64,000 bases of DNA from Gemmatimonadales bacterium (GCA_041615815.1 JBFJCP010000017.1:1-64000); one strand, 5' to 3'; positions 1 to 64,000 are shown, counted from the stretch's first letter. Notes: a model not told the origin generated them from the letters alone. Numbers and translations: made by a program.

Positions 1-121
1 GGAGGAGGGGATGCGGTTCAATCAGTTGTTGATCGCGCCCTTCATCGGGGTCGGCTCACCCGTGGACCAAACCATGTGGATCGATGAGCTGACCGTCGCG
101 ACAGCGACGACGGGGGGCTGA
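1..121 (+). CDS. 3' end of an upstream gene (partial); possibly a carbohydrate-binding/lyase-like beta-sandwich protein
   Basis: The frame from base 2 is open: EEGMRFNQLLIAPFIGVGSPVDQTMWIDELTVATATTGG*, with TGA at 119-121 just before the next ORF. The function is a weak guess. Confidence 0.55.
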   Translation, partial: EEGMRFNQLLIAPFIGVGSPVDQTMWIDELTVATATTGG

Positions 122-164
122 GTTGGGGACGAACCTGCCCGCCGGACGTCGCTATGCGCCGACG

Positions 165-1847
165 ATGCTCCTCGCGGGTCTGATGGGACTCGTGGCGGGG
201 TGCGGCATTCAAGGCGAGCTCATCGACCCGCTTGGCGAGCGGGGGACGGTCCAGATTGCGGTCGCGGGTCTTGCCGGTTCAGCATCGAACGGCGGATCGG
301 CGTCGCTCGACCCGACCGACGGTGAGGGGGCGATCGTCACGGTCGTCATTGCTAGCAACGGCGTGGGGGAGGCGACGGACGTTTCCGTTGGATCGTACGA
401 GGTGCAGTACTCGCCGCCGGCAGACCATGTGATCGCGCCCGGCGATGCGCCCACCAAGACGATCCAGGTCAGTTCGGACGCCACCGCGGAAGTGAGTTTC
501 ACGGTTCAATCGAACGGTGACGAAGGCCCACCGCCGCCTCCCCCGCCACCTCCTCCTCCACCTCCACCAGTGGCGATTCCAGGGTGTCAGGCTACGGGCT
601 CGTCGAGTTGCGAGGCGATGGGTGATGCGACTTGCTGGTACGTGTCAGCCAACGGTGACGACGGCAATGCCGGCACCGAAAGCCAGCCGCTCCGAACGCC
701 GCAGACGGCGGTGACGCGTGCGGGCCCGGGCGATGTGATCTACTTGATGCCCGGTGCCGTGTTCGGGGTCGACCATACCGTCGCTGGACCGGACAACAGC
801 CAGACGGGCACTCCCGAGCGGCTCATTGCCAATATCTCGCCTCCCGGCGGTGCAGGGCCGGGCACGGCCGCCGCACCGATTACGCTCAAGAGCCTACCGG
901 GTCAGTCGTGCGCGGTCATCGAAGGCACAGCCACGGAGGACATCAGGCTGTGGGTGAGCCAGCCGTACTGGCGGGTCGAGAATCTGATCATCGATGGTGG
1001 CAACATCGGTGTGGGGGAGCGCTTCGTCTCGGACGTCCACGATATCTGGATCCTCGGGAACGAAGTCTCGAACTATCGGACCATGTCCGGGTCGAACTGG
1101 GGGATCATCAAGGTCGACGAAGCGGATCCCTCTCCGTACAACATCTATATCGAAAACAACGTGATGCACGACATGAACGACGGAGGCACGGCGTGGAGCC
1201 AGGAGGGCGATTTGGAGCATCACGCCGGTTTTGCCCTCATCGCTTCCTCGGGCCTCGTTCAGTTCCGAAATAACGTGATCTACAATGCGCCGAGCGCGTT
1301 CTACTTCAAACGGGATCACGCGGGGCCCACCGTTGTGCAGGGGAATCTCATCTTCAACGTGGTGACGATGGGGCAGTGGCGGCCCGCGAACAATACGTTC
1401 GAGCGGAACGTGGTGTTCAATGTGCTGGATGGTGGAGGACCGCGCACGCGGAGTGGCTCGACGAACAACGTGTATCGCAACAATACGTTCGTGGACATGG
1501 ATCACGCCGTGAATCTGGACGGTCCCATGAACGGCCATACCGTGGAGGACAACGTGATCTTCGGTCCAGGGTATCTGCTCGAATTCAACAGCGCGAGCGG
1601 AGACGTTGGGCAAAGTGGGTTGGACGACAATTGCTTCATCACACCTGCAGGGTTCACGGCATTCCGAGCGGTCAGCGGCGGGAGCTCATTCACGCTCGAC
1701 GAGTTTCGCAACACCTTCTCTCGTGAGCTGAATAGTGTGCAGTTGGTAGAGACGAACAAGAGTGCGGTATTCACCGACCCCGACGCTGGAAACTTTGCGT
1801 TGATTGGGGTGGCCGCGGGCTCGTGTTCCGGTGACGGAGCGTACTGA
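165..1847 (+). CDS. Lipoprotein with Ig-like N-domain, poly-Pro linker and right-handed parallel beta-helix (pectate-lyase-like) domain
   Basis: Lipobox LVAG-C after ATG 165 (ORF open from 123). Contains 14 consecutive Pro, a WYVSANGDDGNAGTESQPLRT...GPGDVIYL start motif and many Asn-ladder repeats (IENNV, FRNNV, VQGNL, FERNV, YRNNT). Confidence 0.75.
   Translation: MLLAGLMGLVAGCGIQGELIDPLGERGTVQIAVAGLAGSASNGGSASLDPTDGEGAIVTVVIASNGVGEATDVSVGSYEVQYSPPADHVIAPGDAPTKTIQVSSDATAEVSFTVQSNGDEGPPPPPPPPPPPPPPVAIPGCQATGSSSCEAMGDATCWYVSANGDDGNAGTESQPLRTPQTAVTRAGPGDVIYLMPGAVFGVDHTVAGPDNSQTGTPERLIANISPPGGAGPGTAAAPITLKSLPGQSCAVIEGTATEDIRLWVSQPYWRVENLIIDGGNIGVGERFVSDVHDIWILGNEVSNYRTMSGSNWGIIKVDEADPSPYNIYIENNVMHDMNDGGTAWSQEGDLEHHAGFALIASSGLVQFRNNVIYNAPSAFYFKRDHAGPTVVQGNLIFNVVTMGQWRPANNTFERNVVFNVLDGGGPRTRSGSTNNVYRNNTFVDMDHAVNLDGPMNGHTVEDNVIFGPGYLLEFNSASGDVGQSGLDDNCFITPAGFTAFRAVSGGSSFTLDEFRNTFSRELNSVQLVETNKSAVFTDPDAGNFALIGVAAGSCSGDGAY
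528..569 (+). repeat. Poly-proline-encoding low-complexity tract (14 Pro, mixed CCN codons)
   Basis: ccaccgccgcctcccccgccacctcctcctccacctccacca, in frame. Confidence 0.9.
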
Positions 1848-1867
1848 CATCGTCTGGTGCGAGATCG

Positions 1868-1883
1868 GCACGCGAGGGCGTGC
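1868..1883. terminator. Short inverted repeat between convergent genes
   Basis: GCACGC-gagg-GCGTGC, with no U-tract. Confidence 0.3.
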
Positions 1884-1892
1884 AACCGCGGA

Positions 1893-3830
1893 CTAATCGA
1901 TGGCGCTCGTCGTCGAGATTCGGTGCTCGTAGGGAGTGATCGAGCCTGACTCGGCGTAGAGGCGGTGCCACGTCGAGAAGCAGAGGAGGGCCCACAATGT
2001 TCCTTCCCAATTGTGTTTCCGCGAGGTGTGCTCGTCGATGAGGCGGGTGACGGTGTTCGGGTCGAAGAATCCCAACCGGCCCATGCGCGCCTCCGAGAGT
2101 TCGTCGGTGAGCATATCCCGAAGCTCGTGGCGCAACCACGCCGCCGTGGGTCCGACAAAGCCGCGTTTGGGAGCGGAGAAATGTTGGTCGGGGAGCCGCT
2201 CTCGCAGCGCGGCGCGCAGCAAGCGCTTCTTTTGGCCGAGGCCGATGCGCACCCGATCCGGCAATGGGAACGCACGCTCCACGAACGGATGGTCCACAAA
2301 CGGCACACGAATCTCGAGACTGTGGGCCATGGCCACCCGGTCGCTCAGGTGGAGGAGATCGTCAGGAAGGTAGGTCTTGTAGTCCAGGTACAACGCGGTT
2401 CGGACGCCGGCGTGCGCTCCCCCATCGTCGTGCAAACGGCGAAACAGATCGAGCGTGGGGTGATGCTGGATGATCTCCCGAATGCCGCTGGCGTAGAGGG
2501 TCCCACCGAGGCCGTTGGCCGGAAACCGGTTCAGCATGTCCAGATAACGATCGGTCGCGGCGCCACCGCTCACCCGCAGAAACCGCTTGAGCCGATTCAC
2601 CCCCGGGCTGGCGTCACGTGGTTCGGGCACGAGGTCGGCAAGGGCACTTGCGCCCTGTCGCAGAGCGCGTGGCAGGCGGGCATACCAATCGCTGAGCAGC
2701 AGCCCGAGATGTCTGGGGTATCCGGCGAACAGCTCATCCCCTCCCGTTCCCACCAGCGCTACCTTGTAGTCAGCGGCCACGGCCTCGGAGATGAGCCACG
2801 AGGGGATGGCGGAGTCATCGGCGTGGGGCTCGTCGAGCGCATGCACGATGGGCTCAAACAGCTCGCGAACGCTGGGTCGGACATCGACGACGGTTAATTT
2901 GGCCTGATAGCGTTTGGCGAGCAGACGCGCCAGGTCGGTCTCGTCCGCGGCGGCCGCACCCGTGCCGTGATAGCGCGCAGTAAAGGCGTGCGGCGGTTCC
3001 CCGGTTTGCGCCATGCTCGCCACGACCGCAGACGAATCGATCCCACCGCTCAGGAATGCCGCCACCGGGACATCGCTGACCATATGCGCCGCCACGGACT
3101 CGTCGAGCCACTCCAAAACGTGACGCTCGAGATCAGCGGGCGCGACGTCATCGCCCAGTGGTAGATCCCAGTACCGGTGGGTGGTGACGTCGCCGTCCCG
3201 CCAGCGCAGCCAGTGCCCGGGCTCGAGCTTGCGCACCGAGCGGAAGGGCGTGGCAGGGGCGGGGATGTAGCCCAGGCGGAAGTACATGTCGAGCGCTTGC
3301 CAGTCCAACTCGCCGCCGGTGAGCCCGACTGCATGCAGCGCCTTGAGCTCCGAGGCGAAGGCCAGACCCCAGGGGCCGCGCACGATATAGAGTGGTTTGA
3401 TTCCGAAGCGATCTCTGGCGAGCAACAGTGATTGGTCCGAGGCGTCCCAAAGGGCAAACGCAAACATGCCGCGAAGGCGCGTGACACACTCGGGTCCGAG
3501 CTCCTCGTAGAGATGCACGATGGTCTCGGTGTCCGAGCTGGTCTCGATGAGGTGTCCACGGGCCAACAGGTCGCGACGGAGGTCGCGATAGTTGTAAATC
3601 TCGCCGTTGAAGACGATGACCTTGGAACGATCTTCATTGAAGATCGGCTGGTGCCCGCCAGCGAGGTCGATGATACTCAAGCGCCGCATGCCAAGTCCCA
3701 CGCGCCCGGACACGAAGAGGCCCTGGTCGTCCGGCCCGCGGTGACGGATGGAGTCGCACATCTCGGTCAGCGTGGCTCGGGACACCCCGTGCTCCGGGGT
3801 CCGGTGGACGAGACCTACGATGCCGCACAT
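1893..3830 (-). CDS. asnB: Asparagine synthase (glutamine-hydrolysing)-family amidotransferase, polysaccharide-locus type
   Basis: Starts MCGIVG (Ntn Cys). Motifs HRGPD, RRLSIID, FNGEIYN, RDRFGIKPL, LSGGIDSS, GTGGDELFAGY, SLEIRVPF and PKRGF. Confidence 0.92.
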   Translation of the reverse strand: MCGIVGLVHRTPEHGVSRATLTEMCDSIRHRGPDDQGLFVSGRVGLGMRRLSIIDLAGGHQPIFNEDRSKVIVFNGEIYNYRDLRRDLLARGHLIETSSDTETIVHLYEELGPECVTRLRGMFAFALWDASDQSLLLARDRFGIKPLYIVRGPWGLAFASELKALHAVGLTGGELDWQALDMYFRLGYIPAPATPFRSVRKLEPGHWLRWRDGDVTTHRYWDLPLGDDVAPADLERHVLEWLDESVAAHMVSDVPVAAFLSGGIDSSAVVASMAQTGEPPHAFTARYHGTGAAAADETDLARLLAKRYQAKLTVVDVRPSVRELFEPIVHALDEPHADDSAIPSWLISEAVAADYKVALVGTGGDELFAGYPRHLGLLLSDWYARLPRALRQGASALADLVPEPRDASPGVNRLKRFLRVSGGAATDRYLDMLNRFPANGLGGTLYASGIREIIQHHPTLDLFRRLHDDGGAHAGVRTALYLDYKTYLPDDLLHLSDRVAMAHSLEIRVPFVDHPFVERAFPLPDRVRIGLGQKKRLLRAALRERLPDQHFSAPKRGFVGPTAAWLRHELRDMLTDELSEARMGRLGFFDPNTVTRLIDEHTSRKHNWEGTLWALLCFSTWHRLYAESGSITPYEHRISTTSAID

Positions 3831-3915
3831 GGTGTAACCTCTGGCACGGGCAGTCGCTCCTGGGGTGAGGCGTTGTCCGACCATCGTGGTCGGAACGCAG
3901 AACACGCTTGGGTGG

Positions 3916-3931
3916 CGCAAGGGAGGCGCCA
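3916..3931 (-). promoter_or_regulatory. Sigma-54 -24/-12 promoter for asnB
   Basis: Minus strand reads TGGCGCCTCCCTTGCG (GG-N10-GC). Confidence 0.7.
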
Positions 3932-3968
3932 GGAGCCCGCTGCATGGTTGGCTCCGCAAGAAGTATGA

Positions 3969-3993
3969 TAAGTTATTGTAAGTAACGTTATTA
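3969..3993. promoter_or_regulatory. 25-bp AT-rich quasi-palindrome, IHF-like site
   Basis: TAAGTTATTGTAAGTAACGTTATTA, lying between the sigma-54 promoter and the enhancer. Confidence 0.5.
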
Positions 3994-4032
3994 GGCCTAT
4001 TCCTGCCGTTCCGGAATCAGCAGCAGCGGTTC

Positions 4033-4060
4033 GTGACTGTTGCGTGAAGGCAACAGTCAC
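4033..4060. promoter_or_regulatory. Perfect inverted repeat, candidate enhancer (UAS) for a sigma-54 activator
   Basis: GTGACTGTTGC-gtgaag-GCAACAGTCAC. The core TGTTGC-N6-GCAACA recurs elsewhere in the window. Confidence 0.65.
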
Positions 4061-4188
4061 GGCCGGATTGCCGCTGTTGCGTCCTGCGACGGTGGTGGCT
4101 CGCTTGTTGCCATGCCCCGGTGTGATCGCCGCGGCGTACGTGTGGTGATGAGGTTGACGGCGCGGGACCGCCACAGGGTGCACTATCC

Positions 4189-5016
4189 ATGATGTCGATG
4201 CCAGTGGAAGCGAAAACAGCGGAACCCGATTCCGAGACCGCCCAGCGGCGGCCCGTCACGATCGTGATGTATCACTCGGTCGACCCGGAGGTCGATGCCT
4301 ACACGATCAGCCCGGACGCCTTCCTACGGCAGATACGGTTTCTCAAGCGTCACTTCGCGATCATTCGTCTCCATGATATCGAATCGGCGCTGAACGACAC
4401 GAGTGGGAGCGCCCGCAAGCTGGTCATCACGTTCGACGATGCGTTCCTCGACTTTCTGGAGGTCGCCTATCCCGTGCTCGCCGAGCACGAGGTTCCGTCG
4501 ACGGTGTTCGTACCCACGGGGTACGTCGGCGGGCACAATGACTGGGACGCCGCTCATCCCTCCTACCGGCGCAAGCGGCTGATGACGAAAGCGCAACTCC
4601 GGACGTTGTGGCAGGGCGGGCTGGTGGACTTTGGTTCCCACACGGTGACGCACGCACGAATGAGCGATCTTTCCACCGAGGATCTCCACAAGGAAACCGC
4701 GGAATCGAAGGGGGAGCTCGAAACCCTCTTGGGTGTGCCTGTCACGATGTTCGCCTACCCCTACGGCCAATTGGACGACATTTCGGAGCAGGCCGTCGAG
4801 GCCGTGCGGGCTGCCGGTTATCGGAGCGCCGTGACGACGCACTGGGGTGCATGGAACTCCGTGGATCAGCTGTTGCGACTGCGCCGGATTTACTTCCAGG
4901 AGGACGACTCGGATCGCGTGCTGGGGCTCAAGGCTACGGGCCTCTACGATTGGCGGAGTGCCAAGGAGCGGGTGGGGCACGCGGTGCGGAGCGTGCGACG
5001 CAAGCTCGGAGGGTGA
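4189..5016 (+). CDS. Polysaccharide deacetylase (CE4/NodB homology)
   Basis: Motifs MYHSV, ITFDDA, SHTVTH and FAYPYG. Confidence 0.88.
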   Translation: MMSMPVEAKTAEPDSETAQRRPVTIVMYHSVDPEVDAYTISPDAFLRQIRFLKRHFAIIRLHDIESALNDTSGSARKLVITFDDAFLDFLEVAYPVLAEHEVPSTVFVPTGYVGGHNDWDAAHPSYRRKRLMTKAQLRTLWQGGLVDFGSHTVTHARMSDLSTEDLHKETAESKGELETLLGVPVTMFAYPYGQLDDISEQAVEAVRAAGYRSAVTTHWGAWNSVDQLLRLRRIYFQEDDSDRVLGLKATGLYDWRSAKERVGHAVRSVRRKLGG

Positions 5017-5017
5017 A

Positions 5018-5035
5018 CGTTGCAGCGATGCAGCG
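5018..5035. promoter_or_regulatory. Candidate enhancer site upstream of the halogenase
   Basis: CGTTGC-agcgat-GCAGCG. Confidence 0.4.
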
Positions 5036-5094
5036 ATCACCGCCGCTGAGCTGCTGAGAGGCAGGCCAGTCCCCCTCGGCGAGGCACGGCAAGT

Positions 5095-5110
5095 TGGCCT
5101 GCTACTTGCA
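5095..5110 (+). promoter_or_regulatory. Sigma-54 promoter for the halogenase gene
   Basis: TGGCCTGCTACTTGCA (GG-N10-GC). Confidence 0.65.
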
Positions 5111-5253
5111 CCTGGGGCGTCTGCATTCGCGAGATACGCTCGCGATCGAGGGGACCGGGTCACCGTCCTCCTCGTTGAGCCCCGGACCGGTTCGGCACGA
5201 CTGACCGGGCCGTCGATCCGTGGGTGGACCACCAGCGAGACATTGGCGGTTTC

Positions 5254-6522
5254 ATGGCAGACGTCATCATCATTGGGGGAGGGCCCGCCGGCGCCACACT
5301 CGGCTGTTACCTCTCGAAGGCCGGCATCGACAACATCATCATCGAGAAGGCGATCCATCCGCGGCCGCACGTGGGCGAATCCATGGTGATGGCCACCGTG
5401 CGCATCTGGGATGAGATCGGGTTTCTCGAGACAATGGAAACCGAGCGTTTCCCCAAGAAGTACGGGGCTTCCTGGCACCCGGCGGGGAAGACCGAAGAGA
5501 TCGACATCGCGTTCCGCGAGTTCCCCCAGGAAGGAATCAACCAGGACTACACGTATCACGTGGACCGGGCCAAGTACGACCTGCTCCTGCTGAAGCACGC
5601 GGAGCAGTTGGGCTCGAAGATCTACGAAGGTGTCCAGGTCAAGGAAGTGCTGTTCGAGGACGGGACGGCGTGTGGGGTCCGGGCGGCGCTCGCCGACAAG
5701 GAAATCACCTTGAACGCCAAGGTGATCATCGATGCCACGGGGCGGGACACGATCCTCGGACGCCAGCTCAAGCTCAAGAAGAACGATCCTATTTTCGACC
5801 AGTACGCCGTCCACGCTTGGTACGACAACGTCGACCGCGGCACGGTACCCACGGACGACTACATCCATATCTACTTCTTACCGGTGGAGCGCGGCTGGGC
5901 GTGGCAGATTCCCATCACGGACGAGATCACGTCGATGGGCGTCGTGGCGGAAAAGGATGTGTTCCGGGCTGCGAAACTGGACGTCGAGGGATACTTCCAG
6001 AAATACGTGGACTCCAACCCCAATCTGGCCGCCGCCATGAGGCCGGCCCGGCGCCTCAACGACTTCAGACGGGAAGGCGATTACAGCTACAGCATGCGGA
6101 AGTTCTGCGGCGATGGGTGGATGCTGCTCGGCGACGCCGCGCGATTCGTCGATCCCATTTTCTCCTCGGGCGTGAGTGTGGCCATGCACAGCGCCAAGTT
6201 CGCAGCCGAACGCATCTGGTGTGCGCTGGAGCAGAACCGGTTCGACCGAGAGATTCTCCTGCCTTACGAGACGAAGCTGCGTGGTGGGGTGGAGATCTGG
6301 TACGACTTCATTCGACTGTATTACAAGCTCCTGCCTCTCTTCACGCACTTCATTCAAGCGCCGGAGCACCGGCTGGGCTTGCTCCAGCTATTGCAGGGCG
6401 ACGTGTACGAGCGCGAGGAGTGTCCGCCGGTGCTGGATGCCATGCGCAACTACGTCCAGACCGTCGAGGAGACACCCAACCACATTCTCCGCAAGTATCT
6501 CACTGACATCCCGGTGGGGTGA
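5254..6522 (+). CDS. FAD-dependent halogenase, PltA-like (pyrrolyl-carrier protein halogenase)
   Basis: GGGPAG, HVGES, FPKKYGA (catalytic Lys region), WAWQIP halogenase motif, GDAARFVDPIFSSGVSVA, and a C-terminal YYKL...LLQGDVY resembling PltA as recalled. Confidence 0.85.
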   Translation: MADVIIIGGGPAGATLGCYLSKAGIDNIIIEKAIHPRPHVGESMVMATVRIWDEIGFLETMETERFPKKYGASWHPAGKTEEIDIAFREFPQEGINQDYTYHVDRAKYDLLLLKHAEQLGSKIYEGVQVKEVLFEDGTACGVRAALADKEITLNAKVIIDATGRDTILGRQLKLKKNDPIFDQYAVHAWYDNVDRGTVPTDDYIHIYFLPVERGWAWQIPITDEITSMGVVAEKDVFRAAKLDVEGYFQKYVDSNPNLAAAMRPARRLNDFRREGDYSYSMRKFCGDGWMLLGDAARFVDPIFSSGVSVAMHSAKFAAERIWCALEQNRFDREILLPYETKLRGGVEIWYDFIRLYYKLLPLFTHFIQAPEHRLGLLQLLQGDVYEREECPPVLDAMRNYVQTVEETPNHILRKYLTDIPVG

Positions 6523-6554
6523 GGCCAGCGGGGGGCACGCCCCTTAGCACGAAC

Positions 6555-6586
6555 GCGCGGCAGGTCCCCACGGGTCCCTGCCGCGC
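6555..6586 (+). terminator. Stem-loop after the halogenase
   Basis: GCGCGGCAGG-N12-CCTGCCGCGC followed by ctcgttt. Confidence 0.55.
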
Positions 6587-6641
6587 CTCGTTTCCGGTCT
6601 GTTCCGGACCGAGGTGGCACCCTACCTTGGCGAGGCCTCAG

Positions 6642-6657
6642 AGGAACGGACCTTGCA
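6642..6657 (+). promoter_or_regulatory. Sigma-54-like promoter for the dehydrogenase/adenylation operon
   Basis: AGGAACGGACCTTGCA (GG-N10-GC). Confidence 0.5.
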
Positions 6658-6704
6658 CTTCTCTGAGGAGCCCGAGGCGGTGGGGAGGACGATGAAAGAA
6701 CTCA

Positions 6705-6729
6705 TAACACGTTGTAATACAATAACGTA
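6705..6729. promoter_or_regulatory. 25-bp IHF-like quasi-palindrome
   Basis: TAACACGTTGTAATACAATAACGTA (TTG-N5-CAA core). Confidence 0.5.
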
Positions 6730-6746
6730 GAGGGTTTTGCCAGCTC

Positions 6747-7904
6747 ATGGAATTCTCGTGGAACGACCAGCAGCGCGAGTTCCGCCAGGCGGTGGTCGAG
6801 TTCGCGCGACGAACCCTGGACAGCGATGTGATGGCGCGCGAGCAGCGGGGCGAGTTCGCCCGCGACCTCTGGCAACAATGCGCCGAATTCGGCATCCAGG
6901 GTCTCCCGTTCCCCCCGGAGTACGCCGGGATGGGGGAGGATGTCGTGACGACCATGTTGGCGATGGAGGCGCTGGGTTACGCGTGTAAGGACCGCGGGCT
7001 CCTCTTCTCGATCCACGCGCACATGTGGAGCGTGGCGATGCCGATCTTGTCCTTCGGGTCAGAGGAACAGAAGCGCCGCTACTTGACCAAACTGTGTGAC
7101 GGAAGTTGGGTCGGTGCCCACGCCATGAGCGAACCGGACACCGGTTCAGACGCCTTCGGGCTCACGACGCGAGCTGAGCGCCGGGGAGACCGCTACATCC
7201 TGAACGGTGCGAAGACCTTTTGTACCAATGCCCCCGTGGGCGACCTCTTCGTCGTCTTCGCCACTGTGGACAAGAACAAGGGGATGTTCGGTGTCACGGG
7301 TTTCTTGGTGGAGAAGGGCACCAGCGGCCTCACGGTCGGCCAGCCCATTCCCAAGATGGGTCTCACGACCTCGCCGATGGCGGAGGTGATCCTGGAGGAC
7401 TGCGAGGTCCCGGCGGAGAACGTGTTGGGCCGCGAAGGATTGGGGGCCACCATCTTCAATCACTCCATGGGGTGGGAGCGGAGCTGCATTCTGGCCACCG
7501 ATGTGGGCGCGATGGAGCGTCAGCTCGAGACCTGCATCTGCTACGCGAAGGAGCGGCGCCAGTTCGGGAAACCCATTGGCAACTTCCAGCTGGTGGCGTC
7601 CAAGATCGCGGATATGAAGGTGCGTCTCGAAACCTCGAAGCTCCTCCTGTACAAAGCGGCCTGGAGTCAGTCCAGGAACGAGATGAGCGCCATCGACGCG
7701 GCGATGGCCAAGGTCTACATCAGCGAGGCTGCCGTGGCCTCGGCACTGGATGCGATCCAGGTGCACGGTGGGTACGGATACATGAAAGAGTTCGAGATCG
7801 AGCGGGAATTGCGTGACGCGATCGGCGGCAAGTTGTACTCGGGTACGTCCGAGATCCAGCGGCTCATCATCGCTCGCAACCTCGGGCTCACGCCGAAGAA
7901 CTGA
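6747..7904 (+). CDS. Acyl-CoA dehydrogenase family; L-prolyl-carrier protein dehydrogenase-like (PltE/RedW/CloN3 type)
   Basis: SEPDTGSD, LNGAKTFCTNAP, RRQFGKPIG and HGGYGY. Has SMGWER, and YSGTSEIQ where most ACADs have YEGT. Confidence 0.82.
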   Translation: MEFSWNDQQREFRQAVVEFARRTLDSDVMAREQRGEFARDLWQQCAEFGIQGLPFPPEYAGMGEDVVTTMLAMEALGYACKDRGLLFSIHAHMWSVAMPILSFGSEEQKRRYLTKLCDGSWVGAHAMSEPDTGSDAFGLTTRAERRGDRYILNGAKTFCTNAPVGDLFVVFATVDKNKGMFGVTGFLVEKGTSGLTVGQPIPKMGLTTSPMAEVILEDCEVPAENVLGREGLGATIFNHSMGWERSCILATDVGAMERQLETCICYAKERRQFGKPIGNFQLVASKIADMKVRLETSKLLLYKAAWSQSRNEMSAIDAAMAKVYISEAAVASALDAIQVHGGYGYMKEFEIERELRDAIGGKLYSGTSEIQRLIIARNLGLTPKN

Positions 7905-7918
7905 CGGCTGGAGGCGGC

Positions 7919-9529
7919 ATGGCGTTCTTGTTGTGGCAGTACTTGAAGGACAGTGCGGAGCGGTACCCGCAGCGCCCCGCAGTCGCGTGGCGTGACACGG
8001 TGCTCTCCTATGCAGAGCTCGATGACCTGAGTACGCGGCTTGCGGTGGCGCTCCGCTCGAGCGGGGTGGGTCCCGGCGCAAGGGTGGCGCTGTACATGCC
8101 GAAGTCGGCGTGGAGCGTCGTGGCCATGCACGGCATCTCCAAGGCCGGCGCGGCATACGTTCCCATCGATCCCAATCAGCCGGGCCGGCGCGCAGCCTTC
8201 ATCATGAAAGATTGCGGTGTGCGGGCGGTCGTGACCACGCATCGCAAGCTGCACCAACTCGTCAGCGTCTTGCCGGAGTTGGAAGCGCTCGAGGCCATCG
8301 TGCTCACCGACGAACACAAGAAGCCACCTCCAGACGTGGGTGCCCGGCGGATTCACCATTGGCGCGACCTGGCGGAGATCGCGGTGGAAGAGCCCCTGGT
8401 GCCGGCCAACGTGGAGACGGACCCAGCGTACCTCCTCTATACCTCGGGATCCACGGGCAATCCCAAAGGTGTGATTCTGAGCCACCGTCACGCGCTGACG
8501 TTCGTCGACTGGGGTGCCGACGCGTTCCACGTGGGTCCGGAGGATCGCCTGTCCAATCACGCACCGCTCCATTTCGACTTGTCGGTGTTTGACATCTACG
8601 TGGCCATGAAGACCGGCGCCTGCGTGGTCATGGTACCTGATGAGGCCAATGCATTCCCAGTACAGCTGGCCGAGTGGATCGAACGCCAAGGCATCACTGT
8701 CTGGTACTCCGTGCCTTCCGCGCTCATCAGGATGTTGCTGCATGGCAATCTGGACCGATTCGGATACGAGAAGGTGCGCACGGTGCTCTATGCCGGTGAG
8801 CCCTTCCCGGTGAAATACCTCCGGGATGTCATGGCGAGATTTCCCGCCGCGACGTTCTACAACCTCTATGGCCCAACGGAGACCAACGTCTGCACCTACC
8901 TCCCGGTGCCGGATCCCATCCCGGCGGAGATGGCGGACATTCCGATTGGACGCGCCTGTGCCAACACCGAGGTCTTTGCCGTGAGTGCTGAGGGTCACGT
9001 CATTGGCCCGGGGGAGGAAGGCGAACTCTATGTGCGGGGTCCCACCGTGTTGCTGGGGTACTGGGGGCTACCCGAGAAGACCGAACAGGTGCTCGTCTCC
9101 AACCCGTTCCAATCTGCGTACCAGGAACCGGCCTACCGTACCGGTGACATCGTCCGTCTCGAGAAGGATGGCTCGTATGTGTTCGTGGGCCGCAAGGACC
9201 ACATGGTGAAGTCGCGGGGCTATCGTATCGAACTCGGCGAAATCGAACAGGCGCTCTACCAGCACGAAGGGGTTCGGGAGGCGGTCGTGGTGGCCATCCC
9301 GGATGACGAAGTGGGTGCGCGTCTCAAGGCCGTCATCGTGGCCCACGAAGGGGTGACCCTCTCGCGCAACGAGTTACAAACGTTTTGTCTGGACCGTCTG
9401 CCGCGGTACATGGTGCCTGAGTACTATGACTTCTTGGATAAGCTGCCGCGCACGTCGACGGGGAAGGTGGATCGGGTGACCTTGGCTACAGACGCCGCGG
9501 CAGAACCGGAGCGTGTGCCGACGAGCTGA
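7919..9529 (+). CDS. Stand-alone amino acid adenylation enzyme; L-prolyl-AMP ligase-like (PltF/RedM/CloN4 type)
   Basis: YTSGSTGNPKG, HFDLSVFDIY, WYSVPS, LYAGE, NLYGPTETNVC, YRTGD, GYRIELGEIE and LPRTSTGKVDR. Confidence 0.85.
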   Translation: MAFLLWQYLKDSAERYPQRPAVAWRDTVLSYAELDDLSTRLAVALRSSGVGPGARVALYMPKSAWSVVAMHGISKAGAAYVPIDPNQPGRRAAFIMKDCGVRAVVTTHRKLHQLVSVLPELEALEAIVLTDEHKKPPPDVGARRIHHWRDLAEIAVEEPLVPANVETDPAYLLYTSGSTGNPKGVILSHRHALTFVDWGADAFHVGPEDRLSNHAPLHFDLSVFDIYVAMKTGACVVMVPDEANAFPVQLAEWIERQGITVWYSVPSALIRMLLHGNLDRFGYEKVRTVLYAGEPFPVKYLRDVMARFPAATFYNLYGPTETNVCTYLPVPDPIPAEMADIPIGRACANTEVFAVSAEGHVIGPGEEGELYVRGPTVLLGYWGLPEKTEQVLVSNPFQSAYQEPAYRTGDIVRLEKDGSYVFVGRKDHMVKSRGYRIELGEIEQALYQHEGVREAVVVAIPDDEVGARLKAVIVAHEGVTLSRNELQTFCLDRLPRYMVPEYYDFLDKLPRTSTGKVDRVTLATDAAAEPERVPTS

Positions 9530-9578
9530 TCCCCGGACAGGCGCTGCCCGGCGGACGGGCGCGTAGGAGGCAACAAAG

Positions 9579-9610
9579 GCGGCGACCGACGTGTGGGCGA
9601 CGGTCGCCGC
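9579..9610. terminator. Stem-loop between convergent genes, possibly bidirectional terminator
   Basis: GCGGCGACCG-N12-CGGTCGCCGC. Confidence 0.55.
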
Positions 9611-9658
9611 TCGCGTTTGGTCGCGTCCCGGCAGCCGACTCCGGGGGCGCCGCGCGGT

Positions 9659-9910
9659 CTAGGCCGCTGCCTTTGTTTCGATGAAGCGCTCGATTGCCGT
9701 CAGCGTGTCGAGATTGTCCGCCACGATGTCGTGCGGTGCCACGCTGATGCTGAACTCCTGCTCCAGGAATGACACCAGCTTGAGCGAGGCGATGGAGTCG
9801 AGCAGGCCCGAGGAGAAGAGCTGCGTTTCTTCGGTCAGCTCGTCCGGATCCTCACCTGGCAAGAACTCCTCGAGAATGAACTGCTTCACGGTCTGCTTCG
9901 TGTCTGGCAT
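9659..9910 (-). CDS. Acyl/peptidyl carrier protein
   Basis: 83 aa and acidic, with the GLLDSI phosphopantetheine Ser motif and a GGAGGAG SD upstream. Confidence 0.88.
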   Translation of the reverse strand: MPDTKQTVKQFILEEFLPGEDPDELTEETQLFSSGLLDSIASLKLVSFLEQEFSISVAPHDIVADNLDTLTAIERFIETKAAA

Positions 9911-12569
9911 GGGATAATGCTCCTCCCGTGAGGGTCGAAATGGCCGTGCGATCGGCGAACAACGCGGCCGACAATGTCGGGTCGGCGTGCTCCAGCGCGT
10001 CGTACAAGCGATCCGCGATCAGCCGATGTGCTGCCGCATTGGGGTGTCCGTCCCACTCGGCGATCCAGAACGACTTGAGGTCGTGGCCGTCGAATACGCC
10101 GGACAGGTCGAGGGTGACGAACCCGGCTTCTTGAGCGAGTCGAAACAGGTTGGCGACCCGCGGATCGGATTGATCCGCGGCGGCGCCGGGGCGTGTCGCA
10201 CTCCCGAAACAGAAAGCGGAGCGCTCTGGTGGACAGGGTCGATCCGCGCCGGGGGTCGGCATCGGCAGGAAGACCCACACCGGAACGATCTCCCGAGCGC
10301 GCGCGTCGGCGACGACCTTCCGGTACGCCCAGCTCATGAGCTCGCTCTCCAACGGCACGAGACGACGGGCGACCTCGTTGTGATTCATGCCCACCCGCAC
10401 GCCCGCCCGATCCAGCAGCGTTTGTAGCTCTGGATAGATGATCTCCGACGAATCCGTCATGCGGCGCGCCACGTCCTCGATGGCCTTGGCGGCACTGACC
10501 TCGTGGTCCACGTAGAACACGGCGTCGGGATCGAAAGGCAAGGCCTTTGCTTCGAAGACGCGTACTAGCGACGGGGCACCGTACGCCTCCGAGGCGAGAT
10601 TGAGGATCTCGTAGACGCGCGTGCCATTGGATTGCTCGTTGAGGCGCTCCTCCACCAGGGACTCGAAGGTCTCGTTGTCCGCCACTCCCGAGCCGAGCAC
10701 CGGGGAGGCCCCGAGCATCGCCACCCGGAAGGTGTTGTCCGGCTTGCTGAGGGTGTAGTCCCGATCCCGCATGCCCCACTGGTTCGTCGTGAACGGTGCG
10801 CTCTTGTACACGATGTGCGTGGATGGCACCAATTCGGTTCGCAGGAAGTCGTCTGTGTTTCGGAGGGCCTCGGTCTCCCAGAGATCTCGCCAATCGGAAG
10901 GGCGCTTGGCGTACAGTTTCCACAACTCGGGATTGAACCGCTCCACGCCAAGGAGGTTCTCGTAGTAGCCTCGCTCCAAGAGGGCCTGATCCTGGCGGTT
11001 GAGACGCGGCTCACGGAGCGACAGCATCGTCGTCGCGACCGGCGAGTCGATTCTGGTGAGTACGCGTGGATGGCCCATCACCAGCAGGCCCACGAGCAAC
11101 ACCGTGGTCCAAACCGGCGATTGCCTGAGCACCGTCAAACGATGCCACACCGCGGCTGGGCTCATGCTGGTCTTGGTCTCTTGGGGCTCGGACCCCGAAC
11201 CCGTTCGCACCGTGGTGCCGACGGCCACGCCCAGGACGACGATGACGGGGCCCAAGCCTTCGAGCGCGAGGTCACCGCGTCCGAAGACCTTCCATAGGGC
11301 GAGCCATTCGCCCACCGAGTCGGATTGCCAGAGCGACCAGAGTACGCAAAGCACCGTGAATGTCGCCGCCGTCTTGAGCGCCTTCACCGTGAACTCCCCT
11401 GGCGTCATGCCCTTTTTGCCCAGCCGGCGTTTCCGTCCCTTCTTGGCCTCCCACACGGCATTGATCACCACGAACACGGCGAGGATGGTCCAGAACACGG
11501 CATCGGGCGTGGACAAGACGAACGATCCCCGGATCCAATACCACTGGTACGAATGCAGCACCATGGTCGCGACGAACACGACGAGCGTGGCGAGGATGAG
11601 CGCGGCGGTTCCCCCGAAGCGTCTCAGCCAGAAGAAGCTCGGGTAGTAGAAGATCTTCATCATGAAGTCTTTCCAATAGATGTTGATCCGCCGCCAATAG
11701 TCCGTGAAGCTCGACGCGAGGAAATACAGGTGATGCGTCTCGGGGAGGTTGAACCCGAACAGGTGCATCATGCCGATGAAGAGGTGGAACAGTCCCGAGA
11801 TGCGCAGATAGAGCATGTAGTTCGTGACAACGAACTGCACGAAGTCACCCGCGGTTTGTACCTGTTCGGGCGCAAGCGTCAGGTAGTAATAGACGAAGCG
11901 ATAGAGAATGAGATGGACGACCCCGCGGAACATCCACGTGACGCCCTTCTGATAGATCGCGTACTCCTCTTCGTTGTAGTAGGTGCGCCGGAACGTGCGG
12001 TAGTCCACCACCGGAAACAGCGGCGCCACCACGTTGGGCAGCATGAAGAAGTACGACAAGGTGGACGACGGGGTCAGCAACGACTTGTCGTGCCGCAGGT
12101 CGTACATGTAAATGAGGAGTCGGAACATGAACATGGACCCCAGGATGGGCCAAATGGCCCCGGTCCAGGGGGCCGGGATCCAGGTCTCGCGAAACGCGAC
12201 GAGGGAGACACCCGCTCCCAACAGCAACGTGACCCGCGTCCAGTACGAGAGCGGAAGGTGACAGATCCCGATCAGCACGAGCCCCACGGCGATCAGCCAG
12301 AGTCCCGCCTCGATCCCCATGACCACCGCAATCCCTGTGAGCGACAGCAGCGCAAAGAAGGGGAGTCGTTGTCGCAGGGGGAGCAGGGAGTGGATGACGA
12401 AGCCGACGAACGCGAGGAACGTCACGTAGACGAAGGATCCGCTCTCGAGCTGGTATTGCCGGACGGCCACAACCAGCAACGCGAGCGGAATCACCACCCC
12501 CAACCACCGGCCCACCGCCGCCCGCATGTCTTCGGCCAACCACCGTTCCCTGGCAACGCCAACAGCCAT
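9852..12569 (-). CDS. MBOAT acyltransferase (AlgI/DltB-like) fused to a C-terminal SGNH-like domain (AlgJ/DltD-like)
   Basis: Multi-TM N-half with GFNLPE, SFTDYWRRINIYW and VLHSYQW (MBOAT His). C-terminal domain has TNQWGMRD, RVAMLGAS and DGHPNAAAH. GGAGG SD present. Confidence 0.82.
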   Translation of the reverse strand: MAVGVARERWLAEDMRAAVGRWLGVVIPLALLVVAVRQYQLESGSFVYVTFLAFVGFVIHSLLPLRQRLPFFALLSLTGIAVVMGIEAGLWLIAVGLVLIGICHLPLSYWTRVTLLLGAGVSLVAFRETWIPAPWTGAIWPILGSMFMFRLLIYMYDLRHDKSLLTPSSTLSYFFMLPNVVAPLFPVVDYRTFRRTYYNEEEYAIYQKGVTWMFRGVVHLILYRFVYYYLTLAPEQVQTAGDFVQFVVTNYMLYLRISGLFHLFIGMMHLFGFNLPETHHLYFLASSFTDYWRRINIYWKDFMMKIFYYPSFFWLRRFGGTAALILATLVVFVATMVLHSYQWYWIRGSFVLSTPDAVFWTILAVFVVINAVWEAKKGRKRRLGKKGMTPGEFTVKALKTAATFTVLCVLWSLWQSDSVGEWLALWKVFGRGDLALEGLGPVIVVLGVAVGTTVRTGSGSEPQETKTSMSPAAVWHRLTVLRQSPVWTTVLLVGLLVMGHPRVLTRIDSPVATTMLSLREPRLNRQDQALLERGYYENLLGVERFNPELWKLYAKRPSDWRDLWETEALRNTDDFLRTELVPSTHIVYKSAPFTTNQWGMRDRDYTLSKPDNTFRVAMLGASPVLGSGVADNETFESLVEERLNEQSNGTRVYEILNLASEAYGAPSLVRVFEAKALPFDPDAVFYVDHEVSAAKAIEDVARRMTDSSEIIYPELQTLLDRAGVRVGMNHNEVARRLVPLESELMSWAYRKVVADARAREIVPVWVFLPMPTPGADRPCPPERSAFCFGSATRPGAAADQSDPRVANLFRLAQEAGFVTLDLSGVFDGHDLKSFWIAEWDGHPNAAAHRLIADRLYDALEHADPTLSAALFADRTAISTLTGGALSHARHEADREAVHSRGVLAR

Positions 12570-12695
12570 CTAGCCTCCCAATTGCTCCACGTCAGACGTC
12601 ATCGCGCGAACGCCTGTGGGGATATCAGGATCCGGGCCACCACCGAGGGACAATCGGGGCTCCCCCGAAGCGTGTACGGGCCACCGGAATGAACA

Positions 12696-12720
12696 TAAGT
12701 AGTTATATTTAAATAAGTTA
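12696..12720. promoter_or_regulatory. 25-bp IHF-like quasi-palindrome
   Basis: TAAGTAGTTATATTTAAATAAGTTA. Confidence 0.5.
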
Positions 12721-12771
12721 CGATATTGCACGAAAATGTGGTGACGGAGCGTCCGTTTGCTCGATGGCTGG

Positions 12772-12789
12772 TGTTGCGACGATGCCACA
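12772..12789. promoter_or_regulatory. Candidate enhancer upstream of MBOAT-carrier operon
   Basis: TGTTGC-gacgat-GCCACA. Confidence 0.5.
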
Positions 12790-12802
12790 ATCGGCTCCGC
12801 CC

Positions 12803-13981
12803 TCATCGTGCTCTCGGTCCCACGGAGTCTCGGGCGGGGACTCGCGCAAGCGGCTGCTCGCTGGCCGGAAGCACGTCACGATAGAACTCCAGGTACCGGT
12901 CCGCCATGCGGCCGGCGGTGAATCCGTCGAGAAACCGCGCACGCGCTGCGCTGGCGAGCGTGTGACGGAGCGGAGGATTACCAAGGACGCGCTCGAGCGC
13001 CTCGGCGAGACGGTCGACATCGTTGGGCGGGACGAGAATCGCCTCGGACTCGTCACGCGCGATCGCGGGGATCGATCCCACCTCGGTGGCGACAATGGGC
13101 ACCGCGCACGACATGGCCTCCAACACGGAGATGGGCATGCCCTCGGTTTGAGAGGGTAGGACGAAGCAATCGCAGCGTCGGAGCAGACTCGGGACATCCT
13201 CGACAAAGCCCAGAAACTCCACGCGATCCCCCAAACCGAGCGCCGCGCACTGTCGCTCGAGCGCTTCGCGAAACGGGCCCTCACCGGCGAGGAGGAGGCG
13301 GATGTCGGGGAACGGTTTCGCCAGCCGGTGCAACGCGTCGAGCAGCACGTGGACATTCTTCTTGCGAATGAGACGGCCCACACACAGCAAGACGGGCCCT
13401 GCCCGCGGATGCGCGGCGCGGGGCTGGTCGTTGGCCCGGTCGGCGATCCCATTCGGGATGACCCGGACGCGGTCGGAGGGCACGCCGCGGTCCATCAGCT
13501 CCAGGCGCACGGGCTCGGACACGGCAACGATGCCGCGGAGCCGCCGCAGGATCTGGCTCTCGAAGCGCACGATCGAGCTTGAGACATGGACGTCGTGGGC
13601 GGCGTGGGTGTGAAACGTGGCAACGGCCGGCGCGCGCCGGGCCACCGCGTAGGTCCCGGCCACGATGGTGGCTTTGTAGCCGTGAAAGTGCATGACCCGC
13701 GGCGATGCGGAGCGGAGGATCTTGCGCAGGCGAAGGAGCCCCTTGGGCGAGATCCGACCCGCGAGCCCGGCATACGAGACGGGAACACCCAGGGCGGCAG
13801 CGGCCTGGCCCAGGGCGTGGCCGGGTCCGTGCGCGGATCCCAAACACACCAAGGCGGCAGGGCAGCCCCGCGCGCGGAGCGCCGGCAGCAGATCCAATAG
13901 CATGCGTTCGATGCCGTAGAGCCCGCCGCTGGCCACCAGATGCACGATGGCGCCGGGATTAGGGGCTGAATCCGATGTCAC
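12803..13981 (-). CDS. Glycosyltransferase family 4 (GT-B)
   Basis: YGIER, VGRLIRKKN and FVLPSQTEGMPISVLEAM (E-X7-E). Confidence 0.9.
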   Translation of the reverse strand: MTSDSAPNPGAIVHLVASGGLYGIERMLLDLLPALRARGCPAALVCLGSAHGPGHALGQAAAALGVPVSYAGLAGRISPKGLLRLRKILRSASPRVMHFHGYKATIVAGTYAVARRAPAVATFHTHAAHDVHVSSSIVRFESQILRRLRGIVAVSEPVRLELMDRGVPSDRVRVIPNGIADRANDQPRAAHPRAGPVLLCVGRLIRKKNVHVLLDALHRLAKPFPDIRLLLAGEGPFREALERQCAALGLGDRVEFLGFVEDVPSLLRRCDCFVLPSQTEGMPISVLEAMSCAVPIVATEVGSIPAIARDESEAILVPPNDVDRLAEALERVLGNPPLRHTLASAARARFLDGFTAGRMADRYLEFYRDVLPASEQPLARVPARDSVGPRAR

Positions 13982-15095
13982 TGTCGCCGTGGCTCAGATG
14001 CCATTGCCGCTCATCATAGACCAGGTCCTGGAGCGCATCGTCGCCTTTCCATAACATCCAGGCGGGGCGATCGAGTCCGCGCGGTCTGAAATACAGGTAG
14101 CGCTGCACGCGCCGCCGGAGGCTGGGATGGAGTCCGAGGCACGAGATGATGGCCGCGTCGTGTGCGGCAAACTGATCCACGGCCGCCGCCACCAACGTGT
14201 CTACCATTTCAGGGGTGTTGGGATCGCCAAAGAGGTCCATAATGCGGCCCACGCGCATCCCACGACGATCGACCAGGCGAAGCGCAACGTAGCCGGCCAC
14301 CTGGCCAGTGGGATTCCGGGCCATCATCACACGGTGATCGAACACGGGGTCGTCGAGGAAGCGCCATTGCACGAAGCTCGCATCACGGACCGCGATGAGC
14401 GGGAAGCGGTCTTTGAGCTCGAGCCAGAGAGCGTCGAATTCGGGCCCGGCGTGTTCGACCATGTGGGCGGTCCACCCGGATGGGATTCGCGGCGCCCGGG
14501 TTCGATTCAGCGCCGCCGCGGCCCCGTCCATGAGCGGCCCCACGAGCGGACGCATCCACGCCAATGGCGCGCGGGCGAACGCCCTGGGTATCCGGGGCGA
14601 TCGTTGCACGTACCGCAGGACCGCGCTCGGACGAATCGGCCGGTAGTAGAATGGGACCGCGTGCAGCGGCTGGTAGCCGACGCGGCCGCGGATTCGGCCA
14701 TTGGCCGGCGCATAGGCCAGGGCATTCGACAACGGGTTGGGAAACTCGTCATACGCACGGACGAGCCGCTCGCCAATGCCCAAGCGGCGCGTCCGCGATG
14801 AGACGATGAGATCGCAGTCGTGATAAATGATGGTCTCGAGGTCACCGAACTTCATACGCGTGGGAAACGAGGCGAGAAATCCTACCACGGCGCCGTCCAG
14901 GTCCGCCACCCAGAGGTGGGAAGCCACCCGTCGGTTCACGGGATTCTCGAAGAACTGCCAGCGCCAGCGTCGTCGGAAGAGCTTGAGCGCTTGGTCGCCA
15001 AAGACCTCGCCATAGAGAGCGAACACACCGTCGTAGTCCGCCTCGGTGCAGCTTCGAATCTCCACCGATGGAACTGCCGTGGTCGTCGTTTTCAC
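13959..15095 (-). CDS. GNAT-family N-acyltransferase, polysaccharide-locus type (start 15095 or 15185)
   Basis: WRWQFFENP, VSSRTRRLGIGERL (motif A) and a second GNAT-like half with RDASFVQWRF. Confidence 0.75.
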   Translation of the reverse strand: MKTTTTAVPSVEIRSCTEADYDGVFALYGEVFGDQALKLFRRRWRWQFFENPVNRRVASHLWVADLDGAVVGFLASFPTRMKFGDLETIIYHDCDLIVSSRTRRLGIGERLVRAYDEFPNPLSNALAYAPANGRIRGRVGYQPLHAVPFYYRPIRPSAVLRYVQRSPRIPRAFARAPLAWMRPLVGPLMDGAAAALNRTRAPRIPSGWTAHMVEHAGPEFDALWLELKDRFPLIAVRDASFVQWRFLDDPVFDHRVMMARNPTGQVAGYVALRLVDRRGMRVGRIMDLFGDPNTPEMVDTLVAAAVDQFAAHDAAIISCLGLHPSLRRRVQRYLYFRPRGLDRPAWMLWKGDDALQDLVYDERQWHLSHGDSDIGFSP

Positions 15096-15259
15096 TCCTC
15101 GTTCCCGAGGTTGAAGTCGGCATCCGGCACTGCCGCCCAGACGGGGACGCGGGCCGGTCGCCGGAATAGGATATGCGGTAGCCACGCCGCGGGCCCACGG
15201 TACAGCAGGCCGCGGGGCGCCGGCGTGCGCTCAGTCACAGACCGTCGCGGCCTCCGGGT

Positions 15260-15387
15260 CGCAAGAGCCGTGCAGTCCGACGATACTTCGTGAAGTGGTT
15301 TTGGGAAAGCGAGTTACGAGCCGGTGGACACAGAGACCTCGATTCGGATTCCCGGCCGGCAACCGACAGTGTTGTCTGCTTGCAACA
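15260..15387 (-). promoter_or_regulatory. Sigma-54-like promoter (degenerate -24), IHF-like site and enhancer for the GNAT-GT4 operon
   Basis: Minus-strand CTGCACGGCTCTTGCG at 15260-15275, GAAGTGGTTTTGGGAAAGCGAGTTA at 15292-15316, and TGTTGT-ctgctt-GCAACA at 15370-15387. Confidence 0.45.
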
Positions 15388-15421
15388 GTCCTGGCACCGA
15401 GGGAACGACGGCGGTGTCGTG

Positions 15422-16621
15422 GTGAACCTCGGATGGAGCTTCGTGGGGGTGGGCTTGGCCGTGGCGCTGTACGCCTACGTCGGCTATCCCGCGGTGCTCT
15501 GGCTCCTGGGGAAGATGAAGCGGCCCGCGTCGCGAGTGGCGCACGCGGGTGAGCCGCCGTTGGTCACCGTCACGATTCCGGTCTACAACGAAGCCCACAA
15601 CATCGCGGACGTGCTCGATCGCGTGTTGGCGAGTGACTATCCCAGGGACCGACTGCAAGTGCTGGTCATCTCCGATGCGTCGACGGACGGCACGGACGAG
15701 ATCGTGCGTTCGTACGTGGCACGAGGCGTCGAGCTCGTTCGCTTGAAGCAGCGAGGCGGCAAGACCGCGGCGGAGAACGCATCGCACGAGCATGCGCGCG
15801 GCGAGATCATCGTCAACACCGACGCTTCGGTGCGCATCCACCCCGATGCCATTCGGCACTTGGTAGCCGCCTTCGCCGACCCGACCGTGGGCGTGGCCTC
15901 CGGACGGGACGTGTCGGTGACGCACGCGACGGCGGAACAGACGTCGGGCGAGTCGGGCTATGTGGGATACGAGATGTGGGTTCGGCAGCTCGAGACCGCC
16001 GTGTCTGGTATTGTGGGCGCCTCCGGATGTCTGTTTGCCAACCGAGCCGATCTGCATCGGGAGAGGGTGCCGGCGGAGCTGAGTCGGGATTTTGCCGCGC
16101 CACTGATCGCCCGAGAGCACGGATACCGCGCGGTGTCGGTGCACGAGGCCGTGTGCCACGTTCCCCGTACGGCGTCGCTTCACCGGGAGTACCGCCGCAA
16201 GGTGCGCACGATGACGCGCGGTTTGACGACACTGGCGTTCAAACGCCAGCTGTTGAACCCGTTCCGGTACGGCGGGTTCGCCTGGATGCTCTTCAGCCAC
16301 AAGGTATGCCGGTGGTTGGTGCCGTGGGCTGGCGTGCTTGTGCTCGTGGGATTGGCCGTGTTGGCCGTGACGGCGTTATGGGCGCGGGTGGTCTTGGGAC
16401 TCAGCGCCGCTCTGGCCGTGGTCGCGGGCATCGGATGGCTGTGGCCCAAAGATGCGCGGCTCCCCCGTCTCGTGGCGCTTCCCACCTTCGCCATCGCGGC
16501 CAACGTCGCTGCGCTTCACTCGACGCTGAAAGCGCTCGGGGGTGGCGCGAGCTCGGTCTGGGAGCCGACGAGACGAGAAGCGGACGGACCTCAGATGGAA
16601 AGTCTGAAGGTCGGGAAGTGA
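15422..16621 (+). CDS. Glycosyltransferase family 2, membrane-anchored
   Basis: YAYVGYP TM segment, IPVYNE, SDASTDGT, GGKTAA, NTDAS and EYRRKVR, with C-terminal TMs. Confidence 0.88.
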   Translation: MNLGWSFVGVGLAVALYAYVGYPAVLWLLGKMKRPASRVAHAGEPPLVTVTIPVYNEAHNIADVLDRVLASDYPRDRLQVLVISDASTDGTDEIVRSYVARGVELVRLKQRGGKTAAENASHEHARGEIIVNTDASVRIHPDAIRHLVAAFADPTVGVASGRDVSVTHATAEQTSGESGYVGYEMWVRQLETAVSGIVGASGCLFANRADLHRERVPAELSRDFAAPLIAREHGYRAVSVHEAVCHVPRTASLHREYRRKVRTMTRGLTTLAFKRQLLNPFRYGGFAWMLFSHKVCRWLVPWAGVLVLVGLAVLAVTALWARVVLGLSAALAVVAGIGWLWPKDARLPRLVALPTFAIAANVAALHSTLKALGGGASSVWEPTRREADGPQMESLKVGK

Positions 16622-16828
16622 AGGCGTCGGCACGCGGCAGGTTGGTCTAGCGGTCCGTCCTTCAGACCTCCCTCTTCCAACCTCCCAGCGTGCAAGACCT
16701 CCCATCCGCTCGCCCTCCGTCCCTACACAAACAACGCGGCCAGTCCGGCGGCGAGAAGTGGGAGGGACTCTCGCGAGCAACAGGCCTGGACTGGCCGGGT
16801 TGGTTTCAGTACGCTGCGCTGGCTTGTG

Positions 16829-17542
16829 CTACCAGGCGCCTTTCTTGAACACGATGACCGGTAGGGTCCGGAGCATGATCTTGAAGTCTTCCCTCGCGGA
16901 CCGGCGGTTCAAATACTCCAAGTCAAACTTGAGTTTCTTCTTCACGTCCTCGACCGAGGAATCGTAGTGATGCTGCACCTGTGCCCATCCCGTGATCCCG
17001 GGCAGCACGCGCTGCCGCTCCTGATACCGATCGATCCGATCCCGCAGGTGCGCGAAGATCTTTGGCTGCTCCGGCCGAGGTCCCACCAGGTTCATGTCTC
17101 CGCGTAGCACGTTGAACAGCTGAGGGAGCTCGTCCAACCGGTACTTGCGGAGCACGCGCCCCACGGTGGTCACCCTGGGGTCATCCGGACGCGCCCACAC
17201 TTGCACGTCAGGATGCCCGCCGACTTCCATCGTGCGGAACTTGTAGATCGTGAATGGCCTGCCACCGATGTCGGACCGCCGCCGGTGGTTCGTCAACCCC
17301 AAATTCCGCCAGCGCCGGTCCATGCCCACGCGCGTCTGCGCGTACAGCACCGGACCGCGCGAACTCACGCGAATCAGGATTGCGATCAGGAGCATGACCG
17401 GGGCTGCGACGAGGAGTGCCGCGCTCGCGGCGGCCACGTTGAGGACACGGCGAGCCCGCTCGGACCCGTTGTCTGCGTCGACAATGGTGCTCGAGGTCTT
17501 GGGTTCGGCTCGTGTGTAGCTACCGAAATCGATCGACGTCAC
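16829..17542 (-). CDS. Bacterial sugar transferase (priming polyprenyl-phosphate glycosylphosphotransferase, short form)
   Basis: YKFRTM, DDPRVT, LDELPQLFNVLRGDMNLVGPRPE and PGITGWAQV. Confidence 0.92.
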   Translation of the reverse strand: MTSIDFGSYTRAEPKTSSTIVDADNGSERARRVLNVAAASAALLVAAPVMLLIAILIRVSSRGPVLYAQTRVGMDRRWRNLGLTNHRRRSDIGGRPFTIYKFRTMEVGGHPDVQVWARPDDPRVTTVGRVLRKYRLDELPQLFNVLRGDMNLVGPRPEQPKIFAHLRDRIDRYQERQRVLPGITGWAQVQHHYDSSVEDVKKKLKFDLEYLNRRSAREDFKIMLRTLPVIVFKKGAW

Positions 17543-17613
17543 TCACCCCACCTGGTCTCTGCTTCGTTTCGGCGCCCGAGCACGAAGGGAGGGCGCGCAC
17601 GCCGTGGGGGAGG

Positions 17614-17680
17614 TGCAAGCCGCGTGCGCATTGTGGCACGAGATTGTGTGACGCTTAAGCTATTGTGTTGGTTTTGCTTA
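17614..17680 (-). promoter_or_regulatory. Sigma-54-like promoter (degenerate -24) plus IHF-like site
   Basis: Minus-strand GCGCACGCGGCTTGCA at 17614-17629, and TAAGCTATTGTGTTGGTTTTGCTTA at 17656-17680. Confidence 0.4.
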
Positions 17681-17781
17681 GGTTCTGCGGTGCTGCCAAG
17701 GTGGCTGGCGGTGCCGTAGCGGTCCGACCGCTATTGTCGGGCAAGTCCTACAAAACTCGTGATCTGGCTCACATAAGTGAG

Positions 17782-18885
17782 CTACTGGTGGTGGGTCGGT
17801 TGGAGGTGCACTTCGAAGTAAAACCGAGTGCCCCAGCCGGGTTTGGTTTCGACGCGGAGCTCGGCGCCCATGGCTTCGACGAGCTTGCGGCTGAGCGCGA
17901 GGCCCAGGCCAGTGCCTGAGAAGGCGTATCCATCGCCCGTGGCTGCGCGGCGGAACGGCAGGTACAGCGTTTCGAGTGCCTTGGGGCTGATGCCGTTTCC
18001 CGAATCCCGCACCGAGAACTCCACTTCGGACCGACCCCGTTTGCGGGCATCGATCCGCACGAAGCCCTCTTCGGTGAACTTGAGCGCGTTGGTCGTGAGG
18101 TTGAGCAACACGCGGCTGAGGGCCTGTGGGTGTCCCAGGCGGTGGTCTTCGATGGGATGCGCGATCTGCACCGAGAGCCCTTTTTCCTCCGCGATGGGAC
18201 GGACGATGTCGTGCACGGATTCGAGAATCTCGCGGACCGAGAAGGGGCTCGGCTCTTCTTCGGCGAGCCGGTTTCCGCCGCGAGCCATCTCGATCACGTT
18301 GCTCGACATCGTGCTGAGCCCCAGCGCGGCGGAATAGACCAAGCCGAGCTGCCGATGTTGTAACTCGTTGACCTCACCGCTACGGCCACGCTGCAGCATT
18401 TCGGCGAGAAACAGAATGGAGGTGAGGGGCGAGCGAAGGTCGTGGGCGACCTCTACCACGAGCTCGAGACCGCCGGGTCCGGCGAGGCGACTCGCGAAAT
18501 ATTGGTCCCAGTTGGGCTCGATCGTCTGCTGCACCGCCTCGAACCGATGCAGGGTGTAGAGGACGTCGGCGACGCTGGGGCTGTCGTCCTGGGCCCGCCA
18601 ATGCCGAATGACCTCGCTGCGGAGCAGCTCGAGTAAGCGGCGGCCTACGACGGACTTGAGGCGTGGATCGGGTTGGGCGCTCGGCGGTGCGCCGGAGATG
18701 GCTCGGACGATCCCGTGCAACAGCTCCGACACCTCCTCGCTGCTCGCGGTGTCACCGACCTGGTTGGACCACCCGGCTGCCACTCGCTCCGCTGCCGCCT
18801 CGAGACTGGGGCTGAGTGCCGGACCCGAGTCCGTCGGTTCGGCAGCTCCCGGAGTGGTGGTTCGACGCTCGGTGGCTGATTTCAT
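17782..18885 (-). CDS. Sensor histidine kinase without obvious TM segments
   Basis: H-box VAHDLRSPL, N-box NLTTNALKF, G1 DSGNGI and G2 GTGLGL. Confidence 0.9.
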   Translation of the reverse strand: MKSATERRTTTPGAAEPTDSGPALSPSLEAAAERVAAGWSNQVGDTASSEEVSELLHGIVRAISGAPPSAQPDPRLKSVVGRRLLELLRSEVIRHWRAQDDSPSVADVLYTLHRFEAVQQTIEPNWDQYFASRLAGPGGLELVVEVAHDLRSPLTSILFLAEMLQRGRSGEVNELQHRQLGLVYSAALGLSTMSSNVIEMARGGNRLAEEEPSPFSVREILESVHDIVRPIAEEKGLSVQIAHPIEDHRLGHPQALSRVLLNLTTNALKFTEEGFVRIDARKRGRSEVEFSVRDSGNGISPKALETLYLPFRRAATGDGYAFSGTGLGLALSRKLVEAMGAELRVETKPGWGTRFYFEVHLQPTHHQ

Positions 18886-19062
18886 CCCCTCGGTCCGGCG
18901 CGAGTCTGTTCGTTGGAGCGGTAGGGTGTTGCAATGAATATCCTGTCAGGGCAACCGGCAAGGGGCAAGGATCTGCTCTCGATGGGCGCGCGCCGAAGGT
19001 ATTGACGGACGATCCCCCCCCTGTGACACCGGGCACACCCCGACGTGGCCTACCGAATGGGT

Positions 19063-20580
19063 CTACTCGCTCTCGACCATGATGGTCTCTCGCTGCAGAC
19101 CGTGCTTCTCCATGAGCCGATACAGCGTGGTGCGATCGACACCGGCGATACGTGCTGCTTTGGACATGTTGCCGTTGGCCCGATTCACCAGTGCAGTGAG
19201 GTACCGCAGCTCGAACTCCGCCAACACCCGCTCGCGTGCGTTGTGATACGATTCTTCCTCGAGGTCGACCGGGAGCGAGAATGCGGCTTGGTCGGGCGAG
19301 GCCACTTCTTCTCCGATGAACGGCAGGTGGTCGGCGAGGATCGGTGATCCCGGATCGGCCAGCACCACGGCGTGCTCGATGACGTTCTGCAGTTCACGGA
19401 CGTTGCCACGCCACGGATACGAGCCGAGGGCCCGGAGCGCCGAATCTGAGAGCGAGGGCATCGTGAGTCCCTGATCCCTGTGTCGACCCCAGTAGTGGCG
19501 CAGGAAGTGATTGGCGAGCAGCGGAATGTCTTGCTTGCGTTCGCGCAATGGCGGTAATTGGATGGGCACGACGCGCAGGCGATAGTACAGGTCTTCCCGG
19601 AGGATCCCCTCGTCGCATGCCTCTTGGGGATCACGATTCGTCGCTGCGATGAAGCGAACGTTGACCACGGCGTCGATGTTCTCGCTGCCGACCCGCCGCA
19701 CCACCCCGTCCTGAATCACCCGCAGCAGCTTCGCCTGGATCGGCTTGGACATCTCGGTGACTTCATCGAGGAACATCGTCCCACCGTTGGCCGTCTCGAG
19801 GAGACCGGGCTTGTCACGCACGGCGCCGGTGAAGGCGCCTTTGCGGTGTCCGAACATTTCTGATTCGAGCAGGGTCTCGGGAAGCGCGGCGCAGTTCACG
19901 GCCACCAGGGGGCGGCTGGAGCGCCGACTGTGGTGGTGGATGAACTGTGCGATCAGCTCCTTGCCCGTCCCGCTCTCGCCAATGATGAAGACGGACGCGT
20001 CCGTGCGGGCCACCTTACGGGCGAGGTCGATCGCCCGGCGGAAGCCGGGCGCGGCGCCGAGAACCGTGACCTTTTCGCTATGGCCGTGCTGGCGCGCCGA
20101 GGCCTCGTGTAGTTCCTTCGATTCGCGGGCCACCAACACGGCGTGAGCCGCTCGCCCGATCAGGATCTGCAGCTGGGTGGCGGAAAACGGCTTGGGCAAG
20201 TAATCCCAGGCACCGGCCCGCAGCGCCTCCACACTGGAGGCCACACTGGGGTTGCCGGTCATGATGATGACGATGGTGTCGGGATTCTTGTTGAGGGTCG
20301 CCTCGAGGAGCTTCATGCCCGGGACGTCGGACATATACAGGTCGATGAGGACGATATCGAAATCCCGGCGCTGCAGGATGTCGATGGCCTCTTTGCCCTT
20401 GCCGCACACCTCGACGCTGTAGCCCTCGGTCCCGAGGAACGTCCGGCAACTCTCGCGGAGCGTTCGCTCGTCGTCGATGATGAGCGCCCGGAGACTCAGT
20501 TTGGCCTCGCGGTCCAACTCCGAGAATTGGGGCAGCGTGTCGCGCGGGGCGCTATCTGTCATGTCTGGGGACGCCGGCAT
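19063..20580 (-). CDS. Sigma-54-dependent response regulator (NtrC/AtoC family: REC-AAA+-HTH)
   Basis: IIDDE/DLYM receiver, GESGTGKE, intact GAFTGA, FLDEV, WRGNVREL and HTH AARIAGVDRTTLYR. GGAGG SD before ATG 20580. Confidence 0.93.
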   Translation of the reverse strand: MPASPDMTDSAPRDTLPQFSELDREAKLSLRALIIDDERTLRESCRTFLGTEGYSVEVCGKGKEAIDILQRRDFDIVLIDLYMSDVPGMKLLEATLNKNPDTIVIIMTGNPSVASSVEALRAGAWDYLPKPFSATQLQILIGRAAHAVLVARESKELHEASARQHGHSEKVTVLGAAPGFRRAIDLARKVARTDASVFIIGESGTGKELIAQFIHHHSRRSSRPLVAVNCAALPETLLESEMFGHRKGAFTGAVRDKPGLLETANGGTMFLDEVTEMSKPIQAKLLRVIQDGVVRRVGSENIDAVVNVRFIAATNRDPQEACDEGILREDLYYRLRVVPIQLPPLRERKQDIPLLANHFLRHYWGRHRDQGLTMPSLSDSALRALGSYPWRGNVRELQNVIEHAVVLADPGSPILADHLPFIGEEVASPDQAAFSLPVDLEEESYHNARERVLAEFELRYLTALVNRANGNMSKAARIAGVDRTTLYRLMEKHGLQRETIMVESE

Positions 20581-20665
20581 CCAACCGCCTCCGTCGTGGT
20601 GTGAGCAACCTGTCTGGTGCCCGGGCCCGTCCAATAGGGACGCGAGCGGGTTCGAGACCCCCCGA

Positions 20666-20681
20666 TGCAGACATCGGGCCG
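20666..20681 (-). promoter_or_regulatory. Sigma-54-like promoter facing the activator gene
   Basis: Minus-strand CGGCCCGATGTCTGCA (GG-N10-GC). It overlaps the palindrome CCCGATG-caga-CATCGGG. Confidence 0.45.
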
Positions 20682-20752
20682 ACGGAACCAAACGCGAACC
20701 GAGGGGGAATCGCCTTGGAAACCCCCAACTTAGCGGGAGCAGAATCTGGGGT

Positions 20753-20811
20753 TGTTGCTCCAACGCAACGGTGAAACGCAGAACATATGGGAATGTTGCA
20801 TCAGTGCAACG
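20753..20811. promoter_or_regulatory. Tandem candidate enhancer sites
   Basis: TGTTGC-tccaac-GCAACG (20753-20770) and TGTTGC-atcagt-GCAACG (20794-20811), 41 bp apart. Confidence 0.65.
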
Positions 20812-20912
20812 GAGTGCGCACCTGTGGGGACGGGCCTGCGGCATGGATGGCGCACGAAGGAGGTTGACGGGGCAATTTTGGGGGTCGTCCCCCGGCTATC
20901 GCTGCGGCGCGC

Positions 20913-20928
20913 CGGTATTACACTTGCT
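20913..20928 (+). promoter_or_regulatory. Sigma-54 promoter for wzc
   Basis: CGGTATTACACTTGCT (GG-N10-GC). Confidence 0.6.
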
Positions 20929-21041
20929 ACAGGCGAATCTAGCCTAGTCATTAAGACGTGAACGGTGGGTCTCGCTGGGGGTCATGAAGGAGCGCTTCGG
21001 AGCGCCCCCCTCCGGCGAATCGAAAGGAGCGCCACGCTTAG

Positions 21042-23444
21042 ATGGTAAACGAACTACCTCCGGGGAACGAGAGTCCCACCCCACCTTCCCCGGTGGCGCC
21101 ACAGTCGGCGCTCACGACGCCGGGTGATTTCACCACGTCCCGGTTTGCCAGTGAGGCCAGCGCCACCGACTGGCGGCGTTATCTCACCGCGCTGGCTCGG
21201 AACAAGTGGCTCGTCGCCGTCTGCACGGCGGCGGGGGTCATTGGCGGGATCGTGGGGACGCGGTTTATGCGGCCGACGTATTCGGCCCACGCCACCGTCT
21301 GGGTGGAGCAACCGGGTCGGGAGTCGCGCTCCGAGGGCCCGTTCCAGTCCGCACAGCTGTTGGCCAGCAACGGATGGGTGGATCTGTTCACGTCCTGGAG
21401 TGTGTTGGATGCGGCCGTCGAGAATCGTCGGCTCTACCTCCGGCCGCGCAATCACCGGGATACCCTGTTGTTTTCCGGGTTCCAAATCCGGGAGCAGTTC
21501 CGTCCCGGCACGTACCGGATCGCCCGGGACGAGTCCGGTCAGTCATTTACGCTGATGACGGTGGAAGGGAACGTGATCGAGCGCGTCCCCGCGGGAGACT
21601 CGATTGGCGAGCCCGTCGGGTTCGCATGGGCGCCGCTCGGCGAAGCACTGCCCCCCGGCCGGACGGTCGAGTTCAACGTCACCACACCGCGCGACGCGGC
21701 CATCGGATTGTCGAATCAGCTGCGCGTGGAGAGTGATCGTGAGCAGACGTTTATCCGCGTCGAGTTGCGGGGCGGGAGCCCTCCGCGGGTCGCCGGGACG
21801 GTCAACGCCGTCGTGGATCGCTATGTCGAGGTCGCCACGGAGCTCAAGCGCGAGAAATCCACCGAGTTGATGGGGATTCTGCAGAGTCAGCTGGCGCGCG
21901 CCGCGAGTAACCTCGATCGTGCGGAGCGGGCACTGGAGAATTTCCGCGCTCGCACCATCACGTTGCCGTCCGATCCGTTTCCCGTGGCTCCCGGACTCGA
22001 CGAAACGCAGGACCCCGTGTTCAACAACTTCTTCAATATGAAGATCGAGGCCGAGCAGCTCCGCCGCGATCGCGCTTCGATCCAGCGCGTGCTCGCGGCC
22101 TCGGATTCCGGCATCTCCACAGACGCGCTGGAAGTGATTGGCGCGGTGCAGAACTCGAGCGCCCTCACCGGCGCCCTGAGCGAACTGACCGAGCGGCGCG
22201 CACAACTTCGGGCGCTGCGGAACAAGTACACGGACGAGTATGCCCCGGTCAGGCGTCTGGCCTCCGAGATCGAAACGTTGGAACAGCGCTCGATCCCTGC
22301 GTTGGCTCGGGCGCTCGTCTCCGAGTTGCAGACGCGAGAGTCGGAGATGACGGATCGGATCACGTCCGCGTCGCGCGAGCTTCAGCAGATTCCCGGGCGC
22401 TCGGTCGAGGAAGCGCGCTTGCGTCGGGAAGTCGCGATCGCCGAACAGCTCTACACCGACCTGCAGGGGCGCTACGAGGAGGCGCGTCTGGCCGCGGCCA
22501 GCACCCTGCCCGATGTTCGGGTGCTGGACCGGGCGGTGATTCCCGAGCGTCCACTGCGCAATCGCGGGCCGCAGATCCTGTTCCTGGGGATGTTCGCGGG
22601 TCTCGGATTGGGTGTGCTCGCGGCCCTGCTGCTCGACCGGGTGGACCGTCGGGTGCGCTACCCCGAGCAGGTCACGATGGAGATGGGACTCCCCATTCTG
22701 GGCGTCGTCCCCTTCATGAAGGGAAGTCGCAACGGCCTCCGCGCGCAGGATGCCGCACCGGTCATCGAGGCCATCAGGGGGATTCGCCTGAACCTCGTGC
22801 ACGCGTACGGGACCGCCGGTCCTCTGCTGATCACGATCACCAGTCCGGGCACAGGAGACGGAAAGTCCTTCGTGGCGTCCAACCTCGCATTGGCGTTTGC
22901 GGACGCGGGACATCGCACGCTCCTCGTCGACGGCGACGTTCGACGGGGCGCGCTGCACCGCGTGGTGAACGCGCAGCGGAAGCCCGGCCTCACGGACATG
23001 CTGGCCGGGAAGTCCAGCCGCGAGGACTGTATTCAGGAGACGGAATACCAGTCCCTGGAGTTCATCGGCTGTGGCACCCGCTTGTCGGGTGCGCCCGAGC
23101 TCCTCGGCTCGCCATCGATGGCGCAGCTGGTGACGAGCCTCAGGTCGCGCTACGGCGTGATCATCGTGGATAGTCCGCCCCTCGGCGCCGGCGTGGACGC
23201 GTTCGCCCTCGGCACCGTGACCGGCAACGCCGTCATCGTGTTGCGCACGGGTGCCACCGATCGCGAGATGGCCGAGGCCAAACTGGATGTCCTGGACCGA
23301 CTGCCGATCCGCGTGATCGGGGCGGTGCTCAACGGCGTCCGCGAGAACAATGTCTACCGGTACTACTCGTATTACTTGCCGGGGTACGAGTACGAAGAAG
23401 ACGAGGAAGGTGGGGAGACGAAGCTCCTCGACCGGGTGAGCTAG
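21042..23444 (+). CDS. wzc: Polysaccharide co-polymerase / BY-kinase (Wzc/GumC-type tyrosine autokinase)
   Basis: Two TMs flanking a coiled-coil, Walker A SPGTGDGKS, LVDGDVRR, IVDSPP and a C-terminal Tyr cluster YRYYSYYLPGYEY. Confidence 0.92.
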   Translation: MVNELPPGNESPTPPSPVAPQSALTTPGDFTTSRFASEASATDWRRYLTALARNKWLVAVCTAAGVIGGIVGTRFMRPTYSAHATVWVEQPGRESRSEGPFQSAQLLASNGWVDLFTSWSVLDAAVENRRLYLRPRNHRDTLLFSGFQIREQFRPGTYRIARDESGQSFTLMTVEGNVIERVPAGDSIGEPVGFAWAPLGEALPPGRTVEFNVTTPRDAAIGLSNQLRVESDREQTFIRVELRGGSPPRVAGTVNAVVDRYVEVATELKREKSTELMGILQSQLARAASNLDRAERALENFRARTITLPSDPFPVAPGLDETQDPVFNNFFNMKIEAEQLRRDRASIQRVLAASDSGISTDALEVIGAVQNSSALTGALSELTERRAQLRALRNKYTDEYAPVRRLASEIETLEQRSIPALARALVSELQTRESEMTDRITSASRELQQIPGRSVEEARLRREVAIAEQLYTDLQGRYEEARLAAASTLPDVRVLDRAVIPERPLRNRGPQILFLGMFAGLGLGVLAALLLDRVDRRVRYPEQVTMEMGLPILGVVPFMKGSRNGLRAQDAAPVIEAIRGIRLNLVHAYGTAGPLLITITSPGTGDGKSFVASNLALAFADAGHRTLLVDGDVRRGALHRVVNAQRKPGLTDMLAGKSSREDCIQETEYQSLEFIGCGTRLSGAPELLGSPSMAQLVTSLRSRYGVIIVDSPPLGAGVDAFALGTVTGNAVIVLRTGATDREMAEAKLDVLDRLPIRVIGAVLNGVRENNVYRYYSYYLPGYEYEEDEEGGETKLLDRVS

Positions 23445-23481
23445 CCGGCGAGCGTCGCCGAGCCAAGTACAGTGGGGTCGG

Positions 23482-24417
23482 TTACAGGCTGGTGGCGCCC
23501 GTGGATTCGAAGGGTGCGATCCACTGGCCGTTGCCGTCACCGCGAGACCGTCGAAGCGCCGCTGCCGCGTGGCCCAACAGATCGAGGGCGCCGAGCGGCG
23601 CTTCGCGCACGTTGGTCACCGCGTCGTACCCCGCCCGCAGTCGCATGGGTGTCGCGTCGTGCCCGTTGGCGCCCGGCATGGTCTTGATCGCGGCGCCCAA
23701 GCGTTCCGCCAGCTTCACGGCACCCGTGGCGTCGGTCTCCGGCGCGACGATCGCGAACTCCGTTTTTCCCCAGCGCCCAATCGCGTCCGAGATGCGGCCG
23801 AAGTTGCGGAAGGCACGCCCCAACTGGTGGACGGCCTGTCGGACGACGTCTTCCGGCTCGTTTCCTTGCAGGTCCGGCGCAAACACGACACACGCCAGCG
23901 ACCCATGCGCTCGGAAGGCCTGGGAGCCCAGCTCGCGCGCCCGACGCTCGAGCCCGCGCTGGTTGTAGAGGCCGGTGAGCTCGTCGACGAGGCAGTCGTC
24001 CTTCATGCGGTCCGTCTCGACCTTGGCCCGCACGTAGGTCCCGAGCCTGAGAAGCATCTCTTCCGGATCGAACGGGTGCGCCAGGAAATCCCACGCGCCG
24101 GCGCGCATCGCCTCGAGGCGCTGCTGCCGCGTGGGATGTTCCACGGCCGTGACGATGATCGGCGTGCGGCCCAATACCGGATCGTCCCGCAGGGAGCGGC
24201 ACAGGGTGAGGCCGTCACCGTCGGGGAGGCTGGCGTCGACCACCAGCAGGTCGGGCTGCTCAGCCTGGGCTCGCTCCAGACCCTTGGCTCCGGTATAGGC
24301 GCGCATCACCGCGTACCCGCTCGGAGCGAGGATGCTCTCCAGAGACCGGGTGGACCACTCGTGGTCGTCGATGATGAGTACCAGCGGAGGCCGCGCGTCA
24401 CTGAGACGATGTGCCAT
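23482..24417 (-). CDS. Response regulator with a degenerate GGDEF domain
   Basis: Receiver IIDDH...VVDASLP, then DELTGLYN, and GRWGKTEF at the GG(D/E)EF position. Confidence 0.82.
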   Translation of the reverse strand: MAHRLSDARPPLVLIIDDHEWSTRSLESILAPSGYAVMRAYTGAKGLERAQAEQPDLLVVDASLPDGDGLTLCRSLRDDPVLGRTPIIVTAVEHPTRQQRLEAMRAGAWDFLAHPFDPEEMLLRLGTYVRAKVETDRMKDDCLVDELTGLYNQRGLERRARELGSQAFRAHGSLACVVFAPDLQGNEPEDVVRQAVHQLGRAFRNFGRISDAIGRWGKTEFAIVAPETDATGAVKLAERLGAAIKTMPGANGHDATPMRLRAGYDAVTNVREAPLGALDLLGHAAAALRRSRGDGNGQWIAPFESTGATSL

Positions 24418-24514
24418 GATGATCGCTAATCCGTTCTCCTGGGCGGCAATACGGTAATGTCGGGATGGTCGGCTCGCAATGCCTGCACGGTTCATACCCT
24501 ATCAACGTGTCCGC

Positions 24515-24683
24515 CAACCCGTTGAGTTCCAGCGCCCTAAACAATGCCCTGGTCCCACGCAATCGCTGCGAGTGCCCCACAACGATATTGCTGCCTGCCG
24601 CGGAGGCGCAACGTGATCCAGAGCACAGGGGTCATGAGGACGGTGCCCACAAGCGACGTAACTCGTTGTTTTGCAACGAACTG
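24515..24683. promoter_or_regulatory. Regulatory region with two IHF-like sites and a candidate enhancer
   Basis: CAACCCGTTGAGTTCCAGCGCCCTA (24515-24539), TGCCGC-ggaggc-GCAACG (24596-24613) and TAACTCGTTGTTTTGCAACGAACTG (24659-24683). Confidence 0.45.
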
Positions 24684-25027
24684 CAGTCTTTCTGCCACCG
24701 CGTGGATGTTCGGGTCTCGAATTTGACATTCGAGTGGTCGGTACGCCAAACGGGCAAACGTTGACGACGGGAGGACATCCACGCGTGCTGTGCGAACGCT
24801 GTAACAGCCAAACACCAGATCATCGGGCCATCGGGTTCGATCGCTCGATGCCCACGTTCCGCCCGGCGGATCGACCGCTCGCCCGGTATTGCGCGCGATG
24901 TGGTGGCTCCTTCAGCCCGGCGGACCCTTTGGATGCGATGCTCCGCAAGTTGACGCAACTGGCCCGATTTGGTCTTGGCGCCGGTGGCGGTCCGCTGCTG
25001 ATTTCGTCGCGCAAGGACGGTTGAGAT

Positions 25028-26854
<1,827 letters not shown>

Positions 26855-26901
26855 CGGGGTCACTTCGAGCGTCCCTTTGAGAATCTGTCGCTCCTGCCGC
26901 T

Positions 26902-26934
26902 CCTGCCGCCCGATGTTTGGGCCGCGGCGGCAGG
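26902..26934 (+). terminator. Stem-loop downstream of glmS
   Basis: CCTGCCGCC-N15-GGCGGCAGG, with no U-tract. Confidence 0.35.
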
Positions 26935-26968
26935 CTCACGACGTCTGCCAAGCATATGACCTGATGCC

Positions 26969-27979
26969 ATGAACCGATTCTACGTCGTCGGAGGCAAACA
27001 GAAGCGGGGAGCCACGGGAAAGACCCCGGAGTGGCAGATGTGGGGTGGGGGATTGGTGGTCGAAGTGGATCTCACCAACGGCGAGGTGAGCCAGCGCGCG
27101 CACTATCTTTCACCTCCCGAGGTGTGTGCCGTCGAGGAGAACCCCTCAATCGTCTTCAAGGCGGGCACGTTGGTGGGCGATCGGCTCTATGTCTGCACCC
27201 AGACCGAGCTCTTGATCTATGCCGTGCCATCCTTCGAGCAGGTGGGCTACGTCACGCTCCCGCGCTTCAACGATGTCCATCATGTGCGTCCCACGGCTCA
27301 TGGAACGCTGATGGTGGCCAATACGGGGCTCGATACGGTCGTCGAGGTTTCGCCGGATGGAGAAGTGCGGCGGGAGTGGAGTGTGTTGGGCGAGGACGTG
27401 TGGGCCCGATTCTCGCAGGATGTGGACTACCGGCGGGTGGCGACGACCAAGCCGCACCACGCCCACCCGAACTTCGTGTTTGAAGTTGCTGGTGAGTACT
27501 GGGTGACGCGCTTCATACAGCGGGACGCCATCTGTCTTACCCGTCCCGGGGGACGGATCCCCATCGAGGGAGCGCCGAATCACGACGGCGAGGTGTTGGG
27601 GCATCGGGTCTACTTCACGAGCGTCGACGCCCACGTCGTGATCGCCGACGTCGAGACCCAGCGGGTGGAGCGCGTGATCGATCTGAACGCCATCGGCGAT
27701 TCGGATCGGCCGCTCGGGTGGTGCCGGGGACTCGCGGTGCTGGATGAGGACCATGTTGCGGTGGGGTTCTCGAGGCTCCGGCCCACGAAGTTCCGCGAGA
27801 ACGTGCGCTGGTTGAAGCACAAACTCGGCGGTTCGGGCATGGGACTCGCACCCACGCGGATTGCCGTCTTCGATCTGAAACACGGCAAGCTCTGCTGGGA
27901 GCGTGACCTAGAGCCGGCGGGCATGAACATCGTCTTTTCCGTACATTCGGTCGAGGAATCGACCGATTCGACAAGTTAA
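26969..27979 (+). CDS. Uncharacterised beta-propeller protein with His-rich motifs
   Basis: Repeated short beta strands, NDVHHV, HHAHPN, NHDG and GWCRGL. No clear signal peptide. Confidence 0.7.
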   Translation: MNRFYVVGGKQKRGATGKTPEWQMWGGGLVVEVDLTNGEVSQRAHYLSPPEVCAVEENPSIVFKAGTLVGDRLYVCTQTELLIYAVPSFEQVGYVTLPRFNDVHHVRPTAHGTLMVANTGLDTVVEVSPDGEVRREWSVLGEDVWARFSQDVDYRRVATTKPHHAHPNFVFEVAGEYWVTRFIQRDAICLTRPGGRIPIEGAPNHDGEVLGHRVYFTSVDAHVVIADVETQRVERVIDLNAIGDSDRPLGWCRGLAVLDEDHVAVGFSRLRPTKFRENVRWLKHKLGGSGMGLAPTRIAVFDLKHGKLCWERDLEPAGMNIVFSVHSVEESTDSTS

Positions 27980-27988
27980 GGTGGTACC

Positions 27989-28765
27989 ATGATGATGAGA
28001 GCACTGGGACTCGTATTGGTCGTCCTCTTGACTGCGCCGACTGTCGCCGGCGCCCAGGATGCCGACTGGGCCTCCGCCCGCGAGCTGCGCACGCGCACCG
28101 AACTCCAGGATCTCCTGACGAGGCTCGAGGAAGCGGCGGCGTCTTCGAGCAATAGCGAGGAGCTCCGCGCGCGGGCCAAATACGAGGCGGCCCTCGTCCG
28201 GAACCGCCTCAAGGAGGGGGACTTCCTGGTTGGCGATCGGATTCTGCTCCAGGTCCGGGACGAGGAAACGCTGTCGGACACGTTCGCCGTGCGGGACGGC
28301 CGTGAGCTGGACCTGCCCGAGATCGGTCGGGTCTCGCTGGCCGGGGTGCTTCGCGCCGAACTGCAGCCGTACTTGACCGAGTACCTTGGTCGATATCTGC
28401 GCGACCCCGAGGTCCGAGCACGGGCGCTGTTGCGCGTGGCCGTCGTGGGGTCAGTGAGCGAACCCGGGTTCTACCTGCTTCCCTCGGAAGCGCTCATCAC
28501 GGACGCCCTCATGCTGGCCGGTGGGCCCACCGGTGATGCCAAGATCACCTCGATTCGGATCGAACGGGGTGACGATCGCATCTGGGGCGGTGATCCGCTA
28601 CAGGAAGCGATCAGCGAGGGGCGCACGCTCGATCAGCTGAACCTCCAAGCCGGCGACCGGATACTGGTTCCGCGCAGCGGCGGCGGCGTATGGGGAACGG
28701 TGCGCAACGTCAGCCTGCTCGCAGGACTCCTGCTTACCGCCACGCTGATCGCCGCCCGCCGGTAG
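27989..28765 (+). CDS. Polysaccharide export protein (Poly_export/SLBB, Wza-like, short)
   Basis: Signal peptide, VGDRILL, VVGSVSEPG, LMLAGG, LQAGDRILVP and a C-terminal hydrophobic helix. Confidence 0.82.
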   Translation: MMMRALGLVLVVLLTAPTVAGAQDADWASARELRTRTELQDLLTRLEEAAASSSNSEELRARAKYEAALVRNRLKEGDFLVGDRILLQVRDEETLSDTFAVRDGRELDLPEIGRVSLAGVLRAELQPYLTEYLGRYLRDPEVRARALLRVAVVGSVSEPGFYLLPSEALITDALMLAGGPTGDAKITSIRIERGDDRIWGGDPLQEAISEGRTLDQLNLQAGDRILVPRSGGGVWGTVRNVSLLAGLLLTATLIAARR

Positions 28766-28913
28766 GCGACGGCCCGTCCGGGCGGGCGCAGGAGATTGGC
28801 GATCGGCGCACCTTGCTCGCGCACGGTTGTTGGATGACATGGACACCACGGCCCGGACGTCGGCTACCGCCGCCCGGGCCGCCTGTTTGTCAACCCACGA
28901 CGACGGGAGCCAC

Positions 28914-29735
28914 ATGAAAGATCGGAGAGCGTTGCTGGAGGAAGTTCGTGCCGTGGTCCGCGAGGCCGCGGAGCGGATCGAGGCCATTCGGGCGGAACCC
29001 TTCGCCACGGATCTCAAGGACGACTCGAGCCCGGTCACGCGGGCGGATCGCGAAGCCGACGCCCTGCTCAGGGCGCGATTGTTGGCCCTGGTGCCGGCGG
29101 GTTGGCTGTCAGAAGAGACCGCGGACGCTCCAGAGCGACTCGATCAGCGTTTGGTCTGGGTCGTCGATCCCTTGGACGGGACCAAGGAGTTCATCCAGGG
29201 CATCCCCGAGTATGCCGTGGCCGTGGCGTTGGTGGAAGATGGTCGTCCCATCTTGGGGGTCGTGCACAATCCGGCCACCGATGAGGTGATTTGGGGGGCG
29301 CGTGGGGTCGGCGTGTTCGGTGGAGACGTCCCGGTCACCGTGATGGACGGCACGACGCTCCTGGCATCCCGGTCCGAGCTGAAACGGGGCGAATTCGAGC
29401 CGTTTCAGAATCGGTGGAACGTGGTGCCGCGAGGCAGCATTCAGCTCAAATTGGCCCACGTAGCGGCGGGGCGGGGGGCGGTCACGTTGTCCCGAGGCCC
29501 CAAGCACGAGTGGGATGTCTGCGCCGGTGCGCTCTTGGTGGAGGAGGCTGGTGGGCGGGCCACGGCGTTGTTTGGCGATCCGTTGGTCTTCAATCAAGCG
29601 TTTCCCAAGACCCACGGCGTCCTGGCCGGCGCACCGGCAGCGTACGCTGCCGCGTTGGCGCGGATTCACCAGGTTGGTGCCTCGGACCGCATGGCGGAGC
29701 TGACCCACCGGACGGCGCCGGACGGGGGCTCGTAG
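28914..29735 (+). CDS. cysQ: 3'(2'),5'-bisphosphate nucleotidase / inositol monophosphatase family (CysQ-like)
   Basis: SPVTRAD, WLSEE, WVVDPLDGTKEF and EWDVCAG. Lies directly upstream of sat/cysC. Confidence 0.8.
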   Translation: MKDRRALLEEVRAVVREAAERIEAIRAEPFATDLKDDSSPVTRADREADALLRARLLALVPAGWLSEETADAPERLDQRLVWVVDPLDGTKEFIQGIPEYAVAVALVEDGRPILGVVHNPATDEVIWGARGVGVFGGDVPVTVMDGTTLLASRSELKRGEFEPFQNRWNVVPRGSIQLKLAHVAAGRGAVTLSRGPKHEWDVCAGALLVEEAGGRATALFGDPLVFNQAFPKTHGVLAGAPAAYAAALARIHQVGASDRMAELTHRTAPDGGS

Positions 29736-29848
29736 GGGAGTCCCCTCGGGAGGGCGACGGCGGTCCTTTTCTTGCTACCCCGGGGCTCTGGACTCTACGG
29801 CAAGGGGAACCAGTGCAAGTCAACTCGGATGTGGATCAGGTGACGGTC

Positions 29849-31573
29849 ATGGATCATCTCATCGTCCCGCATGGTGGGACACTCGTCGATCTGCTGGTCA
29901 ACGAGCGGCAGGCGACCGAGCTCAGGCAGGCGTCCCGAGACTGGATGTCCTGGGACCTCACGCCCCGTCAGCTCTGCGATCTCGAGCTTTTGTTGAATGG
30001 AGGATTCTCCCCGCTCCGGGGCTTCATGGGGCGACGGGACTACGAAGGGGTGCTCGGCTCGATGCGCTTGGCGGATGGAACGCTGTGGCCCATACCCATT
30101 ACGCTCGATGTCAGCCAGGAGTTCGGCAGCCGGATCGAACCCGGGATGCGCGTGGCGCTTCGTGACGCCGAAGGCGTCATGCTCGCGGTGTTGTGTGCCG
30201 AGGAGGTGTGGCAGCCGGATCGCGAGGCGGAGGCTGAAGCCGTCTTTGGCACGGCCAATCCCGAACATCCCGGGGTCGCCTTCGTGCTCAAGCACAGCAA
30301 CCCCCTCTATGTGGGCGGGACTCTCGAGGGCGTGCAGCTGCCTGTGCATTACGACTTCCGACGACTGCGGCACACGCCGGCCGAGTTGCGCCAGGAGTTT
30401 TCACGGCTGGGGTGGCGCACGGTGGTGGCGTTTCAGACTCGCAACCCAATGCACCGCGCGCACCAAGAGCTCACGCTCCGCGCTGCGAAAGAAGTAGAGG
30501 CGAATCTCCTCATCCACCCTGTCGTAGGCATGACCAAGCCCGGAGACGTCGATCACTACACGCGGGTCCGCTGCTACCAGGCCCTCTTGCCGCGGTATCC
30601 CAAGAACACGGCCACTTTGTCCCTCCTGTCGCTCGCGATGCGCATGGGCGGGCCGCGAGAGGCCGTCTGGCACGCCATCATTCGCAAGAACTACGGTTGC
30701 TCGCATCTGATCGTCGGCCGCGATCACGCGGGCCCGGGCAGTGACTCCAAGGGTGAGCCGTTCTACGGTCCGTATGACGCTCAAGAGCTTCTGCAGTCGC
30801 ATCAGGAAGAGCTGGGCGTGGCGATGGTGCCGTTCAAGATGATGGTATACGTCGAGGACCTCGACAAGTATGTCGCAGTGGACGAGGTGCCCGACGGCGC
30901 CCGCGCGCTCAGTATCTCCGGCACCGAGCTCCGCGGCCGACTGGCGGATGGACGGGAGATTCCGTCATGGTTCTCGTTCGAGGAAGTGGCGCAGGAGCTC
31001 CGAAAGAGCCACCCGCCGCGGCACCACCAGGGCTTCACCGTTTTCTTCACGGGGCTCTCCGGTTCGGGGAAGTCGACGATCGCCAACGCCCTCTTGGTCA
31101 AGTTCCTGGAGCTGGGCGGCCGTCCCGTTACGCTGCTCGACGGCGACATCGTACGGAAGCACTTATCGTCCGAGCTCGGCTTCTCCAAGGAACATCGGGA
31201 TATCAACATCCGACGCATCGGATTCGTCGCGTCGGAAATCACGAAGAATGGTGGCATCGCGATCTGCGCTCCGATCGCGCCGTACGATGCGGTGCGGCAA
31301 GAAGTGCGACGGATGGTGGAGCCGGGAGGTGGTTTCCTCTTGGTGCACGTGGCGACCCCGCTGGAGGTCTGTGAGCAGCGGGATCGAAAGGGACTCTACG
31401 CGAAAGCTCGAGCGGGGATCATCAAGGAGTTCACCGGCATCTCCGATCCCTACGAAGGTCCTCAGGATGCCGAGGTCGTGATCGACACGACCAGTGTGAC
31501 GCCGGAAGAAGCAGCGCAGCAGATCGTGCTGCACTTGGAGAAGGAAGGGTACGTGGGTGCCAACGGGAGTTAG
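29849..31573 (+). CDS. sat/cysC: Bifunctional sulfate adenylyltransferase / adenylylsulfate kinase (alternative GTG start 29813)
   Basis: PHGG, GGFSPL, FQTRNPMHRAH and GRDHAG, plus an APS kinase domain with TGLSGSGKST, LDGD and FTGISDPYE. Confidence 0.95.
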   Translation: MDHLIVPHGGTLVDLLVNERQATELRQASRDWMSWDLTPRQLCDLELLLNGGFSPLRGFMGRRDYEGVLGSMRLADGTLWPIPITLDVSQEFGSRIEPGMRVALRDAEGVMLAVLCAEEVWQPDREAEAEAVFGTANPEHPGVAFVLKHSNPLYVGGTLEGVQLPVHYDFRRLRHTPAELRQEFSRLGWRTVVAFQTRNPMHRAHQELTLRAAKEVEANLLIHPVVGMTKPGDVDHYTRVRCYQALLPRYPKNTATLSLLSLAMRMGGPREAVWHAIIRKNYGCSHLIVGRDHAGPGSDSKGEPFYGPYDAQELLQSHQEELGVAMVPFKMMVYVEDLDKYVAVDEVPDGARALSISGTELRGRLADGREIPSWFSFEEVAQELRKSHPPRHHQGFTVFFTGLSGSGKSTIANALLVKFLELGGRPVTLLDGDIVRKHLSSELGFSKEHRDINIRRIGFVASEITKNGGIAICAPIAPYDAVRQEVRRMVEPGGGFLLVHVATPLEVCEQRDRKGLYAKARAGIIKEFTGISDPYEGPQDAEVVIDTTSVTPEEAAQQIVLHLEKEGYVGANGS

Positions 31574-31611
31574 GAGCCCAGGCAAGGGACGGTGAACCCG
31601 GGAGCGGGTGG

Positions 31612-33387
31612 ATGAGTGGGGAAGCGTGGTTCACGCTGCTCATCCTGGGCGTGACGGTATTCCTCCTAGTCCGGGACGTAGTGGCGCCCGCCGCTGCCAT
31701 CCTCGGCGCCGTGATCGTGTTGCTCGTGGGCGGCATCATATCCCCCGCTCAGGCGTTCAGCGGCTTCAGCAATTCAGCACCGATCACGGTCGCTGCCTTG
31801 TACGTCCTAGCGCGAGCCGTCGAGAAGACCGGTGGGCTCCAGCCGATCCTCGCGGCGACCCTTGGCGACGGGCGGGGGACGCGCACCTCCCTCGCACGTC
31901 TGCTGTTTCCCACCGCCACCGCCTCGGCGTTTTTGAACAACACGCCGATCGTCGCCACGCTCGCGCCCCAGGTGACGGAATGGGCCGAGCGCCGCGGCCT
32001 CTCACCGTCGCGGTTCCTGATGCCGCTCTCCTTTGCGGCAATTCTCGGGGGGGTCGTCACCGTGATCGGGACTTCCACGAACCTCGTGGTGTCTGGGCTT
32101 CTCGAAGCACACGGCGAGCCACCCATGGGGATGTTCGAGATCACGCGAGTAGGACTCCCCGTGATGGTCGTAGGCGTCTTTTGGCTCGTGCTCATGAGTT
32201 CGACCCTGTTGAAAGAACGGCGCGCACCGCGGCGAGAGCTGACCGAAGGCATTCGCGAGTTCGTCGTGAGCATGCGCGTGGTAACCGGCGGGCCGTTGGA
32301 TGGCTTGGCGGTGGCGGCGGGCGGTCTCCGGCACCTCAAGGGTGTGTTTCTCGTCGAAATCGAGCGGGGCGGTGAACTGATCGCTCCGGTGGCGCCGACG
32401 GCGGTACTGCGCGGAGGGGATCGGCTCACGTTTGTCGGGCGGGCGGATCTGATCGTGGACCTGCAATCCACTCGGGGGATCGTCTCCACCGAAGAGGAGC
32501 ACCTCGCGCAGTTCGACACCGTCCGTCACACGTTTTTCGAGGCGGTCGTTGGTCCGTCGTCCCCGCTGGTGGGCCAGACGCTCCGCGACGTCAAGTTTCG
32601 AGGTCGCTACCAGGCAGCGGTAGTTGGGATCCATCGTGCGGGGGCACGTGTGAAAGCGAAGTTCGGGGACGTGCGGTTGAAGACCGGCGACACCTTGCTG
32701 CTGTTGACCGACCCGGGATTCCGGGATCGCTGGCGCGATCGACGGGATTTTTTGTTGGTCGCTCGTCTCGGGGGAACGCCGCCGGCGGTGACGCGAAAGG
32801 CGTGGATCGTGTGGGTCACGGTGCTGGGGATCGTCTTCGGAGCCGGGTCGGGGTTGATCCCCGTGCTGCACGCGTCGCTCGTAGCCGCAATCGCACTCGT
32901 GGCGTTCAAGGTGCTCGCACCGGGTGAAGCACGCGACGCTATCGATCTCGATGTCATCCTGGTGATCGCCGGATCCTTCGGTTTGGCCGCGGCCATGGAG
33001 GTGTCGGGGTTGGCGCAGCGACTCGCCGCGCTCACGATTGGGACGTTCAGCGGCCTCGGACCGACGGGAGTCTTCCTTGGCGTCATCCTGGCCACCGTGG
33101 CGCTCACCGAGCTCGTCACCAACAACGCGGCGGCGGTCTTGGTCTTCCCTCTCGCCGTGGCGACGGCGGCGGCCATGGGGCTGGATGTACGGCCCTTTGC
33201 GATCGGGATCGCCGTGGTGGCGTCCGCATCGTTTCTCACCCCTATCGGGTATCAAACCAACACGATGGTCTACGGACCGGGTGGGTATCGGTTCGGAGAC
33301 TACGCCAAACTCGGGGGCGTGCTCACCCTTCTGGTGGTCGTCGTGGCGGTCGTGTTGGTGCCCCGGTTTTGGCCCCTGCCCGGCTAG
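31612..33387 (+). CDS. SLC13/DASS permease with TrkA-C domains, probable sulfate transporter
   Basis: SAFLNNTP, IGTSTNL, two RCK_C-like segments, ELVTNNAA and TPIGYQTNTMVYGPGGYRFGDY. Confidence 0.9.
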   Translation: MSGEAWFTLLILGVTVFLLVRDVVAPAAAILGAVIVLLVGGIISPAQAFSGFSNSAPITVAALYVLARAVEKTGGLQPILAATLGDGRGTRTSLARLLFPTATASAFLNNTPIVATLAPQVTEWAERRGLSPSRFLMPLSFAAILGGVVTVIGTSTNLVVSGLLEAHGEPPMGMFEITRVGLPVMVVGVFWLVLMSSTLLKERRAPRRELTEGIREFVVSMRVVTGGPLDGLAVAAGGLRHLKGVFLVEIERGGELIAPVAPTAVLRGGDRLTFVGRADLIVDLQSTRGIVSTEEEHLAQFDTVRHTFFEAVVGPSSPLVGQTLRDVKFRGRYQAAVVGIHRAGARVKAKFGDVRLKTGDTLLLLTDPGFRDRWRDRRDFLLVARLGGTPPAVTRKAWIVWVTVLGIVFGAGSGLIPVLHASLVAAIALVAFKVLAPGEARDAIDLDVILVIAGSFGLAAAMEVSGLAQRLAALTIGTFSGLGPTGVFLGVILATVALTELVTNNAAAVLVFPLAVATAAAMGLDVRPFAIGIAVVASASFLTPIGYQTNTMVYGPGGYRFGDYAKLGGVLTLLVVVVAVVLVPRFWPLPG

Positions 33388-33575
33388 GTGGGCGAGACCG
33401 CTCCTACATCCGTGCCGAGGACGTGCCCAGCTCATGCGTGACGTTTTCGGTCTTTTCGGGGTATCTCAAGGTGAAGTGCAGGGTCAGGGCCAGCCTGGCA
33501 TGCGCGCACGCAGGTTGATGCCACGGCGATGCAGTGGTGGAGGCAGTATCGTGGCGCTGTTTGGAACGTGACATA

Positions 33576-33591
33576 GGGCACAGCCCTTGCT
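33576..33591 (+). promoter_or_regulatory. Sigma-54 promoter for the long EPS operon
   Basis: GGGCACAGCCCTTGCT (GG-N10-GC). Confidence 0.65.
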
Positions 33592-33659
33592 AGCCACGTG
33601 AGCTAATCTTTTCGAGACAGCTGTGGCATCGCCTGCGATGGCACTCGGAGTATGTCCTC

Positions 33660-33684
33660 TAAGCTATTGACAGATGGGAACTTC
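33660..33684. promoter_or_regulatory. 25-bp IHF-like site
   Basis: TAAGCTATTGACAGATGGGAACTTC. Its first 10 nt are identical to the site at 17656. Confidence 0.45.
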
Positions 33685-33812
33685 GAGTGCATCTTGTGCG
33701 GCCCGGCTCGTCTGAGCCGAGGTTTTTCGACTGGCGATACCCGGAGAGCCCCCGGGCCGTCGTGCCCGCCTTGTACACGCCAGCTAACACTGACTCTATT
33801 CCAGGGTGCTGT

Positions 33813-35378
33813 GTGATCACCGTACAGAGTGAGGCCGCGCGCCGCGAGCAAACCGCGAACCACGCAGACCGTCCTGCGCCCGCGCGCTTGGCCTTGCAGC
33901 GACGTGCTCCCCAGACGATTCGCCGCCACTTCTTCCGGACAACATTGCGTGTCGTTGTGCTCGTCGCGGGTGACCTCGCGACGTTCGTGTTTCTGCGCGG
34001 GCTCATGTGGGCTGGGCGGGATAGCGCCGCGTTTGGGGTCGGACTCAGCGAGGCGCTCCAGGCGGTGGCACCAAGCGGGTACCTGGGCGGATGGCGGTAC
34101 GGGGCGGCCCTACTCGTCGGACTCGTGGTCGCGGGCAGCTACGGTCCCGGAGACAACCGTCGTGATCCGCGACGGGTGTTGATGGGCGTTGCGCTGGGAA
34201 CGGCGCTGGCGCTGTGGTCTTCGCTCTGGCTCCGTGGGGTGGGAGACTTCCTGGTGCACTACTTGGGCGCGGTCGCGGCAGTGAGTGTCTCGCTGGTGGC
34301 CTTTCGCACGGCCCTGGACCGCGCGGTGGCTCGACTGAAAGGGAATCTGCGACCCGCCGAGCGAGTGCTGTTGGTGGGAGATCCGCGGGGTCTCGAGTCC
34401 ACCGAGGTGCGCGCGAAGCTGTGGCAAGGCGAACGGATGGAGCTCGTTGGCTGGGTCACGAACAATAGCGTCAACGGCAACGGTCACCGGTTGGCCGCGC
34501 TCCGCTCGGGCGAAGACGTCTGGCGCGTATTGCAGGAGGTGGAGGTCGACACGGTCGTGCTGTGCGGTGACGTGGAAGACAAACTCTTTCACGAGATTGT
34601 CGAGGCGTGTGCCGCCGCGGGGTGCCGCCTGCTGGCTATGTCTCGGTACGACGGCATTGGGCGTCTGCGTCCATCCCTGGTCTGGTATCATGGATTGCCT
34701 TTCGTCGAGTTGCGTCTCCCCGCGCTCGAAATGCGGCAGTTCCTCACCAAGCGGCTGATTGATTTCGTCGTTGCTGGCGCGGGGTTGGTACTTCTCGCGC
34801 CCGTGTTCGCGATCATCGCCCTCGCTATCAAGTTGGATTCGCGAGGGCCGGTGTTTTTCCGGCAGGAGCGGGTGGGTCGCGGCGGTCGACATTTCCGCGT
34901 ATGGAAGTTCCGGACGATGCGTAACGGCGCGTCGGACGCGGCGCATCGCGAGTTGGTGTCGAAAATGTTGAACGGGGACAGCGGTGAATGCGGGGTCGCC
35001 AATGGGAGTCGGGCGCTGCCGGTCTACAAGCTCGTCAAAGATGGACGAGTGACGAGCGTTGGTCGGTGGCTGCGCCGCACGTCCCTCGATGAACTCCCGC
35101 AGCTCATCAACGTCCTGTGTGGTGAAATGAGTCTGGTGGGCCCCCGGCCACCGCTCCCGTACGAGGTAGAGATCTACGACGCCTGGCAGTTCGAGCGGCT
35201 GGGCGTGCTTCCGGGTATCACGGGGTTGTGGCAGGTGTCGGGTCGGAACTTGCTCACGTACCGGCAGATGTGCCAGCTCGACATCGAATATGTGCAGCGG
35301 TGGTCGCTGTGGCTCGATCTGCGGATCCTGTGGCGAACGATCCCCGTTGTGCTCTTCAATTCCGGCCGGGCAGCGTAG
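33813..35378 (+). CDS. Priming glycosyltransferase (WcaJ/WbaP-like long form; start uncertain, ORF open from 33687)
   Basis: Four N-terminal TMs and a Rossmann-like segment, then [27 protein letters not shown] and [12 protein letters not shown]. Confidence 0.9.
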
Positions 35379-35401
35379 CCGGCCCAAACCAGCGAATAGC
35401 C

Positions 35402-36439
35402 ATGACGACACTGCACGTAGGCGTGATCGGATGTGGATACTGGGGACCAAACCTGGTGCGGAACTTTGCACGACACCCCCAATGTCGCGTGGACGCGGCC
35501 TGCGACATCGATCTTGCTCGCGCCGAGCGGATTGGGAAGGAGTATCGGACACCACTCATCACGAACCAGCCGGACCAACTGTTTGCCTCACCGGAGCTCG
35601 ATTTGATCGTCATCGCCACGCCGTCCTTCACGCACTTCGAACTGGCGAAGGCGGCGCTCCAGGCCGGCAAGCACGTGCTCGTGATGAAGCCGTTGACCAC
35701 GGCCACAGAGCACGCGGAGGAACTCTGTGATCTCGCCGCACGGCAAGGTCTCCTCGTGGCTGTGGATCACACGTTCTTGTTCACCGGCGCGGTTCGCAAG
35801 ATGAAGCAGTTGGTCTCGGCCGGTGAGATCGGAGAGCTCTACTACTTCGACTCGGTCCGGATCAACCTTGGGCTGATTCAGACGGATGTGAATGTCCTGT
35901 GGGACCTCGCACCGCACGACGTGTCGATCATGGATTACCTCATCGACGAGGAGCCGTCAGCCGTCTCGGCGATTGGGGCTTCGCACGGTGGATCACCGAC
36001 CGAGAACATTGCCTATCTCACGGTGCGCTACAACGGATCGCTGTTGGCGCACGTCCATGTGAACTGGCTGGCTCCCGCCAAGATCCGTCGGACTATTGTG
36101 GGGGGGTCGAAGCGGATGTTGGTGTATGATGACATGGAGCCGAGCGAGAAAGTCAAGCTGTACGACAAGGGGTTCTCGATGCAGCCACCGAAACCCGAAA
36201 ACGATTACCAGCTGCTCATTTCCTACCGCACTGGCGACATGCACGCTCCCAAGCTCGAGACGCGCGAGGCTCTCGGGTATGAAGTGGACAACGTGATTGC
36301 CGCCATCAAGGGACGCGAGCCGTTGATCGCGGACGGCCTTGCGGGGTTGCGGGTGGTGCGGATCCTCGAAGCTGCCCAACGATCCCTCGAAGACGGCGGT
36401 GCCGTCATCTCTCTCCACGGCGCAGGGGCCGTCGCGTGA
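35402..36439 (+). CDS. Gfo/Idh/MocA oxidoreductase (nucleotide-sugar dehydrogenase, WbpB/WlbA-like context)
   Basis: [24 protein letters not shown] and WDLAPHD. Confidence 0.88.
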
Positions 36440-36966
36440 CCGACGGGCCGCCGACGCCCGCCGATGACCGCGACAAACAGCTGTGCCGCATAGCGCCCGA
36501 CGTGAAACTCGGGCGCAATGTGCGGATTCACGCGTTCGTCAACCTGTACGGCTGCGAGATTGGTGACGAAACCTCCATCGGCACCTTCGTAGAGATTCAG
36601 CGCGGTGCCAAGATCGGGGCGCGCTGCAAGATCCAAAGCCACACGTTCGTGTGCGAGGGCGTGACCATCGAGGACGAGGTCTTTGTGGGTCACAACGTCA
36701 ACTTCATCAACGACACCTACCCGCGCGCCACCAACGACGCGGGCGCTCCGCAATCCTCCGCAGACTGGGCCGTCATCCGGACCACCGTGAAACGAAGGGC
36801 GTCGATCGGTACGGGGGCGGTGCTCTTGGGGGGGATTACCGTCGGTGAATCCGCCTTGGTGGGTGCCGGCGCGGTGGTGACTCGGGATGTGCCGGCCGGG
36901 GCTGTGGTCGTCGGGAATCCCGCCCGCGTCCTGCGCGTGAACGCCATCGATCCATCGGTGCGGTGA
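36436..36966 (+). CDS. Hexapeptide-repeat N-acetyltransferase (WbpD/WlbB/WxcM-like)
   Basis: Left-handed beta-helix repeats, FINDTYPR and VVGNPAR. Confidence 0.88.
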
Positions 36967-38126
36967 CCCGCCGAGCGGCCAAGCGCCGCGCGGGGCACCC
37001 GGCCGTGTCGTTCCCGCTCACCACCGAGCCCAGCCGTTCCCCACAACCCGGGCTGATCCAACTTGGCGCCGGCGCGGCCGTCTGGCTCGTGCTCTTCGCC
37101 TGCACCCTTCCACCACCCGTGCCCGACCCCGATCCCGAGCAGACCGTGGGCACGCGCTGGATGTTGGCCTATCCCGGAGGACCCAGGCGCCCTGCCTATT
37201 CGGTATCCGACTTCGTCCACCTCCTGGCCTATGTCGATCCCGCGGGGCGTCCGGCGGACTGGCTTTCCACGGGCGTGATCTTCCTGGAACTGCGCGCACC
37301 GTCGGGTCGGCTATTTACGACCTGGGTCCCCGACGGCGAGCCCTCGACCGGCGCCGATTGGGAACAGTACCTCGATACGCTCTTCGTACCGGGTGGCATT
37401 CTTTCGAGGCTCGATTCGGCGGTTGGTGTGGTCGGTGCCGAAGTGGGGCCACCCCCCGATCTCCCGTTTCCCGTCGTCGTGATGATTCCGTTCCCCGAGC
37501 CTGCTGTGGACACGCTGCGGTATGCAGGTGGCGTGTATCGATTGCGAGAGGAAAGCGCTCGCGCGGAGGTGGCCGTTGCCTTCGTGACGGACGTGATCCG
37601 ACGGTTCCAGCGTGCGGACCACGCCGCGCTCGGGCTCCACGGATTCTATTGGCTCAAGGAGAGCATTCGGGATGCGGACGGCGTCCTGGTCCGGCGGATC
37701 GCCGAGCACGTGCATTCCGAAGGCTACCAGTTTTTTTGGATTCCATTTTTCACCGCGTGGGGAGTGGATCGGTGGCGGGAGTGGGGTTTCGATGCCGCCT
37801 GGCTACAGCCCAATTACTTCTTCAATGTCGCGCTCGATCGCTCACGACTCGACTCGGCAGTCGTGAGGGCCCGCCGATTGGAGATGGGACTCGAGATCGA
37901 GTTCAACGGGCGTCTCCTCAACGATTCCGCGTACGCGGACCGCCTGGATCCGTACCTCGATGCTCTGCGCGCGGCTCCGGATCTTCGTCGTGCCTCGGTA
38001 GCAACCTACGAAGGAGGAGGAGCACTCCTCCGCCTCAGCCGTAGTAGGAACCCGCAGCACCGCGCCATCTATTGCCGCTTCGTGAGTTTGCTCACACATT
38101 CGGATGGGCGTGCGACCCACTGCTAG
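36963..38126 (+). CDS. DUF4855-like putative glycoside hydrolase, possibly a lipoprotein
   Basis: [31 protein letters not shown] and MGLEIEF, matching DUF4855 as recalled. Possible lipobox VLFAC. Confidence 0.65.
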
Positions 38127-38288
38127 CCGTGACCGATGTGCCCCCCCCAAACCGGTACGGACATTGCTCGAACAGGCGTACCCCGTCGCGGTCGGATCCA
38201 CACGCGAGTCGGGGGTGGCACGCCCAACTGACCGTCCGTGGTTGGTTAGGGGAGTTGGCGTTCAACAGCTGGCAGGGTCAGGGTTGCG

Positions 38289-39635
38289 ATGTTCGAGCGG
38301 CAGCCTGCGAAGTGCAAGCGTATTCTGCAAACCGTCGCCTGGTGGGTCGCGATGACGGCCACCGTGTCGCTGGTGGCGTGTGGTGAGGGGCCAGTGGCCG
38401 CCGTCGTGGGCGCTATGCCCACGGGTACGCCCGAGCCTCCCGTGGCCGCGATACCCGTGATCCAGGGCCTCGAGGCGGCGCTGGAGGCCACAGAGCCCGT
38501 GCTGGTGCTCGCCCCTGGTGAGCGGGTGCCGATTCAATGCCAGGCGATCGTGGATGGATCGACGGTGCCCGTTCCGGCGTTGGTCGAATCGCTCCGCGGT
38601 ACGGTGGTTGGAGGGCTGTGCGGGGATCTCGTCGTGACGCGGTCGGGAATCGATACGCTCCGCGTCGCCTTCGGCGGACTCGAGACCGACGTTCCCCTGG
38701 CGGTGGCCATCCCACCCAGCGTCACGCCCGCCCTTGGAGAAGACCTCAGGGCGGACAGCCTTCCGGCGGGTGTGGGGCCCTGGGCTCCGAGTGCCCGTGT
38801 GAACTCGCAGGGGCAGGTGGAAGTCTACTTTACGGGGTACTACGAGGCGCCGGGCCAAGGGAACGGTTATCGCGGCCATTTGCATCGGTTGGTATCCGAC
38901 GACGGCAGTCAGTTCAGATACGACGGCGTTGCAATCCAGCATGAGCCAGATCACTGCACACTCACCGGGAGCGGTATCGAGAACATCAACATCGTCCCGC
39001 GGGCGGACGGTCCGGGGTGGCGGATGTTCTTCGCGGCAGGATCGTTCGGGTGCTACGGATGGCAGGTGTTCTCGGCGGTATCGTCCGATGAGCGCACGTG
39101 GACCGTCGAGCCCGGTGTGCGACTCGACAACGGCGGCACGACTCCACCAGAGACGCCCGTGTCCGCGCCGTGGCCCGTGGGGGAAGGGATCGTGACGGAA
39201 CGTCTCGAGTCCGGCGAATGGCGGATGATCGTTTCGGGATACGAGCGGCGGTACCCGCGAGAGGACAAGTTCCAGATCGTCGAGTGGCGGTCGCCCGATC
39301 AGTTGGAATGGACCTATATGGGCCCCCTGTTTTCGACGGACGACATGCCGCGAGAGGGGCAGGCCTCGGTCTACAGCCCCACGATTCAAGAAATCGAGCC
39401 AGGGCTCTGGCGCATGTTCTTCACCGCGGACAACCGTCACGACCCCGACGGGCGCAGCGGAATTTGGAGCGCCGTCAGCGTCGACAAGACGCGGTGGGTG
39501 CTCGAAGGTGAAGTGATCGGAGCCCCCGGTGTTTGGATTCGCTATGCCGCCCTGGCCAACCAGCGCCTCTACTATGTTCGCAGGGACGGCAACGGTCCAC
39601 GGCGCCTCACAACCGCGAGAGTCATCACGCGTTAG
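38289..39635 (+). CDS. Lipoprotein with a probable five-bladed beta-propeller (glycoside hydrolase-like)
   Basis: Lipobox SLVA-C and repeated blades (EVYFTG...SDDG, WRMFFAA...SSDERTW, WRMIVSG...SPDQLEW, WRMFFTA...SVDKTRW). Confidence 0.65.
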   Translation: MFERQPAKCKRILQTVAWWVAMTATVSLVACGEGPVAAVVGAMPTGTPEPPVAAIPVIQGLEAALEATEPVLVLAPGERVPIQCQAIVDGSTVPVPALVESLRGTVVGGLCGDLVVTRSGIDTLRVAFGGLETDVPLAVAIPPSVTPALGEDLRADSLPAGVGPWAPSARVNSQGQVEVYFTGYYEAPGQGNGYRGHLHRLVSDDGSQFRYDGVAIQHEPDHCTLTGSGIENINIVPRADGPGWRMFFAAGSFGCYGWQVFSAVSSDERTWTVEPGVRLDNGGTTPPETPVSAPWPVGEGIVTERLESGEWRMIVSGYERRYPREDKFQIVEWRSPDQLEWTYMGPLFSTDDMPREGQASVYSPTIQEIEPGLWRMFFTADNRHDPDGRSGIWSAVSVDKTRWVLEGEVIGAPGVWIRYAALANQRLYYVRRDGNGPRRLTTARVITR

Positions 39636-39668
39636 CATTCGGGCGTCGCACCCGCCATTTTTCCCCAC

Positions 39669-40736
39669 ATGCGAATCGCGAGCATCGTCGGAGCACGTCC
39701 GCAGCTCATCAAGGCGGCCGTGGTGTCGGAAGCGTTGCGCCGGCAACACGAGGAAATCCTCGTGCATACCGGCCAGCACTACGACGCCACGATGAGCGAC
39801 ATCTTCTTCGAGCAGCTGGAGCTTCCGAGTCCCGATCACCACCTCGGCATTGGGTCCGGGACCCACGGGGCGCAGACCGGGCGGATGCTGGAAGCGCTCG
39901 AATCCGTGCTGCTGGAATGCCGTCCGGACATCGTCCTGATCTACGGCGACACCAACAGCACGTTGGCGGGCGCACTCGCTGCGGTGAAGCTCCACCTCCC
40001 CGTGGCGCACGTCGAGGCAGGATTGCGGAGCTTCAACCGGCGGATGCCGGAAGAGATCAATCGTGTCGTGGCCGATCATCTTTCAGCGTGGCTCTTCTGC
40101 CCTACCCAAACCGCCGTGGACAATCTGGCGCGCGAAGGCATCACGCGGGGCGTGTATCTCGTCGGGGATGTGATGTACGACCTGCTTCGCGCCATCCGGG
40201 CTCGGTCACCGGCTGCCGACGGGGTGGTGCAGGAGATGCGGGCCATCCGTGGCGGCTACCACGTTGCCACCGTCCACCGGGCGGAGAACACGGACGATCC
40301 CGAGCGACTCCGACGAATCCTTCGCGGGCTCGCCGCGCTCTCCCGCCCGGTCCTGTTCCCCGTGCATCCCCGAACCCGCAAAGCGATCGAAGAGGCCGAG
40401 CTGTGGCCACTGCTGGAAGACAGCTCCGTCCGTTGTTGCGAACCGCTCGGGTACATTGCCATGGTGCAGCTCGTCGAGGGGGCCTACAGTATCGTGACGG
40501 ATAGCGGCGGGCTCCAGAAGGAGGCTTACCTCTTGGGCGTGCCATGCGTCACGGTGCGCGACGAGACCGAATGGCTGGAGACGCTGGTCGATGACTGGAA
40601 TGTGCTGGCCTCAGGCGACGTCGATCAGATCGTAGCCGCCGCCGAGCGCGGGGCGCCACCCACCCCGCCAAAGCCGGCCTTTGGCGATGGTGCAGCCTCA
40701 GACCGGATCGCCCGACTGGTGGAGTCCTCGGCCTGA
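39669..40736 (+). CDS. wecB: UDP-N-acetylglucosamine 2-epimerase (non-hydrolysing; WecB/WbpI-like)
   Basis: GARPQLIK, HTGQHY, YGDTNST, HVEAGLRS, PEEINR and TDSGGLQKEA. Confidence 0.93.
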   Translation: MRIASIVGARPQLIKAAVVSEALRRQHEEILVHTGQHYDATMSDIFFEQLELPSPDHHLGIGSGTHGAQTGRMLEALESVLLECRPDIVLIYGDTNSTLAGALAAVKLHLPVAHVEAGLRSFNRRMPEEINRVVADHLSAWLFCPTQTAVDNLAREGITRGVYLVGDVMYDLLRAIRARSPAADGVVQEMRAIRGGYHVATVHRAENTDDPERLRRILRGLAALSRPVLFPVHPRTRKAIEEAELWPLLEDSSVRCCEPLGYIAMVQLVEGAYSIVTDSGGLQKEAYLLGVPCVTVRDETEWLETLVDDWNVLASGDVDQIVAAAERGAPPTPPKPAFGDGAASDRIARLVESSA

Positions 40737-41966
40737 ATGGCAAATCCCCAACGGCGCGCAGCGATGCTCGTCCTCTCGAGTTATCCCGAAGATGTCCGTG
40801 TGCGTCGCGAGGCCATGGCGCTGCGGGACGCTGGATGGAGTGTGGACGTCTACGCCGCTCGGTCGAATGGGCAGGCGCGGACTCAGGTCGTCGATGGGAT
40901 TCGCGTGGTCCGGGCCCCATTCGGGCGCCGCCGTGGATCGCGGCTACGGTATGCTGCGGAGTACGCGGCCTTCATCCTTTGGTCCAGTTGGGCCATGCTG
41001 CGCGCACCCCGCTACGCCGTGGTGCAGGTCCACACCTTGCCGGACTTCCTGGTGCTTGCGGCCACTCCGGCCCGGTGGCGGGGTGCATCCCTGCTGCTCG
41101 ATTTGCACGAGATTGCGCCGGAGTTCTACATGCAGAAGTACCGCGCCCCCCGCACCCACTGGGCGGTGCGGCTGCTCGCCCGCCTCGAGCAAGCGAGCAT
41201 TCGGTACGCGGACAGCGCCATCACGGTCAACGAGCCCCTGAAGACCCGTTTTGTCGAGCGAGGAGCCGATCCCGCCCGCCTCGGGGTCGTGATGAATTCC
41301 GCCGACGACCAGCTGTTCGCGCAGGGCAGCGGACCATACCTGCAGGGAGCAGAACCCGCCCATCCCCTCGCGCTCGTCTATCACGGCTCGCTCCTTCCTT
41401 ACTATGGCTTGGATCTGGCCATCCGGGCGGTCGCCCGGATCCGGAGTCGATGGCCCATCGAGCTCCACCTATTTGGCGCTGGCGAAACGGTGCACGTGCT
41501 TGAGCGCCTAGCGGCGGAGCTCGACGTGACCGATGCCGTCCGGTTTCATGGTCGGGTGCCGCACGCGAAGCTGGCCGCCGAGCTGCGTAGGAGGGGGGGA
41601 GGCATCGTGCCGACCCGTCCGGGTCCCATGCTCGATTTGTCGCTGTCCAACAAGTTGCTGGAGATGGCATGCCTCGGGATGCCTGTGGTCGCGGCCGGCC
41701 TCCCGTCCTATCGGCAGTACTTCGGAGACGACAGCGCCATATATTTTCAGCCGGGGAATCTGGACGACTTGACCAACGCCCTCCACCGCTTTGCCGGGAT
41801 GGGACCGGGCGAGCGAGCCAACTTGGCCGCTCGGTTGTGTCGTGCCTACGGACCGTGGGATTGGGCGCGGCAGCGGGCGGAGTATCTCCGGATCGTCACC
41901 GAGGCCTCGGAGAACGGCAGGTCGGGCTTGGCCGAGCACCACCCAGGTGGTACACCGAGCGCCTAG
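40737..41966 (+). CDS. Glycosyltransferase family 4
   Basis: YPEDVRVRREA, LDLHE, YHGSL and SNKLLEMACLGMPVV. Confidence 0.85.
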   Translation: MANPQRRAAMLVLSSYPEDVRVRREAMALRDAGWSVDVYAARSNGQARTQVVDGIRVVRAPFGRRRGSRLRYAAEYAAFILWSSWAMLRAPRYAVVQVHTLPDFLVLAATPARWRGASLLLDLHEIAPEFYMQKYRAPRTHWAVRLLARLEQASIRYADSAITVNEPLKTRFVERGADPARLGVVMNSADDQLFAQGSGPYLQGAEPAHPLALVYHGSLLPYYGLDLAIRAVARIRSRWPIELHLFGAGETVHVLERLAAELDVTDAVRFHGRVPHAKLAAELRRRGGGIVPTRPGPMLDLSLSNKLLEMACLGMPVVAAGLPSYRQYFGDDSAIYFQPGNLDDLTNALHRFAGMGPGERANLAARLCRAYGPWDWARQRAEYLRIVTEASENGRSGLAEHHPGGTPSA

Positions 41967-42020
41967 CTCAACCGAAGCATCGACTTCTTCATCCTTTTTC
42001 TTCGTGAGTGAGGAAACGCC

Positions 42021-43196
42021 ATGCAGGTGCCTTTTGTCGATCTACGGGCCATGCACGAGGAGGTTCGGCAAGAAATTCAAACGAAGTGGTCCAAGCTCAT
42101 TGACGACTCCGCGTTCGTCGGGGGACCGGCGGTCACGGAGTTCGAGAAGGCGTTCGCGACATTCTGCGACGCGCGGCACTGCGTGGGGGTAGGGAGCGGG
42201 ACGGATGCGCTCAGGATTGCGCTCCAGGCCGTGGGCGTCATGTCCGGAGAGCTCGTCGTGACGGTTCCCCACACGTTCATCGCCACTGTCGAGGCCATTA
42301 CCCAGGTGGGGGCGGTCCCCGCTTTCGTAGACATCGACCCCGTTTCCTACACCATGGACATCGCGGGGCTGGAGCAGTTCCTGCGCCAAGACTGCGTGCG
42401 GCGGGACGACATGCTCGTGCATCGGGCGACCGGGCGGCGGATCGCGTGCCTCCTCCCCGTCCACCTTTATGGCCAACCCGCCGACATGGATCCCCTGATG
42501 GGGCTGGGGCGGGAATTCGGTCTCCCGGTGGTCGAGGACGCGGCCCAGGCGCACGGGGCGACGTACCGTGGGCGGCCCTGCGGATCGCTCGCCACCGTGG
42601 GGGCGTTCAGCTTCTATCCAGGCAAGAACCTCGGCGCCATGGGTGAGGCCGGTGCCATTACGACCGACGATCCCAAAATCGTCGACCGGTGTCGCGTCCT
42701 CCGAGAGCACGGACAGCGCGAGCGCTACCTCCATATCAGAGCCGACGGCAGCAACGCGCGGCTCGATGCGGTGCAGGCCGTGGTGCTCTCCGCCAAGCTC
42801 CCCCGTCTCCATGACTGGAACGAGCACCGCCGCCAAGTTGCGGCGTGGTATCGCGAACGTCTGAGCGATGCCGACCTCGTCCTGCCCACCGAGATGCCCT
42901 ACGCCGCCCACGTGTACCACGTGTACGTCGTCCAGGTGGCGGATCGGAATGGAGTCCGGCAGCGGCTGGGTGATGTGGGCGTGGCAACGGGATTGCACTA
43001 TCCAGTCCCGCTCCATCTGCAAGATGCCTACGCGGACCTCGGGTTGGCCGCGGGCGATTTTCCGGTGAGTGAGACGGTTGCCTCCAGAGGTCTCTCGCTT
43101 CCGATGTTCCCCCATATGACCGAAGCGCAGGTCGATCGCGCCGCGAGCGCGGTGCGCGAGGCCGTCACACAAGCCCCAGCCCTCGACCGCCGGTAG
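42021..43196 (+). CDS. DegT/DnrJ/EryC1/StrS PLP-dependent sugar aminotransferase
   Basis: PVHLYGQ, EDAAQAHG, SFYPGKNLG and HYPVPLH. Confidence 0.93.
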   Translation: MQVPFVDLRAMHEEVRQEIQTKWSKLIDDSAFVGGPAVTEFEKAFATFCDARHCVGVGSGTDALRIALQAVGVMSGELVVTVPHTFIATVEAITQVGAVPAFVDIDPVSYTMDIAGLEQFLRQDCVRRDDMLVHRATGRRIACLLPVHLYGQPADMDPLMGLGREFGLPVVEDAAQAHGATYRGRPCGSLATVGAFSFYPGKNLGAMGEAGAITTDDPKIVDRCRVLREHGQRERYLHIRADGSNARLDAVQAVVLSAKLPRLHDWNEHRRQVAAWYRERLSDADLVLPTEMPYAAHVYHVYVVQVADRNGVRQRLGDVGVATGLHYPVPLHLQDAYADLGLAAGDFPVSETVASRGLSLPMFPHMTEAQVDRAASAVREAVTQAPALDRR

Positions 43197-43201
43197 CAAC
43201 C

Positions 43202-45130
43202 GTGTGCGGCATCGCTGGAATGCTCGCCTTCGATCCGGCGCGTGACGTTGGCGATGCCGTCCGCAGCATGACCCGGGCGCTGGCCCACCGCGGACCCGAT
43301 GGCGACGGGTTCGAGTACGTCTGGCGTCGGGCGGCCGCACTGGGTCATCGTCGACTCAGCATCATCGACGTGGATGGCGGGGCCCAGCCGATGGAGAACG
43401 AGGACGGGCAAGTATCGATCGTCTTCAACGGAGAGATCTACAACTTCCGCGAACTGCGTCACGAGCTCGTGGCGTGTGGACATGCCTTTCGAACCCGCTC
43501 GGACACCGAAGTCCTGATTCACGGTTGGGAAGAATGGGGGGTGAGGCTCCTCGAACGCCTCAACGGCATGTATGCGTTTGCGCTCTTCGACGGCCGTACG
43601 GCTCCGGGGAGCATTTGGCTCGCGCGAGATCCGGTAGGGGTCAAGCCGCTCTACCTGGGCCGCGGGCCGTGGTGTTGGTGGTTTGCGAGCGAGCTTCAGG
43701 CCGCGCGCGAGGGAGGGGTGCTGGAGGCGTCCATCCGGAACGAGTCCCTCGAAGAGTATCTCGTCTATCGGTTCGTGCCGTCACCGGCGACGCTGTTTCG
43801 CGACACATGGAAAGTCCCGCCCGGCCACTGGTGTCGATTGCCGTTACCTGCGCTCCCCGCCGAGCCCACCTTCGAGGCGTTCGCTCCCGCCTTTGCGCCC
43901 GCAGTGCTGCCCAAGCGACGGGAAGAGTGGATGGAAGCCGTTCGTGACGGGCTGCGGGGGGCGGTTCGGCGCCAGCTCGTCTCCGACGTGCCGCTCGGCG
44001 CCCTGCTGTCGGGCGGGGTCGATTCCACGGTCGTCACGCGACTCATGACTGAGGCGTTGCCCGATCCGCCCCAGGCCTTCGCGATCGGTTTTCGGGAGGA
44101 GGGACCGGACGGAGAACTCGGGGCTGCACAGCTGGCCGCTGACGCGCTCGGGGTGCCGCTGCACCGAACCGAAGTCGGCGAACGCGAATTCTTGAGGGCG
44201 TGGCCGGACCACGTGGCCAAGATGAGCGAGCCCATCGGGAATTCGGGCGTTCAGCTCATCGGCCATCTCTGTCAGAGCGTGGGCTCCCATCGCAAGGTCG
44301 TGTTGACCGGTCAAGGAGCGGACGAGCCGTTGGGAGGATACCCCCGCCATGCCGCTGAGCGGTTGGCGCCATGGCGGCATGCGTTACGACCGCTCCTGGC
44401 GTTGACCCCGCCTATGGTTGCGCGCGGTGATCGGGTGAGCCGGCTGCGGCGCGTCATGCGGGAAGGGGATGAAGCGCGGCGCTTCGCGGAGATCCTGGCG
44501 GTGTTTGCCCCCGCGGAAGCGGTGTGGCTAACCGGAAGCGACCGCGATCCCGATTGGCTCGTGTCACCGGTACGGCGGTGGCTCCCGGCGCACGACGATG
44601 GCTCGGCTGTCAATCGACTCCTACGCGTCGACGCCCGTCTCTCGCTGGCCGACGATCTGCTCATCGTGGCCGACCATACCGCCATGGCGTCGTCAGTCGA
44701 GCTCCGGGTTCCATTCCTCGATCTCGAGTTCTTGGCGCTCATCGATCGCATGCCGGCCCGCTACAAAGTCTCCCTCCTCGGCGAGCGCAAGTGGCTGTAT
44801 CGGGATGCCGTCCGGCCCCTCCTTCCCGAGGCCATACGGCGGGAGACCACGGGGTGGAAGGCCCGTACGGGCCGCAAGCTCGGGTTCACGACCCCGCTGG
44901 ACCGATGGTTTCGCGGCTGGGTCGAGCGGGACGCCACGCGGGACCTCCTGGGCCCTTCCGCGTGTCTGCCGGACTATCTGGAAGGCGACCGCCTGCGAGA
45001 GCTCTTGACCGATGTACGGGAGCGGCGTCTGGCGCGGGAACGTCAGTTGCTCGCGCTCTACGTTCTGGAGACGTGGTTGCAGCGAGTGCTCAAAGGAGTC
45101 GCCGCGCGGGCACCGCAACTGGCCGGATGA
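43202..45130 (+). CDS. asnB: Second asparagine synthase-family amidotransferase
   Basis: GTG start then CGIAG, HRGPD, HRRLSIID, NGEIYN, LSGGVDS, GQGADE and ELRVPFLD. Confidence 0.9.
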   Translation: MCGIAGMLAFDPARDVGDAVRSMTRALAHRGPDGDGFEYVWRRAAALGHRRLSIIDVDGGAQPMENEDGQVSIVFNGEIYNFRELRHELVACGHAFRTRSDTEVLIHGWEEWGVRLLERLNGMYAFALFDGRTAPGSIWLARDPVGVKPLYLGRGPWCWWFASELQAAREGGVLEASIRNESLEEYLVYRFVPSPATLFRDTWKVPPGHWCRLPLPALPAEPTFEAFAPAFAPAVLPKRREEWMEAVRDGLRGAVRRQLVSDVPLGALLSGGVDSTVVTRLMTEALPDPPQAFAIGFREEGPDGELGAAQLAADALGVPLHRTEVGEREFLRAWPDHVAKMSEPIGNSGVQLIGHLCQSVGSHRKVVLTGQGADEPLGGYPRHAAERLAPWRHALRPLLALTPPMVARGDRVSRLRRVMREGDEARRFAEILAVFAPAEAVWLTGSDRDPDWLVSPVRRWLPAHDDGSAVNRLLRVDARLSLADDLLIVADHTAMASSVELRVPFLDLEFLALIDRMPARYKVSLLGERKWLYRDAVRPLLPEAIRRETTGWKARTGRKLGFTTPLDRWFRGWVERDATRDLLGPSACLPDYLEGDRLRELLTDVRERRLARERQLLALYVLETWLQRVLKGVAARAPQLAG

Positions 45131-45233
45131 TGGGGGAAGGATGTTCCGGATCCGCGTTGGGGCAGGAGATGGTTGAGGTGGTCACGGTCCCATCGGGCAC
45201 GATCGTACCGCGCGCTGGACCGTTGTCTCGCGG

Positions 45234-46814
45234 ATGCGGGTCGGCAGGGAGTCGGATGTGACGGCCGTCGAGCCGCCCACAGCGGTCGGGCGATGGCCCG
45301 AGGCGTTGGCCCGCTGGGTGGGGCCGGCCGTGGTCGTCGCCGGGATCGTGACCGTCGCCGTCGAGCTACCCATGCCGGGTGTCTTACTCACGACGACGGC
45401 GCTGCTGGCCCTCGGCCTCTTCGTGGCACCTCGCTGGGCGATGGCCGTGCTGGCGGTATTCCTCGTGTTGCAGACTCCCCTGGTCAATATCGTAGGCGGT
45501 CGCGAGGTCCCGCTGGGGCGGGCACTGCAGCGGGTGGACGAAGCCATCGCCGCAGCGGCAGCGATCCGGATCACGGTGCTGTTCACCTGGGCCCGCGTGG
45601 GTCGGCGGCTGGTTCCGTGGACCCTCTACGCCGGGGCGTTTTTGAGTGCCGGTGCGCTCTCCGCTCTCGTGGGTGGGGTCCCGATCACCACGTGGATGCT
45701 GGGAGCGTTCTTGGCGCTCAAGTTTCCCCTCTTCCTCCTGTTGGCGTTGAGCATCGACTGGACGCCGGACGACGCCAGGAGAATCGTTCGGGTCGCCCTG
45801 CTCGCCGGCCCCACGCTGCTGGGCATTGCCTTTCTCGTGTGGCTCATGCCCGGGTGGGTGCAAGCGATCTTCTCGGACGCCGTGGGGTCGGCAGGGGTCT
45901 ATATCCGCTCGGGGTTTCGTGTGCTCCATGCGCCGTTCGTGCACCCCGGCCTCTTTGGATGGGCGATGGCCGTGACCGGATGTTATGCGGCCGCGGCGCT
46001 GCTCGTGGGGCGCCAGACCAAACTCGCGACGGTGGCCTTGCTTTGCAGCGTCGTGGGAGTCTTGGGATCCCTGAGGCGCAAGCCGCTCATCGGTCTTCCC
46101 GTGGCTGTCCTGACTGCGGTGACCCGCGCCGGCACGGCCAAACGGCGGTGGGTGGTGTTGAGTGGTTTGGGTCTCCTCGCGCTCGTGACGGTGGTTGTAG
46201 CCCGACCACAGATCGAGGCCGTGGTGAGCGATACCCTGCAGTCCTATCTGGACCCGTACGCGCCGACGACGGCGCGCGTGCTCCTCTACGCGACGGGGTG
46301 GGACCTCGGTCTCACGCATTTTCCTTTGGGAGCTGGGTTTGGCCGATTTGGTGGATACGTCTCGGAACTCCACTACAGCCCCGTCTACGACGAGTACGGC
46401 CTCAGCGGGATCTATGGTCTGAGTCGCGCCGCGCCCTACTACCTCCAGGACACCTATTGGCCTCACGTGCTCGGGGAGGCAGGCGTGCTAGGGCTCCTAG
46501 TGCTGGCGGCCTTCTACCTCCACCTCTGGTTGCGTGTTGGGCGTGTCGGGCTGCGAGGCGGAGACGCGAGCATCAGGATTCTGGCCATCGGAGCGGCGGC
46601 CGCGTTGGTCGAGGCGGGAGTCGAGAGCATTGCGGGACCGATCCTCGAGGTCTCGCTTCCTGTCTACGTCGTGGCGGTCCCGCTGGGAATCGCGCTGGGG
46701 ATCGCGTTCAGCCTCGAGTCGACGTCGTCGAGCGAGCGGGACGAAGCTGGTACAGCACCACGTCCCACAGCGCCCACATCAGGGCCAGCACTGCCGCCAT
46801 CACCATCGCGGTGA
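45234..46814 (+). CDS. Wzy polymerase / O-antigen-ligase-like membrane protein
   Basis: About 11-12 TMs, PFVHPG, PLGAGFGRF and DTYWPHVLGEAGVLG. Confidence 0.75.
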   Translation: MRVGRESDVTAVEPPTAVGRWPEALARWVGPAVVVAGIVTVAVELPMPGVLLTTTALLALGLFVAPRWAMAVLAVFLVLQTPLVNIVGGREVPLGRALQRVDEAIAAAAAIRITVLFTWARVGRRLVPWTLYAGAFLSAGALSALVGGVPITTWMLGAFLALKFPLFLLLALSIDWTPDDARRIVRVALLAGPTLLGIAFLVWLMPGWVQAIFSDAVGSAGVYIRSGFRVLHAPFVHPGLFGWAMAVTGCYAAAALLVGRQTKLATVALLCSVVGVLGSLRRKPLIGLPVAVLTAVTRAGTAKRRWVVLSGLGLLALVTVVVARPQIEAVVSDTLQSYLDPYAPTTARVLLYATGWDLGLTHFPLGAGFGRFGGYVSELHYSPVYDEYGLSGIYGLSRAAPYYLQDTYWPHVLGEAGVLGLLVLAAFYLHLWLRVGRVGLRGGDASIRILAIGAAAALVEAGVESIAGPILEVSLPVYVVAVPLGIALGIAFSLESTSSSERDEAGTAPRPTAPTSGPALPPSPSR

Positions 46815-47790
46815 GCACGATCGCGCGCCGATGCGGGGCCGCCTTCCGGGACGGTTCGTTCGGCGTGTCGATGATCGACAGCGCCGGTGTGTCCCGCACC
46901 TCTTGGATGCGGGCGTGCTCCAGTTGCTGGCCGATTTGCGCGTAGACCCCTTGGACGCGCTCTACTTCCCGCCGCAGCCGGATTTCTTCGAACTGGAGCT
47001 CCGGCGAGGTGATCTGCCGGTTGCTTTCGTAGAATTTGCGCAGGGTGTCTTCGTGGGCGGTCAATGAGTCCCGCAGCGCGCGCCACCGCTCCTCGAGGAA
47101 CGTCCGTTCCGCGGATGCGCGCTTTGCTCGGATGGCGATGACCGTCTCGTCGAGCGCGTGCAGCACCGTGTCCGCCATGAGCCTGACGGCCCGCGGGTTG
47201 GGTCCTTGCAGCTCGAAGTAGACGATTCCCGTTCTGGGATCGGCGCTCGCGGCGAACCGCTGGCGGAGCGCTCGGAGGGCCCGGTCCCGCACCTTGGGGT
47301 CGAACTCGGAGGAACGGCCGAAAAACTCGTAGAGCGGCCGGAGCTCCCCTTCGTCCCCGACGGGGAACGACGCCATCAGCAGTCGTTCGTGCAGTGAGCG
47401 ACTCTGCAAGAGGTCCGCGTAGAACTGAGGGCTATTGGACGGCGGAGTCCCCAGACCAAAGCGAGCGCCCAGGCTCAAGATCGAGGCGTCCAGCTGGGGC
47501 GTCTGTCCTTCGTCGATCGTGAACGACGCGCCGCTGGCGAACCAGCGGGGGAGCAACAGAGCGACGATCGCGGCGAGGATCCCCGCCCCAAACACCAGCA
47601 GGAGCGTACGCCGCCGCGCTCGCCAAAGGGCATCGGGAAGCTGGCGGAGTTGGACGCCGTGGTGGATGACTTCCCGGAACCGCTGCCCCACGCCTGGTTC
47701 TCCCGGCGAGGCTCGCCCACCAGCCCCCCGCGGTGCCGCAATCTCGGTGTCGTCCGCGGGCAGTGTGGGTGGCGGTTGCACGCTACTCAT
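46708..47790 (-). CDS. Chain-length determinant (Wzz/GNVR-like co-polymerase)
   Basis: N- and C-terminal TMs, a coiled-coil and IIDTPNEP...PHR before TM2. No kinase domain. Confidence 0.8.
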   Translation of the reverse strand: MSSVQPPPTLPADDTEIAAPRGAGGRASPGEPGVGQRFREVIHHGVQLRQLPDALWRARRRTLLLVFGAGILAAIVALLLPRWFASGASFTIDEGQTPQLDASILSLGARFGLGTPPSNSPQFYADLLQSRSLHERLLMASFPVGDEGELRPLYEFFGRSSEFDPKVRDRALRALRQRFAASADPRTGIVYFELQGPNPRAVRLMADTVLHALDETVIAIRAKRASAERTFLEERWRALRDSLTAHEDTLRKFYESNRQITSPELQFEEIRLRREVERVQGVYAQIGQQLEHARIQEVRDTPALSIIDTPNEPSRKAAPHRRAIVLTAMVMAAVLALMWALWDVVLYQLRPARSTTSTRG

Positions 47791-47808
47791 CGATCGTACG
47801 CCTGGGCA

Positions 47809-48858
47809 TTAGTCCCGGTGCGGGGTCTGCGACGCCAACGGTGCATGATCTCGCAGGGCGTTTGCTGCGCCAATGCGATCGAGCTGGCTTTCCTCGAGAC
47901 GACGCTGGCAGGCCTCGAGCACGCTGAGGACCCGCAGCGCTTCCTGGCCGTCTGTTCGAGGCGTTCTCCGCTGCGCCATACACTCCAAGAAGTGCGCGCA
48001 CTCGGCGCGAAGCGGCTCGTACGCCTCGTGTGTCACGGTCTCGCCCTCGGCTTTCCGCGCCACGGGGAGCCGATCCTTCCACTCGATCGAATGCGGATAC
48101 AAGATGAGCTTGTCGTCGGGCCTGGTATCGTCAAATACGGCCATCTTCTGGTCCCCCACGATGACCAGTTTTTGCTCCTTGAAAGGGTGAAGCCACGACA
48201 CGAACACGTGAGCCTTCACTCCGCTGGGGAACGAGAGGAGGCTCACGGTCACGTCCGCGATCCGATTGTGGAGGTAGAAGCCGCCCTGGGCCTCGATACG
48301 GTCCGGCATCTCGTCGAGCAGCCCGAGGATTACCGAAATATCGTGTGGCGCGAACGACCACAGGATGTTTTCCTCGCGTCGGATGCGGCCAAGGTTCAGA
48401 CGATTCGAGTAGATGTACTGGATTCGTCCGAGTTCTCCGACCGAGACCAGCTCTTTGAGCTTGAGCACGGCAGGGTGGTACCAAAGTAGGTGCCCCACCA
48501 TGAGGATACGCTCTTGCTCGGCGGCCAGCCGAACGAGCTCGCGTCCTTCGGCGACGGCCAAACACAGCGGTTTTTCTACGAAGACATCTTTCCCCGCCAG
48601 GAGGGCCTCACGGACGAGGCGACCGTGGGTCTCCGCCGGCGTCGCGATGGCCACGCCCGCAATCGCCGGATCGGCGAGAGTGTCGTGCCAGCGGTCACTC
48701 ACCGGCAGCGCGGGGTAGCGTTCCTGGAACTCGCGCTGCCGCTCTGGACTGGACTCGCTGATCGCCGCCAGCGCCCCCAGGTCGTGGAAATTCCGCGCCA
48801 GGTTCTTCCCCCAGTGTCCCGCGCCGACACAAGCGATACGCACAGCAGGGTTTGTCAC
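47809..48858 (-). CDS. Second Gfo/Idh/MocA oxidoreductase
   Basis: ACVGAGHWG, ATPAETH, FVEKPL and WSFAPHD. GTG start at 48858. Confidence 0.88.
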   Translation of the reverse strand: MTNPAVRIACVGAGHWGKNLARNFHDLGALAAISESSPERQREFQERYPALPVSDRWHDTLADPAIAGVAIATPAETHGRLVREALLAGKDVFVEKPLCLAVAEGRELVRLAAEQERILMVGHLLWYHPAVLKLKELVSVGELGRIQYIYSNRLNLGRIRREENILWSFAPHDISVILGLLDEMPDRIEAQGGFYLHNRIADVTVSLLSFPSGVKAHVFVSWLHPFKEQKLVIVGDQKMAVFDDTRPDDKLILYPHSIEWKDRLPVARKAEGETVTHEAYEPLRAECAHFLECMAQRRTPRTDGQEALRVLSVLEACQRRLEESQLDRIGAANALRDHAPLASQTPHRD

Positions 48859-48916
48859 GAACGACCGCCTCGAGAATCGGTTGTGAGTCTCAGTCCTGTC
48901 ACCACCCGGCCGCCAC

Positions 48917-51415
48917 CTAGCGCGTGGCCACCACGACAATGGTTGCTGCTGCGGCCAGGACCTGGGCGAGGGCTGCGAAGATCGGTGCGACATTCGCTCC
49001 CGCCCGTTCGGGTCGTTCCGGCACGAAGACCGTGCTCCCCGGGCCCGGCTCGGGAGACGCCGTGAAAAAGATAAACTTGCTTCGCGTCCGAGCCGACCCG
49101 TTCGCGTATCGCACGCTCACCAACCCCTTGTCTGCGTCGCGCGCGTACCCTCCGGCGTTGGCGATGTAATAGCCCAGTCCCCGCCCACGCTCCCACAACA
49201 CGGTCCCAGGGGAATTCACGGCGCCGATGACGCGGACGACCGGATTGTACTCGGGAATATCCAGGGAATCCCCTGGCTGAAGAATGACGTCTTGCCGCCC
49301 GGCGGATTCCTCGAGCGCCGCCGGCAGGTCGATGTTCACCCGTCCAGCCGCATCGAGCCGGCGCAAGAACCGCGCTCCTTCGGCGTACGCCGTGGGGAGA
49401 AGGCCACCGGCTCGGGATACCAGATCGCTCAATCGCTCGTCTTTGCGCGTCAGGGCGTACGATCCTGGAAAGTTCACTTCGCCGGTGATCGACACGGTAC
49501 GCTGGAGCTCGAACGACGGCTGTCGGAGGATGGTCACATTGTCGAAGGGCTCGAGGCCGACCTCGGGGGCACCGGTTGCGGGCGCCGATTGGCCGGGCAG
49601 GAAGCGATACGTCGACACGGTGGGTTCGAAGAGATACGTCGAATCCATCGGGACCCGTTTGGTGATCGCCAGCGTGCCGTCACTGCGGTCGCTCGGCAGT
49701 CGTGCGATTTCCGCCGTGTCCAAGTACGCGCCATCGCGGAGGCCTCGCGCCATCAAGACGAGGTCCTTGAGCGTCATCCCGGCGCGATACGGATAGACGC
49801 CGGGCTTGTTGACCATACCGGAGATGGTGACCGTCCGCGACTGACGGAACTCCTCCCGCCCATAGATGGTCACGATGTCGAAATCTCGTAACTCGGCGTC
49901 CTGGGGAAAACCGGCAGTCGAGTCGGGAGGGAGCGGAACCACCACGAGTAGGCGTGTGGAATCGGTGGGGTTGAGGCGTTCGATGTGTGCGCGGCCGGCG
50001 TAGATGGCCGGCCGGAATCCCCCTCCCAGACGGATGAGCTCGCTCAGTCGCATCCCGGGATGCCAGCCGAACGTGCCTGGTTGGTACACGGCGCCCCGGA
50101 GCTCCACGATGTCCTGCGCGCCCTCCGTGAGAGCGAAGACCGTGACGGAGTCTCCGGGCTCGATGGGGAACGGGGGTGCCCGTCCGTCACGGATCTGTTC
50201 GATGGGCACGTCCACGACAGTTCGCGGCGGCGCGCTGGGCACCCGCTGATCCGGCGGGACGATGCGAGAGATCGAAATCCGCTGGAGCGCGGCGTCGGCG
50301 CGAAATCCCCCCGCCGCTTCGATCAACTGGGTGAGCGTCTCACCGGCGCGGAGTTCATAGATTGCAGGTCGCACCACCGCACCCGCCACCTTGGCGCGAA
50401 CTCCCATGACGGGAACGAACACCACGTCGCGGGACTCGAGCCTGATGTCTCCCGCCGCCACGCCGTGCAGTAGGTACTGGTAGAGGTCGAACGTCGCGAC
50501 GGTATCCCGACCTCGGATGATCTGAATGTCCCGGAAGTTCCCCCGCTCGGTGGGCCCCTGCGCCTCGAACAGGGCGGTCACCACGCTGCTGACGGATGGA
50601 ATCCGATAGGCGCCGGGTCGCACCACCTCTCCGGTGACGTAGACCTGCACCATGCGCACCCGGGCAACGGTCAGGTCGAAGCGGGTGGTGGCGTTGGCAC
50701 CGCGCCGTACGCCCGAGTACACCCGGCCGAGCCGGTCGAACAGGACCTGGCGTAACTGTCCGACAGTCAGATTGCTGACGAAGATCTGTCCAACCTGGGG
50801 GATGACGATGAAGCCTTCCCGAGTTACCTCGAGCTCACGGGCCAACTCGACGTCACCCGTCAGAATGAGGATCAGGATATCTCCCGGTCCCAATCGGTAA
50901 TCATCGTCTACCGGGCCGGTCATATCCGGGAGGAATCGGCTGGTACCCCGGCGAAAGACTTCGGCGCCGAAGAGATCGAGCGCCGCGGTATCGGCGAGCC
51001 GAAGCGAATCGAGCCGGATGAGGGAATCGAGCAGCAGGAGCGAGTCCAGCGCCGTACTATCGAGCGCAGCTCTCCGGATCGAGTCGGCATAAGCCTGCAG
51101 TTCGTCGACGCCGCCGAGCCCCAGCACACTCATCGCGCGAACCACCGAGTCCCCCGGCGCCGCGGCAGCACCGCGGCGTCCGCGCAGATAGGAATCCAGG
51201 AGGGCGGGGGAGAGCCCGGCCTGCTGGAGCCGCGCGCGGATCTGCTCCGGCGTGAGCCCCGACTGGAGAATGCGCTGCCTGATGGCCTCCGCCGCCTGCG
51301 GGTCGCTGAGGAGGCGCTGAATCTCGACGGGGGTGGGCTGCTGGGCGTGGGCCCCGCGGAGACCCACGATTGCGAGGGCGCAGACAAGCAGGAGGCAGTG
51401 AATTCTCATGGGCAA
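48917..51415 (-). CDS. Large multi-SLBB polysaccharide export protein (KpsD/Wza-like)
   Basis: Signal peptide, DYRLGPGD and six SLBB starts (GEVVRPG, GAVVRPA, GAVYQPG, GMVNKPG, GEVNFPG, GAVNSPG). Confidence 0.88.
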   Translation of the reverse strand: MPMRIHCLLLVCALAIVGLRGAHAQQPTPVEIQRLLSDPQAAEAIRQRILQSGLTPEQIRARLQQAGLSPALLDSYLRGRRGAAAAPGDSVVRAMSVLGLGGVDELQAYADSIRRAALDSTALDSLLLLDSLIRLDSLRLADTAALDLFGAEVFRRGTSRFLPDMTGPVDDDYRLGPGDILILILTGDVELARELEVTREGFIVIPQVGQIFVSNLTVGQLRQVLFDRLGRVYSGVRRGANATTRFDLTVARVRMVQVYVTGEVVRPGAYRIPSVSSVVTALFEAQGPTERGNFRDIQIIRGRDTVATFDLYQYLLHGVAAGDIRLESRDVVFVPVMGVRAKVAGAVVRPAIYELRAGETLTQLIEAAGGFRADAALQRISISRIVPPDQRVPSAPPRTVVDVPIEQIRDGRAPPFPIEPGDSVTVFALTEGAQDIVELRGAVYQPGTFGWHPGMRLSELIRLGGGFRPAIYAGRAHIERLNPTDSTRLLVVVPLPPDSTAGFPQDAELRDFDIVTIYGREEFRQSRTVTISGMVNKPGVYPYRAGMTLKDLVLMARGLRDGAYLDTAEIARLPSDRSDGTLAITKRVPMDSTYLFEPTVSTYRFLPGQSAPATGAPEVGLEPFDNVTILRQPSFELQRTVSITGEVNFPGSYALTRKDERLSDLVSRAGGLLPTAYAEGARFLRRLDAAGRVNIDLPAALEESAGRQDVILQPGDSLDIPEYNPVVRVIGAVNSPGTVLWERGRGLGYYIANAGGYARDADKGLVSVRYANGSARTRSKFIFFTASPEPGPGSTVFVPERPERAGANVAPIFAALAQVLAAAATIVVVATR

Positions 51416-51475
51416 GCGTCTAGGGATCGCTCGAGATTAATGGAATCCGCGGAAAAGCGGCTGAAAGATGCCGGC

Positions 51476-51570
51476 TAACTCGCTGTAGGTCAAGGGGATA
51501 AACCATATCACACGAATATAGCACGTTTGCGACGGTCCCAATGTAAAGTACTTTGGAGTGCAAAGTAAAG
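51476..51570. promoter_or_regulatory. Two IHF-like quasi-palindromes in an AT-rich intergenic region
   Basis: TAACTCGCTGTAGGTCAAGGGGATA (51476-51500) and TACTTTG-gagtg-CAAAGTA (51549-51567). Confidence 0.45.
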
Positions 51571-51571
51571 C

Positions 51572-52903
51572 CTACGGGTGGCCGGCGGTGGGGACGGCGT
51601 GCGGTCCGCCTGTGTGTGACGGGGTTTCTCGGCCGCTCACCAACAGCAGGGCGACGAGGTAGAGCGCCTCGGATACCACATATCCTGCGGGAAGAGCGAC
51701 GACACCCAATGAGCTCAAGAGCAGCGTGATCGCGGTAAGGCGCACGCCCGCCCTGAGCGCCGACAGGCCGGCGAACAGCCGGTTCTGCGCCCTGGCGAGG
51801 AGGAGCCGCTCAACACACAGGGCGCTCATGTTGAAGAAATAGCCGACGGCGTACCACCGCAGAACCAAGCTGACGACGAGCGCATCGGATGGGGCAAACG
51901 CACCGTGTTCGAGTACCACCGAGACGATCATCGGCGCGCCCAACGCCAAGAGACCGGCGAGCCCGAGCGCCGCCGCGCTCGCGGTGAGGAGGGGTCGATA
52001 CACGCTCGCCCAGTCGGACCGAAGTTCGGCACGGACGCGGATGTTCGACCACCGGGCCAACAACCACGGGCCCACCCCGCCGTCGAACAGAACAGCCGCC
52101 ACCATGATAAGGCGAGTGGCGTACTCGACATGGGAGATCGCGGCGACGGCCACGGTGCCTGCGAGAAAACGCTCGAGGAACTGCGCCCCCGAAAGCATGC
52201 CCTGTGCGGTCATCTGATGGCGCGCGGCCCGCACGAAGCCGTGGCCGGGATCGCCCTCCGTACCCTCGTCCAGCCCGGCAATGGCCCCCTCCCAGCGCCG
52301 GTGCAGCCACCAGACCCTCGCGCACTCGCCGACGCTCGCGCCAAGGGCGACGGGCCAGAGCTGATGGATCACCGCGCCGGCACCCGCACCCACGAGCGCG
52401 CCGATGCCGCGGAATCCGTACCCCGCCGCCCCCACTTCCAAGTGCCAGCCGGAGACGAGCGCTCCGGTGTAGAGTCCGGACACGCACCACGCGACGGCGG
52501 CGGGGGCGAGGAGGGCGTAGAACCCCAACACGTGCAGCGGCCGGACGCCTTCCGGCTGACCGATGACGAGACCCACCGCGAGCAATGCCGCGCCGAGCAG
52601 GGCGGATGCGAGTCCGAGCAGCACACCGCGTCGAAACAACGCCTGCATGAACGTCGTGGCCGACCGTCGGCCGAGGACCAGAGCCTGGGCGGCAAACGGG
52701 ACTACCGCCGCCTCCAGCGGTTGGCCCACCGTCCCACCGATGAGCAGCACACCACCGTAGGCCAAGAAGTACGCGTCGGTGAGCGGGCCCGCGCCAAAGA
52801 AGGCCGCGATGATGATCGGGATGAGGAATCCCGGCCCTTTGGCGATTCCGCTGAGTGCCGCCAGGCGAACGATGCGAACGACGCTCCGGGGCTCCCCGCC
52901 CAT
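51572..52903 (-). CDS. MOP-superfamily flippase (MurJ/Wzx-like)
   Basis: About 12-14 TMs, AAFFGAGPLTDAYFLA and EHGAF...DA. Confidence 0.78.
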   Translation of the reverse strand: MGGEPRSVVRIVRLAALSGIAKGPGFLIPIIIAAFFGAGPLTDAYFLAYGGVLLIGGTVGQPLEAAVVPFAAQALVLGRRSATTFMQALFRRGVLLGLASALLGAALLAVGLVIGQPEGVRPLHVLGFYALLAPAAVAWCVSGLYTGALVSGWHLEVGAAGYGFRGIGALVGAGAGAVIHQLWPVALGASVGECARVWWLHRRWEGAIAGLDEGTEGDPGHGFVRAARHQMTAQGMLSGAQFLERFLAGTVAVAAISHVEYATRLIMVAAVLFDGGVGPWLLARWSNIRVRAELRSDWASVYRPLLTASAAALGLAGLLALGAPMIVSVVLEHGAFAPSDALVVSLVLRWYAVGYFFNMSALCVERLLLARAQNRLFAGLSALRAGVRLTAITLLLSSLGVVALPAGYVVSEALYLVALLLVSGRETPSHTGGPHAVPTAGHP

Positions 52904-52919
52904 CAGCGGCTGGAGCAGC

Positions 52920-53942
52920 TCAACGTCGCTGTCCCCCCGCCCGTGAGCCGAGCACATCGCGGAAGATCTCGAGCATCTGTTCGGCGATGGCTTGGCTCGA
53001 GAAGCCCCGCACGAACGGTGCGGGATCAACCCGTGGGCGCTCGGTCAGCACCCGTCGAATCTCCGTAGCGAGAGCTGGCGCCGTGCGGTCGCAGATGGCG
53101 CTGACCGCGGACAGCGGAATCCACCGCTGGACGTCACCGACGTCCGTGGTGACCACGGGGAGGCCGGACAGCAGCGCTTCCTTGACCACGTTGGGTGAGC
53201 CTTCCCAGTCCGAGGTCAGCAGACAGCAATCCGCGGCGCGGTAGTAGAGCGGCATGTCTTTGTGTGGGACACGCGTGACGACGCGCAGAGCGGCGTCGGG
53301 GAGGTCGTGCCGCACGAGCTCCATCGCGGCCTCGGCGAGATCGAGCCGTTTGCGCCGTTCGGTTGGGGTGTTGGGGAAGATGACGAGACGCTCGTCCAGA
53401 GGCAGGCCGAGCCGCCGACGGGCGTCGGCCCGATCGCCGGGGTGGAAACGCTTGGGGTCCACCCCGTACGGGATGACGCGCGTGCGGGAACGGAGCGAGG
53501 CGCCCCAGAGCTTGCGACGCATCTCCTCGCTCTGGACGCACACGACCGAGGCTCGATGGGCCGCCCACTGCGACAGCCCGATTCCGGCTCGGCTCTTCAG
53601 CGTGAGCCCGCCACGGCCATCGGGCGTTCCCAGGACGTCGTCTCCCGCCAGCGACAGGACGAGTGGCTTGGGCTGCCAGAGGGCGACCCACCCCGTCAGC
53701 CCATAGAATGCGTAGACTAGATCGGCGCGAAACTCCGCGACCAACCGCCGCAACGGCGCCACCGCGCGAGCATAGTTGAGGCCCTGACGGCGGCCCCGGA
53801 TCGGAAAGACCTCGACAGGGGTATGCAGTTCTCGGAGCGCGTCGACCTGGGCTTTGACAAATGCCCCTTGCATTGGATCGGCGTCGCTCGGATACATGTT
53901 GGTGGCCACGACTACGCGGGGGAGGGAAGGTTGGTCGGTCAT
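52920..53942 (-). CDS. Glycosyltransferase family 4 (start 53942 or 53984)
   Basis: TNMYP and LLTSDWEGSPNVVKEAL. Confidence 0.88.
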   Translation of the reverse strand: MTDQPSLPRVVVATNMYPSDADPMQGAFVKAQVDALRELHTPVEVFPIRGRRQGLNYARAVAPLRRLVAEFRADLVYAFYGLTGWVALWQPKPLVLSLAGDDVLGTPDGRGGLTLKSRAGIGLSQWAAHRASVVCVQSEEMRRKLWGASLRSRTRVIPYGVDPKRFHPGDRADARRRLGLPLDERLVIFPNTPTERRKRLDLAEAAMELVRHDLPDAALRVVTRVPHKDMPLYYRAADCCLLTSDWEGSPNVVKEALLSGLPVVTTDVGDVQRWIPLSAVSAICDRTAPALATEIRRVLTERPRVDPAPFVRGFSSQAIAEQMLEIFRDVLGSRAGGQRR

Positions 53943-54080
53943 GGTCTCGGCATGGTTCCGTCGTGTCCCATTCACAGTTCGCATGGTCTCGCGCTGGTGG
54001 CGCCGTCGTGCCGTGCACCCTCCGACCCTTGGTGCGCGCTCACGGTGGACGGTAGAAGAAGCTAGTCACCCGAGGAGATA

Positions 54081-54713
54081 GTGGCGACCGTCCGCGATGT
54101 GCACCCGTGGGAGTGCTGGGTCAAGCGCGCACTGGATCTCGGCGGTGCCACGCTCGCACTGGTGTTGTTCGCCCCAGTGATGGCCGTGCTGTGGGTCGCG
54201 ATCAAGCTCGATTCCGCCGGCCCAGCGCTCTTCACCCAAAAGCGGCTTGGCCTGGGTGGCAGGCCATTCCCGTGTCTCAAGTTCCGCACCATGCGGGTGG
54301 ATGCCGAGGCGGTCTTGAACGCCAACGCGGCGCTGCACCGCGAGTACCGAGATCGGGACTACAAGCTGCCGGTGCGCACGGATCCCCGTGTGACGCGTGT
54401 TGGTCGGTTTCTCCGACGAACGAGCCTCGATGAGCTGCCACAGCTCGTCAACGTGGTCCTAGGACAGATGTCGCTGGTTGGGCCCCGGCCGGTCGTGCCG
54501 CCGGAGATCGAGCATTTTGGTGATGACGCTGCGGAGCTGCTGTCGGTGCGTCCTGGCATCACGGGCGCGTGGGTGGTGAAGGGAAGAAATCGCGTGGAGT
54601 ATCCAGAACGCGCCAACCTCGAGCTGACCTACGTGCGCACTTGGTCGCTCGCCGGCGACTTCGTGATCCTGTATCGCACGGTGAAGGCCGTGATCGATGG
54701 GGAGGGCCTCTAG
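54081..54713 (+). CDS. Third sugar transferase (priming, short form)
   Basis: [31 protein letters not shown] and PGITGAW. Confidence 0.92.
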
Positions 54714-55987
54714 CGGCTCCTCGCGGGTGGATCGCCACCGCGCGCGCGAAGCCCAATGTGACCCTGCAACATCTGGGAACCGAATTGTCGCCACAGCCTG
54801 ATCCGATCCGTCCACCGTAAGCGAGAATCGGACGGCCACACGAACTCGCTGACGGTGCCGGCGAGTTCGAGCGGCGATGCCGCCCACATCAGTTTCTCCT
54901 CGAGCGATCGGTGCGGGAGCCGCAGTGTTCCTTCGGCGATGATCGTCTGGACCACCCGCCGCAACCGGGGCGAGGCGGCGCTCACAACGGTCCGGCGGAC
55001 CATGGGGTCCACCGTTCCCGGTGCCAGGTGTTCGACGAGCTCGAACGCTGGATAGCAGAACCGCGAGAGGGCGGACTGTCGCAGCAGGGTATCGAGCGCA
55101 TCCCAACGCAGCGCACCTGTGGCCGCGTCCGTCCGAATGACCAGCACGAGCTCGACGAGCCGAACGAGCCTCAGCTGATGAATGGCGTACGAGGCGTGAA
55201 GCGCCAGGAACGCGGTCAACAGCGGCTGTCCCAACCCCGCCGCCGCGCGAGCGCCAAGCGCGAACGGGACGGCCTGGCGCGGCCGGTTCGTCGTGAGGAC
55301 CGCTGCCACGCCACGAGCGTAGCGGCGTCCCAGCATGACGTGGAGGTCCACGCTCCACGGATTGGCCCAGTGGTCCACGTCCAACGAGGGGATTGGGGCG
55401 ACATCCCGCTGGTCCTCCCATACCGAGCGAAACGGGCGCCGGCTTGTTTCGACTTCGTCAAATCCGCAGGCGCGGAGCCCACCAGCGGCCTCGGCGACGT
55501 GGTGTGGATCTACCAAGAGATCGACATCGCTCAACGGGCGAGCGCCCGGTTCCGGGAAGTATCGAGGGCCCGTATGCATGCCCTTGAGCACGGTGACGGA
55601 TACCTGACGTCGGTCGAGCTCATCCAAGAGGCCGCCAACTCTCTGCGCGAGCCGGTGGTACCGGCGACGTCCGTGCCGGAGATGTTCGGCAAGCTCAGCT
55701 TGCAGCGCCGGCGCGGTGCTGACGCTACCCCGCTCGATCCAGTAGCCCAAGAGTCCGCCCATCCCCGCGACATATGCGGCAGGACCAACGCCGACCTGAA
55801 GGGAGGGTGGGACGACCATGAGGGCGGTCATTTCCGGGCGCGTCAGCACGCTTCTGACGGTTTCGACGATCGCGAGCATGGCGCCGTCGAAGGTCTCGCG
55901 TCCAACCTCGGGCCACAGGACCCGGGGGTCGAGGGAGGCCTGCCACGCTTCGCGCCGAGCGTCCACCGCCGCGCGGCTGTTTGGCAT
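54710..55987 (-). CDS. Uncharacterised nucleotidyltransferase family protein (NTP_transf_5-like)
   Basis: VLKG...YFPEPGARPLSDVDLLV and VDLH. Confidence 0.75.
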   Translation of the reverse strand: MPNSRAAVDARREAWQASLDPRVLWPEVGRETFDGAMLAIVETVRSVLTRPEMTALMVVPPSLQVGVGPAAYVAGMGGLLGYWIERGSVSTAPALQAELAEHLRHGRRRYHRLAQRVGGLLDELDRRQVSVTVLKGMHTGPRYFPEPGARPLSDVDLLVDPHHVAEAAGGLRACGFDEVETSRRPFRSVWEDQRDVAPIPSLDVDHWANPWSVDLHVMLGRRYARGVAAVLTTNRPRQAVPFALGARAAAGLGQPLLTAFLALHASYAIHQLRLVRLVELVLVIRTDAATGALRWDALDTLLRQSALSRFCYPAFELVEHLAPGTVDPMVRRTVVSAASPRLRRVVQTIIAEGTLRLPHRSLEEKLMWAASPLELAGTVSEFVWPSDSRLRWTDRIRLWRQFGSQMLQGHIGLRARGGDPPARSR

Positions 55988-56064
55988 ATGGGACTCACGT
56001 TCTCCTATAGGTGAGCATAAGCTATATGCGTTGACGAAGCGGATCGAACTTCACTCCCCAGCCG

Positions 56065-57219
56065 ATGGCGGTGGACGCGTTGTTTCCAGGTTTGCGCGTC
56101 GCTCTGGTGCATGATTGGCTCACGGGGATGCGCGGGGGCGAGCGGTGTCTCGAGGCGCTGCTTCCGCTCTTCCCCGGCGCCGAGATCTTCACGCTGCTCC
56201 ACATTCCGGGCCGCGTGTCCCCCGCCATCGAGGCTCGTCCGATCCATACCTCGTACCTGAACGGCCCTCGCTGGATCCACCGCCGGTACCGGTATCTCCT
56301 GCCTCTGTTTCCCGGTGCGATCGAACGGCTCGATCTCACAGATTACGATTTCGTGCTGTCGGTGAGTCATTGTGTGGCCAAGGGGGCCATCCCGCGTGAT
56401 GGGGCTCCCCATCTGTGTTACTGCTTGACGCCCATGCGATATGTGTGGGACCTCTATCAAACCTATTTTGGGACCGCGCGAGCCAATCTCGTGATGCGGG
56501 CGGTCATGCCCGGTGTGGCGCGGCGGCTCCGGCGCTGGGACGTTCGATCGGCCCAACGGGTGGATGCCTTCCTCGCCTGTTCCAACCACGTACGGCGTCG
56601 GATCGAGCGACACTATGGCCGGATCGCGACTGTAGCGTACCCTCCGGTGGATGTGACGCGGTTCTCGCTCGGCCGCGAGCGCGATGACTTCTATCTGATC
56701 GTGTCCGCCCTCGAACCCTACAAGCGGGTCGATCTCGCCGTTGCGGCCTTCAATGAGCTGCCCAGACGACTGATCGTGGTGGGAGACGGCAGCGAATACG
56801 GGCGACTGCGGCAGCTTGCTGGCGGTACCGTCGAGTTCACCGGGCGGTTGCCCGATTCGGACATCGCGACCTTGTTGGCCCGGTGCCGCGCCTTCGTGTT
56901 TCCTGGTGAGGAGGACTTCGGGATGACTGCGGTCGAAGCGCAAGCCGCGGGCGCACCGGTGATCGCCTACGGGTGCGGTGGGGTGACCGAGAGCGTGATC
57001 GGCGTCGGGGCGGATGGCAACGAGCGCGGCGAGGCGACCGGGCTCTTCTTTACCACGCAAACGGTGCAGGCGCTCGCAGACGCGGTGCGGCAGTTCGAGC
57101 GACTCACCTTCACGCCGCAAGCGGGACGACGGAGCGCCTTGCGGTTCTCGCCGGAGGCATTCCTGGTTGAGATGGAGCATCGCGTCAGCCGATTGCTCGG
57201 AGTACCGCGTGCCGAATAG
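56065..57219 (+). CDS. Glycosyltransferase family 4 (WbaZ/RfbU-like)
   Basis: VHDWLTGMRGGE, YCLTPMRYVWD, YKRVDLA and EEDFGMTAVEAQA. Confidence 0.9.
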   Translation: MAVDALFPGLRVALVHDWLTGMRGGERCLEALLPLFPGAEIFTLLHIPGRVSPAIEARPIHTSYLNGPRWIHRRYRYLLPLFPGAIERLDLTDYDFVLSVSHCVAKGAIPRDGAPHLCYCLTPMRYVWDLYQTYFGTARANLVMRAVMPGVARRLRRWDVRSAQRVDAFLACSNHVRRRIERHYGRIATVAYPPVDVTRFSLGRERDDFYLIVSALEPYKRVDLAVAAFNELPRRLIVVGDGSEYGRLRQLAGGTVEFTGRLPDSDIATLLARCRAFVFPGEEDFGMTAVEAQAAGAPVIAYGCGGVTESVIGVGADGNERGEATGLFFTTQTVQALADAVRQFERLTFTPQAGRRSALRFSPEAFLVEMEHRVSRLLGVPRAE

Positions 57220-58126
57220 ACCCACGGTCTCCGTCATCATTCCCACACACAACCGGGTGGGCCTCCTCATGCAGGCAGTGGCATCCGTCCGCGCGCAGAC
57301 ATGGTCGGACTGGGAGCTCATCATCGTGGACGACGGCTCCACGGACGGCACCGCCTCGTCGCTGGCACAACGTCCGGACCCGCGGATACAGGTCCATTCG
57401 CTCACGCACTCGGGGAATCCGGCTCGCGCACGGAACGCCGGTACCCGACGAGCGTGCGGGGCATACGTCGCGTTCTTGGATTCGGACGACGTGTGGGAAT
57501 CCCGCAAGCTCGAAACGCAGCTTAGGGCGCTTCACGAGGACGGTGATGCTCGGTGGTGCTACACCGCGTACCGGCTGATCGACCAGCATGGACGCGCGGT
57601 TCCGCCTCGGCCGCCACGTTCCTGGGTCTCCCGGTCGGGGTGGATCCTTCCAGACGTGATTTGCGAACGCCTTTCGGTTGCCATTCAGACGGTCCTGCTT
57701 GAACGATCGTTGTTCGATGAGGTCGGAGGCTTCGATGAAGCGCTGCTCCACCGGGAAGACTACGACCTGATTCTCCGCGTGGCCGCGCGAGCGCCGACGG
57801 TGGCGGTGGAGGAAGCCCTGTGCCGTATTCGGGAGCACCCCGGGCGCATGACACGGACTCGAGACGACCGCGAGGAGTGGGCGGCTCGCATCTATCGAAA
57901 GCACATGTGGGCAACTACGCACGGGCCCACGCGACGTCTGGCGCGTCGCCAGCACATTGCCAAGTTGGCTACGGCCGCGGGTGCGGCGGCGAGAATCAGA
58001 GGCCTCCGGGCGGGGGCGAGCCTGCTACGACAGGCGGTTCCATGGGGCATCGTCTCGTGGCGGTGGTGGGTGGGACTGGGCCGAGTGGGGATACACGGCA
58101 TCCGACGACTCCTGGTTGGCGGGTAG
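57209..58126 (+). CDS. Glycosyltransferase family 2
   Basis: VSVIIPTHNR, VDDGSTD, FLDSDD and EDYDL. GTG start. Confidence 0.9.
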   Translation: MPNRPTVSVIIPTHNRVGLLMQAVASVRAQTWSDWELIIVDDGSTDGTASSLAQRPDPRIQVHSLTHSGNPARARNAGTRRACGAYVAFLDSDDVWESRKLETQLRALHEDGDARWCYTAYRLIDQHGRAVPPRPPRSWVSRSGWILPDVICERLSVAIQTVLLERSLFDEVGGFDEALLHREDYDLILRVAARAPTVAVEEALCRIREHPGRMTRTRDDREEWAARIYRKHMWATTHGPTRRLARRQHIAKLATAAGAAARIRGLRAGASLLRQAVPWGIVSWRWWVGLGRVGIHGIRRLLVGG

Positions 58127-58128
58127 CC

Positions 58129-59271
58129 GTGCTGGTGGTGCACGTGAGCTGTCATCTTGACCCCGCCGGGCGTCCTCCCGAGGAACTGCTCGCGGCTTGG
58201 CCCACACTCACCGACGTGGCGGCGGCAGCGCAAGGCGAGGACGTCGAGATCACCGTGCTCCAGGCGGCAGAGCGGGATCTGGTGGTGAACCATGGCGGCG
58301 TTGCATGTCACTTCGTCGCCGAGCGCCCGTCCCGCGCACCGGCGCGGCTCATCGGTTCCCCGCCTGCCGCGGTTGGCCGACGCCTCGTCGAGCAGACCAG
58401 GAGGCTCGGTCCGGCCATTGTCCATTTCCACGGACTACGCTTTCCGTTTCAGATCCGGGGCTTCACGGCAGGGCTTCGGCAGACACCGGTGCTGGTGCAG
58501 GAACACAAAGACCGTGTACCCCGCGTGTGGCGCCGTCCCATTCATCGATGGGGGTTGCGCGATGTCGCAGGCGTGGCATTCACTGCCCGCCGTCAGGCCG
58601 ATCCGTTTCTGGCGCAGCGTGTCTTGCGGCCGGGGGTCTCGCTGTTCGAGATCGTCGAAACGTCGAGTCGGTTTGCGCCCGGCGATCGGGGCGCGGCTCG
58701 CACCCGTACCGGTCTCGTTGGCGATCCCTGTCTCGTCTGGATCGGCCACTTGAACGCCAACAAAGATCCGCTCACGGTGCTGGAAGCCGTGCGTCGGGCG
58801 GTGCCGCATCTCAGGGATCCGCACCTCTGGTGCGTGTATCGTCATGCGCCCCTCTACGACTCGGTCATGGAGCATATCCACGGAGACGTCGCGTGGTCTC
58901 GACGCGTGCACCTCATCGGTGAGCGGCCGCACGCGGACATCGAGCACATTCTCCGCGCTGCCGACTTTTTGGTCTTGGGGAGTCACGAGGAGGGCAGCGG
59001 GTTCGCGGTGATCGAGGCATTGGCGTGCGGCACGGTCCCGCTCGTGACGGACATTCCCTCGTTTCGTCGGTTGACCGCGGATGGGACGGTGGGTGGGCTG
59101 GCGCCTCCGGGCGATCCGGAACGGTTTGCGCAGATGATCGTCGCGTGGGCGAACCGCAAGGGCCGCGACATGCGTACTGCCGCGCGTGCTTGGTTCGAGC
59201 GACAGCTCAGCTTCGAGGCGTTGGGTCGAGACCTGAGGAGCGCCTATCGTTCCCTCCGGGGAGGTGCATGA
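58129..59271 (+). CDS. Glycosyltransferase family 4
   Basis: IGHLNANKD and SHEEGSGFAVIEALACG. Confidence 0.85.
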   Translation: MLVVHVSCHLDPAGRPPEELLAAWPTLTDVAAAAQGEDVEITVLQAAERDLVVNHGGVACHFVAERPSRAPARLIGSPPAAVGRRLVEQTRRLGPAIVHFHGLRFPFQIRGFTAGLRQTPVLVQEHKDRVPRVWRRPIHRWGLRDVAGVAFTARRQADPFLAQRVLRPGVSLFEIVETSSRFAPGDRGAARTRTGLVGDPCLVWIGHLNANKDPLTVLEAVRRAVPHLRDPHLWCVYRHAPLYDSVMEHIHGDVAWSRRVHLIGERPHADIEHILRAADFLVLGSHEEGSGFAVIEALACGTVPLVTDIPSFRRLTADGTVGGLAPPGDPERFAQMIVAWANRKGRDMRTAARAWFERQLSFEALGRDLRSAYRSLRGGA

Positions 59272-60380
59272 GGATCGGCGTCGTCGTTCCGGGCGGAGTG
59301 GATCGGAGCGGAACGCACCGCGTCATCCCGGCGCTCCTGTGGCTCCTGGAACGGCTGGCGAAAACGCACGACATGCAAGTCTTCGCCCTCCGCCAGGAGC
59401 CGCGGCCGGCGGAGTACGATCTCGTCGGTTGCCGGGTGACCAACACGGGAGCGCCGCCGGTGCACGTCCGCACGTTGATAGCCGTGGCGCGGGCCCACCG
59501 CGCGCGGCCCTTCGATGTCTTTCACGGCGTCTGGGCCACGGGACCCGGGGTCATCGCCGGTGCACTCGGCCGGCGGTTTGGCCGGCCCACGCTCCTCCAC
59601 GTTGCCGGAGGGGAGTTGACCTCGATCCCGGAGCTCCGCTACGGGGGGCTGCGTACCGTTCTCCGGGGCCGGGCGGTGCGGTGGGCCCTTGGTGCCGCCA
59701 CGAGGATTACCGGCGCGAGCACGGCGATCCTCGAGGAGGTCGCGGCCTTGGGGCACCACGCGCACGAACTCCCACTGGGTGTGGCCGCGGACCGTTGGCC
59801 GCGGCGGACGCCCGCGGCGCGCCGGCCTGGTGCTCCCGCGCGTCTCCTCCACGTCGGTAGCTTGAACACCGTGAAAGACCTGCCCACGTTGCTGCGGGCG
59901 GTGCGGACACTGGTGGACGAAGGACGTGACGTCCGCCTGGACCAAGTGGGCGAAGACACATTGCGGGGGGAGGTGCAGCGGTTGACGGGTGAGCTCAGCC
60001 TGACCGAACACGTCCGGTTCCACGGTTTCTTGCCCCACGATCGTGTGCGCCCGCTGATGGAGCGGGCGGATCTGCTCGTGGTTTCCTCGCGTCACGAGGC
60101 GGGCCCGGTGGCGGTGCTCGAGGCGGCCGTGGCCGGCGTGCCCGTCGTAGGCACAGCGGTGGGACACGTGCGCGATTGGGCGCCCGAGGCGGCGCGGGCC
60201 GTTCCCGTGGGCGATCATTGCGGTCTGGCGCGAGCGATTGCCGCGGTACTCGACGACGAGGAGTGTCGCGTGCGAATGGCGACGAAAGCTCAGACACGAG
60301 CGATGGATCGCGACGCAGACTGGACCGCGTCCGAGGTGCTTCGCCACTATGGGGAGCTCGTGCGACGGCACCAGTCGTGA
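59268..60380 (+). CDS. Glycosyltransferase family 4
   Basis: VGSLNTVKD and SRHEAGPVAVLEAAVAG. Confidence 0.85.
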   Translation: MRIGVVVPGGVDRSGTHRVIPALLWLLERLAKTHDMQVFALRQEPRPAEYDLVGCRVTNTGAPPVHVRTLIAVARAHRARPFDVFHGVWATGPGVIAGALGRRFGRPTLLHVAGGELTSIPELRYGGLRTVLRGRAVRWALGAATRITGASTAILEEVAALGHHAHELPLGVAADRWPRRTPAARRPGAPARLLHVGSLNTVKDLPTLLRAVRTLVDEGRDVRLDQVGEDTLRGEVQRLTGELSLTEHVRFHGFLPHDRVRPLMERADLLVVSSRHEAGPVAVLEAAVAGVPVVGTAVGHVRDWAPEAARAVPVGDHCGLARAIAAVLDDEECRVRMATKAQTRAMDRDADWTASEVLRHYGELVRRHQS

Positions 60381-61150
60381 TGTCGAGCACCGCGCGGACG
60401 GAATCCGCGGGGGAGGGCGTCCCTGAGCTCACCGTGGTGATTCCCGTGTACAACGAAGCGCCGCGGATCGGTGCGGTAATCCACTCGTGGGCTCGACAGT
60501 TGGACGGGCTCGCGATCGACTACGTGCTCCAGGTCTACGACGATGGATCGACGGATGGCACTGCCGACGCGCTGGCGAGGATTGAAGCGTCAGTCCCCCG
60601 CCTCCGAATCACCCACCATCCCAATCGTGGCCACGGTCCCACCATTCTGCGAGGCTATCGCGAGGCTCGTGGAAGGTGGGTACTCCAGGTGGATGGGGAC
60701 GGCGAGATCGATGCTCGGAGTATCACAGCGGCGTGGCCGCTCCGGGAGGAGCACGACATGGTGATCGGATTTCGGCGCGCCCGACGACTCCCGCCGGCAC
60801 GGCGCCTGTTGTCATGGAGCGCCAGACTAGTCGTCCGCATGGCGTTTGCGACGCGTCTGCGCGACGTCAACTGCCCATTTCGTCTCATGCGGCGCGATCG
60901 GCTCCGCGACATGCTGAACGAGATTCCCGACCAGACCTTTGCACCCAACGTCGCGCTGGCCGGGTTGGCACACGCCGCGGGATTACGTGTGGTCGAAGTG
61001 GCCGTGGAGACCCCGCCTTCAGGCCGCGCCGATCGTCGGGGTCACGCCAATTGGCACGTGTACCGTGGGGCGGCTCGCGCCATGTTCGACACGGTGCGAA
61101 TTGCGGCACGGCGTGGGCGCCGGCAGCGGCGGTCTGCGACCCGAGTGTGA
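60380..61150 (+). CDS. Glycosyltransferase family 2 (polyprenol-phosphate glycosyltransferase/DPM-like)
   Basis: VIPVYNE, DDGSTDGT, NRGHG, QVDGDG and RDVNCPFRL. Confidence 0.85.
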   Translation: MSSTARTESAGEGVPELTVVIPVYNEAPRIGAVIHSWARQLDGLAIDYVLQVYDDGSTDGTADALARIEASVPRLRITHHPNRGHGPTILRGYREARGRWVLQVDGDGEIDARSITAAWPLREEHDMVIGFRRARRLPPARRLLSWSARLVVRMAFATRLRDVNCPFRLMRRDRLRDMLNEIPDQTFAPNVALAGLAHAAGLRVVEVAVETPPSGRADRRGHANWHVYRGAARAMFDTVRIAARRGRRQRRSATRV

Positions 61151-62547
61151 TGAACGATCCTGGTCGCGTGGTCATCGTGGGGGCGGGACCCGCGGGTCTG
61201 GGGGCGGCCTACCGACTCGAAGAGCTGGGCCACGTGGACTACGTGATCCTGGAGGCGAGGGATCATCCCGGGGGGCTGGCCACCAGCGTCATCGATGCTC
61301 GCGGATTCACGTGGGACGTGGGCGGTCATGTCCACTTCAGTCACTACGACTACTACGACCGGGTTGTCGACCAGCTCCTGGGCGACCGCCGAGTGTACCG
61401 TGAGCGCGAAGCCTGGATTTGGTTCAAGGGCCGGTTCGTGCCCTATCCCTTTCAGTACAACCTCCGATACCTCGATCCCGAGGATCGGGATCATGCCGTG
61501 ACGGAGCTGCGGCGGGTGGCGACGAACCGAGCACGGCCGGCACGCAATTTCGATGGGTGGATCGAGCAGACCTTCGGGGCCGGCATCGCCGGTCTCTTCA
61601 TGCGTCCGTACAACGAAAAGGTGTGGGGCTACCCCCTCGAGACCTTGGGCATCGACTGGATCGGGGATCGGGTGGCGGTGCCGGACATCGACCGGGTGGA
61701 AGGCAACATTCGCGAGGGGCGCGACGACGTAGGGTGGGGGCCCAATAACCGCTTCGCCTATCCCTTGGAGGGTGGAACCGGCGCCTTGTGGCAGGCCCTC
61801 GCACGGGCGCTGCCGGAGGGTCGCATCGTGTTCGACACGTCCGTCCATCTGGTCGATCTCGCGAATCGCACGCTCGGTGTGAGCGATGGGCGGCGACTTT
61901 CCTTCGATACGCTGGTCTCGACGATGCCGCTGGATCGGCTCTGCGCCGCGTCAACCGGACTCGACGCGACCAGTCGGGCGTCCGCCCGTGGTTTCGTCCA
62001 CAGCGCGGTCCACATCGTGGGAATCGGGCTGCGGTACGGCCGGCCCAGCGCGCTCGACACGAAGTGCTGGATGTATTTCCCCAGCGGCCGGAGTCCCTAT
62101 CATCGCGTCACCGTGCTGTCGAACTACTCGCCGCGCAATGTCCCCGCGGGTGACGGCTATTGGTCGCTCATGGCCGAAGTCACGGAGACACCGACGCGGA
62201 CGGTGAGCGAACGCCGTGTCGTCGAGGAGGTCGCGGAGGCCCTCCGGCGCGATGGGCTGGTCACTCGCGACGCGAAGGTCGTGAGTACCTGGTACCGGCG
62301 TGAAGAGTACGGCTACCCCACGCCGTTTCTGGGTCGCGACGACCGGTTGGCCGTGCTGCTGCCGGCTCTGGAACGGCACCGGGTATTCTCCCGAGGTCGT
62401 TTTGGTGCGTGGCGCTACGAGGTGTCGAACCAGGATCATTCGTTCATGCAGGGTGTCGAGGTCGTGAACCGGCTCGTGGGGGTCGGCGAGGAGATCACTA
62501 TTCGTCAACCGCAGGTTGTGAACCGCCCACGGCGGACACCGTCCTAA
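61150..62547 (+). CDS. FAD-dependent enzyme resembling eukaryote-type UDP-galactopyranose mutase
   Basis: GAGPAG, GGHVHFSHY, FMRPYNEKVW, WGPN, YGYPTP and SRGRFGAWRYEVSNQDHSFMQGVE. Confidence 0.75.
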   Translation: MNDPGRVVIVGAGPAGLGAAYRLEELGHVDYVILEARDHPGGLATSVIDARGFTWDVGGHVHFSHYDYYDRVVDQLLGDRRVYREREAWIWFKGRFVPYPFQYNLRYLDPEDRDHAVTELRRVATNRARPARNFDGWIEQTFGAGIAGLFMRPYNEKVWGYPLETLGIDWIGDRVAVPDIDRVEGNIREGRDDVGWGPNNRFAYPLEGGTGALWQALARALPEGRIVFDTSVHLVDLANRTLGVSDGRRLSFDTLVSTMPLDRLCAASTGLDATSRASARGFVHSAVHIVGIGLRYGRPSALDTKCWMYFPSGRSPYHRVTVLSNYSPRNVPAGDGYWSLMAEVTETPTRTVSERRVVEEVAEALRRDGLVTRDAKVVSTWYRREEYGYPTPFLGRDDRLAVLLPALERHRVFSRGRFGAWRYEVSNQDHSFMQGVEVVNRLVGVGEEITIRQPQVVNRPRRTPS

Positions 62548-64000
62548 GGCCTGGTGAGGCCGCGAGCCGAATCGGCGGCGGCGCGGTGCCGCCCTTCGAG
62601 CCAGTACACCTCGATCCTTCCGTAGGTCGAATCCTCCACGACGCCCACGAGTCGGGCGTCCCGATCGCGCATGAAAGCCTCGAATTCCGGATGACGATGG
62701 GCGAATGCCCCACCGTCTGCGCCTACCATATGGACACCCGTGTAATTGTCCAGGAACACGATGTCGGGTGAGATCCGTTCGAGAGCGGTTCGGAACGGAA
62801 TGGGCTGATGATGAAAGCGCTCGTCACTGAGAAAGTGGGGAAGAAACCAGGATCGGTAGGGAACAAACGGGATCCCCAGCCAATTTTGCATTGCGCCGAG
62901 TACGATGCCGCCAGGCATGAGCAATGGCTCGAGACGCTGCTCGAACTCTGCATACGGGGTGATGTGGGCGGCGGTGGCGCGGCGGCGCTGGATCTGCAAG
63001 CTTCCCTCCGCCACGACCAGTGCGACGGCGACCACAAGGAGGGGTCGTATCCACGACGAGTGGCGCTGCGGGCGCCACAGGCGGACGCCAAGCCAGGAGA
63101 TCGCCACCACCGCTAGTGGCCAAGTGGCAATGGTGTAGAAGCGGAACTTGGCTTTGATGAGAAGAGCGAAGAGCAAGACCTGGCCCACGAGAGCGATGAG
63201 GAGGATCGCCGTATCGTTGGCAGTACGTCGCGTCGATGCGCGAGCGAGTAAGACCCCGGCGGTCGGAAGCGCGGCCACGACCAGCCAGGCGCCGGGCCGA
63301 AGGAGATAGGGGACGCCGCTGTCTGCCCGCCAATCCAGGAAACGAAATCGGTCGATTTCATGGACGAGATTCTGTACATAGAACTGCGGATCCAGCAGGC
63401 GAAAACGGTCGACAGCTACCAGGGTCTGACCTACGTAGTCCGGCCAGTACGCCCGGATCACGTAGAGCCATGGGGCGCAGACCAGCACGCACCCGGCTGT
63501 CACCGCGTACATGGGAACACGCGCTAGCGCGATCCAACCGTGCCGCCACAGAAGAGCGATCTGGAGCACCACGAGCCAAAACACGCCATACAGATGACTC
63601 ATGGTGGAGAGACCGATGACGAGGCCGGTCGCGAAGTGGAGCGCTCCGTTCGAACGCCGCTCCGCCAGGAGAAAGAGCCAGAATGCCAACATGCCGAATG
63701 CCGCTGCCATGACGTCCGGCCGAGCATAGCGGGCGAAATCGAGAAGCAAGATGCCGGTTTGTTCGCCACCGGTGCCGAGGCGGAGAAGGACGAGGAGCGT
63801 GGCCGCGACCGCAGCAGTTGCAGGACCGCCAAAGCGCCAACCAACGAGAAACACCCCAACGATGAGTACCGCGCCGGCAATGGCCGCGGGCAGGCGCATG
63901 GGCGCCAGTCCGACGCCCAAGATTTGGAAGGAGATCGCTTCGAGCAGCTGGGAAACCGGAGGGTACCATACGTAGTGATGCTCCGAGTTGTAATACCCCG
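62544..64000 (-). CDS. ArnT/PMT-like GT-C membrane glycosyltransferase (5' end beyond window)
   Basis: Frame stays open to the window edge (..HYVWYPP..GVGLAPMRLPA), with ARPD and many TMs. Confidence 0.75.
   Translation of the reverse strand, partial: GYYNSEHHYVWYPPVSQLLEAISFQILGVGLAPMRLPAAIAGAVLIVGVFLVGWRFGGPATAAVAATLLVLLRLGTGGEQTGILLLDFARYARPDVMAAAFGMLAFWLFLLAERRSNGALHFATGLVIGLSTMSHLYGVFWLVVLQIALLWRHGWIALARVPMYAVTAGCVLVCAPWLYVIRAYWPDYVGQTLVAVDRFRLLDPQFYVQNLVHEIDRFRFLDWRADSGVPYLLRPGAWLVVAALPTAGVLLARASTRRTANDTAILLIALVGQVLLFALLIKAKFRFYTIATWPLAVVAISWLGVRLWRPQRHSSWIRPLLVVAVALVVAEGSLQIQRRRATAAHITPYAEFEQRLEPLLMPGGIVLGAMQNWLGIPFVPYRSWFLPHFLSDERFHHQPIPFRTALERISPDIVFLDNYTGVHMVGADGGAFAHRHPEFEAFMRDRDARLVGVVEDSTYGRIEVYWLEGRHRAAADSARGLTRP

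Follow-up and report, generated by a model that had tools for sequence, protein, structure and literature searches.

In clorobiocin and coumermycin biosynthesis, a proline-derived pyrrole-2-carbonyl group is esterified from a carrier protein to a sugar (noviose) by CloN/CouN, which are soluble, cytoplasmic acyltransferases acting on a small-molecule glycoside without a membrane relay. In the Dlt system (DltA/DltC/DltB/DltX/DltD), responsible for D-alanylation of teichoic acid, the acyl donor is a carrier-bound thioester (PMC12148441). PatA/PatB, AlgI/AlgJ/AlgX and WssH/WssI consist of separate proteins which use an acyl-CoA donor without a carrier and have a C-terminal FXYXXF motif (PMC12148441). 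The AT3-SGNH fusions OatA and OafA combine SGNH and membrane acyltransferase domains, with a Tyr intermediate, in one polypeptide (PMC12148441, PMC9558356), and acyl-CoA is the reported donor of AT3 proteins (PMC9558356). No description of a halopyrrole-carrier gene set combined with an MBOAT-SGNH fusion was found in the literature searched. The locus described here, from a window of 64,000 nucleotides (the whole stretch of DNA analysed), is predicted to encode a relay by which a surface polysaccharide receives a halogenated pyrrole acid, a reading to which we assign a probability of about 0.5.

The five clustered genes of the first-pass annotation (halogenase, ACAD, adenylation enzyme, carrier and 905-aa membrane protein) were all confirmed as open, intact reading frames, and the deacetylase, asnB, GT4 and GNAT genes it had named as their flanks were also found:

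1893..3830, (-), AsnB-type amidotransferase, putatively for glycan amidation; syntenic in loci L135 and L009
4189..5016, (+), polysaccharide deacetylase; syntenic in L135
5254..6522, (+), flavin-dependent halogenase, PltA-like, 422 aa; GxGxxG at 8, Lys69, WAWQIP at 215
6747..7904, (+), putative prolyl-carrier-protein dehydrogenase, ACAD fold, 385 aa; Glu244
7919..9529, (+), stand-alone adenylation enzyme of 536 aa with predicted specificity for L-proline; pocket DLFYLALVC
9659..9910, (-), peptidyl carrier protein, 83 aa; PF00550, Ser39 in LDSI
9852..12569, (-), fused MBOAT-SGNH protein, 905 aa; model pLDDT 86.4
9960..10910, (-), SGNH-fold domain, residues about 554-870; Ser622 (10704-10706), Asp840-x-His842 (10044-10052)
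10953..10970, (-), GYYENL segment at residues 534-539, a candidate tyrosine shuttle for acyl groups within the protein
11298..12443, (-), MBOAT domain, residues 43-424; His339 at 11553-11555
12803..13981, (-), GT4 glycosyltransferase; adjoins the fusion in L009 as well
13959..15185, (-), GNAT-domain protein, probable start 15095; adjoins the fusion in L009 as well
15290..16621, (+), GT2 glycosyltransferase
16829..17542, (-), initiating sugar-phosphate transferase (PF02397)
21042..23444, (+), Wzc-like chain-length/tyrosine kinase, part of the surrounding polysaccharide locus
27989..33387, (+), Wza-like export protein, CysQ-like phosphatase, sulfate adenylyltransferase/APS kinase and SLC13 transporter

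The halogenase, ACAD and adenylation enzyme genes are on the plus strand and the carrier and membrane protein genes on the minus strand, the cassette being two convergent units rather than a single operon. The carrier and MBOAT-SGNH genes share 59 nt in different frames, so the carrier is not fused to the membrane protein, and the carrier gene has a GGAGGAG ribosome site of its own. The window occupies one edge of a glycan-gene-rich contig (C17, 98 kb), with the cassette about 5 kb from the contig's left end, where the view of DNA to the left stops. In run X1, a possible source of the DNA itself, three contigs overlap one another and together span positions 1352-16700, most of which is covered by run X5 of a second study in pieces with 0-3 differences per piece. 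The absence of ketosynthase, condensation domain, FabH and type II thioesterase genes, noted earlier for the 64 kb, was borne out and extended to the remainder of the 98-kb contig, using queries which found their targets elsewhere in the same genome. The CysQ-like phosphatase, sulfate adenylyltransferase/APS kinase and SLC13 transporter suggest a sulfate supply and a sulfated glycan. Amino-sugar enzymes are encoded on the same contig.

The best single-domain PDB match of the adenylation enzyme was 6o6e, an L-proline--[L-prolyl-carrier protein] ligase (369 bits), and its pocket region scored 148 bits to 6o6e vs 77 to DltA. The pocket DLFYLALVC is equal to DLLYLALVC, from the 6o6e alignment, at eight of nine positions, with the ninth (F) equal to that of 7thn; the match to PltF is at 8/9 positions. 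Among 93 linked adenylation domains, DLLYLALVC was found in 55 and DLFYLALVC in 25. A D-alanine-specific DltA was rejected, the TIGR01734 score (306.7 bits) being below the cut-off of 559.85 and the pocket being of proline type. The carrier is stand-alone, has kept its phosphopantetheine Ser, and had 2my5, PltL and PigG as PDB matches ranked higher than DltC.

The PDB matches of the dehydrogenase were led by 4irn (471 bits), which we take to be AnaB, from a pathway whose product is pyrroline, not pyrrole, followed by 6cxt (337) and 5zw0 (323); since no PltE was among the PDB matches, this comparison was made without PltE. Four of the top five PDB sequences are named prolyl-ACP/PCP dehydrogenase or are carrier-bound. 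Both NCBIfam equivalog cut-offs were missed (PigA 463.7, cut-off 500; RedW 441.7, cut-off 650). Glu244 aligns with the Glu of the WER motif in 4irn and 6cxt and is conserved in 91 of 92 linked homologs; a Glu of this kind is named as essential in PMC10849742. The genome contains one prolyl-type ACAD, and no second match for the carrier. The halogenase was closest in the PDB to PltA (423 bits), ChlB4 (415) and 5buk (408), the next match scoring 181. It has the PltA-type features, namely GxGxxG, Lys, WxWxIP and full-length similarity to PltA, and Lys69, presumably the catalytic Lys, is invariant in 40 aligned homologs, as are W215, W217, I219 and P220. ChlB4 acts on a phenolic acyl-ACP and scores nearly as high as PltA, with little between the two to separate a phenolic from a pyrrolyl substrate; the halogenase tree consisted of uncharacterised enzymes. 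The PDB matches of these four proteins, together with the adenylation pocket, support the proposed assignment as a pyrrole starter pathway at the level of sequence comparison.

No PF03062 match was found in the fusion protein with Pfam, and the PDB sequence search likewise gave no MBOAT support. Profile-profile comparison (hhalign) of the fusion family with 15 AlgI-type MBOATs gave a probability of 96.7% (E 3.3e-10, 336 columns) despite the PF03062 miss, and the protein is therefore a divergent MBOAT member. The predicted MBOAT domain was most similar to DltB (Z 20.0, rmsd 4.9, 363 aligned), then to PORCN, HHAT, MBOAT7 and LPCAT3, and H339, which aligns with the His of WHG in AlgI-type MBOATs, was present in 112/112 ORFs. 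The SGNH domain of the predicted model matched CgnD (Z 20.2, rmsd 3.7, 253 aligned) and GDSL esterases, its closest folds being mostly esterases. The triad residues S622, D840 and H842 were found in 109, 101 and 103 of the 112 ORFs, most others having gaps. Position 662, in probable block II, is Ala here and Gly in 81/112, and residues 684-696, probable block III, have no conserved Asn, both blocks being assigned by sequence position only; Gly at block II is associated with hydrolases (PMC12148441), whereas in an oxyanion hole of transferase type the block II Gly is replaced and block III has Asn. The profile comparison, predicted fold and conservation of H339, S622, D840 and H842 agree with the MBOAT-SGNH anatomy proposed at the outset.

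The C-terminal FXYXXF motif, which forms the C-terminal end (FxYxxF) in 15/15 control MBOATs, is absent from the fusion, since the polypeptide continues into the SGNH domain. About 30 residues beyond the end column of the control MBOATs there is a GYYExL sequence, in which Y535, Y536 and E537 are present in 109/112 ORFs, the remaining three having gaps or X. It lies within a segment (534-545) with pLDDT < 50. By analogy, the invariant GYYExL is a candidate internal tyrosine shuttle. It differs from the FXYXXF motif and is internal, not C-terminal. No DltX-like FXYXXF microprotein was identified among ORFs of 60 aa or more.

At least 3387 homologs of the fusion were present among 7999 candidates scored. 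The hosts are mostly non-Firmicutes and include both Chloroflexota and diderm phyla. In 79 fusion loci, the carrier was found in 68, the adenylation enzyme in 56, the dehydrogenase in 56 and all three in 54; 44 of the 52 long loci (≥15 kb), from many phyla, had all three. In most loci the carrier gene adjoins or overlaps that of the fusion. The fusion was present in 22/401 genomes of the phylum, and a prolyl-type ACAD in 19 of these 22 vs 10 of the 379 others, although the locus and genome counts take in kin and related genomes are not independent. This co-occurrence in loci and genomes upholds the functional link that had been drawn between the pyrrole and MBOAT-SGNH halves. Linkage of such cassettes to PKS or NRPS genes, which the first-pass annotation had regarded as contrary to its proposal, was not consistent: a ketosynthase was found in 0/79 fusion loci and condensation domains in one (L085).

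The five-gene cassette of that annotation is present here, but the conserved unit is of four genes, carrier, adenylation enzyme, dehydrogenase and MBOAT-SGNH fusion, to which the halogenase is an optional add-on. A PltA-like halogenase was linked to the fusion in only 5/79 loci. Of ten halogenase-positive genomes among the 401, nine carried the fusion, on a different contig in five of the nine. Locus L135 has the order asnB-deacetylase-halogenase-ACAD-A-carrier-fusion, with 52-80% identity to the window. In 15 of 80 metagenome loci of related halogenases, AT3 acyltransferases (confirmed by Pfam in L170) were joined with adenylation, carrier or ACAD genes, and 11 of these 15 contained other glycan genes; AT3 is thus a second, unrelated surface-glycan acyltransferase family paired with halogenase cassettes.

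Glycan genes were the largest recurring class of neighbours around the fusion, 3- to 9-fold above control, with 4.29 per 100 kb (window-derived queries) compared with 0.47 per 100 kb in this genome without the glycan contig and 1.31 with it. A glycan gene was present in 20/52 long loci with window-derived queries only; with a wider query set, none was recognised within approximately 10 kb in 22/52.

From the observed genes, residues, folds and linkage, the following relay chemistry is predicted. The adenylation enzyme, judging from its pocket, would almost certainly load L-Pro onto Ser39 of the carrier, and the dehydrogenase would very probably oxidise the prolyl group to pyrrole-2-carbonyl-S-carrier. 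Addition of Cl or Br by the halogenase, using FADH2 that a reductase encoded elsewhere would supply, is quite likely. By analogy with DltX and PatA, the carrier would then dock on the MBOAT domain, where Tyr535 or Tyr536 may receive the acyl group from His339. The SGNH domain would accept it at Ser622 and, with reasonable likelihood, acylate a glycan hydroxyl outside the membrane; this acceptor is the weakest step. In such a Dlt-like relay, (halo)pyrrole-2-carbonyl would be carried over the inner membrane and ester-linked to surface polysaccharide.

The same chemistry and relay could serve another acceptor, such as a lipid, lipid-linked sugar, surface glycoprotein, peptidoglycan or water, the last freeing (halo)pyrrole-2-carboxylate outside the cell. 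Such acceptors, water included, are jointly unlikely yet still deserve weight: 22/52 long loci have no recognised glycan genes, the cassette lies amid housekeeping genes in several Betaproteobacteria, hosts include Chloroflexota besides diderm phyla, the SGNH fold is esterase-like and PMT-like glycosyltransferases occur in six loci. Glycan genes are nevertheless the commonest recurring class of neighbours, at 3- to 9-fold the control density, characterised MBOAT-SGNH pairs act on envelope polymers (PMC12148441), and release of a free acid needs no membrane relay. It is rather improbable that pyrroline-5-carboxyl, prolyl or unhalogenated pyrrolyl is exported instead, with the halogenase idle or acting on another substrate. 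The halogenase motifs are intact, its gene lies immediately 5' of the ACAD gene here, both on one strand, and close to it in L135, in many loci it is accompanied by adenylation, carrier and ACAD genes, and the genome has a single prolyl-type ACAD and no second carrier match; this weighs against the 74/79 loci without a PltA-like halogenase and the closeness of the ChlB4 and PltA scores (415 vs 423 bits). The lead of 4irn among ACAD matches (471 bits vs 337 and 323) and the missed PigA and RedW cut-offs also favour a non-halogenated or non-pyrrole acyl group, but that ranking rests on PDB matches without a PltE entry.

Priming of an NRPS encoded elsewhere by the halopyrrolyl-carrier, with a separate role for the membrane protein, appears very improbable. 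The window begins at a contig end, and contigs C49, C16 and C1 of the genome carry NRPS genes, with a condensation domain at the start of the C49 protein. The cassette adjoins NRPS genes in L085, and L215 has a homologous NRPS end, a PPTase and a sulfotransferase just 5' of both a halogenase and a split fusion; two of ten ACAD-positive, fusion-negative genomes of the phylum are NRPS-linked and one is PKS-linked. Against these cases stand the 78/79 fusion loci without a condensation domain, the lack of a ketosynthase in any, and the carrier gene abutting or overlapping the fusion gene in most. Slightly more doubtful still is transfer of the pyrrolyl group by the neighbouring GNAT to a cytoplasmic amino-sugar nucleotide, giving an N-acyl sugar, with another donor for the fusion. 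GNAT and GT4 genes adjoin the fusion here and in L009, amino-sugar enzymes are encoded on the contig, and the glycan-type loci L242 and L246 contain adenylation, carrier and ACAD genes together with GNAT genes, without the fusion, but a homolog of the window's GNAT was found in 1/79 loci vs the carrier in 68, and no other acyl donor gene is recurrent beside the fusion.

Compared with PltF/PltL/PltE/PltA, which make a chlorinated pyrrole from proline in pyoluteorin biosynthesis, and with the related type II NRPS pyrrole starters PigI/G/A, Bmp4/1/3/2 and AnaC/D/B, the locus has the same four enzyme types with pocket, Glu, Lys and WxWxIP. It is unlike pyoluteorin-type starters in having no PKS, NRPS, FabH or type II thioesterase gene on contig C17, which ends 5 kb upstream, and in having a membrane acyltransferase as the sole conserved downstream partner. 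CloN/CouN provide an earlier case of a sugar esterified with pyrrole-2-carbonyl, without the membrane relay predicted here. OatA and OafA likewise combine a membrane acyltransferase and SGNH in a single polypeptide, although the membrane domain here is, from the model, of the unrelated MBOAT fold. The homologous MBOAT core, catalytic His, SGNH partner and position in a polysaccharide locus are shared with PatA/PatB, AlgI/AlgJ/AlgX and WssH/WssI, but WRRIN replaces WRRWH, PF03062 is missed and there is no terminal FxYxxF. The Dlt system also has a stand-alone adenylation enzyme, carrier, MBOAT and SGNH protein with Ser and Asp-x-His, encoded together as in the window and 44/52 long loci, and the MBOAT fold of the fusion matches DltB best (Z 20.0). 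In contrast to Dlt, the pocket is proline-type rather than DltA-type, there is an additional dehydrogenase and halogenase, one polypeptide contains both MBOAT and SGNH, an internal GYYExL is at the predicted place of the FXYXXF microprotein, and the hosts are mostly non-Firmicutes. The proposed acylation is thus predicted to be a variant on Dlt-like envelope acylation.

The window covers the first 64 kb of a 98-kb contig (C17) from a genome of 4.19 Mb that is 96 % complete. A glycan-rich region occupies much of it, and the cassette is at the left margin of that region, 5 kb from the contig end. Five genes make it up:

5254-6522, + strand: halogenase, open ORF
6747-7904, + strand: dehydrogenase, open ORF
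7919-9529, + strand: adenylation enzyme, open ORF
9659-9910, - strand: carrier, open ORF, downstream of the fusion gene
9852-12569, - strand: 905-aa MBOAT-SGNH fusion, open ORF, convergent on the halogenase, dehydrogenase and adenylation enzyme genes

All five ORFs were found intact where the first-pass annotation had placed them, and the assembly at the cassette is backed by contigs of run X1 (a possible source) and of run X5 (a second study); no RNA data set was listed as containing it. The carrier and fusion genes overlap by 59 nt, in different frames. The region between the halogenase and dehydrogenase genes (6523-6746) contains a GC-rich inverted repeat and an AT-rich stretch ahead of the dehydrogenase start, and the halogenase may therefore be transcribed separately from the dehydrogenase. 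A promoter and terminator scan, in which this inverted repeat was not among the elements scored, gave nothing above shuffled sequences.

The gene content of C17 is mostly that of a surface-glycan locus, with Wzc, two Wza-type exporters, three PF02397 sugar transferases, many GT4 and GT2 enzymes, flippases, amino-sugar enzymes, two asnB and sulfate activation genes, the last as CysQ-like, sat/APS kinase and SLC13 sulfate genes at 28827-33387 within the glycan locus. A histidine kinase, a sigma-54 response regulator and a receiver-GGDEF protein, encoded between the cassette and the export genes (17782-20844 and 23482-24495), are candidate regulators of the locus. The gene at 123-1847 encodes a probable secreted or lipid-anchored protein, perhaps glycan-binding or a lyase, that contains a long poly-proline linker and weakly resembles a beta-helix (E 0.001). 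As in the first-pass annotation of the window, no ketosynthase (KS), condensation (C) domain, FabH or type II thioesterase gene was detected, here over the whole of C17, while the same queries matched targets on other contigs. A type I PKS scores only 47 bits with FabF-type KS queries; type I KS and in-frame FabH queries gave the same outcome.

The proposed pyrrole-starter identities are supported by sequence comparison of each protein. The halogenase matched PltA in the PDB over its whole length (423 bits), followed by ChlB4 (415 bits) and 5buk (408 bits), with the next match at 181 bits, and the GxGxxG, Lys69 and WAWQIP motifs are present. The dehydrogenase best matched 4irn (471 bits), 6cxt (337 bits) and 5zw0 (323 bits), AnaB, Bmp3 and PigA, respectively, with ordinary acyl-CoA dehydrogenases at 295 bits or less, and its Glu244 aligns with a Glu in all three. 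According to PMC10849742, such a Glu is essential for pyrrole formation, and the enzyme of chalkophomycin N-hydroxylation is an ACAD with Met at this position; a chalkophomycin-like N-hydroxylation was rejected because the window ACAD keeps the Glu. The best single-domain PDB match of the adenylation (A) enzyme was the prolyl-carrier ligase 6o6e, and its pocket, read from alignments, is DLFYLALVC, compared with DLLYLALVC in 6o6e and DLFYIAWVC in 7thn. One or other of the codes DLFYLALVC and DLLYLALVC is found in 80 of the 93 linked A domains. The PDB ranking of the carrier placed 2my5, PltL and PigG above DltC, and its score with the NCBIfam ornithine-lipid ACP (94.5 bits) was under the cut-off of 130. 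Other contigs of the genome carry genes for a flavin reductase and for two phosphopantetheinyl transferases.

The MBOAT-SGNH anatomy of the 905-aa protein was also upheld, the MBOAT part by profile and fold and the SGNH part by fold. Neither a PDB sequence search nor Pfam PF03062 gave an MBOAT match, which is attributed to divergence since the profile and fold tests were positive. Profile-profile alignment of 121 fusion family members with 15 AlgI-type MBOATs gave a probability of 96.7 % over 336 columns; His339 falls at the position of the catalytic His of the AlgI-type proteins, and WRRIN at that of WRRWH. In the predicted model (pLDDT 86.4), residues 43-424 match DltB (Z 20.0, rmsd 4.9, 363 aligned) and residues ~554-870 match SGNH proteins, including CgnD (Z 20.2, rmsd 3.7, 253 aligned); DltD, AlgX and PatB were absent among the 50 fold matches listed. 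Conservation was assessed in 112 complete or nearly complete ORFs of the retrieved loci, of which a few are the same DNA twice and some come in pairs from one genome: His339 is present in 112, Ser622 in 109, Asp840 in 101 and His842 in 103, the exceptions being mostly gaps.

Between the two domains lies the sequence G-Y-Y-E-x-L (534-539), in which both Tyr are present in 109 of the 112 ORFs and which belongs to a low-confidence segment (pLDDT below 50), one of just two such segments in the interior of the model. The terminal motif of all 15 control MBOATs is FxYxxF, and the profile alignment ends just short of it, ~30 residues upstream of GYYExL. As described in PMC12148441, the Tyr of FXYXXF acts as a relay that takes over the acyl group at the His of the MBOAT and hands it to the Ser of the SGNH protein, and by analogy we infer that GYYExL would be a built-in equivalent of this shuttle.

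The fusion family is common, with at least 602 confirmed stretches among at least 620 matched in species-representative genomes. The best 79 loci come from Betaproteobacteria, Chloroflexota, Acidobacteriota, Gemmatimonadota, Rhodothermales, Deltaproteobacteria and others, and the closest named homologs among the matches listed are from Gemmatimonadales and Longimicrobiales, so that the host of the window probably belongs to Gemmatimonadota. A carrier gene is present in 68 of these 79 loci, an A enzyme in 56, a dehydrogenase in 56 and all three in 54; in the 52 that are at least 15 kb long, the three occur together in 44. Among 401 genomes of the phylum, the fusion was found in 22 and the prolyl-type dehydrogenase in 29, 19 of them with the fusion, and a PltA-like halogenase in 10, 9 of them with the fusion (6 of the 9 from one genus), counts in which related genomes are not independent. 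Carrier, A enzyme, dehydrogenase and fusion therefore form a conserved four-gene core, with the fusion as its sole constant downstream partner. A single-protein query did not find the fusion in two genomes of the same genus (91 and 94 % complete), and a viral-contig scan gave no relative. The core is open to testing, since two strains with names carry it, Aromatoleum anaerobium LuFRes1 (L036) and Microvirga sp. VF16 (L252). The latter copy, on plasmid pMVF16-2 (1.39 Mb; the sole plasmid match among 72,556 records), lies beside wzc, sugar transferase, GT4 and GT2 genes.

The halogenase is optional to this core. It is linked in 5 of the best 79 fusion loci. In the phylum set it adjoins the fusion in four genomes (G000, the source of the window, G332, G119 and G209) and is on a separate contig in five; some WxWxIP halogenase is within the fetched stretch in 8 of 20 phylum loci, often as two or three more distant ones. 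Several of the phylum loci L121, L122, L126, L128, L130, L131 and L134 have two fusion copies, and several have up to three distant WxWxIP halogenases (27-33 % identity to that of the window) beside the dehydrogenase. Loci L135 and L136, whose identical halogenases were counted once, repeat the gene order of the window at 52-80 % identity, with added second carrier and hydrolase-fold genes. In a halogenase tree built by a quick method (62 rows, no characterised enzyme included, loci below 8 kb without a partner gene omitted), the fusion-partner label changes 9 times, at least 6 of them forced. PltA-like halogenase genes adjoin a Na+/H+ exchanger-family gene (PF00999) in 19 of the 80 loci L135-L214 and in L035, L086, L216-L218 and L220, and a TauE-family gene is near the halogenase in L188 and L215; these neighbours possibly serve halide supply.

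The 80 metagenome loci of related halogenases contained the fusion in 6, AT3, a second acyltransferase family, in 18, KS in none and a C domain in 1. AT3 was accompanied by A, carrier or dehydrogenase genes in 15 of the 80, 11 of which had further glycan genes. A parallel system, in which one to four AT3 genes accompany those for A enzyme, carrier, dehydrogenase and halogenase inside glycosyltransferase loci, was seen in L149, L152, L157, L160, L167-L170, L178, L182 and L184. Besides MBOATs, AT3 proteins are the known acyltransferases of surface glycans, and PMC9558356 reports them as acyl-CoA users, so a carrier donor for AT3 would be new.

In the reading that we prefer, with a probability of about 0.5, Pro would be loaded on the carrier, oxidised and halogenated there, and the halopyrrolyl group would be passed through the MBOAT to the internal Tyr, and from Tyr to Ser622 and a glycan hydroxyl. 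Our best guess of a polysaccharide acceptor comes from gene context. Most of the genes that recur beside the fusion have glycan functions: GT4, GT2, asnB, Wzy/ligase, flippase, sugar transferase, exosortase, and pyruvyl-, carbamoyl- and formyltransferases. Glycan queries derived from the window gave at least one match in 20 of the 52 long loci and at least two in 10, a density of 4.29 per 100 kb, compared with 0.47 (14 of 172 tiles) or 1.31 per 100 kb without or with C17 in the single control genome, that of the window itself. An acceptor other than polysaccharide, or hydrolytic release, is unlikely but carries some weight: wider, partly self-derived glycan queries matched in 30 of the 52 long loci and in none of the other 22. 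A window-type glycan match was found in only 3 of 18 phylum loci, but genes for sulfate activation, flippases and Wzy, sulfotransferase genes and sulfatase-domain genes were identified with Pfam beside several of them, and wzc/wza or GT clusters in stretches adjoining those of G209, G119, G346 and G117. In phylum loci such as L116, L119, L120, L123, L125 and L251, the fusion often has neighbours for sulfate activation and sulfotransfer, together with tandem genes for sulfatase-domain proteins of ~600 aa, and such neighbours suggest a sulfated glycan with several decorations.

It is rather improbable that the exported acyl group is other than halopyrrolyl. Use of the halopyrrolyl-carrier as an NRPS starter in trans is very improbable; the genome does encode an NRPS beginning with a C domain, and NRPS genes lie beside the cassette in two loci, but homologous cassettes are not consistently linked to PKS or NRPS genes, with KS in 0 and C domains in 1 of the best 79 fusion loci. 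Ten phylum genomes have the dehydrogenase without the fusion, and of their loci 3 look glycan-related, 2 are NRPS-linked, 1 is PKS-linked and 4 are unassigned. The NRPS genes of the window's genome are on C49, C16:1-14118 and C1:1-4866 (L235-L237); one set is preceded by an aromatic amino-acid lyase, a sulfotransferase and a thioesterase, and in two proteins the last domain is a carrier, with no thioesterase after it; small genes follow, plus a PPTase on C1. A homologous NRPS end lies beside a halogenase and a split fusion in L215:1-5492. Transfer by a cytoplasmic GNAT has the slightest chance. Three loci from genomes that gave no match for the fusion (L242, L246 and L247) still have the A/carrier/dehydrogenase set in glycan-type surroundings, beside GNAT, hexapeptide-repeat or hydrolase-fold genes. 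A second carrier and/or hydrolase-fold gene pair beside the pyrrole set (L135:8184-10316, L245:5826-7573, L247:10596-12289) is a possible further transfer route.

Taken as one joint claim, somewhat short of even odds, this would be a widespread undescribed envelope acylation, in which a single-chain MBOAT-SGNH protein with a built-in Tyr shuttle exports a carrier-bound aromatic natural-product building block, in which halogenase lineages including that of the window would make an organohalogen polysaccharide (a capsule or EPS esterified with chloro- or bromopyrrole groups and possibly sulfated), and in which the pyrrole cassette is also wired to AT3. If so, bacteria would make halopyrrolyl glycans repeatedly, as a polymer type of their own, and these glycans would account for some of the bound organohalogen of soils, sediments and sludge, a source so far overlooked. 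With a polysaccharide as acceptor, the product would be a bacterial glycan that bears pyrrole or halopyrrole groups, of which none was found in print in the literature searched, and the system would offer a route to enzymatic aryl-acylation of polysaccharides. Alkali can also produce pyrrole-2-carboxylate from sialic acids. The first-pass annotation knew of no described example, and the literature search, over mostly non-subscription journals, likewise found no description of a carrier-linked MBOAT-SGNH pyrrole system. Pyrrolyl glycans are not mentioned in PMC9558356 or in 300,000 characters of PMC9912281, passages of PMC8269204 and PMC9426513 have no bearing on them, and PMC3210612 has only oxopyrrolidine-carboxyl N-acyl groups.

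The starter half of the window system is the standard PltF/L/E/A set, without PKS or NRPS. The system would work like Dlt, but is not a member of it, since its predicted specificity is not for D-Ala and it is fused. PatA/AlgI pairs are homologs of the fusion, which differs from them in having no such C-terminal motif and in being accompanied by a carrier. Envelope-polymer acylation has two architectures, separate MBOAT and SGNH proteins or fused AT3-SGNH, and a carrier protein is absent from MBOAT/SGNH pathways other than Dlt, according to PMC12148441 (2025); the fusion family, a fused MBOAT-SGNH with a carrier and a predicted aromatic acyl group, fits neither of these two architectures.
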